Below are positions 1 to 64,000 of a stretch of DNA of 64,000 nt, in pieces. The notes under the pieces are model-generated. The model had not been told where the DNA came from, did no database searches, and saw only the letters and a list, made by a program, of their open reading frames with translations. Origin of the DNA: an uncultured Thermoleophilia bacterium (GTDB lineage Bacteria > Actinomycetota > Thermoleophilia > UBA2241). Position numbers and translations under genes: made by a program. Every line of letters begins with the position of its first letter. Within the stretch, counting starts at the first letter, position 1. The stretch covers positions 219,725 to 283,724 of the forward strand of contig CAVZSF010000005.1 of NCBI GenBank assembly GCA_963777895.1. Reading direction: 5' to 3'.

Positions 1-2
1 CC

Positions 3-971
3 GGGCCTGTGGCGCCCCTGATCAACGCCGTGGCCGCCACCCCCCTGGCACGCCTCGTCACCGACCGGCTGGGTGTCGCCCACGCGCGGCCGCTGCCGGC
101 CTTCGCGCGGCGGCCGCTGACCCGGCTCGCCGGCGACGACGACGCCGATGCCGACGTGCTGCTCCTGGCCGACTGCTTCGCGGAACACCAGGAGCCGGAG
201 ATCGGCGTCGCCGCCCTCGCCCTCTTGCGGGCCGCCGGCCGTCGGGTCCGCGTCGTCGACGCCGGCTGTTGCGGACGCACCGCGCTTTCGACCGGGCAGA
301 TCGAGAAGGCACGCGCCGCGGCGGCGGCCATGCTCGGACGCCTGGCGCCGGAGGTGCGCGCCGGCCGCCTCGTCGCCGTGCTCGAGCCGAGCTGTCTGTC
401 GATGCTGCTCGACGACTGGCGACGGCTCCTTCCCGGCGACGAGCGCGTCGAGGAGGTCGCGGTGCGCGCCCGCCTTCTGCAGGAACTCGTCGCCGACGAC
501 GCGGAGGCGGGGCGGCTCGCCTTCGCCGCCGGCGGCGCTGCCCTGTTCCACCCTCACTGCCACGAGCGCGCCCTTGTCGGCCCCGGCCACAGTATCCGTG
601 CCCTGCGCGCCGTCCCCGATCTCGAGCTGACCGTGCTGGACGCCGGCTGCTGCGGGATGTCGGGCATCTTCGGCTACGAGGCCGCCCACTACGAGATGAG
701 CGTGGACATCGCGGAACACGCCCTTCTGCCGGCCGTGAGAGAGGCCGGCCCCGGCGTCGCGGTCTTGGCCACCGGCACGTCGTGCCGGGCCCAGATCCGC
801 GACCTCGCCGGCCGGCCGGCCGCGCACCCGCTGACGTTCCTGCGCGAGCGGCTCGTGGAGGCGGATGACGCGTCCGGAGGTGGCCGCCGGGACGGCGGGC
901 GAGCCGTGCTGCGGGATAGCGCGCCTGCGGTCGCCCCCGGAGCCGCTCCCTCCCCGGCGGAGACGGCCTGA
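3..971 (+). CDS. (Fe-S)-binding protein with two CCG cysteine-rich domains (GlcF/LutA/HdrD-like); 5' end cut by window edge
   Basis: ORF 9..971 is open to the window start. It carries repeated Cys motifs (LADCF, DAGCCGR, LEPSC, DAGCCGMSG, TGTSCR) typical of CCG-domain repeats. Confidence 0.6.
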   Translation, partial: GPVAPLINAVAATPLARLVTDRLGVAHARPLPAFARRPLTRLAGDDDADADVLLLADCFAEHQEPEIGVAALALLRAAGRRVRVVDAGCCGRTALSTGQIEKARAAAAAMLGRLAPEVRAGRLVAVLEPSCLSMLLDDWRRLLPGDERVEEVAVRARLLQELVADDAEAGRLAFAAGGAALFHPHCHERALVGPGHSIRALRAVPDLELTVLDAGCCGMSGIFGYEAAHYEMSVDIAEHALLPAVREAGPGVAVLATGTSCRAQIRDLAGRPAAHPLTFLRERLVEADDASGGGRRDGGRAVLRDSAPAVAPGAAPSPAETA

Positions 972-1159
972 TGTCCGGCACCGACGTGCTGATCTGGGTC
1001 GCCGGCGTCGCGGGACTGGCGGTCGCCGTCTTCGGCCTGGTCAGCTTGCTGACGGGTGCGGTGCGGGGGCGGCGACCGCTCGAGGCGGTGGCCGCTCTCG
1101 CCATCACCGCCCTCGTCATCTGGTTCCTGCTCGCCCACGGCGACCTGCTGCTCCGCTAG
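971..1159 (+). CDS. small hypothetical membrane protein (two hydrophobic helices)
   Basis: 62-aa ORF whose start overlaps the upstream stop (TGATG). The sequence is hydrophobic (LIWVAGVAGLAVAVFGLVSLL, ALAITALVIWFLL). No family recognised. Confidence 0.4.
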   Translation: MSGTDVLIWVAGVAGLAVAVFGLVSLLTGAVRGRRPLEAVAALAITALVIWFLLAHGDLLLR

Positions 1160-1227
1160 CCTCCTAAGGGGCTTCGGCCCTTCTGCCGATACTCCCAGCG
1201 TCGCGGCTGGAGCCGCGGCATTCACCC

Positions 1228-2574
1228 ATGGAGGGACTGCCCAAAAGAGCCCGCTTCTGCCTCGTGGCCGTCGTCACGGCTGCGGCCGCGACGGCGCTGC
1301 TCGGCTTCTCGCGTCACGCCCAAACGGACCTGACAGGCTGGGATTGGCTTGCGCTCCTCGCGTTCACCCTGCTGATGTTCCTGGGCGAGGCCGGCGGCAT
1401 GGTGGGCAGCGTCAGGCAGCCCACGTCCGCCGAGATCTCAAACCAGGTCTTCACGGCGAGCGTCCACATCGCCGCGATCATCCTGTTCGGGCCATTCGCC
1501 GCGGCTCTCGCAGCGGCCGTGGCCGTCCTGGTGGCCGAGGCGCTGCGCCGGGCGGCCTGGGTCAAGGCTCTCTTCAATGTCAGCCTGATGGTCGTGGTCG
1601 TGACCTGGTCGGGAGTGCTGTACGAGCTCGTCCGCACGGGCCTCGTGGAGACCGGGGGTCCGCTGACCTTCCCTGCCGACTACCTCTCGGTGGCGGCGCT
1701 GATCATCGCCTACGCGATCCTCAACGACGGGCTGCTCGCATGGATGCTCGCGCTCGCCAACGAGGCCGACTTCGTGGACACGCTGAGCGACATCATGCGC
1801 GAGGCCTGGCCCGTGACGCTCACCGAGGGAGCCGTCGGGGTGCTGGTCGCGTACCTCTACCAGGTCGACCCCTGGGTCCTGCCCTTCGCGGTGCCGCCGC
1901 TGGTCGCGGTCATGATCGCGTATCGCAACTACGTCGCCGCCCGCCGGGACACCGAGGAGGCGCTCGTCGCCATGGCCGACGTGGTCGAGAGTCGCGACCC
2001 CTACACCGCCGCGCACTCGCAGCGGGTCGCCGAGTACGCCGTCGCCCTGGGCCGGAACCGGAGGCTCGGCGAGGCGGAGCTGAAGTCGCTCGAGCTCGCG
2101 GGCCGGTTGCACGACCTGGGCAAGATCGGGGTCGACAACTCCGTGCTCTTCAAGCCGGGGTCGCTCACGGCGGATGAGTACGCCGTGATGCAGCAGCACC
2201 CGGAGCTTTCGGGGCGCATCCTTCAGCTCTTCGATTTCGCCCGCCGGGAGACCCAGTACATCCACCTCCATCACGAGCGCGTGGACGGGGCGGGGTACCC
2301 GTACGGCCTCCTCGGCGAGGAGATACCGCTCGCGGCGCGAATCCTGAGTATCGCGGACGCGTTCGATGCGATGACCACGGACCGACCGTACCGCAACGGG
2401 ATGACGAGGCAGCAGGCGTTGCGGGTCCTGCGGGAGAACGCGGGCACCCAGTTCGACGCCGCGCTCGTCGAAGCGTTCTGCGGGCTGTATCGTGAACGGG
2501 CGCAGGCCGGCGGGCCGCCGGCGGAGGCGCCGGCCTTCGCCGGCGCGACCGAGTCGCTGGGTAGAGGGGCATGA
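1228..2574 (+). CDS. membrane-anchored HD-GYP domain protein (c-di-GMP phosphodiesterase family)
   Basis: The N-terminal ~230 aa are multi-helix hydrophobic. The C-terminal part has AHSQRVAEY, LHDLGKIGV and HHERVDGAGYP motifs. Confidence 0.8.
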   Translation: MEGLPKRARFCLVAVVTAAAATALLGFSRHAQTDLTGWDWLALLAFTLLMFLGEAGGMVGSVRQPTSAEISNQVFTASVHIAAIILFGPFAAALAAAVAVLVAEALRRAAWVKALFNVSLMVVVVTWSGVLYELVRTGLVETGGPLTFPADYLSVAALIIAYAILNDGLLAWMLALANEADFVDTLSDIMREAWPVTLTEGAVGVLVAYLYQVDPWVLPFAVPPLVAVMIAYRNYVAARRDTEEALVAMADVVESRDPYTAAHSQRVAEYAVALGRNRRLGEAELKSLELAGRLHDLGKIGVDNSVLFKPGSLTADEYAVMQQHPELSGRILQLFDFARRETQYIHLHHERVDGAGYPYGLLGEEIPLAARILSIADAFDAMTTDRPYRNGMTRQQALRVLRENAGTQFDAALVEAFCGLYRERAQAGGPPAEAPAFAGATESLGRGA

Positions 2575-3158
2575 GCGGGCGCAGGATCTTGATCGTCGAC
2601 GACGAGCCGGACATCCGCCGGCTGCTCGGCGACACCCTCGAGTCACACGGCTACGTCGTCGAGACGGCCGCCGACGCCGCCGAGGCGGTACGCAAGGGCG
2701 GCCTCTTCCTGCCCGACCTGGTGCTGCTCGACATCATGCTGCCGGACGCCGACGGTTTCAGCGTCTATGAGCGCCTCCGCAAACGCCCCGCCGACCTCAG
2801 TTGCCCGATCATCTTCCTCACGGCGCGGCGCGAGCTCGACGACAAGCTGCACGGCTTGGAGCAAGGGGCCGTGGACTACATCACCAAGCCCTTCCACATG
2901 AAGGAGCTGCTGGCACGCGTGAAGGTGCACCTGGGGGAGCTCGCGCCGGTCAAGGGGGACATCCCCAATCCGATGACCGAGCGCGAGCTCGAGGTCCTGC
3001 GCATGCTCTCGACGGGCAAGACGTACAAGCAAGTGGCCACGGCGCTGCGGCTCTCGCAGAGCACCGTGCGCAACCACCTGCACAACGTCTACCAGAAGCT
3101 GAACGTGGTGGATCGCGCGCAGGCGGTCATCGTCAGTCGCGAGAACGGCTGGATCTAG
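2571..3158 (+). CDS. response regulator, receiver domain plus LuxR/NarL-type HTH
   Basis: Receiver motifs ILIVDDEPDIRR, DLVLLDIMLPDADG and ITKPF. C-terminal LTERELEVLRMLSTGKTYKQVATALRLSQSTVRNHLHNVYQKL. ATGA overlap with the HD-GYP gene. Confidence 0.85.
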   Translation: MSGRRILIVDDEPDIRRLLGDTLESHGYVVETAADAAEAVRKGGLFLPDLVLLDIMLPDADGFSVYERLRKRPADLSCPIIFLTARRELDDKLHGLEQGAVDYITKPFHMKELLARVKVHLGELAPVKGDIPNPMTERELEVLRMLSTGKTYKQVATALRLSQSTVRNHLHNVYQKLNVVDRAQAVIVSRENGWI

Positions 3159-3186
3159 AGGTCGCGGCGGCCGGGCGGCCGCGCGG

Positions 3187-3447
3187 TCAGCTGGTGGAGA
3201 AGGGCAGGTCGGGCAGGGACCAGGTGACGCGCTCTGCCCGGCGGTCGTCGCGCCGCCGGTCGCTCAGGGGGCTTGGTCCGCAGAGATAACGGTCGCTGCG
3301 CCGCCGCTCACCCACGCGACGATCGACCACCACGCGCACGTCCGAACGCTCCGCGTAGTGATGTGTGAGGCGCTCGAAGAAGAAGCCCTCGAGCGGGCGG
3401 GGGACGACGATGATCCTGGGTTGGCTGGCCTCGGCGGCGTACGCCAT
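3187..3447 (-). CDS. hypothetical protein (86 aa, Arg-rich C-terminal half)
   Basis: The ORF is divergent from the formate dehydrogenase gene, and its N-terminal half has plausible composition. No recognisable family. Confidence 0.35.
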   Translation of the reverse strand: MAYAAEASQPRIIVVPRPLEGFFFERLTHHYAERSDVRVVVDRRVGERRRSDRYLCGPSPLSDRRRDDRRAERVTWSLPDLPFSTS

Positions 3448-3668
3448 GGTCCCTCCTTGACACCTGCATGATACCGCGTTGAGCCTCTGTGGATTCGTCG
3501 CCCGCAGCCCGTTTTCCTTGCGCGCGCTCCGGCGGGGCGCAAGGAGCGTCGTCTGGCTGGGCGACGACGGGACCAGCCGGGTTGCACGCGGCGCCCTTCT
3601 GGCTCAGCCTGAACCTGGGCTAGACTTAGTGGCCTGACGGTGAGGGCGCACGACGTGAGGAGACGCGC

Positions 3669-6345
3669 GTGGAGCTGACGATCGACGGGCGGCCGGTGGC
3701 CGCCGAGCCCGGCACGACGGTCCTGAAGGCGGCGCGTGCCGCGGGCATCGACATCCCCTCTCTCTGCCAGGACGACCGCCTCGAGCCCTTCGCCGCCTGC
3801 CGTCTCTGCCTCGTCGAGATCGAGGGCATGCGCGCACCGGTCGTGTCGTGCGCGACCCAGGTGGCCGACGGCATGGTGGTCACCACCGAGACCGACGAGA
3901 TCCGGGAGCAGCGCCAGGTGCTGCTCGACCTCCTTCTCTCCGACCACCGCGGCGACTGCATCGTCTGCGACCAGGCCGGCTGCTGCCGCCTTCAGGACCT
4001 CGCCTACAGGTACGGCGTCGCCGAGACCAGCTACAAGGGCGACCTCCGCGAGTACCCGGCGCGCGAGGACACCCCCTTCATCGCCTACGACCCCAGCAAG
4101 TGCATCCTCTGCGGGCGCTGCGTCGGCATCTGCCAGGAAGTGCAGCAGTGCGAGGTGCTCGACTTCGCGGAACGCGGCTTCGAGTCCGTCATCGCCACAT
4201 CGTTCCACCGCTCCATGGTCGACACTCAGTGCGAGCTCTGTGGCAACTGCGTCTCCGCCTGCCCCACAGGGGCGCTCCAGGACAAGCTCAGCCGGCTGCA
4301 GGGGCGCACCTGGGAAACGCAGCCCGTCGACTCCGTCTGCACCTTCTGCGGCTGCGGTTGCCGCATTCAGCTCGAGGTCAAGGACGGCCGCGTCGTGCAG
4401 ATCGGTTCGCGCCTCGGCGACGGCCCCGGGCAGGGCAACCTGTGCGTGAAGGGCCGGTACGGCTTCCAGTTCATCGGCCACCCCGAGCGCCTGAACAAGC
4501 CGCTGGTGCGCCGCGACGGCGAGCTCGTCGAGGCCTCGTGGGACGAGGCCCTCGAGCTGGTGGCGCGGCGCATGACCGAGGTGCGCGACGCTCACGGCTC
4601 CGACGCCCTCGCCGGCTTCTCCTCGGCGCGCTGCACGAACGAGGAGAACTACCTCTTCCAGAAGTTCATGCGTGCCGTGATCGGCACCCAGAACGTCGAC
4701 CACTGCGCGCGCCTCTGCCACGCCTCGACGGTCACGGGCCTGCGCCAGTCCCTGGGCAGCGGCGCCATGACCAACTCGTTCGACGATCTCGAGACGGCCG
4801 ACGCGGTGCTCATCGTCGGCTCGAACACGAGCGAATCGCACCCCATCGCCGCGCTGCGCATCAAGAAGGCCAAGCGGCGCGGCGCGAAGCTGATCGTCGT
4901 CGACCCCCGGGCGATCGACATGGCACGCCGCGCCGACCTGCACCTGCAGCTGCGCCCCGGCACGAACGTCGCGGTGCTGAACGGCATCATGCACGTCATC
5001 GTCGAGGAAGGGCTGGCCGACGACGCCTTCATCGCCGAGCGCACCGAAGGGTACGAGGAGCTCCCCGCGCTCGCTGGCCGCCTACACGCCCGAGCTGGTG
5101 GAGCAGATCTCGGGCGTCCCGGCGGCCCAGATCCGCGAGGCGGCGCGCATCTACGCGACGGCGGAGCGCGCCGCCATCCTGTACTCCATGGGCATCACCC
5201 AGCACTCGCACGGCACCGAGCACGTGCTCGCCATCTCCAACCTCGCGCTCCTCACCGGCAACCTCGGCAAGCCCGGCGCCGGCGTGAACCCGCTGCGCGG
5301 CCAGAACAACGTGCAGGGCGCCTGCGACATGGGCGCGCTGCCGGACGTGTATCCGGGCTACCAGGGCGTGACCGACCCCGCCGCCCGCGAGAAGTTCTAG
5401 GCGGCGTGGGGCGTCGAGCTGCCCGCCGAGGTCGGCCTCACCGTGACCGAAGCCTTCGACGCGATGGCCGACGGCAGGGTGCGCGGCCTCTACGTCATGG
5501 GCGAGAACCCGATGCTGTCAGACCCCGACCAGGCGCACGTCGAGGCGGCCCTCAAGGGTCTCGAGTTCCTCGTCGTCCAGGACATCTTCCTCACGGAGAC
5601 GGCGGCGCTCGCCGACGTGGTGCTGCCGGCCGCCAGCTTCGCCGAGAAGGACGGCACGTTCACCAACACCGAGCGCCGCGTGCAGCTGCTGCACAAGGCG
5701 GTCGACCCGCCCGGCGAGGCGCGCGACGACGCGTGGATCATCACTGAGCTGGCGCGGCGGCTGGGCGCCCCCTGGGAACACGTCCCGGCACGGGACGTGT
5801 TCGCCGAGGTGGCCTCCGTGACGCCGAGCTACGCGGGCATCAGCCACGACCGCCTCGAGACGGAGCGCGGCCTGTGCTGGCCGTGCCCGGCGCCCGACCA
5901 CCCCGGCACGCCGATCCTCCACATCGGCCAGTTCACGCGCGGCAGAGGCAAGTTCTTCCCGGTCGCGTACGAGCCGCCGGCCGAGGAAGCCGACGCGGAC
6001 TACCCGCTGACGCTCACCACGGGCCGCCTCCTCGAGCACTACCACACCGGCACGATGACACGGCGGTCGGACGGGCTCAACGAGCTCGTGCCGACCGGCT
6101 TCGCCGAGATCCACCCCACGGACGCCCGCGACGCCGGCGTCAGCGACGGGGCGACGGTCACCCTGGCCACCCGCCGGGGTACCATCTCGGTACCGGCGTA
6201 CGTCACGCCCCGGGTGCGTCAGGGCACGGTGTTCGTGCCGTTCCACTTCTGGGAGTCGCCGGCCAACCGGCTCACCAACACGGCGCGCGACCCCATGGCG
6301 AAGATCCCGGAGTTCAAGGTCTGCGCTTGCAGGGTCAGCGCCTGA
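3669..6345 (+). pseudogene. fdhA: formate dehydrogenase alpha subunit (molybdopterin oxidoreductase with NuoG-like N-terminal 2Fe-2S/4Fe-4S domains), interrupted by one frameshift and one in-frame TAG
   Basis: Three colinear ORFs (3669.., 5098..5400, 5443..6345) read through one protein. Motifs are CRLCLVEIEG, DHRGDCIVCDQAGCCRLQ, CILCGRCVGICQ, CTFCGCGC and DHCARLCHASTV. The +1 shift lies in the CCCC run 5063..5066. An in-frame TAG sits at 5398..5400 between REKF and AAWGVELP. Confidence 0.85.
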
Positions 6346-6351
6346 CGGCGC

Positions 6352-7047
6352 TTGATCCCTCTCCACGACGATAACCCGACCCGCCGCTTCCCGGTGGTCA
6401 CGGTGGCGCTCATCGCCGCCAACCTCGCCGTGTTCGCGTTCGAGCTCTCGCTGCCGCGCGCCGGCCTCACCCTGGACGGGCTCTTCACCCGGGCCGGCCT
6501 GATCCCCTACGAGATCGCCAACCGCGTCGACGTCCCGCCCGGCGACCTCGTCCCGTGGTACCTCACCCTCCTGACGTCCATGTTCCTGCACGGCGGCTGG
6601 CTGCACATCGGCTCGAACATGCTGTTTCTGTGGATCTTCGGCAACAACGTCGAGGATCTCCTGGGGAGGGCCCGCTTCCTGGGCTTCTACCTCCTGTGCG
6701 GACTGGTCGCCGGCTTCGCCCAGGTCATCATCGACCTCGGTTCCACGACGCCGACGATCGGCGCGAGCGGAGCGATCGCCGGCGTGCTCGGCGCCTACAT
6801 CCTGCTGTGGCCCCGCGCCCGCGTGCTGACCGTCGTCATCCTGGGGTTCTTCTTCCCGATCGTCGCCCTGCCGGCCTGGGTGCTGCTTGGGATGTGGTTC
6901 CTGCTGCAGGCCGTCCAGGGCGCACTCTCGCTGGGCGGGGACGCGAGTGTGGCATACTTCGCGCATATCGGCGGCTTCCTGGCGGGCTTGGTGATCGCCG
7001 TCCCCGTGGCGGCGCGGCGCATGCGCCAGGCCCGCTGGTGGAGCTGA
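6352..7047 (+). CDS. rhomboid family intramembrane serine protease
   Basis: Six or seven hydrophobic segments. Catalytic motifs GASGAIAGVLGAY and FAHIGGFLAG, plus HGGWLHIGSNMLFLW. Confidence 0.85.
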   Translation: MIPLHDDNPTRRFPVVTVALIAANLAVFAFELSLPRAGLTLDGLFTRAGLIPYEIANRVDVPPGDLVPWYLTLLTSMFLHGGWLHIGSNMLFLWIFGNNVEDLLGRARFLGFYLLCGLVAGFAQVIIDLGSTTPTIGASGAIAGVLGAYILLWPRARVLTVVILGFFFPIVALPAWVLLGMWFLLQAVQGALSLGGDASVAYFAHIGGFLAGLVIAVPVAARRMRQARWWS

Positions 7048-7901
7048 CGCCGCCCGCCGGATCGCGGCGGCGCGGTGCGACGCCGGGGGGCGAGCTGAAC
7101 GACTACCACGTGCATACCCATCTCTGCGGGCACGCCGAGGGCACGCCGCGGGCCTGCGTCGAACGCGCCATCGAGCTGGGCCTCGGGGAGATCGGCTTCG
7201 CCGACCACCTCCCGATGGTCCGCCACTGGGAGCCCGGCCTGAGCATGCGCCGCGAGCAGCTCGACGAGTACGTCGAGACCGTGTCCGCACTGGCGCACGA
7301 GTACCGCGACGAGGTGCGCGTGCTGCTGGGCATCGAGGCCGACTACTTCGAGGGCGCCGAGGACGAGACGGCGTCGCTCCTCGGCGCCTACCCGTTCGTC
7401 TACGCGATCGGCTCGGTGCACTACGTCGGGGGCACCGACCACAGCCATCCGGTCAATCGCATGAAGATCCCGGAGTACGGCGTCGACCGCCTGCACGCCG
7501 AGAGCGCGCGGCTCGCCGCCGCCGCCGCTGCGACGGGGCTGTTCGCCGTCATCGGCCATCTCGACCTGCCCAAGAAGTTCGGGCACCGTCCGCATGACGC
7601 GGCGGCCGTGGCGGCGGCGTGGCACACGGCGCTGGCCGCCATCGCCGCCGCCGGGGCCGCTGTGGAGCTGAACACGGCGGGCTGGCGACAGCCGGCCGGC
7701 GAGGCGTACCCCGCGCCGGCCGTCCTGGCCGCCGCCGCGCGTCTCGGGGTGCCCTTGACCTTCGGGTCGGACGCGCATCGCCCGGGCGACGTCGGCAGCC
7801 GCCTCGGCGACGCCGCGGCGCTGGCGCGCTCCGCCGGCTACTCCGCGACCCTGCGCCTCTCCGACGGGACGGCGGAGGCTCTGCCGGAGGCGGCGGCATG
7901 A
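7038..7901 (+). CDS. histidinol-phosphatase family protein (PHP domain)
   Basis: DYHVHTHLCGHA at the N-terminus, and SVHY and GHLD motifs. The start is inferred as GTG 7038, overlapping the rhomboid stop. The upstream part of ORF 6555..7901 lies inside the rhomboid gene and is not coding. Confidence 0.65.
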   Translation: MELTPPAGSRRRGATPGGELNDYHVHTHLCGHAEGTPRACVERAIELGLGEIGFADHLPMVRHWEPGLSMRREQLDEYVETVSALAHEYRDEVRVLLGIEADYFEGAEDETASLLGAYPFVYAIGSVHYVGGTDHSHPVNRMKIPEYGVDRLHAESARLAAAAAATGLFAVIGHLDLPKKFGHRPHDAAAVAAAWHTALAAIAAAGAAVELNTAGWRQPAGEAYPAPAVLAAAARLGVPLTFGSDAHRPGDVGSRLGDAAALARSAGYSATLRLSDGTAEALPEAAA

Positions 7902-8786
7902 GCGCCCCGCGCAGGCTCCTTGCGATCACCAACCCGACGGCCTCCGGCGGTAGCTACCGCCGGGACCTGCCGCGCATCATGGAGGCGCTCGCCTCGTTCG
8001 GCTACGCCGTCGAGGAGCGTCACACAGAGCGCTCAGGGGATGCGGTCAACCTGGCCCGGGCAGCTTGCGGGGGGGACTACGACCTGGTGTGCGCCGTAGG
8101 GGGGGACGGCACGGTCAACGAGACCATCAACGGTCTCGCCTGCAGCGACGTGCCCCTGGCCATTGTGCCGACCGGGACGGTGAACGTGCTCGCCATGGAG
8201 CTCGGCATACCGCTCGACCCACCCGACGCCCTGCGCGTCATCGGGAACCATTCCGTCTCGTGGATCGACCTGGGCCTTGCGGGCACGCGCTATTTCGCCC
8301 TCATGGCCGGCATGGGGATGGACGCGCGCGCCGTCGCCTCCGTCAATCCCGTCCTCAAGCGCACCCTTAAGGAGGCCGCCTTTGCGGTGCAGGGTGCGGT
8401 GTCGTATCTCACCCACGACGAGCCTCTGCTGCGGGTGGACGACGGCGAGCACGTGGTGGACGGCTACTTCGCCGTCTTCGGGAACGCCGCGAACTACGGC
8501 GGTTCCTTCGGGATCACCCCCTACGCCGACATGCGGGACGGCCTGCTCGACGTCTGCGTGCTCCAGGACAAGTCCTTCCTCAGCACCGCGTGGTACTGGC
8601 TTGCCGCGCTGGTGAACTCGCACGTCAACCACCCGAAGGTGAAGTACTTCCGCACGGAGGCAGCGCAAGTGAGCGCCGTCGAGCCCGGGCAAGGAGATCC
8701 TCGTGCAAACGGACGGTGAGGTCGCGGGGAAGCTCCCGCTCGAGTGCCGCGTGGTGCCCCGGGCCCTGCGGGTGATCGTGCCCTGA
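7898..8786 (+). pseudogene. diacylglycerol/lipid kinase family protein (YegS/BmrU-like) with one frameshift near the 3' end
   Basis: LLAITNPTASGG and CAVGGDGTVNETINGL motifs. The conserved C-terminus KEILVQTDGEVAGKLPLECRVVPRALRVIVP is in the +1 frame. The shift lies in CCCGGG around 8684..8690. Confidence 0.75.
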
Positions 8787-8841
8787 GCGGCGCGCACGGG
8801 CGCCCTGCCTGGACCGCCTCCCCTCTGATCCACTCGCCTGC

Positions 8842-9432
8842 CTAGACCCCCATCAGCTGGCCGAGCTGGCGCAGCCGCTCGCGGTACGTCTTGCGCTCCT
8901 TCTCGCCGCGCTCCGCGAGTTCGGCCGGCGTAGCGACCGGGACCACCTTGAAGGCCGGGTTGTCGAACACGCGGAGCTCGAGGGCGTCCCCGGGTGCGTA
9001 GGGCAGCGTGCGGAAGAGCCGCCGCAGCAGGTAGCGGGCGGTCGGTTCCCCCACGGCGAGGATGTAGTGCGGGGTCGTGATCGAGAGCTCGCGGGAGAGG
9101 TGGTCGAAGCAGTTGTCCTGCTCCTCGGGTGCGGGCGGCCGCTCGCCGCTGTCGCCGCGCCCCACGCACTTGGCGAGCGTGGTGCAGTAGACGCGGTCGC
9201 TGGAGCCCAGTCCGGGCAGGTACTCGGCCAGGCCGGCGAGCAGCTCGCCGCCGGCGGGGCCCTCGCCGGCCTCGTCCGTCACCGACGGCGACAGCGAGAC
9301 GACGAGCACCGCGGCGTGCGCGTCGCCGCCTCCGGGGACGGCGCGGAGGCGGCGGGCGGCGAGCTCGCTGCAGCGGGTGCAGCCGCCGACCCTCCGCGCC
9401 AGAGCGTCGAGTTGTTCGAGAGCGTCTTCCAT
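8842..9432 (-). CDS. uracil-DNA glycosylase superfamily protein, divergent (family 4-like scaffold)
   Basis: N-terminal GGCTRCSEL and overall length and order resemble family 4 UDG. The usual GE(A/G)PG and HPS-type motifs are not evident (SLSPS, TPAEL instead). Confidence 0.5.
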   Translation of the reverse strand: MEDALEQLDALARRVGGCTRCSELAARRLRAVPGGGDAHAAVLVVSLSPSVTDEAGEGPAGGELLAGLAEYLPGLGSSDRVYCTTLAKCVGRGDSGERPPAPEEQDNCFDHLSRELSITTPHYILAVGEPTARYLLRRLFRTLPYAPGDALELRVFDNPAFKVVPVATPAELAERGEKERKTYRERLRQLGQLMGV

Positions 9433-9484
9433 GAGGGTCTCCCTTCTGGCCTGGCCCCCGCCGACCGCGGCCGGCTGCGAGGGG

Positions 9485-9826
9485 TCAGGACCCGGCGCGG
9501 ACGAGGCGATACTCGCAGCGCAGCGTGGCGGGGTCGCCGGCCAGCACGAGCATCAGCTCGTCGCCGAACGGCGCCAGGACCACGTTGAGCGAGTCGAGCT
9601 CGATGGTCAGATAGCGGGTGGTCTGCTGGCCCAGCTCGGTGGCCAGCCGGGCGCCGATGTCGATGATGCCGCCGATCTGCGCGGCGACGGCTTCGACGTT
9701 GAAGTCCTGGTCGGCGTCGGATGCGACGACGAACCCGTCCCGAGAGATCAGCAGCGCGGCGACGACCCCGGGCTCGGTGCGATAGGGGGCAAGCTTGGCG
9801 GCAAGGGCGTCCGACTTCTCGTTCAC
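9485..9826 (-). CDS. Roadblock/LC7 (MglB-like) domain protein
   Basis: 113 aa. PGVVAALLISRDGFVVAS ... AAQIGGIIDIG ... LTIELDSLNVVLAPFGDELMLVLAG matches the Roadblock/LC7 pattern. Confidence 0.75.
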   Translation of the reverse strand: MNEKSDALAAKLAPYRTEPGVVAALLISRDGFVVASDADQDFNVEAVAAQIGGIIDIGARLATELGQQTTRYLTIELDSLNVVLAPFGDELMLVLAGDPATLRCEYRLVRAGS

Positions 9827-10119
9827 GATCCCTCCAGGGCGTTCTCGAGTTGGGTACGAAGCGAAGCCGCGTAGGCTGCGGCCGCCGCGGCCTCGACGAA
9901 GATCCTCGTCAGGCCGTCGCGCGAGCCGGCCAGCTCGCTGAGGAAGATGCTCATGCGGGGGATGGGGACGCCGTCCTCCGGCAGGGCGCCGTCGAGCGGC
10001 AGCTGGATCAAGGTGTCGCCGCTCAGGAAGAGGCGGTTCGCCTCGCGGCTCGAAAGCCGTACCCGGACGGTGACCTGGGTGCCCTGCTCGACGGCTGCGC
10101 TGCTGATGTCGACGTCCAC
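9823..10119 (-). CDS. hypothetical protein, translationally coupled to the Roadblock gene
   Basis: 98-aa ORF with a 4-nt overlap with the downstream Roadblock gene. No family recognised. Confidence 0.45.
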   Translation of the reverse strand: MDVDISSAAVEQGTQVTVRVRLSSREANRLFLSGDTLIQLPLDGALPEDGVPIPRMSIFLSELAGSRDGLTRIFVEAAAAAAYAASLRTQLENALEGS

Positions 10120-10169
10120 GGCGCTAGCCTAGGAGGCCCCTTCCCGTACTGCAAGCGTCGCCTTCGCTC

Positions 10170-11129
10170 TCACTGGGCCAAGGCGAGCGCGAGCTCCTGC
10201 GGCGGCCTGAGGGCGGCCTCGCGCGCCTCGTTCAGCATCGCCCGGCAGTCACGCACCGCGGGGTACGCCGAGACGCCCCACGCGAGCGTGAGGCGGTGCC
10301 CTTCGATCGGGTGGGCCGCCACCTCGTGGGCGAGGCCGGCGGCGATGGCGCGGGCCTCCGGCAGGGCCCGCTCGCGCAGGGCGACGACGAAGACGTCGTC
10401 GGCGACGCGGAAGGCGAGGTCGTCGCCGCGGAGCTGGCGCCGCAGGCGCCGCGCCACCGCGGCGACCAGGGCGTCGCTGCCCGCGCCCATGAAGTCGCGG
10501 CAGTCCTTGAAGTGCTCGAGGCGCAGATAGACGACGCTCATCGGCTCGTGGTCGGCGGCGGCGTCCGCAAGGCAGCCCTGCAGGAGCTCGTCCAGGCGCC
10601 GCCCGCTGTAGAACCCGCTGGTCTCGTCGACGCTGGCGGTCTGGCGGCGGCGCGGCGGGCGGCGCAGGCGCGCCGCGCCCGCCGCGCCGCCGCCCACCAG
10701 CGTAAGCAGCTCGACGGTCCGCAGCAGGCGGTGGCCGCCCAGCGCCGGGTCGGCGATGGCGAGCACCACGATCAAGAGCAGCGAGGGCGCCAGAAGATAC
10801 GGCCAGGTCGCGCGGGGGGATGCCGCGAGGTGGGCGAACGCGAGCACGGGGACAGAGAGGACGAGCCAGGATGCGACGCCGCCGGCCAGCGCGATCGTGA
10901 GGCCGAGCGCGAGCCAGTCCACAGCCACGAACGTGAGGGAGTAGTCCTCTCCGCGCAGGCGCGCGACCTGGAGCGAGAGTAGGGCCACGACGACCCCGGC
11001 GCCGGCGACTGCGGCGGCGGGGATCTGGCCGCCGGCGAAGCAGACGACGGCCAGCGCGGCGAAGAAGGGGAGGCGGAGCCGGCTGCGCAGCAGGGCGGGC
11101 CGCGGGGACCGACGTCGCCGCGGACTCAC
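10170..11129 (-). CDS. membrane protein with C-terminal degenerate GGDEF domain
   Basis: The N-terminal ~150 aa are hydrophobic. The C-terminus has a GGDEF-domain layout (VDETSGFYSGRRLDELL ... VYLRLEHFK ... LRGDDLAFRVADDVFVVAL), with ADDVF at the GGDEF position. Confidence 0.65.
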   Translation of the reverse strand: MSPRRRRSPRPALLRSRLRLPFFAALAVVCFAGGQIPAAAVAGAGVVVALLSLQVARLRGEDYSLTFVAVDWLALGLTIALAGGVASWLVLSVPVLAFAHLAASPRATWPYLLAPSLLLIVVLAIADPALGGHRLLRTVELLTLVGGGAAGAARLRRPPRRRQTASVDETSGFYSGRRLDELLQGCLADAAADHEPMSVVYLRLEHFKDCRDFMGAGSDALVAAVARRLRRQLRGDDLAFRVADDVFVVALRERALPEARAIAAGLAHEVAAHPIEGHRLTLAWGVSAYPAVRDCRAMLNEAREAALRPPQELALALAQ

Positions 11130-11232
11130 TGTCCCTTGACCTTGCCGGGTGTGCGCGGCCCGAGCGCGATGCGCCTCATGCCCCGGTGTTCGGCGCCCCG
11201 CTTGTGCTTCCTCCGCAGGCCCCGGTTTCGGC

Positions 11233-11238
11233 TATACT
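11233..11238 (+). promoter_or_regulatory. candidate -10 box TATACT, 9 nt upstream of the iorA GTG (possible leaderless transcript)
   Basis: An AT-rich hexamer is rare in this GC-rich context. No Shine-Dalgarno sequence lies between it and the start codon. Confidence 0.3.
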
Positions 11239-11247
11239 CTGTGCCCC

Positions 11248-13029
11248 GTGGAACGCGCCCTCTTCCTCTCCGGCAACGAAGCCGTCGCGCACGGCACAGC
11301 CCGTGCCCGGGCCGGTTTCGTGTGCGGTTACCCGGGCACGCCGTCCACCGAGATCCTCGAGACGGCCGCGACCATCCCGGAGATGCATGCGGAATGGTGC
11401 GTGAACGAGAAGGTCGCGCTCGAGACCGCCGTCGGCGCCTCGCTCGCCGGCGTCCGCAGCCTCGTGACGATGAAGCACGTGGGCCTGAACGTCGCCGCGG
11501 ACCCCTTCATGACGCTGTCGCTCACCGGCGTGAACGCCGGCGTCGTCGTCGTCTCGGCCGACGACCCCGGAATGCATTCCTCGCAGAACGAGCAGGACAA
11601 CCGGAACTTCGCCAGGTTCGCCAAGGTGCCGATGATCGAGCCGGCCGACAGCCAGGAGGCGTACGACTTCGTGGCCGAGGCCTTCGCCCTGTCGGAGGAG
11701 TTCGACACCCCGGTGCTGCTGCGTTCGACGACGCGCCTTTCGCACGGCAGGGGGCGCGTCGTGCCCCGCGTGCCGGTCGAGCTGCCGCCGCGCGAGTACG
11801 CGCGGGACATCGCGAAGTACGTGATGGTCCCGCAGTACGCGCGGCGGCGCAACAAGCTCGTGCTCGACCGTCTGCAGCGGCTGCGCCGGCGCAGCGAGGA
11901 ATCGCCTCTCAACGTACTCGAGGCCGGCACCGTCGACTTCGGCATCATCGCTTCGGGTGTGACCTACCAGTACGCTCGCGAGGCCTTCCCCAAGGCCTGG
12001 TTCCTCAAGCTGGGCATGTCGCACCCCCTTCCGTACGCGAAGATCGCCCGTATGTATGACTCGGTGTCGCGCGTCGCCGTAGTCGAGGAGCTCGACTCGT
12101 TCATCGAGGACCAGGTGCGCGCTCTCGGGCTGCCCGTGATCGGCAAGGAAGCCATCCCCGCGGACGGCGAGCTGGACCAGGAGCTCGTCTTCGCGGCGCT
12201 CGAGCCGTTCGTGTCGCGGCCGGCGCCGCGGCGCCGGCGCCCGGTCATGCCGCCGGCGCCGCGCGTCGCTCCCGTGCCTGAGAAGGCGCCCGAGCTCCCC
12301 GTGCGTCCCCCCGTGCTGTGCCCGGGCTGCACGCACCGCTCCGTCTACACCGCGCTTCAGGGCCGCAAGCTGACCCCGCTCGGCGACATCGGCTGCTACA
12401 CCCTGGGCGCGCTGCCGCCGTTGCTCGCCCTCGACAGCTGCCTCTGCATGGGCGCCAGCGTCGGCATGATGGCGGGCTTCAACAAGGCCCTGGGCCGTAA
12501 GGCCGCCGCCGCGGTGATCGGGGACTCGACCTTCTTCCACAGCGGCGTCACACCGCTCATCGACGCCTTCTACAACGAGTGCGAAGGCATCGTCCTCGTG
12601 CTCGACAATCGCACGACGGCGATGACCGGACACCAGGGTCACCCCGGGACGGGCCTGCGACCCGACCGCACCCAGGGCCCGTCCGTCGACATCCAGCGAC
12701 TCTGCGAGGGCATCGGGGTGCGCTGCGCTACCGTGGACGCCACCGACCACCAGGCGCTCGACGCCGCCATCAAGCGCGAAGCGGCGGCTCCCGGGCTGGG
12801 CGTTATCGTGGCGCTCGCCCCCTGCGTGCTGATGACCCGCGAGAAGGCCGGCACGGTGGTCGTGGACGAGGACCGCTGCAACCTTTGCGGGCTCTGCCTC
12901 GACCTCGGGTGTCCCGCGCTGGCGCCCGGCGAGATCGCCGTGAGCATGACCGACGCCTGCCCCGGATGCGGCCTCTGCATCGAGGTGTGCAAGCGCGGCG
13001 CTCTCTCGTACGCGCAGGCGACGGCGTGA
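11248..13029 (+). CDS. iorA: indolepyruvate:ferredoxin oxidoreductase alpha subunit
   Basis: LSGNEAVAHG, GYPGTPSTEILE, MHSSQNEQDNR, the TPP-binding region GDSTFFHSG, and a C-terminal ferredoxin motif CNLCGLCLDLGCP ... CPGCGLCIEVC. Confidence 0.85.
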   Translation: MERALFLSGNEAVAHGTARARAGFVCGYPGTPSTEILETAATIPEMHAEWCVNEKVALETAVGASLAGVRSLVTMKHVGLNVAADPFMTLSLTGVNAGVVVVSADDPGMHSSQNEQDNRNFARFAKVPMIEPADSQEAYDFVAEAFALSEEFDTPVLLRSTTRLSHGRGRVVPRVPVELPPREYARDIAKYVMVPQYARRRNKLVLDRLQRLRRRSEESPLNVLEAGTVDFGIIASGVTYQYAREAFPKAWFLKLGMSHPLPYAKIARMYDSVSRVAVVEELDSFIEDQVRALGLPVIGKEAIPADGELDQELVFAALEPFVSRPAPRRRRPVMPPAPRVAPVPEKAPELPVRPPVLCPGCTHRSVYTALQGRKLTPLGDIGCYTLGALPPLLALDSCLCMGASVGMMAGFNKALGRKAAAAVIGDSTFFHSGVTPLIDAFYNECEGIVLVLDNRTTAMTGHQGHPGTGLRPDRTQGPSVDIQRLCEGIGVRCATVDATDHQALDAAIKREAAAPGLGVIVALAPCVLMTREKAGTVVVDEDRCNLCGLCLDLGCPALAPGEIAVSMTDACPGCGLCIEVCKRGALSYAQATA

Positions 13030-13619
13030 ACAGCACGACCACCGTCTCGCTCGTCGGCGTCGGCGGCCAGGGCATCCTGCTCGCCGCCGCGGTGCTGGCG
13101 GAGGCGGCGATGGCAGAGGGCCTCGACGTGAAGGCGAGCGAGGTCAAGGGAATGGCCCAGCGAGGCGGCAGCGTGCTCTCGACGGTGCGCTTCGGCAGGC
13201 ATGTGTACTCGCCCGTCGCGTCGCACGCCGATGTCGTCTACGCGACCGAGCTGCTCGAGGCCCATCGGGGCCTCGCCCTGCTCGGTCAGCGCGGCACCCT
13301 GGTAAGCGCGACCACGCGCATACTGCCCGGCAGCGTGCTGCGCGGGGAGGAAGCCTACCCGGAGGAGCTGGAGGCCGCCGCGCGTAAGCGGGGCGTCCAG
13401 CTCCTGCTCGTCGACGCCGAAGCGCTCGCGCTCGAGGCCGGCAACGCCCGCGCCGTGAACGTCGCTCTGCTCGGCGCCACCGCCGGCCTGCTGCCGTTCT
13501 CGCAGGCGGCCTGGGACCGCGGCCTGGAGGCCGCGGTCCCAGGCAGGATCCTCGAAGTCAACCGCCGCGCCTTCGCGCTTGGTCGCGCGGCCGTCGCCAC
13601 GCAGGAGGTCTCGCGTTGA
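13026..13619 (+). CDS. iorB: indolepyruvate:ferredoxin oxidoreductase beta subunit
   Basis: LVGVGGQGILLAA ... ASEVKGMAQRGGSV. GTGA overlap with iorA. Confidence 0.85.
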   Translation: MNSTTTVSLVGVGGQGILLAAAVLAEAAMAEGLDVKASEVKGMAQRGGSVLSTVRFGRHVYSPVASHADVVYATELLEAHRGLALLGQRGTLVSATTRILPGSVLRGEEAYPEELEAAARKRGVQLLLVDAEALALEAGNARAVNVALLGATAGLLPFSQAAWDRGLEAAVPGRILEVNRRAFALGRAAVATQEVSR

Positions 13620-14029
13620 AGGTCACCCAGCTCACCGTGTTCCTCGAGAACCGCAGCGGCCGCCTCGCCGAGATCGCCGACCTCATCGGACAGGCCGGCA
13701 TCAACATCCGCGGCTTTTCGACCACCGAAGCCGCCGAGTACGGCATCGTCCGCCTCATCGTTGCCGAGCCCGAAAGGGCCCGCGACCTGCTCCACGAGGC
13801 CGGGTTCACCACGCACTTCTCGCACGTCATCTGCGTCCACGTGCCGGACGAGCCCGGCGGCCTCGCGCGCGTCCTCGACGAGCTCGCGAAGTCCGGGGTC
13901 TCGATCGACTACCTCTACAGCATCTCCTTCCAGAACATCTGCTTCGCCGTGCGCGACGTCGACCGCGCCATCGAGCTCCTCAAGGACAAAGTCACGCTGC
14001 TGACCGACGAGGAGGTGCGGAGCCTGTGA
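13616..14029 (+). CDS. ACT domain-containing protein
   Basis: Two ACT-like repeats (LTVFLENRSGRLAEIADLIGQAGINIRG; VHVPDEPGGLARVLDELAKSGVSIDY). It occupies the position between iorB and paaK that is typical of such clusters. Confidence 0.75.
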   Translation: MKVTQLTVFLENRSGRLAEIADLIGQAGINIRGFSTTEAAEYGIVRLIVAEPERARDLLHEAGFTTHFSHVICVHVPDEPGGLARVLDELAKSGVSIDYLYSISFQNICFAVRDVDRAIELLKDKVTLLTDEEVRSL

Positions 14030-15429
14030 CTACCCGCCGCAGGCAAGCTAGCGAGCGGGGCGCCGAAGGTGCACCGCTCACAACGGCTACGCGCGAGGAG
14101 CATCTGGTCCCCGACGCGGCCGGCGGTCTGCTCTGGCAGCCGGCCGACGAGACCCTGCCGACGCCGCAGCTCGGGGAGCGCCAGATCGAGCGGCTGCGTG
14201 CGACGCTGCGCAACGCCTACGAGCACATCCCCTTCTACCAGAAGAAGCTCGACGGGTTGGGCATCAAGCCCGACGACGTGGCCTGCCACGGCGACCTCGC
14301 CGACCTGCCCTTCACCACCAAGATCGACCTGCGCGACCACTATCCCTTCGGGATGTTCGCGCGGCCTCGCGAGGAGATCGTGCGCGTCCACGCGAGCTCG
14401 GGCACGACGGGCAATCCGACGACGGTGGGCTATACGCGCGCCGACATCGACACGTGGGGCGACCTCATCGCGCGCACCCTGGCCGCCGGCGGCGTGAAGC
14501 CCGGCGACCTGCTGCAGAACGCTTACGGCTACGGGCTCTTCACCGGCGGCCTCGGCCTGCATTTCGGCGCCGAGCGGCTGGGCTGCACGGTCGTGCCGAT
14601 CTCTGGCGGCAACACCGAGCGGCAGCTCAAGATCATGCGCGACTTCGGGGCGACGGCGCTGAGCTGCACGCCCTCCTACGCCATGTACCTGGCCGACGCG
14701 GCGCGCGACCGTGGACTGCGTCCCGACGATCTGCCGATCCGTGTCGGCTTCCACGGCGCCGAACCGTGGACGAACGAGATGCGCACGCTCATCGAGGCCG
14801 GACTCGGCATCGACGCCCTCGACATCTACGGGCTCTCCGAGATGGGCGGCCCCGGGGTCGCCTTCGAGTGTCTGTGCAAGGGCGGGATGCACATCAACGA
14901 GGACCACTACCTGGCCGAGATCATCGACCCGGAGACCCTGCGTCCGCTGCCCGAGGGCGAGGTGGGCGAGCTCGTCTTTACGACCCTCTCACGAGAGGCG
15001 CAGCCCCTGATCCGCTATCGCACGCGCGACCTGTGCAGCCTCTCCTCGGAGCCCTGCGCGTGCGGCCGTACCTCGGCGCGCATGAGCAAGCCGATCGGCC
15101 GCAGCGACGACATGCTCATCATCCGGGGCGTCAACGTCTTCCCGAGCCAGATCGAGGAAGTCCTGATGGGCATCCCGGAGATCGAGCCCCACTATCAGAT
15201 CGTGGTCGACCGCAAGGGCTACCTCGACGTGATCGAGGTCTGGGTCGAGGTGGGCGAGGACATCTTCGCGGAGACCATGGGCGACCTCGAGCGCTTCCAG
15301 CGCAAGGTCCAGGGCCAGATCTACAACGTGCTCAACATCCAGGCCGCGGTCAAGCTCAAGGAGCCCAAGACCATCCAGCGCTCCGAGGGTAAGGCCGTGC
15401 GGGTCATCGACCGGCGGAAGCAGGCCTAG
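14026..15429 (+). CDS. paaK: phenylacetate-CoA ligase family (aryl-acetate:CoA ligase)
   Basis: FYQKKLDGLGI, LPFTTKIDLRDHYPFGMFA, HASSGTTGNPT, AYGYGLFTGGLG, FHGAEPW and DDMLIIRGVNVFPSQIE. GTGA overlap with the ACT gene. Confidence 0.85.
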   Translation: MTTRRRQASERGAEGAPLTTATREEHLVPDAAGGLLWQPADETLPTPQLGERQIERLRATLRNAYEHIPFYQKKLDGLGIKPDDVACHGDLADLPFTTKIDLRDHYPFGMFARPREEIVRVHASSGTTGNPTTVGYTRADIDTWGDLIARTLAAGGVKPGDLLQNAYGYGLFTGGLGLHFGAERLGCTVVPISGGNTERQLKIMRDFGATALSCTPSYAMYLADAARDRGLRPDDLPIRVGFHGAEPWTNEMRTLIEAGLGIDALDIYGLSEMGGPGVAFECLCKGGMHINEDHYLAEIIDPETLRPLPEGEVGELVFTTLSREAQPLIRYRTRDLCSLSSEPCACGRTSARMSKPIGRSDDMLIIRGVNVFPSQIEEVLMGIPEIEPHYQIVVDRKGYLDVIEVWVEVGEDIFAETMGDLERFQRKVQGQIYNVLNIQAAVKLKEPKTIQRSEGKAVRVIDRRKQA

Positions 15430-15436
15430 GCGACGG

Positions 15437-15475
15437 GGCGGGGGCCGGCCGCAGGCCGGCCCCCGCCTTCTTCTT
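15437..15475 (+). terminator. intrinsic terminator-like hairpin after paaK
   Basis: Perfect 14-bp GC stem (GGCGGGGGCCGGCC / GGCCGGCCCCCGCC) with a 3-nt loop, followed by TTCTTCTT. Confidence 0.6.
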
Positions 15476-16039
15476 ATGACGGCCCGGCTCATCTACCCGT
15501 TGCGCACCGAGCGGCTGCTGTTGCGGCCCTACGGCGAGGACGACCTCGACGAGCTGGCCGGGGTCTTCACTGATCCCGAGGTGATGCGCTTCGTGGGGAG
15601 CGGCGCGCGGACGCGCGAGCAGACGGCCGAGGTCATCGTCCAGGCGAACGCGCACGAGCGTGAGCACGGCTTCAGCGTGTGGGCGGTGATCGAGGCGGCC
15701 ACCGGGCGCCTGCTCGGCGAGTGCGGGCTGAACCTGCTCGATGGCACCGGTCCCCGGGTCGAGGTCGGGTATGTCCTCGGGCGCGCGTTCTGGGGTCGCG
15801 GCTACGCGACCGAGGCCGCGCGCGAGAGCCTGCGAGCCGGCTTCGTCGAGCTCTGCCTGCCTTCGATCGTCGCGGTCGCGGACCCGCGCAACTTCGCCTC
15901 TCTGCACGTCATCGACAAGCTGGGGATGCGCTACCTGGGCGCGGAGTGGCACTACGGCGCCGATCTCGCGACGTATGTGCTCGACGGCAAGGACTGGGGG
16001 GCAAAGTGTTCGAAGGGCCGGGGCCTGTCCTCGCGCTGA
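15476..16039 (+). CDS. GNAT family N-acetyltransferase (RimJ/RimL-like)
   Basis: ERLLLRPY..DDL ... FWGRGYATEAARE pattern. Confidence 0.75.
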   Translation: MTARLIYPLRTERLLLRPYGEDDLDELAGVFTDPEVMRFVGSGARTREQTAEVIVQANAHEREHGFSVWAVIEAATGRLLGECGLNLLDGTGPRVEVGYVLGRAFWGRGYATEAARESLRAGFVELCLPSIVAVADPRNFASLHVIDKLGMRYLGAEWHYGADLATYVLDGKDWGAKCSKGRGLSSR

Positions 16040-16117
16040 GGCGCCGCTCGTGCGGGATGTCCTCGGCAAGAGCCGCCGGCCTGAGCGCCCCGTGTCGTTG
16101 AGCGCGCTCACGGCCCC

Positions 16118-16123
16118 TATACT
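16118..16123 (+). promoter_or_regulatory. candidate -10 box TATACT, 6 nt upstream of the AOR ATG (possible leaderless transcript)
   Basis: Same hexamer as upstream of iorA. No Shine-Dalgarno sequence. Confidence 0.3.
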
Positions 16124-16129
16124 GGCTGC

Positions 16130-17950
16130 ATGAGCGCCGTCACCAGCCTTTGTCCGCTTCGCGGTCTGCGGTTCGACCTGAGCAACGGGCATGGCACGGA
16201 AGAGGAGCTGCCCGTCGAGGCGGCGCGCGCCTTCCTGGGCGGGCGCGGCCTCGGCGCGCTGATCGCGCTGCGCGAGCGGCTGTACGAGGTCGAGCCGCTC
16301 GCGCCCGAGAACCTCCTTGTGTTCGCGCCGGGTCCGCTCACGGGCACCGGCGCCCCGGCCAGCGGCCGCTACAGCGTCACGAGCCGCTCACCGCTCACCG
16401 GCACCGTCTTCGACGGCAACTCCGGGGGCAACTGGGGCAACGCCTTCCGCCACCTGGGCTACGACTACCTGATCGTGGGCGGGTCCTGCGATGCTCCCTC
16501 GTATCTCATCGTCGACGAGCGCGGGGCCGAGCTGCGGCCGGCCGGCGAGCTCTGGGGCCTCGACGTGCCGGCCTCGCTCACGCGGCTGCGCGAGCTGCAC
16601 GCGGGCGGCGAGGCCGCCGTCATCGGCCCGGCCGGGGAGCGCGGCGTGCTGTTCGCGTCCATCGTCAACAACCGTGGCCGGTCGATCGGACGCGGAGGGC
16701 TGGGCGCCGTCATGGGGGCCAAGCGCCTCAAGGCGGTAGTGGTGACCGGGGGAGGCGCACGCAAGCCCGTCGTGGCCGACCCGGACAGGCTGGCGTTCGT
16801 CGCCTACGAGGCCGACAAGCTGCTGAAGGCCAACCCGATCACGTCGCAGGCGCTTCCCGAGTTCGGCACCTCGGTGCTCGTCAATGTGCTCGATCAGGCC
16901 GGCGCCCTGCCCACGCGCAACTACAGGGAGTCGCAGTTCGAACACGCGCAGGCGATCTCGGGTGAGGCGCTGCGGCGCGACTTCGTCCAGCGCCGCAGCG
17001 CCTGCCGCGGCTGCGGCATCGGCTGCGCCCGGCGCACTTCGACCGCGGCGGCCTCAGGTGAGGGTCCGGAGTACGAGACTATCTGGGCGCTTGGCGCCGA
17101 CTGTGGGGTCGGCGACCTGCGCGCCATCGTCGAGGCCAACTACGCCTGCAATCGCGCCGGCATGGACACCATCACGATGGGTTCGACGATCGCCTGCGCC
17201 ATGGAGCTCGCGGAGGATGACGCCCTGCCGGACGGTCCCCGTTTCGGGGACGCCGCCACCGTCGTCGCTCTGTGCGAGGCGACCGCGCGCGGCGAGGGTC
17301 TCGGCGAGGAGCTCGGGCAGGGTTCGGCGCGCCTGGCGGTGCGGCACGGCCGGCCCGAGCTCAGCATGTCGGTGAAGGGCCTGGAGATGCCGGCCTACGA
17401 CCCCAGGGGCATGAAGGCGCAGGGCCTCGCCTACGCCACCTCCAACCGGGGCGGCTGCCATCTGAGGGCGAACATGCTCGGTCCCGAGATCCTCGGCGTG
17501 CCCAAGATGGTCGACCGCTTCGCCACGCTCGGGAAGGCCGGCCTGCTCATCAACCTCCAGAACCTGAACGCGGTGCTCGACTCGCTGAGCGTCTGCAAGT
17601 TCACCGCCTTCGCCATGAAGGAGGACTACTACGCCCGACTGCTGAGCGCCGTGTGGGGCGAGACCGTCGAGCCGCAGGAGCTGCTCCAGCTGGGCGAGCG
17701 CATCTGGAACGCGGAGCGGCTCTTCAACCTGGCCGCCGGGTTTGCCCGCGCCGACGACACCCTGCCGCCGCGCCTCCTGAGCGAGCCGGTCCAGACTGGG
17801 CCCGCGAAAGGCCACGTCGTAGACTTGCCGCCGATGCTGGACGAGTACTACCTATCGCGCGGCTGGGACGGCGACGGCCGGCCCACGCCGGCAAAGCTGG
17901 GGCGGCTGGGGCTCACCGAGCTCGCCGCCGCGGCGGGCGCCGTCTCGTGA
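16130..17950 (+). CDS. aldehyde:ferredoxin oxidoreductase family (tungstopterin enzyme)
   Basis: 606 aa. The N-terminal FLGGRGLGA, the SPLTG..FDGNSGG region, GLEMPAYDPRG, CHLRA and the C-terminal YYLSRGWD are all characteristic of the AOR family. Confidence 0.85.
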   Translation: MSAVTSLCPLRGLRFDLSNGHGTEEELPVEAARAFLGGRGLGALIALRERLYEVEPLAPENLLVFAPGPLTGTGAPASGRYSVTSRSPLTGTVFDGNSGGNWGNAFRHLGYDYLIVGGSCDAPSYLIVDERGAELRPAGELWGLDVPASLTRLRELHAGGEAAVIGPAGERGVLFASIVNNRGRSIGRGGLGAVMGAKRLKAVVVTGGGARKPVVADPDRLAFVAYEADKLLKANPITSQALPEFGTSVLVNVLDQAGALPTRNYRESQFEHAQAISGEALRRDFVQRRSACRGCGIGCARRTSTAAASGEGPEYETIWALGADCGVGDLRAIVEANYACNRAGMDTITMGSTIACAMELAEDDALPDGPRFGDAATVVALCEATARGEGLGEELGQGSARLAVRHGRPELSMSVKGLEMPAYDPRGMKAQGLAYATSNRGGCHLRANMLGPEILGVPKMVDRFATLGKAGLLINLQNLNAVLDSLSVCKFTAFAMKEDYYARLLSAVWGETVEPQELLQLGERIWNAERLFNLAAGFARADDTLPPRLLSEPVQTGPAKGHVVDLPPMLDEYYLSRGWDGDGRPTPAKLGRLGLTELAAAAGAVS

Positions 17951-18555
17951 GCTCGGCCGTCGTCGAGCAGTTCGCCCGCATCGGCCGGGACCTCTTCGTC
18001 GCCGGCCTCATCAGCTCCCACGGCGGCAACATGAGCGTGCGCCAGGGCGACCGCATCCTCATCACGCGCCGGGGCTCGATGCTCGCGCAGCTCGAGGAGC
18101 GCGACGTCATTGAGACGGGGCTGGACGAGAACGACGCCAATGTGATGTTGGCCTCGACCGAGATCGGCGTGCATCGCGCGATCTACCAGGCCACCTCCGC
18201 CCTGGCGATCGTCCACACGCACCCGCCCTATGCCATCGCCCAGTCGCTCGTGAAGGACGAGATCGTGCCGGTCGACAGCGAGGGCTCCTACCTGCTGCAC
18301 AAGGTGCCGGTGGTCCAGACCGAGCTGACCGCCGGCTCGAAGGAGGTGGCCGAGGTCTTGCCCCGCTGGCTCAAGGAGTACGACATCGTCCTCCTGCGCG
18401 GCCACGGGCCCTTCGCCATCGGCCACCTGCTCGAAGAGGCCTACCAGCTCACCAGCGTGCTCGAGATGACGTGCCGCATCCTCACCATCGCCGAGAGCAT
18501 GGGAGCGGAGGTCAAGGAGTACCGCAAGGGCAGCGACCAGTACAGGAGCTGGTAG
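17947..18555 (+). CDS. class II aldolase/adducin family protein
   Basis: SSHGGNMSVR, VHTHPPYA and LLRGHGPFAIG motifs. GTGA overlap with the AOR gene. Confidence 0.75.
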   Translation: MSSAVVEQFARIGRDLFVAGLISSHGGNMSVRQGDRILITRRGSMLAQLEERDVIETGLDENDANVMLASTEIGVHRAIYQATSALAIVHTHPPYAIAQSLVKDEIVPVDSEGSYLLHKVPVVQTELTAGSKEVAEVLPRWLKEYDIVLLRGHGPFAIGHLLEEAYQLTSVLEMTCRILTIAESMGAEVKEYRKGSDQYRSW

Positions 18556-18635
18556 CCCGCCCCAGCGCCCCGGGGTCGCGGTCGCTGCCGTCGCGCCAGC
18601 GCCGCGGGCTGGCGGAAGAGCCTCTCAGCGGCCTG

Positions 18636-20852
18636 CTAGAGCTGCGCGAACAGGTCGCCCAGCCAGCCGAGCAGGCCGCCGCCTCCGGAGCCGGTGCCTG
18701 CGTCGCTGGGCGCGACCATCGCCGCCGCCGCGCCCGTCCCCGTCGGGGTGGGTTTCGGGCTCTTGGTCGGCGTCGGCGACGGCTTGATGGTCTTGGTCTT
18801 GGTCGGCTGCGGCGTGGGCGAGATCGTGATGGTCGTCTTTGGTGACGGGCTGGCGCTGCCGCTGGCGCTCGGCGAGGGCGACATCGTCGAGTACTTGCCC
18901 TTCCAGGGCTTGTAGATCATCGAGACGGACGGGAAGGGCGTCGCCGGGAAGTCGGCCAGGGCGACCTTGTTGAACTTGCCCCACATGGGGACGCAGTAGG
19001 TCGCCCCCTGCACGCCGGGCATCGGATGCAGGTAGTCGTCCGGGTAGCCCATCCACACGGTGGTCACCAGGTTGGGCGTGTAGCCGCTGTACCAGGCGTC
19101 GATGAGGTCGTCGGTCGTGCCCGTCTTGCCGGCGCGAGGCACCGAGACGTAGGCGCTGGTCCCAGCCCCGGTCCCGCTGGACGCGTTCGCCTGGAGGACC
19201 TTGTTGACGGTCGACGCGACGCCGGCCGAGAGCACCCTGCGACCCTTGATCTTGGGCCGCCAGTCGACCTTGCCACTCGGCAGGACGACCTTCACGATCG
19301 CCTGCGGCGGGTGGTAGATGCCGCCACTGGCCAGCGTGGCGTAGGCAGTGGCGAGCTCGAGCGGGTTGACGACCTCGGTCCCGAGCGTGATCGACGGGAC
19401 GGGCTGGAGCGGGCTCGTGATGCCCATCCGCTGCGCCATCTCCACGACCTTCTCGGGACCCACGTCCATGCACAGCTGGGCGTAGACGCTGTTGTCTGAG
19501 CGCAGGGTCGCCTGGAACACGCTGATGCGGCCGGCGGAGCTGTGGTCGTAGGTGTTGACCGTCCAAGGCTTGGCGCCGGGTCCCATGGGGATGACGGTCG
19601 GGCTGTGCGACACGTAGTAGGTGCTCATGGGGTTCATCCCCATGTTCACGGCCGCGGTGAGCACGAACGGTTTCATGGCGGAACCCGGCTGGCGGCGCGA
19701 CTGCCAGGCGAGGTTGAACTTGCGCTTGCTGAAGTCGGTGCCTCCCACCATGGTGCGGATATAGCCCGTCTTCGGGTCGATCGCCACGAGGGCGCCGGCG
19801 GGACTGAAGCCCCAGTTCACGTCGCCGATGGTGGTGTCGATGGAGCTCAAACCGGCTTCTTGCCACGTCATGTCGATGCTCGTGTAGACCCGGAGGCCGC
19901 CCTCGAACACCTGCTTCGAGCCGTAGTGCTTGATGAGCTGCCGGGTCACGTAATCGACGAAGTAGGCCGCCTTGTCGTTGTTCTCGTCGAGCGGGTGCTT
20001 GTAGACGCCCAGGCTCATCTTCTGCACCGTCGCCGCCCGCTCCGGCGTGATGTAGCCCTCCTGCGCCATGAGGCTGAGCACCAGGTTGCGCCGCGATTTG
20101 GCCTGCTTCGGGTCGGTCGTCGGCGCGTACTGCGAGGGCAGTCGGATGAGGGCGGCCAGCAGCGCCGCCTCCTTGAGCGTCATGTCCTGCGCGCTCTTGT
20201 GGAAGTAGGTGCGGGAGGCCGCCTCCACGCCGTAGGCGCCCGAGCCGAAGTACACGGTGTTGAGGTAGGCGGTGAGGATGTGGTCCTTGTCCCAGCGGTT
20301 CTCGAGCTGGTAGGCGAGCACGGCTTCGCGCAGCTTGCGGGTGATGGACTGCTCGCCGCCGACGTAGGCGTTCTTGACGTACTGCGCCGTGATGGTGCTG
20401 CCGCCCTGTACGACGGCGCCCGCCTTGAGGTCGGCCACGGCGGCGCGGGCGATGCCGATGATGTCGACGCCGTGGTGCTCGTAGAAGCGCTGGTCCTCGA
20501 CCGCGACGGTCGCCTGCTTCATCACCTCGGGGATCTGGTCGCTCTTCACAAGCACGCGGTTCTCGGCGCCGTGAAGCTCGGCGATGATGTCGCCGTGACG
20601 GTCGTAGATGACCGTGTTCACGGCGTTGGCGCGGCGCTGCATATCGTCGATGTTCGGCATGTTGCGTGTCAGCGCGTAGAGCACGCCGGCGCCCGCCGCG
20701 AGGCCGGCGACGATCAGCAGCGCCAGCACGAGCAGGACCCAGCGCACCCAACGCCACGCGCCGCCGCGCCGGCGTTTCGCCTCGCGCCGGCGGCGCGCCT
20801 GGCGCGCGGGCGCGCCCGTGTCGTGTGCCTGGTATTTGGTGTAGTCGGCCAT
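18636..20852 (-). CDS. class A penicillin-binding protein (transglycosylase/transpeptidase) with Pro/Thr/Ser-rich C-terminal tail
   Basis: Glycosyltransferase motifs EDQRFYEHHGVD, GGSTITAQYVKN and RKLREA. Transpeptidase motifs SAMKPF, SDN and KTGTT. Confidence 0.9.
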   Translation of the reverse strand: MADYTKYQAHDTGAPARQARRRREAKRRRGGAWRWVRWVLLVLALLIVAGLAAGAGVLYALTRNMPNIDDMQRRANAVNTVIYDRHGDIIAELHGAENRVLVKSDQIPEVMKQATVAVEDQRFYEHHGVDIIGIARAAVADLKAGAVVQGGSTITAQYVKNAYVGGEQSITRKLREAVLAYQLENRWDKDHILTAYLNTVYFGSGAYGVEAASRTYFHKSAQDMTLKEAALLAALIRLPSQYAPTTDPKQAKSRRNLVLSLMAQEGYITPERAATVQKMSLGVYKHPLDENNDKAAYFVDYVTRQLIKHYGSKQVFEGGLRVYTSIDMTWQEAGLSSIDTTIGDVNWGFSPAGALVAIDPKTGYIRTMVGGTDFSKRKFNLAWQSRRQPGSAMKPFVLTAAVNMGMNPMSTYYVSHSPTVIPMGPGAKPWTVNTYDHSSAGRISVFQATLRSDNSVYAQLCMDVGPEKVVEMAQRMGITSPLQPVPSITLGTEVVNPLELATAYATLASGGIYHPPQAIVKVVLPSGKVDWRPKIKGRRVLSAGVASTVNKVLQANASSGTGAGTSAYVSVPRAGKTGTTDDLIDAWYSGYTPNLVTTVWMGYPDDYLHPMPGVQGATYCVPMWGKFNKVALADFPATPFPSVSMIYKPWKGKYSTMSPSPSASGSASPSPKTTITISPTPQPTKTKTIKPSPTPTKSPKPTPTGTGAAAAMVAPSDAGTGSGGGGLLGWLGDLFAQL

Positions 20853-20891
20853 GCCGTCGCTCCTACGACCTTCCCTGACCTCTGTCAGGGC

Positions 20892-21683
20892 TCAAACCGT
20901 CGCGCGGCGCAGGTCGTCGTCTGAGGGTCCAGGGTGTTCTTCTTTGGCGCCGGCCGCGGCCTCTCCTTTGGGCTGCACAAAGCGGGCCAGCACGATGGAG
21001 ACCTCGTACAGTATCACCAGCGGTACGAACATCGCTAACATCGAGAAGGCGTCCTGGCTCGGTGTGAGGACGGCGGCGAGCACGGCGTTGATGAGGATCG
21101 CGTAGCGCCGGTTCTTGCGCAGGAACTTGTCGTCGACGACCCCGACCTTGGCAAGCAGGGTGAGGACGACCGGCATCTCGAAGGTGAGCCCGAACGCCAG
21201 CAGGAAGAGCGCGACGAAGGTGAAGTAGTCGCTGGCCCTGTTCTGGACGTTGAAGTAGGAGCTGTTGAAATTGAGCAGGAAGTCGAGGCCGCGGGGCAGC
21301 ACCAGCGCGTAGGCGAAGGCGACGCCGCCGAGGAAGAGGGCGGCGCAGGCAACGACGACGGGCACGAAGTAGCGCTTCTCGGTGGTGCTGAACGCCGGCC
21401 CGACGAAGGCCCAGAACTGGTAGATGAGATAGGGCGAGGCGGCGATCACGCCTACGATCACCCAGACCTTGAGACTGACCATGAAGGGCTCGGAGGGGCT
21501 GAAGGTGGTGATCTGGTCCTTGCCGAACGGCAGGGGCCGAAGCAGCAGGTCGAAGACCCGGTCGTTGAAAATGGCGGCGAGGGTGACGCCCAGGGTCAGG
21601 ACGATGACAGAATGGAAGAGGCGTTTGCGCAGCTCGTCGAGGTGCTCGACGAGGGTCAGCTGGGCGTCTGGATCTATCGGCAT
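20892..21683 (-). CDS. tatC: twin-arginine translocase subunit TatC
   Basis: LVEHLDELRKRL at the N-terminus, six hydrophobic segments, and TPSQD. Confidence 0.9.
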   Translation of the reverse strand: MPIDPDAQLTLVEHLDELRKRLFHSVIVLTLGVTLAAIFNDRVFDLLLRPLPFGKDQITTFSPSEPFMVSLKVWVIVGVIAASPYLIYQFWAFVGPAFSTTEKRYFVPVVVACAALFLGGVAFAYALVLPRGLDFLLNFNSSYFNVQNRASDYFTFVALFLLAFGLTFEMPVVLTLLAKVGVVDDKFLRKNRRYAILINAVLAAVLTPSQDAFSMLAMFVPLVILYEVSIVLARFVQPKGEAAAGAKEEHPGPSDDDLRRATV

Positions 21684-21694
21684 GCCCGGGAAGC

Positions 21695-22075
21695 TCAGGT
21701 CCCGCTTGCGGCCGGCGGTGCTTCGTCGACGACCTCGCCGGTGAGCGCCTCGTCGTCGTGGGCGCCGAGGTCGATCTTGAGGCCGTCGCGGACATCCTCG
21801 ACGGGACCCGTAACGACCTTCTTGACGTCGTTGATGGGCTCTGCGACCGTCTTCTTGACGTCGTCGAAGCCGCCGACCACCGTCTGTTTGACGTCGTTGA
21901 CCTCGCGCAGGACCTCGTCCACGCCGAGCTCCTTGGTGACCGACTCGGTCGCCTTCCTGAAGTCGCGCACCGTGCGGCCCAGCGACCTGCCCATCTCGGG
22001 CAGGCGGCTCGGCCCGAAGACGAGCAGGGCGAGGACGAGGATGACGACGATCTCGGCGGGGCCGATGTTCAGCAT
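21695..22075 (-). CDS. tatA: twin-arginine translocase TatA/TatB family protein with long acidic C-terminal extension
   Basis: MLNIGPAEIVVILVLALLVFGPSRLPEMGRSLGRTVRDFRKA. Confidence 0.85.
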   Translation of the reverse strand: MLNIGPAEIVVILVLALLVFGPSRLPEMGRSLGRTVRDFRKATESVTKELGVDEVLREVNDVKQTVVGGFDDVKKTVAEPINDVKKVVTGPVEDVRDGLKIDLGAHDDEALTGEVVDEAPPAASGT

Positions 22076-22479
22076 GGGAGGACGCGGCTCCGGATAGGGT
22101 CCAGTCTGGCCAGTGTAGGGACCGCCGCAGGCGAGGTCAACGCGGCCGCACCGCGGACGCCGCGGCCGCCGGCGGGGCGCGTCGCGCGCGAGAAGCTTAC
22201 GCGGCTTACGCGGCGCGCCGGGCGGCGTCGCGCGACGCCGCCCAGGACGCGCCGCGCGGCGGAGCTTGGCGGCGCGTCCCGGAGCCGGCTGTCTAACCTC
22301 GCCGCGGGGCTCTGGACATTCCGTACGAGAGACCAGAAAAAGCGCTGCAAAACGAGCATGCGCGGGGCATGTGGGGTGGGGCTTGTGTTGGTTGCGCTGC
22401 TCATTCCCGCTTTGCTACAGTACGCGGCAGCCGGCTCCCGTCTCACTGCCATGGGCGACGTGCGTGTCCGGCGATCCGC

Positions 22480-22848
22480 ATGACGAGCGAATATCTCACC
22501 AACTGGCTGTACGTCTGGGCGTTCATCGTCGCCGGGGCCGCTCTCGTGGTGCTCATCCTGCTGTTCGCCAAACTGGTGAACCCGGAGCACCTCAGCCCCG
22601 AGAAGCTGAGCCCCTACGAATGCGGCATCCCGCCCGTCGGTACGCCGTGGGCGCCGTTCGCCGTGCGCTACTACGTCTTCGCGCTCCTCTTCCTCGTGTT
22701 CGACGTCGAGGCGGTCTTCCTCTTCCCCTGGGCGCTCACGTTCCGCACGCTGGGCACAGCCGGGTTCGTCGAGATGATGTTGTTCATCGTCGTGCTGGCG
22801 TGGGGCCTGCTGTACGCGTGGCGCAAGGGGGCCCTCGAGTGGGCTTGA
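22480..22848 (+). CDS. nuoA: NADH-quinone oxidoreductase subunit A
   Basis: YECGIPPVG ... [22 protein letters not shown]. The internal ATG of ORF 22369..22848 is taken as the start. Confidence 0.85.
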
Positions 22849-22864
22849 TCGCGACGGTGCCGGC

Positions 22865-23398
22865 TTGAAGGTCAGGTACCCGAAGCTCGAACATATCGAG
22901 CACCCCAACGTAATCACGACGACGGCCGACTTCATCTTCAGCTGGGCTCGCTCAAACTCGGTCTTCCCCTTCACGTACGGCCTCGCCTGCTGCGCCATCG
23001 AGATGCTCAGCTCGGGCTTCGCGCGCTTCGACGTGGCGCGCTACGGCATGGAGGTCTTCCGGCCGACGCCGCGCCAGTGCGACCTCATGATCGTGGCCGG
23101 TACGGTCAACGAGAAGATGGCGCCCGTCCTGCGCCGTCTCTACGACCAGATGGCCGAGCCGAAGTGGGTCATCGCGATGGGCGCCTGCGCGACCAGCGGC
23201 GGCCCCTTCTACGACGGCTACAACGTCGTCAACGGCGTGGACAAGATCGTGCCGGTCGACGTGTACATCCCCGGTTGTCCGCCCCGGCCCGAGGCGCTCT
23301 TCCAGGGTCTTCTCGAGCTGCAGAAGAAGATCCAGCAGCACAAGTTCGTGCCCGAGACGCCGGGGACGGCGGTCGAGGCCGGGAAGGCTGCCGACTGA
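22865..23398 (+). CDS. nuoB: NADH-quinone oxidoreductase subunit B
   Basis: [19 protein letters not shown] and PGCPPRPE. Confidence 0.9.
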
Positions 23399-23399
23399 C

Positions 23400-23894
23400 A
23401 TGGCGCTCGAGATCGGCTCCTTCAAGCTGACCATGGACGAGATCGCCCTGCGCCTGGACGAGGCGTTCGAGGGCGAGCTCGAGGACGTGCGCGTGCAGGA
23501 GCCGGACACCATCGTCGCCGGGCTCGACCGCACCAAGCTCCTCGACGTGGCGCGCCGTCTGAAGGACCTTCCGCAGATCGGCTACGAGACGCTCAACTTC
23601 ATCGCCGCGGTCGACCACGGCAAGCAGCTCGAGAGCGTGTACCACGTGTACTCGTGGCACACGAACACGTACCTCGAGCTGCATGTCGCGGTGCCGCGCG
23701 GCGCCGCCGAGCTCGACACCGTGACCGGTGTCTGGCCGGCGGCCGACTGGCACGAGCGCGAGGCCTGGGACATGATGGGCATCCGCTACCTCGGCCACCC
23801 CGACCTGCGCCGCATCCTCCTCAAGGACGACTTCGTCGGGCATCCGCTGCGCAAGGACTACGTCGACCTGGCCGAGAACCATCCGCATGCCTGA
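23400..23894 (+). CDS. nuoC: NADH-quinone oxidoreductase subunit C
   Basis: [29 protein letters not shown]. Confidence 0.9.
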
Positions 23895-25101
23895 GCAGCT
23901 CACCACAGCCGAGCCCGACGAGGCCCTCAAGCTCGCGCTGCGCCGTATCGACGAGGCGCGCGCCCGCGGCGAAGGCTCCGACGTCGAGGGCCTCGAGTTC
24001 AACGAGGTCGTCGTGAACATGGGGCCGCAGCACCCGTCGACCCACGGCGTGCTGCGGCTCGTCGTCACCCTCGACGGCGAGCTCGTCAAAGACGTGATCC
24101 CGGTGATCGGCTACCTGCACCGCTCCAAGGAGAAGCTCGCCGAGAGGCGCACGTATTATCAGTACATACCGATCGTCGACCGCACGGAGTACCTCGCGAG
24201 CATGAACTGCGAGTGGGGCTACGTGATGACGGTCGAGAAGCTCATGGGCATCCGGCCGACGCGGCGCGCGGAGGTCATCCGGGTCCTTCTCGGCGAGCTC
24301 ATGCGCATCGCCAGCCACCAGGTCGCCGTCGGCACGTTCGTCGCCGACCTCTCGCCTTTGGGTACGGCGATGGTCTTTTACATGTTCCGCGACCGCGAGG
24401 TCATCCTCGACCTGCTCGAGGAGGTCTCCGGGGCACGCATGATGTTCAACTACCTCCGCTTCGGCGGCGTGCGCTACGACCTGCCCGACGGCTGGGTCGA
24501 GCGGTGCCGCGACTTCATGAAGCGCTTGCCCAAGCTGATCGACGAGTACGAGTCGCTGGTCGACGACAACGCCATCTTCCTGCAGCGCGCCGTCGGCAAG
24601 GGCGTCATCACCCAGCAGGACGTGAAGGACTACGGCATCACGGGTCCCAATGCGCGAGCCTCGGGGGTCGCCCTCGACCTGCGTCGCACCCGGCCGTACT
24701 CGATCTATCCCGAGCTGGACTTCGAGATCTGCACCGCAGCGCACGGCGACGTGTTCGACCGCTACAGAGTGCGCATGGATGAGATGCGCGAGTCGGTGAA
24801 GATCGTCGAGCAGTGCCTCGACAAGCTGCGCCCCGGGCCGGTGCAGCTGGGTTCGCTGCGCGCCCCCTATGTCATCACGCCGCCACCGGGCGCCTGCTAC
24901 GTGGGCCAGGAGAACCCGCGCGGCGAGTACGGCACGTACATCGAGAGCGACGGGTCGCGGTACCCCGCGCGGCTGAAGTTCCGCGACCCCTGCTTCTGCA
25001 ACCTGCAGCTCTTCCCCAAGCTGCTGCGCGGCAACAAGATCGCCGACGCGGTGGCCATCTCCGGCAGCATCGACCTCGTGCTGGGAGGGATCGACCGCTA
25101 G
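23887..25101 (+). CDS. nuoD: NADH-quinone oxidoreductase subunit D
   Basis: [24 protein letters not shown] and a C-terminal VLGGIDR. Confidence 0.9.
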
Positions 25102-26235
25102 ATGGACTGGCTGGACTGGGATCTCGTCATCGACGTCGCCCGCCTCGTCGTCTGCATCGTGGTCGCCTACCTGGTGGTCTTCGCCGCCGCGCTCGCCAAC
25201 ATCGTCTTCGAGCGCCGCGCCCTCGCCTTCATGCAGGACCGCCACGGCCCCAACCGCGTCGGTCCCCACGGGATCTTCCAGAGCATCGCCGACGCCTTCA
25301 AGATGATGGGCAAGGAGGACTTCCGGCCGGCGTTCGCCGACCCGTGGATCTTCACGCTGGCGCCGATCCTCGTGATGGTCGGCGCCGTCGCCGTCCAGCT
25401 GACGATGCCCTACACCAAGGGCTTCACGCCGGCCGACCTGAACGTCGGGCTCATCTACATCGTCGCCGTCACCAGCTTCACGACGATGGCGATCCTGCTG
25501 GGCGGCTGGGCGTCGCGCAACAAGTACTCGCTCGTCGGCGCGCTCCGTTCCGGCGCCCAGATGATCAGCTACGAGATCCCCATGATCCTGGCGCTGCTCG
25601 TGGTCGCGATGGCGGTCGGCTCACTCAGCCTCAACGACGTCGTGGCGGCCCAGGCCGACTACAAGTGGCTCGCGATCTACATGCCGTTCACCTTCCTGCT
25701 TTACATCATCGCCGCCATCGCCGAGCTCAATCGCGGCCCCTTCGACCTGCCCGAGTCGGAGTCGGAGCTCGTCTCGGGCTACGGCACCGAGTACTCCGGC
25801 ATGCGCTTCGGCATGTTCTTCCTGAACGAGTACGCCGGCATGACGATCATGTCGATGGTCGCCGTCACCATCTTCCTGGGCGGCTGGCACGGCCCCTTCG
25901 AGGACCTCATCACCATCGGCGGGGTGGCCATCGTGCCCTTCATCTGGTTCATGCTGAAGACCTACCTGCTGGTCTTCGCCCTGGTATGGGTGCGGCTCTC
26001 GCTGCCGCGCCTCCAGGTCGACCAGCTCATGAGCTTCGCCTGGAAGGTCCTCATCCCGCTCGGCCTCGTGAACATCGCCGTCTCGGCGGCCGTGATGCTC
26101 TGGGTACCGAGCTGGAAGTGGGGGCTGCTCGTGGCGGGCTGGGCCTCGCTACTCGCCTTCGTCGCGCTCTTCGACCCCGTCCTCAAGTGGCGCCTGCGCA
26201 AGCAGCGTGACGCTGTGCCGGTGGTGAACGCCTGA
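25102..26235 (+). CDS. nuoH: NADH-quinone oxidoreductase subunit H
   Basis: ERRALAFMQDRHGPNRVGP, ELNRGPFDLPESESELVSGY.TEYSG. Confidence 0.9.
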   Translation: MDWLDWDLVIDVARLVVCIVVAYLVVFAAALANIVFERRALAFMQDRHGPNRVGPHGIFQSIADAFKMMGKEDFRPAFADPWIFTLAPILVMVGAVAVQLTMPYTKGFTPADLNVGLIYIVAVTSFTTMAILLGGWASRNKYSLVGALRSGAQMISYEIPMILALLVVAMAVGSLSLNDVVAAQADYKWLAIYMPFTFLLYIIAAIAELNRGPFDLPESESELVSGYGTEYSGMRFGMFFLNEYAGMTIMSMVAVTIFLGGWHGPFEDLITIGGVAIVPFIWFMLKTYLLVFALVWVRLSLPRLQVDQLMSFAWKVLIPLGLVNIAVSAAVMLWVPSWKWGLLVAGWASLLAFVALFDPVLKWRLRKQRDAVPVVNA

Positions 26236-26996
26236 TGCTCGGCATGTTCAAGGCCATGCGGACGACGCTCCGCCACCTGCCCATGAAGAAGATCACGGTC
26301 GAGTACCCGGAGGAGCGCGACCGCCTGCCCGAGCGCAGCCGCGGCCTCTTCCGCGTCGTGATCGACCCGGTGAGCGGCGAGCCGCGCTGCCGTGCCTGCA
26401 CGCTGTGCGAGACGAACTGCCCGGTGCAGGTCATCCGCGTGAACTACACGTCCAAGTACCCTCTGCCCGTGCCGAACGCGGCGCGTGTCACCAAGGCGCG
26501 GGTCGAGGCGCAGAAGGACGTCGACCTCAAGAAGCTGCGGCCGGTGCTCGACGAGTTCTACGAGCACGGCACCGGCCTCATCGCCATGCTGCAGCAGACG
26601 CAGGAGGTGTACGGCTACCTGCCGCGCATGGCCCTGCAGGAGGTCTCGCTGCAGACCGGCGTCTCGCTCTCGCAGATCTACGGCGTCTCGAGCTTCTACA
26701 ACCAGTTCCGGCTCTCGCCGGTCGGCAAGTACCTCATCGACGTCTGTCACGGCACCGCCTGCCACGTGGCGGGCGCCACGCAGATCACCGAGGCCCTGGA
26801 GGAGGAGCTCGGTGTCGCGAACGGGCGTACGACCAAGGACATGCTCTTCACGCTCGGCTCGGTGGCGTGCATGGGGGCCTGCTCGCAGGCGCCCGTCATG
26901 CGCATCGGCGACGACACCTACGGAGGCATCACCCCAGACCGGACGCGCAAGATCATCCGCGACCTCATGGCCGAGGTCGGAGCGACAAAGGGGTGA
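26235..26996 (+). CDS. fusion protein: N-terminal half of NuoI (single 4Fe-4S motif) joined in frame to a complete NuoE/HydC-type [2Fe-2S] subunit
   Basis: aa 1-75 read KITVEYPEERDRLPERSRGLF...CRACTLCETNCP (26388..26423), as in the NuoI N-terminus. aa ~100-253 read LIAMLQQTQEVYGYLP, GVSSFYNQF, VCHGTACHVAG and CMGACSQAPV, as in NuoE. It is a single uninterrupted ORF. Confidence 0.8.
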   Translation: MLGMFKAMRTTLRHLPMKKITVEYPEERDRLPERSRGLFRVVIDPVSGEPRCRACTLCETNCPVQVIRVNYTSKYPLPVPNAARVTKARVEAQKDVDLKKLRPVLDEFYEHGTGLIAMLQQTQEVYGYLPRMALQEVSLQTGVSLSQIYGVSSFYNQFRLSPVGKYLIDVCHGTACHVAGATQITEALEEELGVANGRTTKDMLFTLGSVACMGACSQAPVMRIGDDTYGGITPDRTRKIIRDLMAEVGATKG

Positions 26997-27005
26997 GCCG
27001 CGCGC

Positions 27006-28910
27006 ATGGCTGACGAGACGAAGGTTGACGAGGTGACGGCCGAGGCCCAGACCGAGGCGCGCAACGTGCGCGTCGAGCGCGAGCGCGACGGACGCCTGCG
27101 CGTGACCGTGTGCGCGGGCACGGCTTGCGTCTTCGCCGGCTCGCTGGCCGTGCACGACGCCTTCGTCGAAGAGGTCAGGGCGGCCGGCCTCGAGAGCGAG
27201 GTCAGAGTCTCGATCATCGGCTGCCACGGCCTGTGCTCGCAGAGCCCCGTCACGGTCTGCTCCGACGACATCTTCTACGGCCGTCTGCGGCCGCAGGACG
27301 CGAAGGTCGTCGTCGAGCAGCATTTCCGCGGCGGCACGCCCGTCGAGAAGTTCATGTACAAGGACCCCGCGACGGGCGCGGTCGTGCGCGACTGGCACGA
27401 TATCGGCTTCTACCGGCAGCAGACCCGCATCGCGTTGCGCAACGTCGGCGTGATCGACCCCGAAAGCATCAGCGAGGCGATCACGCGCGGCGGCTACGAC
27501 GCCGCGCGTCTGGCGCTCACGTCAAGGACACCCGAGTGGATCGTCCAGCACGTGACCGACTCGGGCATCCGCGGGCGCGGCGGCGCCGGCTTCCCGACCG
27601 GCGTCAAGTGGGAGTTCGCGAGCAAGTCGCCGGGGGCCGAGAAGTACATCATCTGCAACGCCGACGAGGGCGACCCCGGCGCGTTCATGGACTGTTCGAT
27701 CCTCGAGGGCGACCCCCACGCCGTCGTCGAGGGCCTGCTGATCGGCAGCTACGCGATCGGCGCGCACGAGGGCTACGTCTACGTGCGCGCCGAATACCCG
27801 CTCGCCGTGAAGCGCCTCACGAAGGCCATCGCCGACGCAGAGGCGCGCGGCTTCATCGGCAAGGACTGCTTCGGCACCGGGTGGGAGTTCAACCTCCACA
27901 TCAAGCTCGGCGCCGGCGCCTTCGTCTGTGGCGAAGAGACCGCGCTGATCGCCTCGATCGAGGGCAAGCGCGGCATGCCGCGCACCCGGCCGCCGTACCC
28001 GGCCGTCTCGGGCCTCTGGGGCAAGCCGACCAACATCAACAACGTCGAGACGCTCGCCAACATCCCGTGGATCATCACCCACGGCGCCGAGCAGTACGCG
28101 GCGCTCGGCGCCGAGCGCAGTCGCGGCACCAAGGCCTTCTCGCTGGCCGGCAAGATCGTCAACGGTGGCCTCGCCGAGGTGCCGATGGGCTCGACGCTGC
28201 GCAACGTGATCTTCGACGTGGGCGGCGGCATCAAGGACGGCCGCGAGTTCAAAGCGGTACAGCTCGGCGGGCCGTCCGGCGGCTGCGTGCCGGCGAGCCT
28301 CCTCGACACGCCGGTCGACTACGAGTCCCTCGCCGCGACCGGCGCCATCGTCGGCTCGGGTGGCATGGTCGTCGTCGACGACCAGACCTGCATGGTCGAC
28401 CTGGCGCACTTCTTCCTGCAGTTCACGCAGAACGAGAGCTGCGGCAAGTGCGTGCCCTGCCGGCTCGGCACCAAGCGCATGCTCGAGACGCTGGAGCGCA
28501 TCACGGCCGGCGACGGCCGCGAGGGCGACATCGAGATGCTCGAGGAGCTGTCGCACTACATCATCGACGGCTCGCTGTGCGCCCTTGGCGGCACCGCGCC
28601 CAACCCCGTGCTCACCACCATCAAGTACTTCCGTGACGAGTACGAGGCGCACGTGCGCGAGAAGCGCTGCCCCGCCGGCAAGTGCAAGGCGCTCATCACC
28701 TACTACATCGACGCCGAGGCGTGCACGGGCTGCACGCTCTGTGCCAAGAAGTGCCCCACGCAGTGCATCACGGGAGAGAAGAAGCAGCTCCACGTGATCG
28801 ACGTGACCAACTGCATCAAGTGCGACACCTGCCGGCAGGTGTGCAAGTTCGACGCCGTCAAGGTGCGCTCGGGCATCGAGCAGCCGGCCGGCGTCGCCGG
28901 GGAGGCCTGA
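27006..28910 (+). CDS. NuoF-like NADH/FMN subunit of the long HydB/HndC type (N-terminal thioredoxin-like [2Fe-2S] domain, C-terminal 2x[4Fe-4S] ferredoxin domain)
   Basis: CAGTAC...CHGLC, then GRGGAGFPTG, NADEGDPGAF and ESCGKCVPCR, then CTGCTLCAKKCP and CIKCDTCRQVC. Confidence 0.85.
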   Translation: MADETKVDEVTAEAQTEARNVRVERERDGRLRVTVCAGTACVFAGSLAVHDAFVEEVRAAGLESEVRVSIIGCHGLCSQSPVTVCSDDIFYGRLRPQDAKVVVEQHFRGGTPVEKFMYKDPATGAVVRDWHDIGFYRQQTRIALRNVGVIDPESISEAITRGGYDAARLALTSRTPEWIVQHVTDSGIRGRGGAGFPTGVKWEFASKSPGAEKYIICNADEGDPGAFMDCSILEGDPHAVVEGLLIGSYAIGAHEGYVYVRAEYPLAVKRLTKAIADAEARGFIGKDCFGTGWEFNLHIKLGAGAFVCGEETALIASIEGKRGMPRTRPPYPAVSGLWGKPTNINNVETLANIPWIITHGAEQYAALGAERSRGTKAFSLAGKIVNGGLAEVPMGSTLRNVIFDVGGGIKDGREFKAVQLGGPSGGCVPASLLDTPVDYESLAATGAIVGSGGMVVVDDQTCMVDLAHFFLQFTQNESCGKCVPCRLGTKRMLETLERITAGDGREGDIEMLEELSHYIIDGSLCALGGTAPNPVLTTIKYFRDEYEAHVREKRCPAGKCKALITYYIDAEACTGCTLCAKKCPTQCITGEKKQLHVIDVTNCIKCDTCRQVCKFDAVKVRSGIEQPAGVAGEA

Positions 28911-28912
28911 GC

Positions 28913-31492
28913 ATGGCGACGACGATCGACGACACCGCCCGCTCCGGCCTCGATCTGTTCGACCAGGTCACGCTCACCATCGACGAGCAGGAGGTCGTCT
29001 GCGAGCGCGGCGAGACCATCCTCGAGGCCGCCCAGCGCGTGGGTATCCACATCCCGACGCTGTGCTACGAGCCCCGGCTGCCCGCGACGGCGGCCTGCCG
29101 CGTGTGCCTCGTCGAGGTCGAGGGCGCGCGCAAGCTGGTGCCGAGCTGCTCCACGGCGGCCGCCGAGGGCATGGTGGTCAAGACGCATACCGACAAGGTG
29201 CGCGCCATGCGCCACCTCTACCTCGAGCTGCTGCTGAGCGATCACAACTCGTTCTGCACGCCGCCGTGCCGCGACGCCTGCCCGACACACATCAAGATCC
29301 CGCAGTTCCTCGACTACATCGCGCACAAGGACTACAAGAACGGCGTCCGCAAGCTGCGCGAGGACCTGCCCTTCCCGTCCGTCCTCGGCCGCGTCTGCCC
29401 GCGCCCCTGCGAGGGGCCGTGCCGTCGCCAGCTCGTCGAGCACCCCATCACCATCTGCTGGCTGCACCGCTTCATGGGAGACCAGTGTCTCGAGGAGCAG
29501 CAGACGGGCGAGCTGCTGCTGCCGGTCGAGCCGAAGGCCGACACCGGCAGGCGCGTCGCCATCGTGGGCGGCGGACCCGCGGGGCTCGCCGCCGCCTTCT
29601 ACGCCCGGCTCGAGGGCCATGCCGTCAAGGTCTTCGAGGCGCTGCCCAAGCCGGGCGGCATGCTGCGCTACGGCATCCCGAGCTACCGCATGCCGCGTGA
29701 CATCCTCGACAAGGAGCTCAACATCCTCTGGCGCATGGGTGTCGAGCTGCAGGTCAACACGCGCCTCGGCGTCGACTTCCAGCTCGAGGAGCTGTTCGAG
29801 GAGGGCTTCGACGCCGTCTTCCTCGCCCTGGGCGCCTTCAACTCGAACGAGATGGGCGTCCCCGGCGAGGATGCCGACGGCGTCGTCACCGCGGTCGACT
29901 TCCTCGGCGAGCTCGAGATCAACGGCGTGGTCCACGTGGGCGAGAAGGTCACCGTCATCGGCGGCGGCTTCACGGCGATGGACGCCTGCCGCACCAGCAT
30001 GCGCAAGGGCGCGAAGGAGGTCACCTGCCTCTACCGCCGCTCGCGCAAGGAGATGCCGGCCCACGTCACCGAGGTCGACGAGGCCGAGGAGGAGGGCGTC
30101 AAGCTCGAGCTGCTGTGCGCGCCGGTGCGCGTGGTGACCGACGACCGCAACAAGGTCACGGGCATCGAGATGCAGCGCATGGAGCTGGGCGAACCGGACG
30201 CCTCCGGCCGCCGCCGCCCTGTACCCGTCGAGGGCTCCGAGTTTGTGATCGAGTGCGACCAGGTCATCACCGCCATCGGCCAGTATCCGAAGCTCGACGG
30301 CACGAGCGAGGACCAGGGCGTCAAGCGCACCAAGTGGCGCACGATCCAGGTCGACGACTGGACCTTCCAGACCGACGACCCCCGCGTGTTCGCCGGCGGC
30401 GACGTCGTGCTCGGCGCGCAGACCGTGATCCAGGCGGTCGCCCAGGGCAAGAAGGCGGCCTGGAGCATCGACGCCTGGCTGCGCGGCGTCGACATGAAGG
30501 AAGCCTCGCAGCACCTCGCCGAGCTCAAGGCGTCGCCCTTCCTGGCCGCCCTCAACGGCAAGACCGACCTCGACCCGCGCATCAGCCGCATGGCCGAGGT
30601 CCCGCCCGTGTTCATCGACATGACCACCGACGTGTCGCAGCCGTCGCCGCCGGCCTCGATGCCCAAGCTCTCCCCCGATGAGCGCAAGGATGACTTCCGG
30701 CAGATCGAGCTGGGCTTCCCCGAAGACGAGGCGGTGCGCGGCGCCGAGCTTTGCCTGGACTGCTACTGCCCCGCCAACGGCAAGTGCGACCTGCAGCGCT
30801 ACTCCATCGAGTACGAGGTATTCAAGAACCGCTTCCACGGCGGCGACGCCCACGCCTACCCGGCCGACTTCCGCCACGACTTCATCATGCGCGAGCCCAA
30901 CCGCTGCATCAATTGCGGCCGCTGCGTGCGCGTCTGCCGTCTCGAGGTGGGCTCGAGCTGCTACGACAACATGGGTCGCGGCTTCGACAGCATCGTGTCG
31001 ACGGCCGACAACCTGCCGCTGCAGACGGTCGGCTGCGTCTCGTGCGGCAAATGCGCCGAGACCTGCCCGACCGGCGCCATCGAGACGAACCCGCGTCTGC
31101 TGGCGAGCTACGACCTCGACGAGAGCCGCTGCATGTTCTGCGGCGAGTGCGTCGAGGTCTGCCCGTACGACGCGCTGGAGCAGACCGACTTCTTCGAGCT
31201 GGCCGGCTTCAGCCGCACCACCATGGCGCGCGAATCGCTCTACGTGCGGGAGCCGCGCCCGGTCGACCCGCTGCGCGAGACCGTGACCGACCTCGTCCCG
31301 CACGTGCGCGACGCCGTGCTCGGCCGGGGCTGGCTGTGGGATCCGGTCCAGGACGACCCGATCGACCTGGACGCGGCCGGAGGCAACGGCAAGGCGCCGG
31401 CGAAGCCGCGCGCCGCGACCGCTCCGCCGGTCGCGGCGGCCGACGGCACGGCCGACGACCGGCCGGCAGATCCCCCTGGGGGTGAGGGCTGA
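28913..31492 (+). CDS. composite Fe-S flavoprotein: NuoG-type N-terminal [2Fe-2S] domain, GltD/NfnB-type FAD-NAD(P)H oxidoreductase module, NuoG-type 4Fe-4S motifs, and C-terminal half of NuoI; no molybdopterin-like domain
   Basis: CYEP...CRVCLVEVEG...SC; LLLSDH then CTPPCRDACP...GRVCPRPCEGPCRR; VAIVGGGPAGL, GGMLRYGIPSYRMP, VIGGGFTAMD, YRRSRKEMPA and GEPDASGRRRP; CLDCYCPANGKCDLQ; CINCGRCVRVC; CVSCGKCAETCPTGA; CMFCGECVEVCPYDA..DFFELA (31130..31165). Confidence 0.8.
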   Translation: MATTIDDTARSGLDLFDQVTLTIDEQEVVCERGETILEAAQRVGIHIPTLCYEPRLPATAACRVCLVEVEGARKLVPSCSTAAAEGMVVKTHTDKVRAMRHLYLELLLSDHNSFCTPPCRDACPTHIKIPQFLDYIAHKDYKNGVRKLREDLPFPSVLGRVCPRPCEGPCRRQLVEHPITICWLHRFMGDQCLEEQQTGELLLPVEPKADTGRRVAIVGGGPAGLAAAFYARLEGHAVKVFEALPKPGGMLRYGIPSYRMPRDILDKELNILWRMGVELQVNTRLGVDFQLEELFEEGFDAVFLALGAFNSNEMGVPGEDADGVVTAVDFLGELEINGVVHVGEKVTVIGGGFTAMDACRTSMRKGAKEVTCLYRRSRKEMPAHVTEVDEAEEEGVKLELLCAPVRVVTDDRNKVTGIEMQRMELGEPDASGRRRPVPVEGSEFVIECDQVITAIGQYPKLDGTSEDQGVKRTKWRTIQVDDWTFQTDDPRVFAGGDVVLGAQTVIQAVAQGKKAAWSIDAWLRGVDMKEASQHLAELKASPFLAALNGKTDLDPRISRMAEVPPVFIDMTTDVSQPSPPASMPKLSPDERKDDFRQIELGFPEDEAVRGAELCLDCYCPANGKCDLQRYSIEYEVFKNRFHGGDAHAYPADFRHDFIMREPNRCINCGRCVRVCRLEVGSSCYDNMGRGFDSIVSTADNLPLQTVGCVSCGKCAETCPTGAIETNPRLLASYDLDESRCMFCGECVEVCPYDALEQTDFFELAGFSRTTMARESLYVREPRPVDPLRETVTDLVPHVRDAVLGRGWLWDPVQDDPIDLDAAGGNGKAPAKPRAATAPPVAAADGTADDRPADPPGGEG

Positions 31493-32004
31493 TGCCCGGC
31501 GGCGACTTCCACCCGTTCTTCTTCATCGTGATGGCGGTCTGGATCCTGGGCTGCGCGATCGGCGTCGTCGCCTTCCGCAAGATCGTCTACAGCGCCGTCG
31601 CCATGGTCTTCTGCTTCCTCGGCGTGGCGGGCGCGTACGCGCTGCTCAACGCCGAGCTGGTCGCCATCATCCAGGTGCTCGTCTACGTCGGCGCGATCTC
31701 GGTGGTGGTGCTCTTCGCCATCATGCTCACCGAAGCTCAATCCGGCGAGTACAAGCTGTTCTTCAACCGCCAGGCCGTCCTCGCCTTGCCGCTGGCCGTG
31801 GCCGGCGCGGTGCTGCTGGCGGTGGTGCTGATCTCGTCCGAGATCGTCGACACCGGTACGACGTCACTCAACCTCAGCGTCGATGCCCTCTCCAAGCTGC
31901 TCTTCAACGCCTACGTCTTCCCGTTCGAGCTGGTCTCGCTGGTGCTGCTTGCCGCGATGATCGGCGCGATCGTGCTGGCGCGCCGGGAGGGGGAGAAGCC
32001 GTGA
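31492..32004 (+). CDS. nuoJ: NADH-quinone oxidoreductase subunit J
   Basis: AELVAIIQVLVYVGAISVVVLFAIML. The start overlaps the preceding stop by 1 nt. Confidence 0.85.
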   Translation: MPGGDFHPFFFIVMAVWILGCAIGVVAFRKIVYSAVAMVFCFLGVAGAYALLNAELVAIIQVLVYVGAISVVVLFAIMLTEAQSGEYKLFFNRQAVLALPLAVAGAVLLAVVLISSEIVDTGTTSLNLSVDALSKLLFNAYVFPFELVSLVLLAAMIGAIVLARREGEKP

Positions 32005-32309
32005 GCCCGCTCGACTACTGGCTGACCCTCAGCGTCGCGCTGTTCTGCATCGGGGCCTTCGGCGTGCTGGCGCGGCGCAACACGATCCTCGTGATCATGA
32101 GCCTGGAGCTCATGCTGAACGCCGTCAACATCGCGCTCGTCGCCTTCGCCAACTTCCGCACCGGCGCCCAGGGCGCGGGCGTGCTGTTCTCGCTGTTCGT
32201 GATCACGCTGGCCGCGGCCGAAGTCACGGTCGGGCTGGCCATCGTGATCGCCAACTACCGCACCAAGCGGACCGTCCAGGCTGACGAGTTCAGCGAGCTC
32301 AAGGGCTGA
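32001..32309 (+). CDS. nuoK: NADH-quinone oxidoreductase subunit K
   Basis: LFCIGAFGVLARRN.ILVIMSLELMLNAVN ... AAAEVTVGLAIV. GTGA overlap with nuoJ. Confidence 0.85.
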   Translation: MSPLDYWLTLSVALFCIGAFGVLARRNTILVIMSLELMLNAVNIALVAFANFRTGAQGAGVLFSLFVITLAAAEVTVGLAIVIANYRTKRTVQADEFSELKG

Positions 32310-32322
32310 CGGGGGCCGGCAC

Positions 32323-34231
32323 GTGGAGAGCACCGATTACATGAAGATCGCCGTCACGCTGATCCCGCTGCTGCCGCTGGCCGGCTTCATCCTGACGCTG
32401 CTGTTCGGCAAGCGCATGGGGAGCAAGGCCCACCTGTTGCCGGTAGCTCTCGTGACGGGCTCGGCCGTGCTGGCGGTGTACGCGTTCGAGTGGGTCTTCC
32501 GTCACCAGGAAGAGCCCTTCGTCTGGAACGCCTTCACCTGGATGGCGGCCGGTCGCTTCGAGGTCAGCTGGGGCTTCCAAGTCGACACGCTGACCGCGGT
32601 CATGCTGCTCGTGGTCGGCCTTATCGGCATGCTGGTGCACTACTACTCGATCGGCTACATGCACGGCGACGGCGGCTACTACCGCTTCTTCGCCTACCTG
32701 AACCTCTTCATGTTCGCGATGTTCATGCTGATCCTCGCGGACAACTACCTGCTGCATGTTCCTCGGCTGGGAGGGCGTCGGTCTCTGCTCGTACCTGCTC
32801 ATCAGCTTCTGGTTCCCCAAGAAGAGCGCGAGCCAGGCGGGCAAGAAGGCCTTCCTGGTCAACCGGGTCGGCGACTTCGGCTTCACGCTCGGCATGCTGC
32901 TCATCTTCGTGACGGTCGGGACGCTGCAATTCACCGGTGTCTTTGAGAAGGCCGAGGAGATCCCCGGCGGGACGGCGACGTGGATCTGCCTGCTGCTCTT
33001 CATCGGCGCCGTCGGCAAGAGCGCCCAGTTCCCGCTGCACGTGTGGCTGCCCGACGCCATGGAGGGCCCGACCCCGGTCAGCGCCCTGATCCACGCGGCG
33101 ACCATGGTCAACGCCGGCGTCTACATGGTGGCGCGCTCGTACCCGCTCTTCATCCAGAGTGACAGCGCCATGCTGGTCGTGATGATCATCGGGACCTTCA
33201 CGGCGATCTACTCCGCGTACATCGCGATCACCCAGAACGACATCAAGAAGGTGATCGCGTACTCGACCGTGTCGTCACTCGGCTTCATGTTCCTGGCGCT
33301 GGGCGCCGGCGCGTGGGCGGCCGGCATCTTCTACCTGTTCGTGCACGGCTTCTTCAAGGGCCTGCTCTTCCTGTGCTCGGGCTCGGTGATCCACGCCATG
33401 GGCGGCGAGCAGGACATGCGCAAGATGGGCGGGCTGCGTAAGCGCATCCCCCTGACGTTCTGGACGATGCTCGCCGGCGCGATCGCGCTGATCGGCGTCT
33501 TCCCCTTCGCCGGCTTCTGGGCGAAGGACGAGATCCTGGGCGGCGCCTTCGTGCAGGGGTACTACGTCGTCTGGGCGGTCGGCATCGTGACGGCGTTCCT
33601 CACGGCGGTCTTCGCCTTCCGCCTCATCTTCATGACCTTCTTCGGCGAGTGCCGCGCCGACGAGGAGGTCCAGCAGCACATCCACGAGTCGCCCAAGGTC
33701 ATGACGATCCCGCTGGTGCTGCTCGCCATCCCCTCGATGGCGCTCGGCCTGCTCGCGGGCTTCCCGCCCGAAGGCGGCTGGATCCACACCTTCCTCGAGC
33801 CCGTCTTCTACGAGGTCGAGCACGAGGAGTTCGCCTGGCTCGGCGAGGGCGGCGGGCTCATGCTCTTCTCAGTCGCCGTCGCCCTGCTGGGCGTGTACCT
33901 CGCGTACGTCATGTACATCAGGCGGACCGAGCTGCCGGCAAAGCTGGCGGGACGTTTCCCGGCGGCCTATCGCGCGTCGCTGAACAAGCTGTACATGGAC
34001 GAGGTCTACGAGAAGGTGCCGATCCGCAGCACCATCGCCTTCGCGGGCTGGCTGTGGACCTTCGTCGACGTGAAGGTGATCGACGGGGCCGTCAACGGTC
34101 TGGCCTGGGTGTGGGGCTGGTTCGGGGCCGTGCTGCGGCCGCTGCAGACCGGGCGCGTCCAGAACTACGCCTTCGGGATCTTCGCGGGCATGGTGCTGCT
34201 CGTGGTCATCGTCGGGCTCTGGAAGGTGTGA
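32323..34231 (+). pseudogene. nuoL: NADH-quinone oxidoreductase subunit L, interrupted by one +1 frameshift
   Basis: ORF 32323..32946 reads correctly up to LILADNYLL. ORF 32756..34231 continues with MFLGWEGVGLCSYLLISFW. The extra base is near 32755. Confidence 0.85.
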
Positions 34232-34232
34232 C

Positions 34233-35819
<1,587 letters not shown>

Positions 35820-37319
35820 ATGAACAACTCCGTGACGGTGATCCTGCCCGGCGTCGTGGTCGCGGCGAGCGCGCTGCTCGTCTTCCTGGTCGACATGTTC
35901 AGCGCGCGCAAGGCGATCCTCGCCTGGATCGCGGCCGCCGGTCTGGTCGCGGCCGCCGTCGTCGCCGTCGGCCAATGGCTGACGCTGGACGGCGGCGTGC
36001 GTTTCGACCGCATCGAGCCCAGGGCCGGGTTCAGTTCCATGGTCGGGCTCGACAAATACGCCCTGTTCTGCGTGCTGCTGTTCTCGGTCATCGGCGTGCT
36101 GACGATCATGCTCTCCGACGCCTACATGAGTCGCCGCCGCGACGCCCGCGGCGAGTTCTACGGGCTCCTCCTGCTGATCATCACCGGCATGATCGGGATG
36201 GCCGTCTCGACCGACATCATCGCCCTGTTCGTCTCGTTCGAGCTGATGTCGCTGCCCACCTACGTGCTGGCCGGCTTCGTGCGCGGCAACGAGCACTCCG
36301 GCGAAGCCGCCGTGAAGTACTTCGTCAATGGCGCCTTCGCCTCGGCGATCCTGCTCTTCGGTCTGGCCCTGCTTTACGGCGCCACGGGCATGACGAACTA
36401 CGCGAGCATCGCGGCCCGGCTCAGCAACCTCGGGCCGGACCTGCAGAGCGGTGTCATCCTCGTCTCGCTGGTACTGATCTGCGTCGGTTTCGGCTTCAAG
36501 ATCTCCGCGGTGCCCTTCCACGGCTGGGCGCCGGACGTCTACGAGGGCGCCCCCACCCCAGTGACCGCTTTCATGTCGGTGGGGGTGAAGGCCGGGGCCT
36601 TCGTCGGCTTCCTCAAGCTCTTCACCGTCGCCGTCGGCTTCCAGAGCGACACGTGGACCGCCGTGCTCACCGTGCTCGCCGTCGTCACCATGGTGGTCGG
36701 CAACGCGCTCGCCCTGCCGCAGCGCAACCTCAAGCGCATGCTCGCCTACTCGAGCATCGCGCACGCCGGCTACCTGCTCCTGGGTGTCATCGCCGCCGGC
36801 GAGTCGCCCTCGAGCGGTGGTTCGAGCGCCGTCCTCTTCTACCTCGGCGCCTACGCCTTCATGAACCTGGGCGCCTTCGGGGTCCTGGTGGTCGTGCGCA
36901 ACCGCCGCACCTTCGCGTACACGCTCGACGAGGTCGCGGGCCTGGGGCGCTCGATGCCATGGGCCGCGCTCGCCATGACCCTCTTCATGGTGTCGCTCGC
37001 GGGCATCCCGCCGACGGTCGGCTTCTGGGGCAAGTTCTACGTCTTCACGGCGGTCGTGGACGCCGGGCTCACCTGGCTCGCCATCGTCGCCGTGATCATG
37101 AGCGCGGTGTCCGCCTTCTACTACCTGCGCGTGGTGTGGTACCTGTACTTCCGGGAGGCGCCCGAGGGCGCGGAGCCGGAGGCCGAGCCCGAGGGCGCCT
37201 CGCTGGGCGCCGGCGCCGCGGTGGCGCTGGCGGCGCTGGGCGTGCTGCTGCTGGGTCTGTATCCCTCACCGCTCATCCACGCCGCTCAAGGCGCGCTGCG
37301 CCTCGTCATCGGGGGCTGA
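35820..37319 (+). CDS. nuoN: NADH-quinone oxidoreductase subunit N
   Basis: FELMSLPTYVLAGF, FHGWAPDVYEGAPTPVTAF and AYSSIAHAGY. Confidence 0.9.
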   Translation: MNNSVTVILPGVVVAASALLVFLVDMFSARKAILAWIAAAGLVAAAVVAVGQWLTLDGGVRFDRIEPRAGFSSMVGLDKYALFCVLLFSVIGVLTIMLSDAYMSRRRDARGEFYGLLLLIITGMIGMAVSTDIIALFVSFELMSLPTYVLAGFVRGNEHSGEAAVKYFVNGAFASAILLFGLALLYGATGMTNYASIAARLSNLGPDLQSGVILVSLVLICVGFGFKISAVPFHGWAPDVYEGAPTPVTAFMSVGVKAGAFVGFLKLFTVAVGFQSDTWTAVLTVLAVVTMVVGNALALPQRNLKRMLAYSSIAHAGYLLLGVIAAGESPSSGGSSAVLFYLGAYAFMNLGAFGVLVVVRNRRTFAYTLDEVAGLGRSMPWAALAMTLFMVSLAGIPPTVGFWGKFYVFTAVVDAGLTWLAIVAVIMSAVSAFYYLRVVWYLYFREAPEGAEPEAEPEGASLGAGAAVALAALGVLLLGLYPSPLIHAAQGALRLVIGG

Positions 37320-37355
37320 CGGCGCCGTCCCGGCGTCGTCGGGCATGACTACTTC

Positions 37356-38129
37356 ATGAGGATCCTCTTCGTCGGCGACGTGGTCGGACGCCCCGGCCGC
37401 GAGGCTTTGCTGCAGTGGCTGCCGGGGTTCCGCGCCGACCGGGAGGTCGACTTCGTCGTCGTCAACGGCGAGAACACGGCCAACGGCGCGGGCATCACCA
37501 GCAAGATCGCCCTTAAGCTGCTGGGCAATGGGGTCGACGTGCTCACCACCGGCAACCACGTATGGCGGCAGCGCGAGGTCTACCCCTTCCTCGCGGCCGA
37601 CGAGCGCATCGTGCGGCCGGCGAACTATCCCGAGGGCGCGCCGGGCCGTGGTCTGACCGTGCGACCGGCGGCCGACGGCACGCCGGTCGCGGTCATCGAC
37701 CTGGCCGGCAACCTCTACATGGACTCCGGCCTCTCCGCCTTCCGCGTCATCGACCGGCTGGTCCAGGAGGCCCAGGAGCGAGCCGGCACCATCGTCGTCG
37801 ACATGCACGCCGAAGCGACCAGCGAGAAGGTCGCCCTCGGCCACTACCTCGACGGACGGGTCACGCTCGTCGTCGGGACGCACACGCATGTCCAGACCTC
37901 GGACGGGCGCGTGCTGCCCGGAGGGACCGCGTACATCACCGACGTCGGCATGACGGGGCCGCTCGAGTCGGTGATCGGCGTGAAGACCGACATCATCATC
38001 CGCCGCTTCATCTCGGAGATGCCCCAGCCCTTCGACGTGGCCGAGGGTCCGGTGCGGCTCGACGCCGTCCTCGTCACCGCGGACGGGGGACGGGCCAGCG
38101 CCGTCGAGACCATCGAGGAGATCCTCTAG
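37356..38129 (+). CDS. ymdB: YmdB-like metallophosphoesterase (2',3'-cyclic-nucleotide 2'-phosphodiesterase family)
   Basis: MRILFVGDVVGRPGR, VVNGENTANGAGIT, TTGNHVW and GTHTHVQTSD. Confidence 0.85.
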   Translation: MRILFVGDVVGRPGREALLQWLPGFRADREVDFVVVNGENTANGAGITSKIALKLLGNGVDVLTTGNHVWRQREVYPFLAADERIVRPANYPEGAPGRGLTVRPAADGTPVAVIDLAGNLYMDSGLSAFRVIDRLVQEAQERAGTIVVDMHAEATSEKVALGHYLDGRVTLVVGTHTHVQTSDGRVLPGGTAYITDVGMTGPLESVIGVKTDIIIRRFISEMPQPFDVAEGPVRLDAVLVTADGGRASAVETIEEIL

Positions 38130-38135
38130 AACGGA

Positions 38136-38165
38136 GGGGCGAGCCGGCGCAGCCGGGCTCGCCCC
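38136..38165 (+). terminator. GC-rich hairpin after ymdB (no U-tract)
   Basis: GGGGCGAGCC / GGCTCGCCCC, a 10-bp stem around a 10-nt loop. Confidence 0.35.
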
Positions 38166-38256
38166 CGCTTCGAGGGCCACGAGAGGAGAGGCCGGAAGGC
38201 CTGGTGGCGATGGAAGCGGGACTCCCGGATCTGCCCTACCTGCCGATAGAGAAGAC

Positions 38257-39765
38257 GTGGGCAGCAGTCTTCTCGAACGTCAGACCACCCTGGCGGCGCT
38301 GCGCGACCTGCACGACGCGGAGCGCGCCGCCGCGCGCGACCCCGGGCGCCTCCGCGTGATCGCCACGCTCGGCGCCGACCTCGTCGCGCTCGTCCTGGCC
38401 GCCTTTCTGGCAAGCTGGGCGGCCGACGCGTTCGACGACGTGGTCATCGTCGGCCGCCTCTTCGCGCCGTTCTCCGACGACGTGCGCACGGGCGTCGACC
38501 TCCTGATCCTGTTCATCCCGTACTGGTTCTTCGTCCTGTACGTCTTCGGCCTCTATCGCCAGCCCGGCCGCAGTATCGGGGGCTCGACTCTGGTAGAGGC
38601 GCTCGACGGCGCCTCCGCCCTCACCGCGGGCAGCTGGCTGCTCCTGGTCGCGCTGGTCGTGGTCGACGGCGACCGCACGCCGGTGACCATGCTGGTCGCC
38701 TTCTGGCTGCTCGCGCTCTTGGTCGTGCCGCTGCTGCGCTGGCTCGTGCGCCTCGCCGTCTGGCCCCGCGCCGCCTTCGTGGAACGCACCCTGATCATCG
38801 GGGCGGGCGAGGTCGGCCACACCCTGGCCGACAAGATCGCCCGCCACGACGAGTACCGCCTCGAGCTCGTCGGCTTTCTCGACGAAGGCGAGCCCCGCAG
38901 CAACGGCTGCGAGACCACGATCCCGGTGCTCGGCGGGCTCAGCGACCTCGCCGGCGTCATCGAGAAGCAGGGCGTCGACCGCGTCGTCGTCGCCTTCTCG
39001 CGGGCGCGGCACGCCGCCTTCCTCGACGTCGTGCGCACCTGCGCCGACCACGGCGTCAAGGTCAACATCGTGCCGCGGCTCTTCGAGGTCGTGAGCTCGC
39101 GTGCGGCCGTGGACGACATCGAGGGCATCCCCCTGCTGGACGTCGCCCACGTCGAGTTGAGCCGTTTCACGCTCATCGTGAAGCGCGTGTTCGACCTCCT
39201 CGTCGGCGGCCTGCTCTTCCTGCTCTTCCTGCCCTTCATGGCGGCGATCGCGCTGCTCGTGAAGCTCGACTCCCGCGGCCCCGTCTTCTTCCGCCAGGAA
39301 CGCATGGGCCGCGGCGGGCGCACCTTCCGCATCTTCAAGTTCCGCTCGATGCAGGTCGGCGCGGAGTGCCTGCGGCGCGACCTCGACGACCTCAACGAGT
39401 ACTCGGGCCCGATGTTCAAGATGCGCCGCGACCCGCGCGTGACGCGCACCGGCGCGTGGCTGCGGCGCTGGAGCCTCGACGAGCTGCCCCAGATCCTGAA
39501 CGTGCTGGCGGGCCACATGAGCCTCGTCGGGCCGCGCCCGCTCTGGGTCGAGGAGGCGAAGGAGTGTCGCGGCTGGACGCTGAAGCGACTCGACCTCACG
39601 CCCGGCATCACCGGGCTGTGGCAGGTGCTGGGCCGCAGCACGATCCCGTTCGACGAGATGGTGAAGCTGGACTACCTGTACGTCACCGGCTGGAGCCTCA
39701 GCTGGGACGTGAAGCTGCTTCTCGAGACAGTGCCGGCCGTGCTCAGGAAGCGCGGGGCGTACTGA
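38257..39765 (+). CDS. polyprenyl-phosphate hexose-1-phosphate transferase (WbaP/WcaJ/EpsB-type initiating sugar transferase)
   Basis: N-terminal TM helices and a central Rossmann-like region (LIIGAGEVG). The C-terminal bacterial sugar transferase domain has KRVFDLLVG, DSRGPVFFRQERMGRGGR.F.IFKFRSM, DELPQILNVLAGHMSLVGPRP. Confidence 0.85.
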   Translation: MGSSLLERQTTLAALRDLHDAERAAARDPGRLRVIATLGADLVALVLAAFLASWAADAFDDVVIVGRLFAPFSDDVRTGVDLLILFIPYWFFVLYVFGLYRQPGRSIGGSTLVEALDGASALTAGSWLLLVALVVVDGDRTPVTMLVAFWLLALLVVPLLRWLVRLAVWPRAAFVERTLIIGAGEVGHTLADKIARHDEYRLELVGFLDEGEPRSNGCETTIPVLGGLSDLAGVIEKQGVDRVVVAFSRARHAAFLDVVRTCADHGVKVNIVPRLFEVVSSRAAVDDIEGIPLLDVAHVELSRFTLIVKRVFDLLVGGLLFLLFLPFMAAIALLVKLDSRGPVFFRQERMGRGGRTFRIFKFRSMQVGAECLRRDLDDLNEYSGPMFKMRRDPRVTRTGAWLRRWSLDELPQILNVLAGHMSLVGPRPLWVEEAKECRGWTLKRLDLTPGITGLWQVLGRSTIPFDEMVKLDYLYVTGWSLSWDVKLLLETVPAVLRKRGAY

Positions 39766-41047
39766 CCGCGCTCGCCGATCCTTCTGCCTCGGCTGCCGCT
39801 CCCTCCGTCGTTCCGCCCGCCGTCTCGCCTGCCGATTCCAAGGCTTGCTCGTGCCGCCGCGCGTTCTCGTACAGGATGAGCGCGGCGGCGAGCGTGAACA
39901 GCGTGACGTTGACGATGGAATCGAAGTTCGTGTTGAAGAGACAGAAGACCAGGTAGAAGACCAGGTAGACGGTCATCGCCACGCCGATCTTGCTCGAGCG
40001 GCGTACGGACCACCCGACAGCCAGGATGCTGCCGATCGTCGCGAACAGCAGTCCGGCGGAGATCCATCCCTGCTTGTCGAGGACCTGGATGACGAAGTTG
40101 TGGGGCTCGAAGGCGGCATCGCCCAGGTCGACCAGGTAGTAGGCGCGCGACCAGACGTAGTCCCCGAGCGGATTCGCCTTCACGTAGTCCCACGCCAGCG
40201 CGGTCCGCTCGACCCTGTCCTGGGCCGACATGTCGGCGCTGGCGTTGAACATGGTCGTCAGGGAGTAGGTGGCGTTCTCCCTGATCGTGGGAGAGGCCGC
40301 GGTGAGCAGGAGACCGCCGATGACGACAACGACGGCCACCGCCACCGCCCGCGGCGTGATGCGGCGCGACATGACCACGTAGACCAGGAAGGCGAGGATG
40401 GTCGCGACGTAGCCGGAGCGGTGGTTCACCAGGACCACGCCGAGGACGCCGGCAAGGCCCATGCCGTAGGCGTACAGGGCCTTGCGCTGCAGCAGGAGAC
40501 CGGTGATCGCCAGCCAGCCGAACAGCAGGGTCGATCCGCCCCACAGAAGCCGCAGTCTGTACTGGCCGTACTCCCAGATGCCCTGGGGCCCGACGGCTAC
40601 GTAGCGGTACAAGCCGTAGAGGAGCAGGCCCACGGCGGCGACGTTGACCGCGACGATGAGGTGCTGCGGTCTGACATAGCGCAGGGCGACGTAGTAGAAG
40701 AAGGGGATCAGGGCGAGGGCGAAGCGGCCGTTCATGTTCGCGTAGGCGTCGCCGGGACCGACGTCGTGAACGATGACCGCGAGGGGCACGACCACCACGA
40801 GCTGGTAGAGCAGGTAGGCGCCGGTGAGCCGCAGCACGACCCTGTTCGCTCCGGTCGGGTCGGTGCGCAGCCGCAGCGACACCACGTAGAAGAACGTGGC
40901 GACGCCGGCCACGAGCAGCAGGTCGAAGATGTAGAGGGCGAACGGGCCGATCTACGCCACCACGAACCCGGCCACGTTCGAGTCGGCCATGGCCAGCGCC
41001 GTGAAGGCGATCAGGCACAGCACCAGTGTTCGCACGACGTACTTCAC
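39743..41047 (-). pseudogene. O-antigen polymerase/ligase-like (Wzy/WaaL-type) polytopic membrane protein with an in-frame TAG near the 5' end
   Basis: ORF 39743..40912 is multi-helix hydrophobic (~10 TM). The same frame continues upstream through TAG 40952..40954 to GTG 41047, which has an SD-like GGGAGAGG. That stretch encodes VKYVVRTLVLCLIAFTALAMADSNVAGFVVA*IGPFALYIF. The family call rests on topology and context only. Confidence 0.5.
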
Positions 41048-41228
41048 CTGCAGGCCTCTCCCGATGCGCCCCGCTACTGCTCAGCATCATGCCACGTAGC
41101 CCAGCCGTGGCCAATCGGGGAGCCGCCGGCCGGGGGACGTGTCCTGCGGCCCTCATACAGCGAGACGCCGCCGTCGCCTGACCGTTCAGGCGGCGGCGGC
41201 GTCTCGCGGAGCGCCGCTTCGGGGCGCG

Positions 41229-43161
41229 TCAGTGGATGGTGTTGGGGGTGCGCGTCAGGTTCGTGATCGTCGCGTCCCAGAGCTTCCAGACCGTCGAGCC
41301 TCCGGTGGTGATGTCGTTGCCGGTGATCACGGCGCCGTTCGTGTTCTCGATCTTGAAGATCGCCTGGCCGCCCGGCGAGATGATGCGGTTGTCGATGAAC
41401 TGCGGCCGGTCGCCGCGCACGTAGATGTACGCGGCCGACGGCGTGATCCCGTTGTCCACGGTCAGGTCGATGGTGTTGTTGCGGAAGATGGGCGGGTCCG
41501 GGTTGTAGACGTCGGGAGCCGTCCCGATGGTGTTGTTGCTCGCCCGCCAGATCGTGTTGTTCTCGACGATCACGCCCTGGGGCGATTCGATGCAGATCGA
41601 GTAGCCGTAGCCCGCGCTCGTGTCGGCCCCGCCGCCCTTGATCAGGTTGCCGCTCACGAGCGCCGGGCCGCCGCGCACCGTGCGGTCGCCGATGCGCCAG
41701 GTGTCGGGCAGGTCGATCGTGAAGGCGTCGGCGGCCTCGAAGACGTTGTTGATGAGGCGCAGATTGCGCCAGCCGTGGGTGATGGCGACGCCGCCGTCGT
41801 TCGTCCACGCCTCCAGCCCGGCGCGGGGCGACCCGCTGCGGACGCCGTTCGACACGCCGATGTGGCAGCCCTCGAAGGTCACGTTCTCGATGTGGGCGCC
41901 GCCCGCCCAGGCGTTCTCACGGATAGAGATGTCGTTCCAGGTGCCCAGGTTGCACTCGATGTCGCAGTTTCGGAAGGTGACATTGCTCGCGTTGTTGCTG
42001 CTCTCGCCCAGCTTGACGACGGTGACGTCCTGCCCGCCGCCGCCACGCAGGCGACAGTCCTCGACGAGCACGTTGTCGGCGTTCGCACGGTTGCGGATGC
42101 CACTCTGCGACGAGGCGCTCGCGGGTCCGAGCTTGAGACCGCGCAGCACGGTGTCGGAGCCGAAGCTGATGGTCGCCCGGAGCCAGGACTTCTCTTTGCC
42201 TTGACCGATGACCGTGACGCCGCTGGGGATGGCCAGGGTCGTCCCGCCGTCGAACGTCCCTTCCGGGACGACGACGGTGTCGCCGGCCTTCGCGGCGGTG
42301 ATGGCGGCGATGGGGCCGGCTGTCGGCTGCTGTGTCGGGGATCGCCGTCGGTGTGGCGGTCGGCGTCGGCGTGGCGGTCGGCGTCACGCTTGGGGAGGGA
42401 CCAGGCGTCGGCGTCGAAGATGGGTCGGGCGTGGGCGTCGAGTCCGTCGCCGGGGTCATCGCAGGCTGCCCGGAGACGGTGATCTCGTAGGCCGACGCCC
42501 AGCCGCTCGACGGCGTGACGCCCAGGATCTCGACCCGGACATACCTCGCCTGGCCGGCAAGGGTGTCGGCGGAGACGCCGGTGGCCACGTTGCCACTGCG
42601 ATCCGCCACGGTGGTGAAGGCGAAGCCATCCAGGCTCGTCTGGACGCGATACCGGTAGGCGCGCGCAGAGGCTTTGTACCAGCGGATCGAGAGCTGGCTC
42701 AGGGTGGTCGAGGCGCCCAGATCGACGGTCCAGGTCTGCGGGAAGCCGCGGGAGCTCGCCGCCCACCGCGTCGTGGTCTGACCGTCGTTGGCGGCGCCGG
42801 CAATGTGACCGGGCTCGAAGGAGCTCGCCGTCACGGGCCGGCCGACGGAGACGGGAGTGCTGGCCGTGGCGGTCGCGCCGGCGGTCGAGTGCACGATCTT
42901 GCGCAGGACGGCGTAGTAGCGGTTGTGCTTCACGATGCGATAGCGCCGCACGCCGTTGACCTTCACGTAGCGGTGGCCATCCATCACCCGGAGCGTGTGC
43001 CCGTGGCCGCGGACGACGTCATAGGACGGTGCATGCCTCACCACGCGGTAGCGGAGCGCCGTTGAGAGAGAAGTGGACGCAGAGGCGGGGACGGAGAAGA
43101 GTGCCAGCGTGAGCATGGCGAGCGCGAGCAGCATACCTGCGATAGCGAGCTTTCTTGGCAC
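41229..43161 (-). pseudogene. secreted protein: signal peptide, F5/8 type C (discoidin) carbohydrate-binding domain, Pro/Thr linker, right-handed parallel beta-helix domain; one frameshift in the linker
   Basis: N-terminal MPRKLAIAGMLLALAMLTLALFSVPASA. Discoidin-like NDGQTTTRWAAS...TWTVDLG...YRVQTSLDG. PT linker TPTPDPSSTPTPGPSPSVTPTATPTPTATPT. The beta-helix repeats (NVTFRNCDI, IENVTFEGCHI, NNVF, ENNTIW, RNNTI, IDNRI, ITGNDI) are in another frame. The shift lies at the CCCC run near 42335. Confidence 0.7.
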
Positions 43162-43275
43162 GTGATCCCTCCGGGGGCGAGGAACCCTGCTTCGGGGTCA
43201 CGTCGGCGTGCTCACGGCAAGGGTGAGGTGTGCTGTCGCACCGACGCGACTCGCTGGGGTTCAGTTGGCCGTACC

Positions 43276-43297
43276 GTGAGCAGTCGTCACTGCTCAC
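43276..43297 (-). terminator. hairpin downstream of the wzm-wzt genes
   Basis: GTGAGCAG-tcgtca-CTGCTCAC, an 8-bp perfect stem in a comparatively AT-rich intergenic region. Confidence 0.3.
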
Positions 43298-43417
43298 ACG
43301 AAGGAATCGGCCGGGGAAGGGCTTTCGGTTAGGGGTCTAGACGGCTATCTATCGTCAGCTAAGGCAACAAGAGCCGGGGTACGACGGGGGCGGCACCTGT
43401 GCGCCGCGTGGCGACCC

Positions 43418-44692
<1,275 letters not shown>

Positions 44693-44693
<1 letters not shown>

Positions 44694-45576
44694 CAGACCA
44701 CGTCCGCGAACATGCGCTCCATGCGCTTGAAGTAGTACAGCCCGCCGACGAGCAGCACGAGCACGATGCCGCACCGAGATCCAGAGATACATGCCGGGGC
44801 GCTGCTCGCCGAGCAGCGCCCAGCGGAAGCCTCCGATGACGCCGGTCATCGGGTTGAGGACGAAGAGGGGACGCAGCGTCCTGCGGGGATCGATGCTGAT
44901 CGGGTAGATGACGGGGCTCACGAACATCCAGAGCTGCACGAGGAACGGGATCATGTACTGCACGTCCCGGTAGAGCACGTTGAGTGCGCTGAGCCACAGG
45001 CCGACGGCGAGCGCCGTGAACATGGCCAGCAGGAGCAGGAAGGGCAGAAACACCATGTTCCAGGTCGGCGCGATGCCGTAGGCGGCCATGAGGCAGAGCA
45101 GCACGACGAACGAGATGCGCGAAGTCGACGAGCCCGGACAGGACGCCCGAGATCGGGATCACGAGGCGGGGGAAGTAGACCTTGGTGAGCAGGTTGGAGT
45201 TGCCCACAAGGCTCTGGCTGGAGCGCGCGAGAGCGCCGGAGAAGTACTGCCAGGGAAGCAGACCGCAGTAGCTGAAGATGGCATACGGGATGTCCGGGTC
45301 GGGACTCTTCACGTTCAGTCCCTTGTTGAACACGACCGTGAAGACGACCATCGTGAGCACCGGCTGGAGGATCGCCCAGAGGACACCCAGCACGGCCTGC
45401 TTGTAGCGCACGAGGATGTCGCGCCAGGTGAGGAAGTAGAGCAGCTCCCGGTAGGGCCAGAGCTCGGAGAGGTTGAGCGCGGAGAAGCCCCGCTTGCGCT
45501 CGTAGACGCGAAACCGTTCGGCCGCGTCCGGTGCGGGGGCGGTCGGCGCGCTAGCCACGGCGGGGCACGACCTCAC
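44693..45576 (-). pseudogene. wzm: ABC-2 type polysaccharide exporter permease (Wzm/TagG-like); two frameshifts
   Basis: YRELLYFLTWRDILVRYKQAVLGVLWAILQP..., then ISFVVLLCLMAAYG...YRDVQYMIPFLVQLWMFVSPVIYP..., then IVLVLLVGGLYYFKRMERMFADVV in three frames. Shifts lie near 45117 and 44772. The stop overlaps the wzt start (TGATG). Confidence 0.75.
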
Positions 45577-45736
45577 CGGTCGGGGGAAGGTGGATGGAAC
45601 GATAGGCCCGCGGCATCGACATACACTCGAATCGTATCAGGGACGCGGAAGCGTCGTTCATCGCCGCGTCCTTCGTGGTGCGTGAAACAGCCGTCTCATC
45701 GTGCGCCCTTCCCCCGTGAGGTTCCCGTAAGGGACA

Positions 45737-46882
45737 ATGTCGGGCGATGGAGGCCGAATCATGAATCCCGAGCGGCTCCGCGCGATGTGGCCGGCGACGC
45801 GCCACGAGCGCTGGATGGCCGAGGAGTGCGAGGCCGGCCTGGTCTCGGTCGTCGTGCCGACGTACGACCGGGCCGGCCTGCTCGTCGAAGCGCTCGACTC
45901 GGTCCGGGCCCAGACCTACCGGCCGATCGAGCTGCTGATCGTGGACGACGGGTCCACGGACGACACCGGCGGCGTCGTGGAGGAGTGGCGTGCGGCGTGC
46001 GCCGGCGACGACGGCCTGACCGTGCGGTACTTCCGGCAGGAGAACGCCGGCGCCCCCGCCGCGCGCAACCGCGGCCTGATCGAGAGCGCCGGGGAGTACG
46101 TGCAGTTCCTGGATTCAGACGACCTCCTCCACCCGGCCAAGCTTGCCGTGCACGTCCCGGCGCTCGCCGGCGACGACGCGCTCGATTTCGTCTACTCGGC
46201 GACCACCCACTTCACGACCACGCTGGACTGGGAGGTGGAGCCCCGGGCCGGCCTGCGGCTGGGCGGCGAAGACCCGCTGCTGGGCTTCCTCAGGGGGGCG
46301 CGTGGAACACGCCCTCCGGCCTGTATCGGCGCGCCGCCTGCCGCCTTCTCGGCCCGTGGGACGAGCAGGCGCCCATCTTCCAGGACTGGGAGTACGGGAT
46401 CAGGTTCATCCTGGGCGATCCAACGATCGCTCACCTGCCGGGCACGCTGTCTGCCCAGCGGCCGGGGCGGGACGGATCGCGTGACGGCGCGCCGGCTGTC
46501 GGAGGCGAGCATGCGCGGCAGGCTCCTGCAGCGCGTGCAGTGGCTGGGCTGGATCCGCGAGGCCGGGAGGCTGGACGGGGAGGTCGAGATGGTCCTCGCC
46601 GGACAGATCTACGCAGTCGCCCACGCGGCGGTTGAGCAGGGGTACGTGAAGCTCGCGCGGGCCGCCTTCGCGCTGCTCGCGAGCTTGCGCCTCCCCGATG
46701 GACTCGGACGGGAGGCGGCCGTCTTCGCCTTGTCTTGCCAGATTGCCGGCGCGGTGCGCGCCGCCGGCGGCACGCGCGTACGAGGGCCTCAGGGCGGCCA
46801 GGGGCTGCGTGAGCAGCTGGGTGTCCGCGAGCCGGGTCTTCCGGCCGCCCATCGGCTGAGCGCTGCGGCGGGCAACGTATAA
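45737..46882 (+). pseudogene. family 2 glycosyltransferase; two frameshifts
   Basis: VSVVVPTYDRAGLL, LLIVDDGSTDDT, ENAGAPAARNRG and FLDSDDLL. The middle part (AWNTPSGLYRR...FQDWEYGIRF) is in another frame. Shifts lie in the G-run 46294..46299 and near 46465. Confidence 0.75.
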
Positions 46883-46883
46883 T
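46878..46883 (+). promoter_or_regulatory. candidate -10 box TATAAT upstream of the intact epimerase gene
   Basis: Perfect consensus hexamer, rare in this GC context, 57 nt upstream of TTG 46940. No convincing -35 element. Confidence 0.25.
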
Positions 46884-46939
46884 CACGCCGAGGACGAGGG
46901 CCGCGTGCGCGGCTGCGTGAGCAGACAGGGGGCGGGGAC

Positions 46940-47875
46940 TTGGCGGAGACGTACCTGGTCACGGGCGGCGGCGGGTTCATCGGCTCGCACGTCGTCGACG
47001 AGCTGCTCGCCCGCGGGCACGCCGTCAAGGTGCTCGACAACTTCTCGACGGGGCGCCGCCAGAACATCGCGCACTTCGCCGACGACGTCGAGCTCGTCGA
47101 GGGCGACGTGCGCAGCTACGAGCGCGCCAACACCGCCGTGAAGGGCGTGGACGTGGTGATCCACCTCGCGGCGCTGCCCTCGGTGCCGCGCTCGGTGCAG
47201 GATCCGCTCACGACCACCGAGGTCAACGTCACCGGCACGCTCAACGTGCTGCTCGCCGCCCGCGACCGGGAGGTGCGGCGCGTCGTGCTGGCCTCGTCGT
47301 CGTCGGTGTACGGCGCCAACAACTTCCTGCCCAAGCACGAGGAGCTCATCCCGCACCCGATCTCGCCCTACGGCGTCTCCAAGCTCGCCGCCGAGCAGTA
47401 CGCCATGGCCTTCAACGCCGTCTACGGCCTCGAGACGGTCGCCCTGCGCTACTTCAACGTGTTCGGACCGCGCCAGGACCCGAACTCGCAGTACAGCGGG
47501 GTGGTCGCCCTGTTCCTGCGCCTGGCGGCCGAGGGCGCGCAGCCCATGGTCTGCGGCGACGGCACCCAGACGCGTGACTTCACGTACGTGTCGAACGTCG
47601 TGGACGCGACGCTGCTTGCCGCCGAGGCGCCGCGGGCCAGCGGCTCGGTCCTCAACATCGGCTGCGGGGCGTCGTACTCCGTGCTCGACCTCATCGCGGC
47701 GGTCGAGAAGGCCACCGGCCGGGCGCTCGAGCCGACCTTCGGCCCGGACCGGCCGGGCGACGTGAAGCACTCCTTCGCCAGCATCGATCGCGCCCGGGCC
47801 CGGCTCGGCTACGAGCCTCAGGTGAGTTTTGCCGACGGCATCGAGAAGACGCATCACGCCATGGCCGTCGCCTGA
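46940..47875 (+). CDS. NAD-dependent nucleotide-sugar epimerase/dehydratase (extended SDR; UDP-hexose/uronate 4-epimerase-like)
   Basis: VTGGGGFIGSH, the SSSSVYG...YGVSKLAAE catalytic YxxxK, RYFNVFGPRQ. Reading frame intact. Confidence 0.85.
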   Translation: MAETYLVTGGGGFIGSHVVDELLARGHAVKVLDNFSTGRRQNIAHFADDVELVEGDVRSYERANTAVKGVDVVIHLAALPSVPRSVQDPLTTTEVNVTGTLNVLLAARDREVRRVVLASSSSVYGANNFLPKHEELIPHPISPYGVSKLAAEQYAMAFNAVYGLETVALRYFNVFGPRQDPNSQYSGVVALFLRLAAEGAQPMVCGDGTQTRDFTYVSNVVDATLLAAEAPRASGSVLNIGCGASYSVLDLIAAVEKATGRALEPTFGPDRPGDVKHSFASIDRARARLGYEPQVSFADGIEKTHHAMAVA

Positions 47876-47923
47876 AGGGCCGCCCGGCCGCGTGGCGGCG
47901 GGGCTGCCCTCGGGGCGTACGGC

Positions 47924-49225
47924 GTGAAGGTCCTCTGGTTCGCAGACGGGCAGCTGCCGGCCGTCACCGGACTCCCCAAGATCGGGCGGAGGGTGGATCG
48001 AGGGTCTGCGCCTCGCACTGGCGCTTCACGAGCCGGACGTGGAGCTGGCCATCGCCTCGCCCGGCCGCGTCAGGCACGAGCCGTTCACCGCCGGCAACGC
48101 GACCTACTTCCACATCGGCCACGCGCCCAGCGGCGGCCGTGTCGAGAGCACGCTGAGGCGCTGGCGTCATGAAGCGGCGCCGGCGAGTGGGATCGCCAGC
48201 TGCGAGGCGATCGCTCGCGCGTGGGCGCCTGACGTGGTCCACGTCCACGGGGCCGAGCACTACTTCGGGCTGGCCCTCTCCCGGCTCGACGCTCCCGGCG
48301 TCGTCTCACTGCAGGGCCTGGCGACGGTGTATGCGCGCTTCACGCTGAGCGCGCTGCGGCCCGCCGACATCGTCCGTGAGGTGGGCACGCGCGACTTCTT
48401 CCGCGGCTACGGGCCACTGCACGCGCACTGGCGGATGCAGGCCCGCGGCGTCGTGGAGCGGCAGGTCTTTGCCGCGTGCGACGATTTCATGGGGCGCACA
48501 GCGTGGGACCGCGCCGTGCTGACGATGCTGCGGCCGGACGCGCGCTACCACGAGGTGGGCGAGGTCCTGGGCGAGCCGTTCTACGGGACGGAGTGGACGG
48601 GGCCGGCGGGCGACGAGGAGAGCCTGTTCTGCACGGCGGGCACGTCGACCCTCAAGGGCGTGGAGCGTCTGCTCGAAGCGCTCATCCTCCTGCGCCGGTC
48701 GGGCCTGAGGAGCCCGCGTCTCAGGATCGCCGGCAGTGTTGCCGGCGGGTTGCTGGGTCGCCGGATCGCCTCCCTGCTCGAGGCCCCCGAGCTGTCGGGC
48801 GCCGTCGACCTGCTGGGCCAGCAGAGCCCGGCCGAGATCGCCGAGTGAGCTCGCCGGCGCGAGCGCGTTCGTGCTGCCGTCGCATATCGAGAACAGCCCG
48901 AACGCGCTCTGCGAGGCGATGCTCGTCGGCACGCCCTGCATCGCCGCGTTCGTCGGGGGCGTGCCTTCCCTGGTGAGGCACGGTGAGGAGGGTCTGCTCT
49001 ACCACGACGCCGACCCCTTCGCCCTGGCGGGCGCCGTAGACAGGCTGCTCGGCGACCGGGAGCTCGGCGAGGCGGCTCGGTTCGGCGGCGCGCGAGAGCG
49101 CCCTTCGGCGGCACGATCCGGAGCGGGTCGCGGGCCAGGCGGCCGGCGTCTACCGTGAGATGCTGAGCCGGCCCGGGACGTCTCGGGCCGGCGTTCCCAC
49201 TTCAGCCAAGGAGGTAGCGCCGTGA
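47924..49225 (+). pseudogene. family 4 (GT-B) glycosyltransferase; three frameshifts
   Basis: MKVLWFADG..., DVVHVHGAEHY, then ASAFVLPSHIENSPNALCEAMLVGTPCIA (EX7E-type region), then RHDPERVAGQAAGVYREML, in four frames. Shifts lie near 47985, 48848 and 49095. Confidence 0.75.
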
Positions 49226-50193
49226 GGGTGCTCGTCACCGGCGGCGCCGGCTTCATCGGCTCGAACATCGTCCGGCGGCTGCTCGACGCTGGGCCACGAG
49301 CCGGTCGTGCTCGACGACCTCTCGAGCGGCTATCGCGAGAACCTCGTGCCCGAGGTCGCCTTCGTCGAGGGCGACGTCCGCGACGCCGGCAAGGTGGCGC
49401 GGGCGCATCGACGGGCTGCGACGTCGTCTTCCACCTCGCGGCCAGCGTCGGCAACACGCGCTCGATCGCCGACCCGCAGACGCGACTCGGCGATCAACGT
49501 CATCGGGCACGCTCAACGTGCTCGAGGCGGCGCGCGCCGCGGGCATCGACCGCGTCGTGTTCTCGTCGTCGGCCGGCATCTTCGGCGAGCTCAAGACGCT
49601 GCCGATCGCCGAGGACCACCCGCAGGACCCCGACTCGCCCTACGGCGCGAGCAAGCTGGCCGCCGAGAAGATGTGCCTCGTCTACAACAAGCTCTACGGC
49701 ATGCACAACGTGTGCCTGCGCTACTTCAACGTCTACGGCCCGCACCAGCGCTTCGACGCCTACGGCAACGTGATCCCGATCTTCGCCGACCGGATCCTCA
49801 AGCGGCGTGCCGCTGACGATCTTCGGCGACGGCGAGCAGACGCGCGACTTCGTCAACGTCGGCGACGTGGCGGCCGCCAACCTGGCGGCCGCCTTCACGC
49901 CGGACGTGGCGGGCGTCTTCAACATCGGCAGCGGCGACGCGCATCACGATCAACGAGCTGGCGCGCGTGATGCAGGAGCGTCGCCGGCGTGCGACGTCGG
50001 CGTCGAGTACGGGCCGCCGCGCGCCGGGCGACGTGCGCGACAGCCTCGCCGACATCTCGGCGGCCCACGCCGCCTTCGGTTTCACGCCGGCGGTGCCGAT
50101 AGAGGGGCGGGGCCTCGAAGAGTACATGGCGTGGGTCGCGAACGATCCGCTGACGCCTGCGGCCAGGCTGCGAGGATGCAGCAGGCAGGATGA
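49222..50193 (+). pseudogene. second NAD-dependent nucleotide-sugar epimerase (extended SDR), about eight frameshifts
   Basis: Colinear fragments: MRVLVTGGAGFIGSNIVRRLLDAG / LDDLSSGYRENL.. / GCDVVFHLAASVGNTRS / DSAINVIG / VLEAARAAGIDRVVFSSSAGIFG..YGASKLAAE..RYFNVYGP / VPLTIFGDGEQTRDF / ITINELARVMQE / DVGVEYGPPRAG / DVRDSLADIS. They alternate between frames. Confidence 0.75.
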
Positions 50194-51107
50194 GAGTCCT
50201 CGTGCTCGGCGGCGAGGGCATGCTGGGCCACAAGGTGTTCCAGGTGCTGGCCGCCGACGCATCGAGGTGTACGGCGACCTTCCTGCACGCCGGCGCGGCG
50301 CCTGGACGAGCTTCCCGATGTACGAGCGACGTCCCGCCGGAGCGCCTGCTGGGCGGGCGTCGACGCCGGCGACCTGCACAGCGTCGTGCGCGCCGTGGCC
50401 GCGGTCGCAGCCGCGAGGTCGTCGTCAACTGCATCGGCATCATCAAGCAGCTCGAGGAGGCGAACGACCCCGTGCTCTCGCGCTCACGATCAACGCGCTC
50501 TTCCCGCACCGGCTGGCCGACCTCTGCGCGGCCGCGGGCGCGCGCCTGATCCACATCAGCACCGACTGCGTCTTCAGCGGCCGCAAGGGCGGCTACACGG
50601 AGGACGACCTCTCCGACGCCGAGGACCTGTACGGGCGCTCCAAGGCCTCGGCGAGGTCGACCGCCCAGGCTGCCTCACCATCCGCACCTCGATCATCGGG
50701 CGCGACTTCCTCAAGCAGACCGCGCTGCTGGAGTGGTTCCTGGCGCAGCGCGGGGGCACGGTCAGGGGCTACCGCAACGCCGTCTTCACCGGCCTCACGA
50801 CGCAGGCGCTGGCGCGGCGTCATGGGCGAGGTGATCGGCGCAGCACCCGGACCTGCACGGCCTCTTCCAGGTCGCCAGCGCGCCGATCACCAAGTACGAC
50901 CTGCTCACGCGGCTCCGCGACGCGCTGGCGTCTCGACATGACCATCGAGCCGTTCGACGACCCGCCCTGCGACCGCAGTCTCGACGCGAGCGCGCTTCGT
51001 GGCGGCGACCGGCTACTCGCATCCCGACGTGGGACGAGATGGTGGCGGACCTGGCCGCCGACCCCACGCCCTACGACGACTGGAGGCGACGCCATGCTGC
51101 CGCTTAA
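50190..51107 (+). pseudogene. RmlD-like (dTDP-4-dehydrorhamnose reductase family) SDR reductase, at least ten frameshifts
   Basis: Fragments: MRVLVLGGEGMLGHKVFQVL / VVNCIGIIKQLEEANDPVLS / LTINALFPHRLADLCAAAGARLIHISTDCVFSGRKGGYTEDD / LGEVDRPGCLTIRTSIIGRDFLKQTALLEWFL / HPDLHGLFQVASAPITKYDLL / TWDEMVADL. They occur in alternating frames. Confidence 0.65.
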
Positions 51108-52165
51108 GGACAAGCGCATCCTGATCACCGGCGGCACCGGCTCGCTCGGCCAGGTGCTCGTGCGCCGCCTGCTCACCGGCGAGATGGGCCAGCCGCGCAA
51201 GATCATCGTCTTCTCGCGCGACGAGGCCAAGCAGCACTCCATGCGCGTCGAGTACCTGCACAAGCGCGCCGCCACCGACGAGATCATCTACCACAACTTC
51301 CGAGGAGCTGCTCGAGTTCCGCATCGGCGACGTGCGCGACTTCCACAGCGTCGCGCGCCGCGCTGCGCGACGCCGACGTCGTCTTCAACGCCGCCGCGCT
51401 GAAGCAGGTGCCGACCTGCGAGTACTTCCCGTTCGAGGCGGTGATGACCAACATCGCCGGGCCCGAGAACATCGTGCGCGCCATCCAGGAGCACGACCTG
51501 CCGGTCGAGACGGTCGTCGGCGTCTCGACCGACAAGGCCTGCAAGCCGGTCAACGTGATGGGGATGACCAAGGCGATCCAGGAGCGCGTCTTCATCCAGG
51601 CCAACATGCGCTGCACCCAGACGCGCTTCGTCTGCGTGCGCTACGGCAACGTGCTCGCCTCGCGCGGCTCGGTGATCCCGCTCTTCCACGAGCAGATCCG
51701 CAGCGGCGGCCCGGTGACGATCACGACGCCGCGACATGACGCGCTTCCTGCTGAGCCTCGACGAGGCGGTCGACACGATCTTCGCCGCGGTCGCGGGCGG
51801 CGGCCGCGGCGAGACCTACATCCCGCGCGTGCCGTCCGCCAGGGTGGTCGACATCGCCGCGGCGCTGATCGGCGACCGGCCGATCGAGACGGTGGTCACC
51901 GGCATCCGCCCCGGCGAGAAGATCCACGAGATCCTGGTCAGCGAGGAGGAGGCCACCGCACGGTCGACCGCGGCGACTACTACGCGATCCTGCCGATGCT
52001 GCCCGAGCTGCTCGCCGGCGACCGCGATCGACGCCGCCCTGGACGACGAGTACAGCTCCGCGAGCGGCGTCATGACGCGGCGACGCGCTCGCTCGAGGTG
52101 CTGCGCCGGCACAAGCTGATGCTCGACGACGTGCGCGCCGGCCAGACGGGGAGATCCTGCGATGA
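51094..52165 (+). pseudogene. UDP-N-acetylglucosamine 4,6-dehydratase family (CapD/CapE/FnlA/WbvB-like), about seven frameshifts
   Basis: Fragments: KRILITGGTGSLGQVLVRRLL..IIVFSRDEAKQH / EFRIGDVRDFHSV / DVVFNAAALKQVPTCEYFPFEAVMTNIAGPENI..STDKACKPVNVMGMTKA..RYGNVLASRGSVIPLF / DMTRFLLSLDEAVD. They occur in alternating frames. Confidence 0.75.
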
Positions 52166-53263
52166 AGGTCATGACCGTCCTGGGGACGCGGCCGGAGATC
52201 ATCCGGCTGAGCCGCGTCATCGAGCAGCTCGACCGGCTCTGCGACCACGTCCTCGTGCACACCGGCCAGAACTTCGACCCGGCGCTGAGCGACGTCTTCT
52301 TCGACGAGCTCGGGGTCCGCAAGCCGGACCACCACCTGGGCGTCAGGGCGTCCGAGCTTCGCGGCGCAGGTCGGGCAGATCCTCGAGGGCTGCGAGCGGG
52401 TGTTCCTCGACGAGCGGCCCGACGCGGTGCTGATCCTGGGCGACACCAACAGCGGCCTGTGCAGCGTCGTCGCCAAGCGGCTCGGCATCCCCGTCTACCA
52501 CATGGAGGCCGGCAACCGCTGCTACGACGACCGGGTGCCCGAGGAGGTCAACCGGCGGGTCATCGACCACTCGAGCATCGGTGCTGATGCCGTACACGCA
52601 GCGCAGCAAGGAGAACCTGCTGCGCGAGGGCATCGCGGCGCAGCGCATCTTCGTGACCGGCAACCCGATCCACGAGGTGCTCGACGCACTACGACGAGCG
52701 GATCGCGGCGTCCGACGTGCACGAGCGCCTCGGGCTCGAGCCCGGCGGCTACTTCCTGGTGACCATGCACCGCGCCGAGAACGTGGACGTCGAGGCGCGG
52801 CTGCGGCGCCTGACCGAGGCGCTTGGCGCTGGTGCGACGCGGGCGTACGGGCTGCCGGTCGTCTGCAGCCTGCATCCGCGCACGCGGCGACAAGATGCGC
52901 GCCTTCGGGCTCGACGTCCGCCGGCGCGGCGACGTCCGCTACCTCGAGCCGCTCGGCCTCTTCGACTTCGTCGCGCTCGAGCGGCGCGCCCGCTGCGTGC
53001 TCTCCGACAGCGGGACGGTGCAGGAGGAGTGCTGCATCTTCCGCGTGCCGACCGTGACGATCCGCGACGTGACCGAGCGGCCCGAGACGATCGAGTGCGG
53101 CAGCAACATCCTGTCGGGCGCCGACCCGGAGCGCGTGCTCGCCTGCGTGGCGACCGTGCTCGACCGGCCTCCGGACTGGGAGCCGCCGCCCGAGTATCTG
53201 GTGCGTGACGTCTCCACGACGGTGGCCCGGATCGTGCTCGGTTACGCGCACGAAGCCACCTGA
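52162..53263 (+). pseudogene. UDP-N-acetylglucosamine 2-epimerase family (WecB/CapG/FnlC/WbvD-like), about six frameshifts
   Basis: Fragments: MKVMTVLGTRPEIIRLS..HTGQNFD / FAAQVGQILEGCERVFLDERPDAVLILGDTNSGL..AGNRCYDDRVPEEVNRRVIDH / LMPYTQRSKENLLREGI / TMHRAENVD / SDSGTVQEECCIFRVPTVTIRDVTERPE. They occur in alternating frames. Confidence 0.8.
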
Positions 53264-53268
53264 GGGGG

Positions 53269-54580
53269 ATGGCGCAGGTGACGGCGGCACCGCAGGGGCA
53301 CCTGCGCGTCCTCATCGCCGGGGAGCGGTTCGCCTACCCCCACGGCTTCGGCGCCACCGCCAGGGTGGCCGCCTATGCGCGAGGGCTCCAGGAGGCGGGC
53401 GCGGAGGCTCGTGTCGTGAGCCTTCTGCCTCCATCGCCCGCGGGCACGGGGTCGAAGGAGGGCGCGGCGGGCGTGGACCACGGCGTGCCCTTCGAATACG
53501 CATGCGGAACCCGCGAGCGCGCTGCCTCGTTCGCGGGACGCAGATGGCTCGAGATCCGCCGGCTCATCCGCCTCTGGACCGTTGCGGGCGACCTGTTCGC
53601 CGGCGAGGCCGGGCGGGGAGCGATCATCGCCTACACGAACGCGCCCGGATGGATCGCCTTCATGGCGCTCGTCGCCAAGGCCCGCGGGGCGGTGTGCCTC
53701 GTCGAGCTCTGCGAGCTGCCGTTCGTCTACGAGTCCAGCCCGGCCAAGCGGGCCGTGAACCGCTGGCTGCTCGACAGGATCGCCTACAGGCTGGTGGACG
53801 GCTTCATCACCATCTCCAGCGAACTGGAGCGCTACGTCGAGGAGCACGCGCCGGGCGTCCCGTGCCTGCGCGTGCCGATCCTGGTGATCGCATCCGAGTT
53901 CGAGCGACGATGCGGCGCCCGATCGCGGCGAGCGCGCCGATGAGGATGCGGCCGTGCCGGCGGCACGGCCGCGGCAGGTCGTCTACACGGGAGACCTGGG
54001 TCATCAGGGCGAGATCATGGACCTCCTGATGGCCTTTGCGCGCGTGGCGCCGTCTCGCCCGGACGTCGTCCTCACGCTCGTCGGTGCGGCGCGCCGGGAG
54101 CTGCGAGCCCAGATCGAAGCGCGTGCCGCCGAGCTGGGCCTGGCGGAACGGATCGTCTTGACCGGCCACGTGGAACGGACCCGCCTGCCCGGGATCCTGG
54201 GCGCGGCGAGCGCGCTCGTCCTGCTCCGCCGCGACGCCGAGTTCTCGAGGGCCGGCCTGCCGACGAAGCTGGCCGAGTACCTGGCGAGCGGCAGGCCGGT
54301 GGTCGTCACCGCGATCGGCGACATCCCCCTGTACCTGACCGACGGCGTCGACGCCTATCTCACGCCGCCGGAGGATGCCGGGCTGTTCGCCGAGAAGCTG
54401 GGCTTCGTCCTCGACCATGAGGCGGAGGCGGCCGCGGTCGGAGACCGCGGCCGCCAGACGGCGCTCCGTGAGTTCGACCATCGCCGGCACGGCGAGCGCC
54501 TCAGTGCGTTCATCGCCGGCCTCCATCAGGGCCGCGGCGTCCCGGCGGGACGCACCACGGCTGACCCGCGCAAGGGTTGA
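53269..54580 (+). pseudogene. family 4 (GT-B) glycosyltransferase; one frameshift
   Basis: ORFs 53269..53943 and 53954..54580 are colinear (…RVPILV / …VVYTGDLGHQGEIMDLL…LTGHV…AGLPTKLAEYLASGRPVV). The shift lies near 53905. Confidence 0.7.
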
Positions 54581-54629
54581 GCGCCATGGCCGACCCGCAC
54601 CTGGCTGAGCATCATGACTGACGTGCGCA

Positions 54630-56381
54630 ATGGCTAGCCTCATCGTCGTCTGTACTCGCGAGCCCGGCGAGCGCCGCGATCTCGCGGCAGACCTGCGACG
54701 CTGCGCCGCGGCGCTCGCCCCGGACAACATCACGCCGCATCCTCCCGTCATCCAGCAGCACGGGGACTTGGGGATCGCGGTCGTCAACCCCGTCCCCGGC
54801 ATCGCTGTACGCGACGAGGGCGTGTGCCTCGGCCGGATCTTCGGTCCCCCCGGGGAGTGGTCGACGACGGGCGCGCCGGCGCCGGACGGCAACTTCGCGA
54901 TCATGCGCCACGATCGCCGCACCGTGGAGGTGCTCACCGACATCCTCGCCACGCGGCAGCTCTGGTACGTCCACACGCCCGAGCTCTTCGCCGCATCGAC
55001 GACGCAGCGGGCCCTGATCATGCTGCTGCGCTCGTTCGACCTGGACCAGGAGACGGTGGCGTGGATGGTCGCTTCGGGTCATTTGGCCTGCCGGTCCTGG
55101 GACGGCCGCCTGCGGTTGCTGCCCGGCGACGCCCGGCTGACCCTCGACCGCGAGCGCTGGACCGTGCAGATCCACGAACGGCCGGCCGACAGGTCGGTCC
55201 CCGGCGTGAGCGACGCGGAGCACATCGATCGCCTCGAGCAGGCCATCCTGGCGACGTGCGCCCGTCTGGACCTGCCGCCGGACCAGTGGGTCCTGCCGCT
55301 CTCGGGCGGCCTCGACAGCCGCATGCTGCTCATCGGACTGGCACGCGCCGACCAGAGGCCGCGCTGCGTGACATGGGGGCTGCGCGCTTCCCTCCTCGAC
55401 GCAGAGAACGATGCGTTCATCGCCCGTGAGCTCGCCGGACGGTACGGGTGTCAGCACGAGTACTGCTGCACCGATGAGGCCTGCGAGTCGATCGAGACGG
55501 CCATGCGACGCTTCATCGCGACCTCCGAAGGCCAGACGCGGGACTTCAATGGCTACACCGACGGCCTGGCGACATGGAAGGCGTTCTTCGAGGGCGGCGT
55601 CGCGGGCGTCATCCGCGGCGACGAGCCGGGCCTCGGGTACTTCACCTGCTACGACTCGGAGGAGCAGATCCTGCGACGGCAGCAGCTCACGCTGGTCTCG
55701 GACTACCCGGAGGGACATCCGATCCACCGGCTGGGGCTCGCCGGCCAGCATCTGGGCGCGCGGCGGGAGCGGCGCGAGAGCGAGAACCTTGCGTCCTGGT
55801 CGATCCGGCTGAACGAGGAGTCGTACAGCCCCTCCACCATCGCTCCGCTGAACACCATCAAGGCCGCCTACGTCGAGATCGTCAACCCCCTTCAGTCGAG
55901 GCTCGTCACAGAGGCGGCGCGGCAGCTGCCGGACCACCTGCGGCGGGGCCGTGCGTCGCTGACCGCGATCGTGCGGCGGACCGGACCGGACATCCCGCTC
56001 GCAAAGAGGGGGGCGCTCGGCACGACGCCGGCGTTCTACGCCGACGAAGGCGGCATGAGAGCGATGACGGCCGCCCTGTCGGCCGACGCTGCCGAGCTGG
56101 TCTTCTCGCGCCCTGCCCTGGACGTGGTCCTCGAGGGGCTGAGAGCCGCGCTCCCGGTGCCTCCGCACCACGGCTCGCCAAAGCGCTGGATCAAGGCAGC
56201 AGTGCCGAAGCGCGTCGTCGAGAAGGTGCGGCCAGTCTGGCCACTGCGGCTGGGCCCCCGCGAGCTAGCTTTTCGGACCTACCTGGCGGTGCGCGCCGCG
56301 AGCATGCTGGCCGGTGACGCCGAGGTCCTGGGCGGACCAGGCTCGGACCGTCATCCCGCGGGAGGCTGTGCGGATGGCTAG
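54630..56381 (+). CDS. asparagine synthase (AsnB)-like PP-loop ATP pyrophosphatase lacking the N-terminal Cys nucleophile, copy 1
   Basis: PLSGGLDSRMLL (SGGxDS PP-loop) at the expected mid-protein position. The N-terminus is MASLIVV (no Cys2). About 580 aa. Confidence 0.7.
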   Translation: MASLIVVCTREPGERRDLAADLRRCAAALAPDNITPHPPVIQQHGDLGIAVVNPVPGIAVRDEGVCLGRIFGPPGEWSTTGAPAPDGNFAIMRHDRRTVEVLTDILATRQLWYVHTPELFAASTTQRALIMLLRSFDLDQETVAWMVASGHLACRSWDGRLRLLPGDARLTLDRERWTVQIHERPADRSVPGVSDAEHIDRLEQAILATCARLDLPPDQWVLPLSGGLDSRMLLIGLARADQRPRCVTWGLRASLLDAENDAFIARELAGRYGCQHEYCCTDEACESIETAMRRFIATSEGQTRDFNGYTDGLATWKAFFEGGVAGVIRGDEPGLGYFTCYDSEEQILRRQQLTLVSDYPEGHPIHRLGLAGQHLGARRERRESENLASWSIRLNEESYSPSTIAPLNTIKAAYVEIVNPLQSRLVTEAARQLPDHLRRGRASLTAIVRRTGPDIPLAKRGALGTTPAFYADEGGMRAMTAALSADAAELVFSRPALDVVLEGLRAALPVPPHHGSPKRWIKAAVPKRVVEKVRPVWPLRLGPRELAFRTYLAVRAASMLAGDAEVLGGPGSDRHPAGGCADG

Positions 56382-58095
56382 CCTCGTAGTCCTCGCCGTT
56401 CGGCAGGCCGGCGCGTGGCCGGACATGGCGGGTGACCTGCGGCGATGCGCCGCCGCCCTGGCCCCGGACAACATCGAGCCTCGCCCGCCGATCGTCGCGG
56501 ACCACGGCTGGGTCGCCACCGCGCTTGCCAACCCCGTACCGGGTATCGCCGGCAGGGATGAAGGCCTCTGCCTTGGGCGTGTCTTCGGCGCGCCCGGGGA
56601 GTGGTGGCGGCCTGGAGCTGGGGCGCCAGACGGCAACTACGTCATCGTCCGTCACGACGAGCGCGTCCTCGAGCTCCTCACCGACGTCCTCGGGACGCGC
56701 CAGCTCTGGTACATCCACGCTCCCGACCTCTTCGCCGCGTCCACATCTCAGCGGGCGCTCGTCATGCTCCTGCGATCGTTCGAGCTCGACCCAGAAGCGG
56801 TCGCCTGGATGCTGACCAGCGGGCATCTCGCCGGCCGGGCCTGGGACGCCAGGGTGCGACGACTGCGCGGGGACTGCCGCCTGTCGCTCGATCGCGATAG
56901 CTGGCGCATCCAGATCCACGAACGTCCGGCGGTCAGAGAGCCTCAGGCGCTTGCCGAGGCGGAGCACATCGACCTCCTCCGGGAGGCCATCCTCGAGACC
57001 TGCGCCGCTCTCGACCTGCCGGAGCAGGAATGGGTCCTGCCCCTGTCGGGCGGCCTCGACAGCCGCATGCTTCTCCTCGGCCTGCTCGAGGCGGGCAAGC
57101 GGCCGCGCTGCGTCACCTGGGGCCAGCGTTCGTCGCTGCTCGATCCGACGAACGACGCCTTCATCGCCACGGAGCTGGCGCGACGCTACGCACTGGACCA
57201 CACCTATCGGGCGACCGACGACGTTCGCGAGGGACTGGATGTAGCCCTCCGCCGCTTCGTCGCGGGGTCGGAGGGCCAGACCCGCGATTTCGGAGGCTAT
57301 GCCGACGGCATGGCGATGTGGAAGGCGTTCTTCGACGAAGGGGTCGCCGGGGTGATCCGCGGCGACGAGCCCGCGATGGGCTACTGGGAGCACTACGACT
57401 CGGAGAGCGAGATACTTCGGCGGCGACGCATCACCCTCGCCGGGGAGTACCCCGACGGTCACGCCGTCCGCCGCCTCGGGCTCGTCCCTCAGCATGTGGA
57501 CGAGCGCCTTCAGCGGCACGGCGGCGAGACGCTCGCTTCCTGGGACGCGCGCATCTATGAGGAGGTCTTCTACCCCTCCGCTCTCGCCCCGCTGAACGCG
57601 CTCAAGACGGCCTACGTGGAGATCGTGAATCCCCTCCAGTCGCGGCGGGTGACGGAGGTCACCCGCCGCCTCCCGGACCACCTCCGGGTCAAGCGCAAGC
57701 CCCTCAGGACCATCGTCGCGAAGCTGGGCCCCGACCTGCCGCTGGCGAAGACGGGGGCGCTCGCCGGCGCCCCGGCGCTCTGGCGCGACGCCGCGGCCGT
57801 CGCCGCCATCAGTACGGCGCTCAACGCGGATACGGCAGAACGCGTCCTCGACCGCCCGGCTCTCGACCTCATCCTGGCCGCCATCGCGCGTAAGCCGGCC
57901 GGACAGGCGCACGGCCGCAGGGCCGCGGGTCTGGCGAAGAAGGTGCTGCCTCGCCGTCTGTCGAACAGGCTGCGCCCGCTCTCGCCGCCAAGGCTGGGCG
58001 GGCGCGAGCTTGCCTTCCGGACCTACATCGCGGTCGAGATGGCCGACCTGCTCAGCAGGGACGCGGGCCTGCTGGCGCGGGGACGCGCGCGATGA
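56374..58095 (+). CDS. asparagine synthase (AsnB)-like PP-loop ATP pyrophosphatase lacking the N-terminal Cys nucleophile, copy 2 (tandem paralogue)
   Basis: Colinear with copy 1 over the full length (MASLVVLAV..., TRQLWY.H.P.LFAAST.QRAL.MLLRSF.LD, PLSGGLDSRMLL, VEIVNPLQSR). The start overlaps the end of copy 1 by 8 nt. Confidence 0.7.
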   Translation: MASLVVLAVRQAGAWPDMAGDLRRCAAALAPDNIEPRPPIVADHGWVATALANPVPGIAGRDEGLCLGRVFGAPGEWWRPGAGAPDGNYVIVRHDERVLELLTDVLGTRQLWYIHAPDLFAASTSQRALVMLLRSFELDPEAVAWMLTSGHLAGRAWDARVRRLRGDCRLSLDRDSWRIQIHERPAVREPQALAEAEHIDLLREAILETCAALDLPEQEWVLPLSGGLDSRMLLLGLLEAGKRPRCVTWGQRSSLLDPTNDAFIATELARRYALDHTYRATDDVREGLDVALRRFVAGSEGQTRDFGGYADGMAMWKAFFDEGVAGVIRGDEPAMGYWEHYDSESEILRRRRITLAGEYPDGHAVRRLGLVPQHVDERLQRHGGETLASWDARIYEEVFYPSALAPLNALKTAYVEIVNPLQSRRVTEVTRRLPDHLRVKRKPLRTIVAKLGPDLPLAKTGALAGAPALWRDAAAVAAISTALNADTAERVLDRPALDLILAAIARKPAGQAHGRRAAGLAKKVLPRRLSNRLRPLSPPRLGGRELAFRTYIAVEMADLLSRDAGLLARGRAR

Positions 58096-59348
58096 AGTTC
58101 TGCATCGTCTATCCATATGCGACCTGGCTCTCGGGCAAGCCGTGTGGGGGCGCCGAGAAGCAGGTCGGCCTGCTGGCGCAGCATCTGGCGCGCCGCGGCA
58201 ACGAGGTCACCTTCGTCACGCTGGACCACCGCGGCCCCGAGCGGGTGGTGGACGGCGTGCGCATCCGGCTGCCGTGGGAGCACGGGAAGGGGCTGCCGGT
58301 CCTGCGCCTGGTCACGCGGAAGCTCCCCGGGCTGAGGCGGCTGCTCGCGGAGATCGACGCGGACGCCTACTACGTGCGCGGCGCTCAGGCCCTCGCGCGC
58401 TGGGTCGTCGCCGGGGCGCACGCGGCCGATGCGCCGGCGCTGCTCGCTCTGGCCAGTGACCGCAACCTGCTGCCCGAGTCAGGTCGCCAGCTCGTCCCGC
58501 ACGGGGAAGGTCTGCTGGGCAGCGCGACGGGACCTCTTGCATGGCTGCTGTTGCAGCGCCCTGCCCTGCGCACTGCCGACATGGTCGTCGCACAGAACGA
58601 GGAGCAGGCGGAGCGCTGCCGCGCCATGGGCCTGCCCAGCACGCTCATCCCGAGCATCGTCGAACCACCGCCGGCGGAGCTCCTGGAGGCCGCCCTCGAC
58701 TACGACATCTTCTGGGCGGCCAACGTCCACAACGCGGCCAGGCGGGGGAAGGGCGTGGAGCCCCTGCTCGCCCTGGTGCGCGCCGTTCCCGGCGCCCGCT
58801 TCGCCGTCGTGGGTGCGCTGAAGGACGCCTCGCTGGCCGCTCTTCTCCCCGGCCTCGAAGCCGCGTCCAACGTCAGGCTGTTCGGCAAGCTCGGGTACGG
58901 GGAGGCGCAGAACGTCCTCGCCCGCAGTCGCCTCGTGTTGAACACCTCGCCGGTCGAGGGGTTCTCGAACGTGATGCTGGAGGGGTGGGCGCTGGGCAAG
59001 CCGGCAGTGACGCTGGCGGTGAATCCGAGCGGGCTGCTGGCCTCGGGGCGGTGGGCGTCGGGCGACGACCGGGGACCGGGCTACAAGGAAGGCCTGGGCG
59101 TCTGTGCCGGCGGCGATCCCGGCCTGTTGTCGCGGCTTGTCGCCGAGGCGCTAGCGCAGGAGACGGCGGTGCGGGACGCGGGACGGCGCTGCCGGGCTTA
59201 CGTCGCCGAGACCCACGAGCCCGACGCCGTCTGTGCCCGCTACGAGGCGCTCGTGGCTTCATCTCGCTACACCGCTAGGCTCGATGTGCCGATACGGGAC
59301 GCGGGAGAGGCTGCAGGGCTTGTACCTCGGCGCTCGAATGAGCGGTAG
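58092..59348 (+). CDS. family 4 (GT-B) glycosyltransferase
   Basis: MKFCIVYPY....GGAEKQVGLLAQHLARRGNEVTFV and the C-terminal SPVEGFSNVMLEGWALGKPAV region. ATGA overlap with the upstream gene. Confidence 0.7.
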   Translation: MKFCIVYPYATWLSGKPCGGAEKQVGLLAQHLARRGNEVTFVTLDHRGPERVVDGVRIRLPWEHGKGLPVLRLVTRKLPGLRRLLAEIDADAYYVRGAQALARWVVAGAHAADAPALLALASDRNLLPESGRQLVPHGEGLLGSATGPLAWLLLQRPALRTADMVVAQNEEQAERCRAMGLPSTLIPSIVEPPPAELLEAALDYDIFWAANVHNAARRGKGVEPLLALVRAVPGARFAVVGALKDASLAALLPGLEAASNVRLFGKLGYGEAQNVLARSRLVLNTSPVEGFSNVMLEGWALGKPAVTLAVNPSGLLASGRWASGDDRGPGYKEGLGVCAGGDPGLLSRLVAEALAQETAVRDAGRRCRAYVAETHEPDAVCARYEALVASSRYTARLDVPIRDAGEAAGLVPRRSNER

Positions 59349-59409
59349 ACTCGTGTACGTCTCGCGCCCAGCTCGAATGGGTAGCTTAGGTAGGATCTAG
59401 GAGGAGTCC

Positions 59410-61035
59410 GTGGCGGTGGAGCAAGGCGGTCCCCAGGACGTCAGCCTGCGCGAGTACGCGCGTGTCGTCTGGCGGCGCAAGTGGGTCGTCGTCGCCGTGA
59501 CCGTCGTCGTGCTCGTGCTGGCGCTCGCCAACTCCTATCGCAAGACGCCTCTGTACGCGGCGTCGGCGACCTTGATCTACGAGCCCTCGGTCGACGTGAC
59601 CGATCCCCTTTCCGGCAGCGGCTACTACAGCACCTCACAACGGGAGAGCGAGCTCAACGCCGTGGGCAGCATCATCGCCAGCCCCGAGCTCGTCGAGGCC
59701 GCCAGGCAGGGCATGAGCTCCGACACGAAGAAGTCCGGCTACACGGTCTCGGCCTCGTCGTCGTCCTCGTCGGGGCAGTCGAGCGACTCGACCGTGGCGA
59801 TCAAAGCCGTGAGCGCCAGCCCCAAGGCCGCGGCGGAGGCGTCCAACGCGTACGCCGATGCCTTCGTCGCCTATCGCAAGACGCAGCAGCAGGAGCAGGT
59901 GCGACAGGCCGAGGAAGTGATCCAGGGCAAGCTCGACTCCTTCACGACCGAGGCCGGGCGGCAGTCGGCGGAGTATCTCTCGCTCGCAAGCCGCCTGCAG
60001 GAGCTCCAGATCCTCGAGGCCACGGTGACCGGCAACTTCCGCAAGCTCGTGCCGGCCACCGCTCCGAGCGCGCCCTTCTCGCCGAACCCGACGCGCAGCG
60101 CGGCGATGGGTCTTGTCGCAGGGTTCGTGCTCGGCGTCGGCCTCGCTCTGCTGCTCGAACAGTTCGACACACGGGTGCGCAACGCCGACGCTGCCGCCGC
60201 CATCTTCGGCATGCCGGTGCTGGGCACCGTCCGCAAGCTGTCCGTGAAGGAGCTGGGGTCGCAACCGCTCATGGTGCTCGGCGACCCGCACGGCCCGGCA
60301 GCCGAGGCCATCCGCAAGCTGCGCGGCAGCCTCGATTTCGCCAACGTGGACGGCGACTTGAGGTCGCTGTTCATCACCAGCGCCCTCCAGCACGAGGGCA
60401 AGAGCCTGACCGTGTGCAACCTGGCACTGTCGCTGGCCGCGACGGGCACGAAGGTCGTGCTCGTGGACGGCGACCTCCGCCGGCCGCAGGTCCATGTCTA
60501 CCTCGACCTGCCCAACAGGACGGGGCTGTCGACCGTGCTGACGGGCAAGACCGATCTGCTCGACGCGGTGCAGACCCGTACCGTGGGGCCGCGGGTGACC
60601 GCGCTGACGAAGGCCGGCAACGTCGACGTGCCCATGGGCGGCGAGCGCCTGCACGTTCTCACCAGCGGCCCGGTGCCGCCCAACCCCGCGGAGATCATCG
60701 CCTCGAGGAGCTTCGCGACGATGATGGACGAGCTGCAGGCCAACTTCGAGATGGTGCTCGTCGACGCGCCGTCGATCCTCGCCGTGGGCGACACGGCCGC
60801 GATCGCCCGGTCCGTCGACGGGCTCGCGATACTGATCGACCTCACCAGGGCCAAGCGGCCGATCCTCGAAGAGGCGGCTCGCCAGATCGGGCAGATGCCC
60901 TGCCGGAAGGTCGGGCTCATCCTGGTCAGCCAGGCGACCAGCGAGTCGTACTCGACCTACTACAGCCGCGGCGAGTCGCCGCTCGACGCGGTCAGCGGTA
61001 ACGGCGGCCGGCGCGGCAAGAAGGTGACGGCCTAG
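59410..61035 (+). CDS. polysaccharide co-polymerase (Wzz domain) fused to bacterial tyrosine autokinase (Wzc/CapAB-like)
   Basis: Preceded by an AGGAGG SD. The N-terminal LREYARVVWRRKWVVVAV TM helix, a coiled region and a second TM helix (AAMGLVAGFVLGVGLALLL). Kinase Walker A SALQHEGKS, A' VLVDGDLRRP, B MVLVDAPS. C-terminal Tyr cluster SYSTYYS. Confidence 0.85.
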   Translation: MAVEQGGPQDVSLREYARVVWRRKWVVVAVTVVVLVLALANSYRKTPLYAASATLIYEPSVDVTDPLSGSGYYSTSQRESELNAVGSIIASPELVEAARQGMSSDTKKSGYTVSASSSSSSGQSSDSTVAIKAVSASPKAAAEASNAYADAFVAYRKTQQQEQVRQAEEVIQGKLDSFTTEAGRQSAEYLSLASRLQELQILEATVTGNFRKLVPATAPSAPFSPNPTRSAAMGLVAGFVLGVGLALLLEQFDTRVRNADAAAAIFGMPVLGTVRKLSVKELGSQPLMVLGDPHGPAAEAIRKLRGSLDFANVDGDLRSLFITSALQHEGKSLTVCNLALSLAATGTKVVLVDGDLRRPQVHVYLDLPNRTGLSTVLTGKTDLLDAVQTRTVGPRVTALTKAGNVDVPMGGERLHVLTSGPVPPNPAEIIASRSFATMMDELQANFEMVLVDAPSILAVGDTAAIARSVDGLAILIDLTRAKRPILEEAARQIGQMPCRKVGLILVSQATSESYSTYYSRGESPLDAVSGNGGRRGKKVTA

Positions 61036-62243
61036 CCACCTCGGGCGTCGCGCCCGGGCGGCCGCGCGGCCCGCACGTACCGCCGGGCATCTCGAGCGTC
61101 GCGAACGTCCCTCGACCATGCGCGCAGCCGGCGCACGGCCTGACGTCCGGGCCCGAAACGGAGCCTGAGCGCCGCGGCCAGGGGCGGACCGCTCCAGCGA
61201 CCAAGCGGCACGTATGCCTGTCGCAGGACCGTCCTGTCCGGGCGCCAGGCGGCCAGCCAGCCGGCGTCGCTGAGCTGGTCATAGCGCCTGATCTCGGGGT
61301 CCTGACAGCAGCGCTCGAGCGTGTGCGCGTGCAGCAGGTGGCCCGGGCTCAGCCGCGCGTAGTCCTCGTCGTAGCCGATCTTGAGGGCGGCGTACGACTC
61401 GCCTGCGCGGATGCAGAGCTCTGCCGCGATACAGCGGTCCTCGGCGAACAAGGCGTTGATCTCACAGCCGTCGCCGTGGCCGAAGTCGTGGGCCAGGGCA
61501 CGGTAAAACGCGAGGCGCGACAAATCCAGCCGGATCGCGCTGCCCGTGCCCCCCGTCCCCTTCCAGCCCGAGGCCTCGACGGTCAGGAAGGCCTCGAAGA
61601 GGGAGGCCGCCTCGTCACCGGCTGCGCTCTCGAACCGCACACCGGGCAACGCCCGTAGCCGGTTGCCGTAGTTGCGCAGCTGTTTGCGGAAGTGCTTCGA
61701 GAGCCGTCCCATGAGCTCGTCGAAGGGCAGCTCGCAATCGAAGACGAACGGCCGGGTCGGCACGTGGCTCGCGTAGCAGGGGCTGCCCAGCTCTGCCAGG
61801 CCGTCCCAGAGCACGGACCGGCGAGGGAGGGGGCCCAGCACGAGGAGCGGCGCTCCGGCGGCCCGGCGCCGGAGGTACCGGGCAAGCGCCGGCACGAGCG
61901 CCGCCCGCGCGTCGTCCTCAGGGCAGATCACATCGGAGAACGGCCAGTGGGGGCCGAACGGCGTCCCCCAGACTGGCAGGGGCACACCTAGGACCCGGTC
62001 GATGCGATGCTCGAGAGGGCAGATCGCTCTGGCCGCGTGCCCGTCGCTGAGCACGAGGCACCGGAACCGCTCGGGCGCCGGCATCAGGTGGTCGAGATAG
62101 GCCGCGTTGGCATCGAAGGTGTGGAAGGCGGTGCGCCGGTCCATCGCGGCGGAGAGCCGCCGCCAGTCAGTCTCCAGGCGTCTCAGCGCGTCGCGGCCGC
62201 CGTACTCGGCGATGGACCAGCGGGTGGACGCCGCCGCGGGCAC
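61032..62243 (-). CDS. CelD/BioF2-like GNAT-fold acyltransferase (FemAB-related Acetyltransf_6 type), copy 1
   Basis: W.RL....D....F......YL.H.....RFRCL.L.DG..ARAI.PLE; SKHFRKQLRNYGNRL; EASGWKG.GGT.SAI; KIGYDEDYARLSPG. The family call is from pattern memory. Confidence 0.55.
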   Translation of the reverse strand: MPAAASTRWSIAEYGGRDALRRLETDWRRLSAAMDRRTAFHTFDANAAYLDHLMPAPERFRCLVLSDGHAARAICPLEHRIDRVLGVPLPVWGTPFGPHWPFSDVICPEDDARAALVPALARYLRRRAAGAPLLVLGPLPRRSVLWDGLAELGSPCYASHVPTRPFVFDCELPFDELMGRLSKHFRKQLRNYGNRLRALPGVRFESAAGDEAASLFEAFLTVEASGWKGTGGTGSAIRLDLSRLAFYRALAHDFGHGDGCEINALFAEDRCIAAELCIRAGESYAALKIGYDEDYARLSPGHLLHAHTLERCCQDPEIRRYDQLSDAGWLAAWRPDRTVLRQAYVPLGRWSGPPLAAALRLRFGPGRQAVRRLRAWSRDVRDARDARRYVRAARPPGRDARGG

Positions 62244-62250
62244 GGCGCCG

Positions 62251-63501
62251 TCAGTCGCGGTCCGGCGCGGTGCTGCCCGAGCCGGCTTGGGCGTCGGGCG
62301 TGGGCGCCGCGTCTGCTCGGGTCTCTGGCCCGCCGGTCTGGCGCGAGGACGCGGAGCGCGAGGCCTGCCACGCCTCGTAGCGCGCCTTCGCCGCGCGGGC
62401 GGACCTGCGCCCGGGTCCGAAGCGGAAGCGCAGCAGAGCAGTCAGGGGGGCCCCCGACCAGCGTCCGAGGGCGACGTGGGCCTGGTGCAGGACGAGCTTG
62501 TCTGGATGCCAGTCATCCAGCCACCCGGCGCCGCTCATCATGTTGAACCACTTGACTCCGGGGTCCTGGCAGAGGCGCTCCAGTGTGGTCTCGAGGATCA
62601 ACTGGCCGGGGCCCAGCTTCGCGTACTCCTCGTCGTAGCCGATCTTGATGCGGGCGTACTCTGCCCCGGTGCGGATGCAGAACTCCGAGGCGATGCAGCG
62701 CCCATCCACGTGGAGCGTGTTGATCTCGCAGCGGTCGTCGTCGCTGAAGGTCCTGGCGAGGTCGCGGAAGAAGGCAGGCTGGTTCGGCTTGAAGCGGATC
62801 GCCGTTCTGGTGCCCTGCGCGCCCTTCCAGCCGGACGCCTCGATGTCGAGGAAGGGCTCGAAGGCCTCGTCGAGGGAAGCGTCGTCGGCGTTCGTGGCGA
62901 AGCGCACGTCCTCCAGCTTGTAGAGCTTCTTGCGATGGCTGCGCAGGTTCCGCCGGAAGTGCTTCTTGAGCCGTCCCATCAGGTCCTCGAACGACTGGCT
63001 GCAGTCGAACACGTCGATGCGGTGCGTGACCTGGGTGCAGCAGCGCAGGGGGTCGAGGTCGCGGACGCTACCCCAGAGCAGAGAGTCTTTGGGGACGGGG
63101 CCGAGCACGAGCAGCCGGCGGCCGTCGGGGCGCTCCCGCAGGTGCGCCACGACCGCCGGCGCCAGCGCTCGGCCCGCCTCCGGATCGGCGCAGACGGCGT
63201 CTCCCACCGGCGTGAGCAGGTGACGGGGTATGGCCCACGCCGGCAGGGGGATGCCCAGAGCTCTCTCTTGCCGCGCCTCGAGGGGGAGGATGGCGCGGAC
63301 CTGCGCGCCGTCGTGAAGCGCCAGACAGCGGAAGCGGTCGGGAGCCTTCATCAGATGCTCGAGGTAGGCGAGGTGCGCTTCGTAGAGGTGGGCGCTGTTC
63401 CGGCTCGGCATCGCCGCGTAGAGCCGCCGCCAGTCCGCCTCGACCTGCGCGAGGGCGCCGCGGCCGCCGTACTCGACGATGTTCCAGCGCGCTTCCGGCA
63501 T
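62251..63501 (-). CDS. CelD/BioF2-like GNAT-fold acyltransferase, copy 2 (tandem paralogue)
   Basis: Colinear with copy 1 (RWNIVEYGG, DRFRCLALHDG, KKHFRRNLRSHRKKL, EASGWKGAQGTRTAI, KIGYDEEYAKLGPG). The start is taken at the internal ATG 63501. Confidence 0.55.
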   Translation of the reverse strand: MPEARWNIVEYGGRGALAQVEADWRRLYAAMPSRNSAHLYEAHLAYLEHLMKAPDRFRCLALHDGAQVRAILPLEARQERALGIPLPAWAIPRHLLTPVGDAVCADPEAGRALAPAVVAHLRERPDGRRLLVLGPVPKDSLLWGSVRDLDPLRCCTQVTHRIDVFDCSQSFEDLMGRLKKHFRRNLRSHRKKLYKLEDVRFATNADDASLDEAFEPFLDIEASGWKGAQGTRTAIRFKPNQPAFFRDLARTFSDDDRCEINTLHVDGRCIASEFCIRTGAEYARIKIGYDEEYAKLGPGQLILETTLERLCQDPGVKWFNMMSGAGWLDDWHPDKLVLHQAHVALGRWSGAPLTALLRFRFGPGRRSARAAKARYEAWQASRSASSRQTGGPETRADAAPTPDAQAGSGSTAPDRD

Positions 63502-63749
63502 GGTCCTCTCTCGACGGGGCGGGACGGGGTCGCGCAAGGCGTGGCGCGACCCCTGCGAACGCAATACTAGGGCTTTGGCGGCGATGCCGGGAAATCCTGC
63601 GGCGGGACGGCGGCCGGTGGCCCTGCGATCAGCCGTCGTGCGATACTACTGTCGTCGGTGGCTCTCACCGCACTGCGGCGGACACGCGGCCGCTTGCGGC
63701 AGGAGTGCGCCGCGCGTTCGGCAGCAGTGGTGAGAGAGGGACGGGGCCC

Positions 63750-64000
63750 GTGGACTACCAGCGCTTTCTCGAGCGGGGCGCCGCCGTGCCTCCGGTCGTC
63801 GTGCTCGGCGTGTTCAACGGGCCCAACGAGATCGGCATCGCGCGCGATCTCGGGCGGCGCGGCATCCCGGTCCTCATCGTCGACAACAACCCGTCTGGCC
63901 TGCGGGTGCCGTCGCGCTTCGCCGCGAAGCGCCCCGTGCCCGACCCCCACCACGACGCCGCCGGCTTCCTCGTCGAGCTCGAGGGCATCGCTCGCGAGCT
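63750..64000 (+). CDS. ATP-grasp family protein (COG3919 / D-aspartate-ligase-like), 3' end cut by window edge
   Basis: Not in the ORF track because it runs off the window. My own translation from GTG 63750 gives VDYQRFLERGAAVPPVVVLGVFNGPNEIGIARDLGRRGIPVLIVDNNPSGLRVPSRFAAKRPVPDPHHDAAGFLVELEGIA. This resembles the pre-ATP-grasp N-terminus of that family. Confidence 0.45.
   Translation, partial: MDYQRFLERGAAVPPVVVLGVFNGPNEIGIARDLGRRGIPVLIVDNNPSGLRVPSRFAAKRPVPDPHHDAAGFLVELEGIARE

Follow-up and report, generated by a model that had tools for sequence, protein, structure and literature searches.

A predicted NfnABC-type flavin and iron-sulfur module set into a split nuoI gene of a complex I operon from uncultured Thermoleophilia

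Why does a complex I operon encode a NuoG-like protein with a GltD-type flavoprotein inside one of its cluster-binding motifs, and where is its NuoI? The question is raised by a 64,000-nt window (the whole stretch of DNA analysed) from an uncultured Thermoleophilia bacterium (UBA2241; GCA_963777895.1, contig CAVZSF010000005.1, 219,725 to 283,724). Judging from the sequence, 26235..31492 encodes a flavin/iron-sulfur module of the Bfu family, similar to NfnABC/Stn, with its C, B, and A subunits; these genes are located inside nuoI.

The A subunit and its nested flavoprotein

The ATG of the A-subunit ORF lies at 28913, 2 nt 3′ of the NuoF stop codon. The ORF has the following parts.

28913..31492, plus strand: whole A subunit, 859 aa, a truncated NfnA (BfuA) that carries the nested GltD module and runs on into the C-terminal half of NuoI
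28964..29245, plus strand: N-terminal 2Fe-2S domain (A1; C51/C62/C65/C79), up to His111 (PF13510)
29255..30751, plus strand: nested GltD/NfnL-type module, consisting of a Fer4_20 two-cluster domain and FAD and NADPH Rossmann folds (PF14691, PF07992)
30752..30787, plus strand: CxxCxCxxxxC (C614/C617/C619/C625), second half of the interrupted His-cluster motif (motif as in PMC7483475)
30905..31069, plus strand: HydA/NuoG-type 2x[4Fe-4S] ferredoxin-like domain (A2, equivalent to N4, and A4; PF22117)
31085..31297, plus strand: NuoI C-terminal half (C740/C743/C746/C750-P; TIGR01971)
31298..31489, plus strand: C-terminal tail rich in Ala/Pro, with low conservation and no fixed length

The first-pass annotation had described a NuoG-type [2Fe-2S] domain followed by the His residue of a split N5-type motif, and both were found in place; LELLLSDH covers aa 104-111, with the codon of His111 at 29243..29245. 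The first half of the His-cluster motif reads H111-x3-C115-x3-C119-x3-C123-P, and the second half has the spacing C614-x2-C617-x-C619-x5-C625. The motifs listed earlier all map to this one plus-strand ORF: CTPPCRDACP (29255..29284), GRVCPRPCEGPCRR (29387..29428), VAIVGGGPAGL (29555..29587), VIGGGFTAMD (29954..29983), YRRSRKEMPA (30032..30061), GEPDASGRRRP (30188..30220), CINCGRCVRVC (30905..30937), and CVSCGKCAETCP (31034..31069). One coordinate was corrected: CLDCYCPANGKCDLQ starts at 30752 as given, while its end is not 30786, the real span being 30752..30796. Such a set of motifs and domains in one ORF is far beyond chance. The gene is kept as one single ORF in at least 45 relatives.

Domain mapping with HMMs placed Fer2_4 (aa 18-93, 3.5e-20), Fer4_20 (aa 115-195, 1.3e-18), Pyr_redox_2 (aa 214-512, 4.8e-36), and Fer4_Nqo3 (PF22117; aa 657-723; ligands C665/668/671/675 and C708/711/714/718) on the A subunit. 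Thus, a full GltD-like module does lie inside the NuoG-type His-cluster motif. The reported absence of a molybdopterin-like domain also held, as the Pfam scan of the A subunit gave neither a Molybdopterin nor a Molybdop_Fe4S4 domain. The NuoG model TIGR01973 covers only aa 21-115 (114 bits versus a cutoff of 470), while NF009454 (PRK12814) matches in one stretch, aa 17-675, at 628.9 bits versus a trusted cutoff of 916. What had been overlooked is the NuoI C-half, which forms the C-terminal ~130 residues and contains a third CxxCxxCxxxCP motif, CMFCGECVEVCP (31130..31165). In the C-terminal tail, conservation goes down to 0.66-0.74, and the tail length ranges from 35 to 282 aa among relatives. 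An AlphaFold2 model of the A subunit has a pLDDT below 50 over aa 616-859.

A GltD module nested in the His-cluster motif has been described before, as the defining feature of NfnA/StnC/NsoC. In this protein, which is the A subunit of NfnABC (Bfu-family) transhydrogenases, HxxxCxxxCxxxCP and CxxCxCxxxxC flank a GltD/NfnL-like module (PMC7483475). Since this is a published hallmark, truncated NfnA (BfuA) is a better name for the protein than NuoG. The homology search led to solved, NADPH-oxidising NfnA subunits as FAD/NADPH relatives of the module, namely 9bov_A (8.9e-191), 8oh5_C (1.1e-164), and 9n5u_A (2.9e-156), with scores well above those for NfnL (5.7e-91) and GltD (~5e-70). With 9bov_A, aa 19-526 give an alignment of 545 bits, and the match stops at aa 747. 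The A subunit, with 859 aa, is shorter than the solved NfnA subunits (963-1178 aa).

The Fer4_20 clusters (A6/A7) have the ligands C115, C119, C123, C162, C166, and C170, with H185 at the lysine-ligand position of NfnA. In NfnABC, the A7 cluster is bound by three Cys and one Lys, and this Lys is reported to be common to all NfnABC enzymes and necessary for their activity (PMC12018979). In the present protein, K170 of the Csac enzyme aligns with His185, which is invariant among the relatives; the nearby Cys182 is found in 45 of 46. Having His185 instead of Lys as the A7 ligand, the cluster potential and the behaviour of the module may differ from those of NfnABC. This ligand, unlike that of NfnABC, might suggest that the flavoprotein is an electron outlet to polysulfide/oxygen (as in NsoC) or to Fe(III) (as in SfrB) instead of turning over NADP(H), and GltD-type homologues with such activities do exist (NsoABCD and SfrAB, cited in PMC7483475). 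However, the two dinucleotide-binding motifs, GGGPAG (GxGxxG) and GGGFTA (GxGxxA), and the Arg-rich NADPH-type stretch around R375/R376/R378 are conserved, and the closest solved relatives of the module oxidise NADPH, so that an outlet of this kind is very improbable. By homology, these conserved motifs and NADPH-oxidising relatives support the second pyridine-nucleotide site, of the NADP(H) type, which had been suggested for this complex I.

The operon and its split NuoI

From the ORFs and the Pfam/NCBIfam domain maps, the gene order is nuoA-B-C-D-H-[I_N::E]-F-[NfnA::I_C]-J-K-L-M-N. The features other than the A subunit are as follows.

22480..22848, plus strand: nuoA (NCBIfam NuoA NF005839, 2.7e-32; ATG located)
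22865..23398, plus strand: nuoB, carrier of cluster N2 (NF005012, 245.6 bits versus cutoff 116)
23400..23894, plus strand: nuoC (TIGR01961 NuoC_fam, 1e-34)
23887..25101, plus strand: nuoD, quinone-site subunit (NF004739, 443 bits versus cutoff 360)
25102..26235, plus strand: nuoH (NF004741, 339 bits versus cutoff 305)
26235..26996, plus strand: fusion of the NuoI N-terminal half with NuoE/BfuC (TIGR01971, PF01257), its start overlapping the nuoH stop
26256..26456, plus strand: NuoI N-half within this fusion, aa 8-74, C52/C55/C58/C62 (TIGR01971 positions 2-66)
26556..26966, plus strand: NuoE/BfuC part, aa 108-244, with 2Fe-2S (C1) ligands C171/C176/C212/C216 (PF01257, 2.5e-46)
27006..28910, plus strand: NuoF of the HydB/NfnB (BfuB) type (phmmer versus PDB; Pfam domains)
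28701..28862, plus strand: C-terminal 2x[4Fe-4S] domain of NuoF (B3/B4; Pfam)
31492..32004, plus strand: nuoJ (NF005168, 1.4e-35), its ATG 1 nt into the fusion-gene stop
32004..32309, plus strand: nuoK (PF00420, 7.8e-27; NF004322)
32323..34231, plus strand: nuoL in two frames (ORFs 32323..32946 and 32756..34231)
34233..35819, plus strand: nuoM (TIGR01972, 598 bits versus cutoff 263.8)
35820..37319, plus strand: nuoN (TIGR01770, 430.7 bits versus cutoff 332.6)

The B, D, H, K, M, and N subunits reach or exceed NCBIfam subfamily or equivalog cutoffs, and A, C, and J are clear matches. A PGCPPRP motif and a second motif are visible in nuoB, and the nuoD sequence has no NiFe cysteine motifs. The module genes (26235..31492) and their direct neighbours overlap or lie at most 9 nt apart. 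The locus looks like an E-F-A (nfnCBA-type) operon put into the nuoI gene of an 11-gene operon; operons of the 11-subunit type with an intact nuoI (L149-L157) were found in the same scan.

How is NuoI made up here? The 121 positions of TIGR01971 are shared between two ORFs, positions 2-66 on 26235..26996 and positions 68-114 on 28913..31492 (aa 725-771), and neither half alone gets to the cutoff. When the two halves were joined in silico, they gave one continuous alignment to NDUFS8/NuoI/Nqo9/NdhI (5xtb_B, E = 7e-19). All NuoI elements are thus present and collinear across the two polypeptides, though not on a single one. The first NuoI cysteine of the A subunit, C740, lies exactly 22 residues past C718, the last A-subunit cluster ligand. 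In ferredoxin folds with two clusters, every [4Fe-4S] cluster is bound by three cysteines of one motif plus a fourth that belongs to the second motif. Thus, both fusion proteins would have to meet to form the NuoI clusters N6a and N6b. The split NuoI, its halves fused to a NuoE homologue and to NfnA, is the unusual feature of this locus, and no description of the arrangement was found in the literature searched.

Could the fusions come from errors of assembly or gene calling, or could a soluble NfnABC operon simply stand beside nuo genes? The window assembly does have apparent indels. The nuoL frame break comes from a single surplus base near 32753, seen as a 1-nt insertion when compared with L009, which is probably an assembly error, or the operon may be broken in this particular genome; an FdhA-like gene in the window has an apparent indel, too. 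However, about 50-70 independently assembled genomes of uncultured Thermoleophilia have the same arrangement, cluster ligands, and 22-residue junction, and both fusions recur in the same frames in many metagenome contigs, which contradicts this explanation. Moreover, the operon has no intact nuoI, so that its 11 other subunits cannot build the N6a/N6b relay without both fusion proteins. An artefact or a chance neighbourhood is therefore hardly credible.

With one exception (the paralogue L043), the same gene order was found in the 74 related loci with enough flanking sequence, which span 58-92% identity. All 33 cluster cysteines, H111, and H185 are invariant in 46 A-subunit sequences, as are all eight cysteines of the NuoI_N::NuoE fusion in 48 relatives, and linker lengths do not vary. 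The fusion arrangement is, on this conservation, taken to be real and under selection. The relatives were sampled from peat, sediment, and an anaerobic bioreactor.

A homologous junction was found in two other cluster types outside the Thermoleophilia type, and both the distant variant L075 and L080 share the 22-residue linker length with the present locus. L080 and L117 represent clusters that are abundant and encode NuoB, in some cases also NuoD, but no membrane subunits; thus, the split-NuoI module is not bound to proton pumping in every lineage.

Candidate electron donors and their path

The NuoF protein begins with a thioredoxin-like 2Fe-2S domain (B5; C36/41/73/77), followed by the FMN/NADH domain, the B1 4Fe-4S cluster, and the C-terminal B3/B4 domain, and it has a B2 His/Cys site (H549, C462, C555, C560). 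In phmmer searches against PDB, its similarity to bifurcating HydB/NfnB (7t2r_B, 8e-240; 9bov_B, 1.1e-234; both aligned over the full length) is about double that to the complex I subunit Nqo1 (2.2e-120). Sites of the B2-B5 type are a mark of bifurcating members (Schut 2022, PMC9304861). By their predicted sites (FMN, B1-B5, C1), the B and C subunits form a putative BfuBC bifurcating core. A NuoF of this type with B2-B5 also agrees, by homology, with the other option raised in the first-pass annotation, an Nfn-like reaction coupled to quinone reduction.

In soluble NfnABC, the wiring is FAD-A7-A6-A3-A2-A1-[B1-FMN-C1]-B3-B4, and A2-A4-A5 branches off to a dead end in the Fdh-like domain (PMC11829005). 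The point of this A4-A5 branch is the point where the A subunit of the present locus runs on into NuoI. I therefore consider, at a probability of roughly 60%, that a single Fe-S chain takes up electrons from NADPH (at FAD), NADH (at FMN), and reduced ferredoxin and leads through a rebuilt NuoI to N2 and menaquinone. Electrons from NADPH would pass through FAD and A7-A6-A3 to the node cluster A2. Those from NADH at FMN and from reduced ferredoxin at B4/B3 would be confurcated at B1-FMN-C1 and reach A2 via A1. From A2, probably via A4, they would go to N6a/N6b, N2, and menaquinone, driving proton pumping; alternatively, NuoI may receive them from the His-ligated cluster A3, the equivalent of N5, which is the donor in canonical complex I. 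The paired NuoI halves would bolt the module onto NuoB/NuoD/NuoH without the NuoG C-terminal domain. The same wiring could serve as an Nfn transhydrogenase poising NADPH, NADH, and ferredoxin against each other.

Does ferredoxin take part at all? The complex might be a plain non-bifurcating NAD(P)H:menaquinone oxidoreductase, in which NADH/FMN and NADPH/FAD work independently, the extra B clusters are leftovers, and ferredoxin is no substrate. Canonical complex I runs without bifurcation. In L075, the GltD module is fused to NuoF in place of the ferredoxin-binding B3/B4 domain, and S-type clusters have a short NuoF without B3/B4/B5, which indicates that ferredoxin coupling is dispensable in related systems. 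In contrast, the ligands of B2, B3/B4 (eight cysteines), and B5 are kept in 43-44 of 44 Thermoleophilia-type sequences across a large divergence, the NuoF is ~65% identical to proven bifurcating B subunits, and genes for ferredoxin-producing enzymes lie nearby. A non-bifurcating enzyme is thus unlikely.

Upstream of the operon are an indolepyruvate:ferredoxin oxidoreductase-like gene and an aldehyde:ferredoxin oxidoreductase gene. The direction of the flow may also be asked. Complex I and NfnABC are both reversible, and a direct FAD/NADP+ exit near the potential of a mid-potential chain would suit reverse electron transport. Stn is reversible as well (PMC7483475). The complex would then work mainly backwards, the pmf pushing menaquinol electrons by way of N2 and NuoI to the A chain, to make NADPH (with reduced ferredoxin and NADH by bifurcation) for biosynthesis. 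However, no high-potential lithotrophic donor system was seen within the window, and the neighbours are ferredoxin-reducing catabolic enzymes, which argues that low-potential reductant is in excess rather than short. A mainly reverse role is thus less probable still than a non-bifurcating one. The fusion of the NuoI halves to proteins of the NADPH/NADH/ferredoxin module suggests a complex I that pumps protons and takes electrons from up to three donors. Its role may be the re-oxidation of ferredoxin and NAD(P)H in anaerobic or facultative Thermoleophilia, with which the ferredoxin-dependent neighbours and the anoxic habitats of the relatives fit.

More tentatively, and at somewhat less than even odds, the locus may represent a new class of complex I, in which an Nfn module sits in nuoI and is held to the Q-module by the NuoI halves only. 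If true, the pump would have four redox partners, NADH, NADPH, ferredoxin, and menaquinone, and would belong to a wider, unrecognised split-NuoI family including L075, L080, and L117.

Comparison with known systems

The nearest known systems are NfnABC/Stn (NfnA = StnC = NsoC), with the cryo-EM structures 9bov/9bp5, 8oh5, and 9n5u. Common to both are the gene order C(NuoE-like)-B(NuoF-like)-A, an A subunit with a 2Fe-2S domain, HxxxCxxxCxxxCP, the GltD/NfnL FAD-NADPH module, CxxCxCxxxxC, and 2x[4Fe-4S], B1-B5 in B and C1 in C, and a very high sequence similarity. In contrast, the present module has no Fdh/NuoG-like C-terminal (molybdopterin-fold) domain and no A5 cluster, its A subunit ends in the NuoI C-half and its C subunit begins with the NuoI N-half, it is embedded in a nuo operon, its A7 ligand is His185 (CxxH) instead of Lys, and it scores 629 versus 916 bits with NF009454.

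Nuo-Bfu, predicted in Geobacter, Deferribacteres, Planctomycetes, and Nitrospirae, is also a complex I with a BfuABC-type NADH module, proposed to pump protons by confurcating NADH and reduced ferredoxin to menaquinone (Schut 2022, PMC9304861). As in Nuo-Bfu, BfuABC genes lie in the nuo cluster in place of NuoEFG. That 14-subunit cluster (A-N) has a BfuA with clusters A1-A5; no GltD-type flavin is described for this BfuA in the paper, which never names NuoI (PMC9304861). The present locus differs in the extra FAD/NADPH site, the lack of A5, the split and fused NuoI, and the position of E-F-A between nuoH and nuoJ. A gltD-related flavoprotein stands in for NuoI in the mbx-like operons reported from Thermotoga and proteobacteria (Degli Esposti 2015, PMC4758237), and Dehalococcoides Mbh-Bfu has BfuABC genes within an Ech/Mbh cluster with an extra flavin site (Schut 2022, PMC9304861). 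Compared by their descriptions, both have hydrogenase or Mbx-type membrane modules, with no split NuoI reported.

With canonical complex I (E. coli Nuo, T. thermophilus Nqo), the locus shares NuoA, B, C, D, H, J, K, L, M, and N, the FMN/NADH site, the 2Fe-2S clusters, and the 4Fe-4S relay to N2. It departs from it in a NuoG without the large C-terminal domain and with a flavoprotein insertion at the N5 motif, an extra HydA-type cluster (A4), a NuoF with three extra metal sites, and a NuoI made of two polypeptides. The flanking order A-B-C-D-H-(I)-J-K-L-M-N is likewise that of the 11-subunit relatives (cyanobacterial NDH-1, Fpo-like). In these relatives, NuoI is the electron entry, and the donor is ferredoxin or another partner. 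Here, in contrast, the putative donor module does not dock as a soluble protein but has a covalent link to NuoI.

The flavoprotein module of the A subunit

A single ORF on the plus strand carries the finding. It runs from ATG 28913, two bases past the stop codon of the nuoF-like gene before it, to 31492 and encodes an A subunit of 859 amino acids. The motifs listed in the first-pass annotation are all present in this one ORF where they had been placed; the stretch CLDCYCPANGKCDLQ is among them, but it ends at 30796 and not at 30786.

Domains of the A subunit found by Pfam (amino acid residues)
18-93, 2Fe-2S domain
115-195, Fer4_20 two-cluster domain
214-512, complete pyridine-nucleotide-disulphide-type flavoprotein (E = 4.8e-36)
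657-723, NuoG/HydA ferredoxin-like domain

Fer4_20 is typical of GltD and dihydropyrimidine dehydrogenase. Pfam found no molybdopterin domain in the A subunit. This domain map agrees with the earlier claim that a GltD module is nested between His111 and the CxxCxC motif in a protein without a molybdopterin-like domain. The NCBIfam model NF009454 (PRK12814) spans residues 17-675 in one stretch, with a score of 629 bits that is below its cutoff of 916. Among solved structures, the top match is the Caldicellulosiruptor NfnA (9bov_A, E = 8.9e-191). The Sporomusa Stn (8oh5_C, 1.1e-164) and the Thermococcus NfnA (9n5u_A, 2.9e-156) also score far above the NfnL of NfnSL (5.7e-91) and GltD (about 5e-70), which places the module with the A subunits of the NfnABC/Stn transhydrogenases of the electron-bifurcating (Bfu) family. 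The motifs HxxxCxxxCxxxCP and CxxCxCxxxxC flanking a GltD-like module have been published for NfnA, StnC, and NsoC (PMC7483475), and the A subunit has exactly these motifs. The nesting of GltD within the His-cluster motif is an architecture already known.

In the cryo-EM structure of the Csac NfnABC, the electron path is FAD-A7-A6-A3-A2-A1-[B1-FMN-C1]-B3-B4 (PMC11829005). Because A3, the equivalent of the complex I cluster N5, is part of this path, the interrupted His-cluster site is predicted to bind a cluster by homology to the solved NfnA. An AlphaFold2 model of the A subunit, based on a 28-sequence alignment, has a mean pLDDT of 59.5, with 70-94 in the flavoprotein core and below 50 in all Fe-S regions and in residues 616-859. 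The Ala/Pro-rich C-terminal tail (31298..31489) is poorly conserved, and its length differs widely between relatives, with about 35 residues at the short end and more than 200 at the long end.

The A7 cluster beside the FAD is bound by three Cys and one Lys in all NfnABC enzymes, and the Lys is needed for activity (PMC12018979). It was found that the residue aligned with this Lys is His185 (29465..29467), with Cys182 (29456..29458) three residues before it, forming a CxxH pattern. His185 is present in all 46 relatives and Cys182 in 45 of the 46; the pattern is also present in a Thermoleophilia paralogue. With CxxH in place of the Lys, the entry cluster A7 may have a different potential. This difference is one reason against filing the A subunit simply as an NfnA.

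A NuoI split between two fusion proteins

In the solved NfnA, the second ferredoxin-like motif is followed by a formate-dehydrogenase-like domain. In the A subunit of the window, C708..C718-P is followed 22 residues later by CMFCGECVEVCPYDALEQTDFFELAG instead. It was revealed that residues 725-771 match positions 68-114 of the NuoI model TIGR01971 (NCBIfam). Two genes upstream, the product of 26235..26996 matches positions 2-66 of the same model with its residues 8-74, while its residues 108-244 are a normal NuoE (PF01257). When joined, the two halves give one uninterrupted alignment to NDUFS8, NuoI, Nqo9, and NdhI of solved complex I structures (for 5xtb_B, query 4-119 on chain 30-141, E = 7e-19). 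Thus, NuoI is split into two halves, and each half is fused to another subunit; the two proteins are referred to here as I_N::E and A::I_C. The split is the new and more remarkable feature of this locus. It was overlooked by the first-pass annotation, whose nested module, with the hedged interpretation of a second pyridine-nucleotide site or of an Nfn-like reaction coupled to quinone reduction, is supported by the motif and domain maps and by homology.

The gene order is nuoA-B-C-D-H-[I_N::E]-F-[A::I_C]-J-K-L-M-N, and the genes of the inserted block overlap or lie at most 9 nt apart. Without the insertion, the order matches that of operons for 11 subunits in which nuoI is intact; a metagenome scan with the junction region found several of these (L149-L157). 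The Q- and P-module subunits pass the NCBIfam cutoffs of their complex I families. A hydrogenase of the Mbh/Ech type was rejected for the membrane part, as NuoD has no NiFe cysteine motifs and every subunit scores best as Nuo.

The middle gene of the block (27006..28910) encodes a NuoF of 634 amino acids that can be aligned from end to end with B subunits of enzymes for which bifurcation is proven (7t2r_B, E = 8e-240; 9bov_B, 1.1e-234; 8oh5_B; 9n5u_B), compared with 2.2e-120 for Nqo1 of T. thermophilus. It has an N-terminal thioredoxin-like site (C36/41/73/77), the His/Cys site of cluster B2 (H549, C462, C555, C560), and a C-terminal 2x[4Fe-4S] domain. According to Schut et al. (2022), bifurcating members can be told from non-bifurcating relatives, Nqo among them, by the presence of B2-B5 (PMC9304861). 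The stnABC genes are likewise ordered E-F-A. Since NuoF has these sites and the gene order matches, the inserted block looks like a soluble nfnCBA-type operon rather than a rearranged nuoEFG.

Is this arrangement real? A scan with one genome per species returned 74 loci. Going by their titles, nearly all belong to MAGs of uncultured Thermoleophilia or Actinomycetota, sampled from soil, peat, lake sediment, and an anaerobic membrane bioreactor. The 13-gene order is shared by every locus whose flanks are long enough to show it, except for a paralogue without nuo neighbours (L043). Across these loci the fusion protein is 58-92% identical, and the closest named relative is UBA2241 (89%). In the 46 full-length A::I_C sequences, 33 of 33 cluster cysteines, His111, and His185 are invariant, and the spacing from C718 to C740 is always 22 residues. 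The eight Cys of I_N::E are invariant in 48 sequences, and a word-index search with this protein returned close relatives only (67-93% identical). Given the shared gene order and the invariant ligands and linker, this sequence conservation rules out that the fusions come from faulty assembly or gene calling, and it places the source of the window within this Thermoleophilia clade; a reading of the fusion ORF as two or three separate genes was rejected on the same grounds. By this measure, the fusion arrangement is real and under selection.

Two other genes of the window have apparent single-base errors, so the intactness of the operon in this genome is not certain. Compared with a close relative (L009), nuoL (32323..34231) has one extra base near 32753 that puts its two parts in different reading frames. 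An assembly error is the probable cause, since scattered frameshifts occur in many related MAG loci, but it may be a real lesion. An FdhA/NuoG-like gene on the plus strand (about 3650..6345) encodes a 2Fe-2S domain, an intact HxxxCxxCxxxxxC motif, molybdopterin domains, and an active site of the Cys type (HCARLCHAS). Its reading frame appears to shift near 5080, and an in-frame stop codon lies at 5398..5400; the gene is either a pseudogene or affected by sequence errors.

Relatives of A::I_C are publicly labelled "formate dehydrogenase major subunit" or "FAD-dependent oxidoreductase", and those of I_N::E plain "NuoE"; the NuoI halves go unrecognised in the precomputed Pfam annotation of relatives. 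Because of such generic labels, the respiratory chain of these Thermoleophilia, which are widespread in soil, peat, and sediment, is probably misread in metabolic reconstructions.

Other layouts and possible exchange of the GltD cassette

In an exhaustive representative search with I_N::E, P0242 (40% identity) was the one distant relative matched over the full length. Its contig (L075, 50% GC; 1321..6023) has the order nuoH, I_N::E, NuoF::GltD, HydA-type N-terminus::NuoI_C, and nuoJKLMN. In the NuoF::GltD protein (1048 aa), the GltD module occupies the NuoF C-terminus in place of the ferredoxin-type B3/B4 domain, and the HxxxCxxCxxxxxC motif of the HydA-type fusion (265 aa) is uninterrupted. 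A second example of this layout is found on another contig (L077, 1571..2368), and in this variant the position of the A7 ligand is taken by a Glu, as it is in NfnL. Another candidate G'::I_C fusion (P0493, contig L076) was dropped, as the next gene is a second NuoG-like gene and not nuoJ.

A third type of cluster is common in the metagenome scan of the junction region (L080 1924..8486, L117 3490..8495, and about 45 further loci among L079-L141). It contains NuoB with or without NuoD, an I_N joined to a NuoE-like domain that has no cysteines, a short NuoF lacking B3/B4/B5, and an A::I_C of about 800 aa with a nested GltD, 46-50% identical to that of the window. No membrane nuo genes were seen near these clusters, which look like a soluble derivative of the complex I peripheral arm. 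Their GC content ranges from 0.47 to 0.74, and therefore several taxa are involved. The Thermoleophilia and L075 types have a gap-free junction with an identical linker of 22 residues, and the L080 sequence has the same 22-residue spacing. This common junction points to a single origin of the A::I_C fusion, with different placements of the GltD module since then.

The paralogue L043 (9878..14191) is a formate dehydrogenase alpha subunit in which the same GltD module is nested, and its Thermoleophilia MAG also has the nuo-type gene. It has an in-frame TGA in the motif HCART-U-HAPT, probably for selenocysteine, and no NuoE or NuoF genes lie within 10 kb of it. The GltD cassette of the window (29243..30751) is 73% identical to that of L043 and 52% to that of a divergent nuo-type locus (L049), whereas the flanking Fe-S parts show the reverse pattern (46-51% to L043, 64-77% to L049). 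These opposite identities suggest that the flavoprotein cassette was swapped between paralogues.

Putative electron path and comparison with known systems

The locus has the cofactor-binding motifs for FAD/NADPH, FMN/NADH, at least 10 Fe-S sites, and a complete NuoI. In a two-cluster ferredoxin fold, each cluster takes Cys from both motifs. Thus, I_N::E and A::I_C would have to pair to form N6a and N6b, and the paired halves may anchor the module, substituting for the missing C-terminal domain of NuoG. In soluble NfnABC, the A2-A4-A5 branch is a dead end (PMC11829005). Since the polypeptide runs from the A2-A4 branch straight into NuoI, I propose the path A2/A4 to N6a, N6b, N2, and menaquinone. 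NADPH electrons would enter via FAD-A7-A6-A3-A2; those of NADH and ferredoxin would be confurcated and enter via A1-A2, in line with the proposal of Schut et al. for Nuo-Bfu. Alternatively, the docking may be canonical, with A3 (N5) facing N6a, and about 11 free linker residues are compatible with this. This scheme infers which way electrons run physiologically, that ferredoxin is used, and which cluster feeds NuoI (A2/A4 in the proposed path). Genes for ferredoxin-linked enzymes and a PaaK-like ligase lie 5-11 kb upstream, which fits a ferredoxin-rich metabolism.

Genes upstream of the operon
11149..13029, plus strand, indolepyruvate/2-oxoacid:ferredoxin oxidoreductase-like gene
13579..15429, plus strand, PaaK-like AMP-binding ligase
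16130..17950, plus strand, aldehyde:ferredoxin oxidoreductase
within the run 11149..18555, plus strand, a GNAT gene and a class II aldolase-like gene

This gene run suggests anaerobic amino-acid or aldehyde metabolism. If the proposed wiring is right, flavin-based electron bifurcation (Nfn/Bfu) and redox-driven proton pumping (complex I), which are normally studied apart, would be combined in one enzyme. An anaerobe could then feed electrons from NADPH, NADH, and ferredoxin to the quinone pool via one pump, and the "dead-end" A2-A4 branch of NfnABC would gain a function. The locus would also be a clear example of a gene that took up a multi-gene module, both halves of the interrupted protein surviving as fusions, and it bears on the recruitment of the NADH module onto an 11-subunit, ferredoxin-type ancestor of complex I.

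In the literature searched, no account turned up of a NuoI that is split and doubly fused, of a nuo operon with an Nfn-type A subunit, or of membrane-less clusters with NuoB, although absence there is not proof. In mbx-like operons, a GltD-related flavoprotein takes the place of NuoI (PMC4758237). Nfn-Bfu enzymes have been characterised and their structures solved (PMC11829005), and the solved NfnA has a formate-dehydrogenase-like domain where the A subunit of the window ends in a NuoI half. Nuo-Bfu, a complex I with BfuABC in place of NuoEFG, is given as predicted only: it is a gene cluster for 14 subunits (A-N), with the Fe-S clusters A1-A5 in its BfuA. In the text searched, neither NuoI nor Actinobacteria is mentioned, and no flavin is described in that BfuA (PMC9304861). 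In contrast, the BfuA-type subunit of the window has a nested FAD module, and its NuoI is split.
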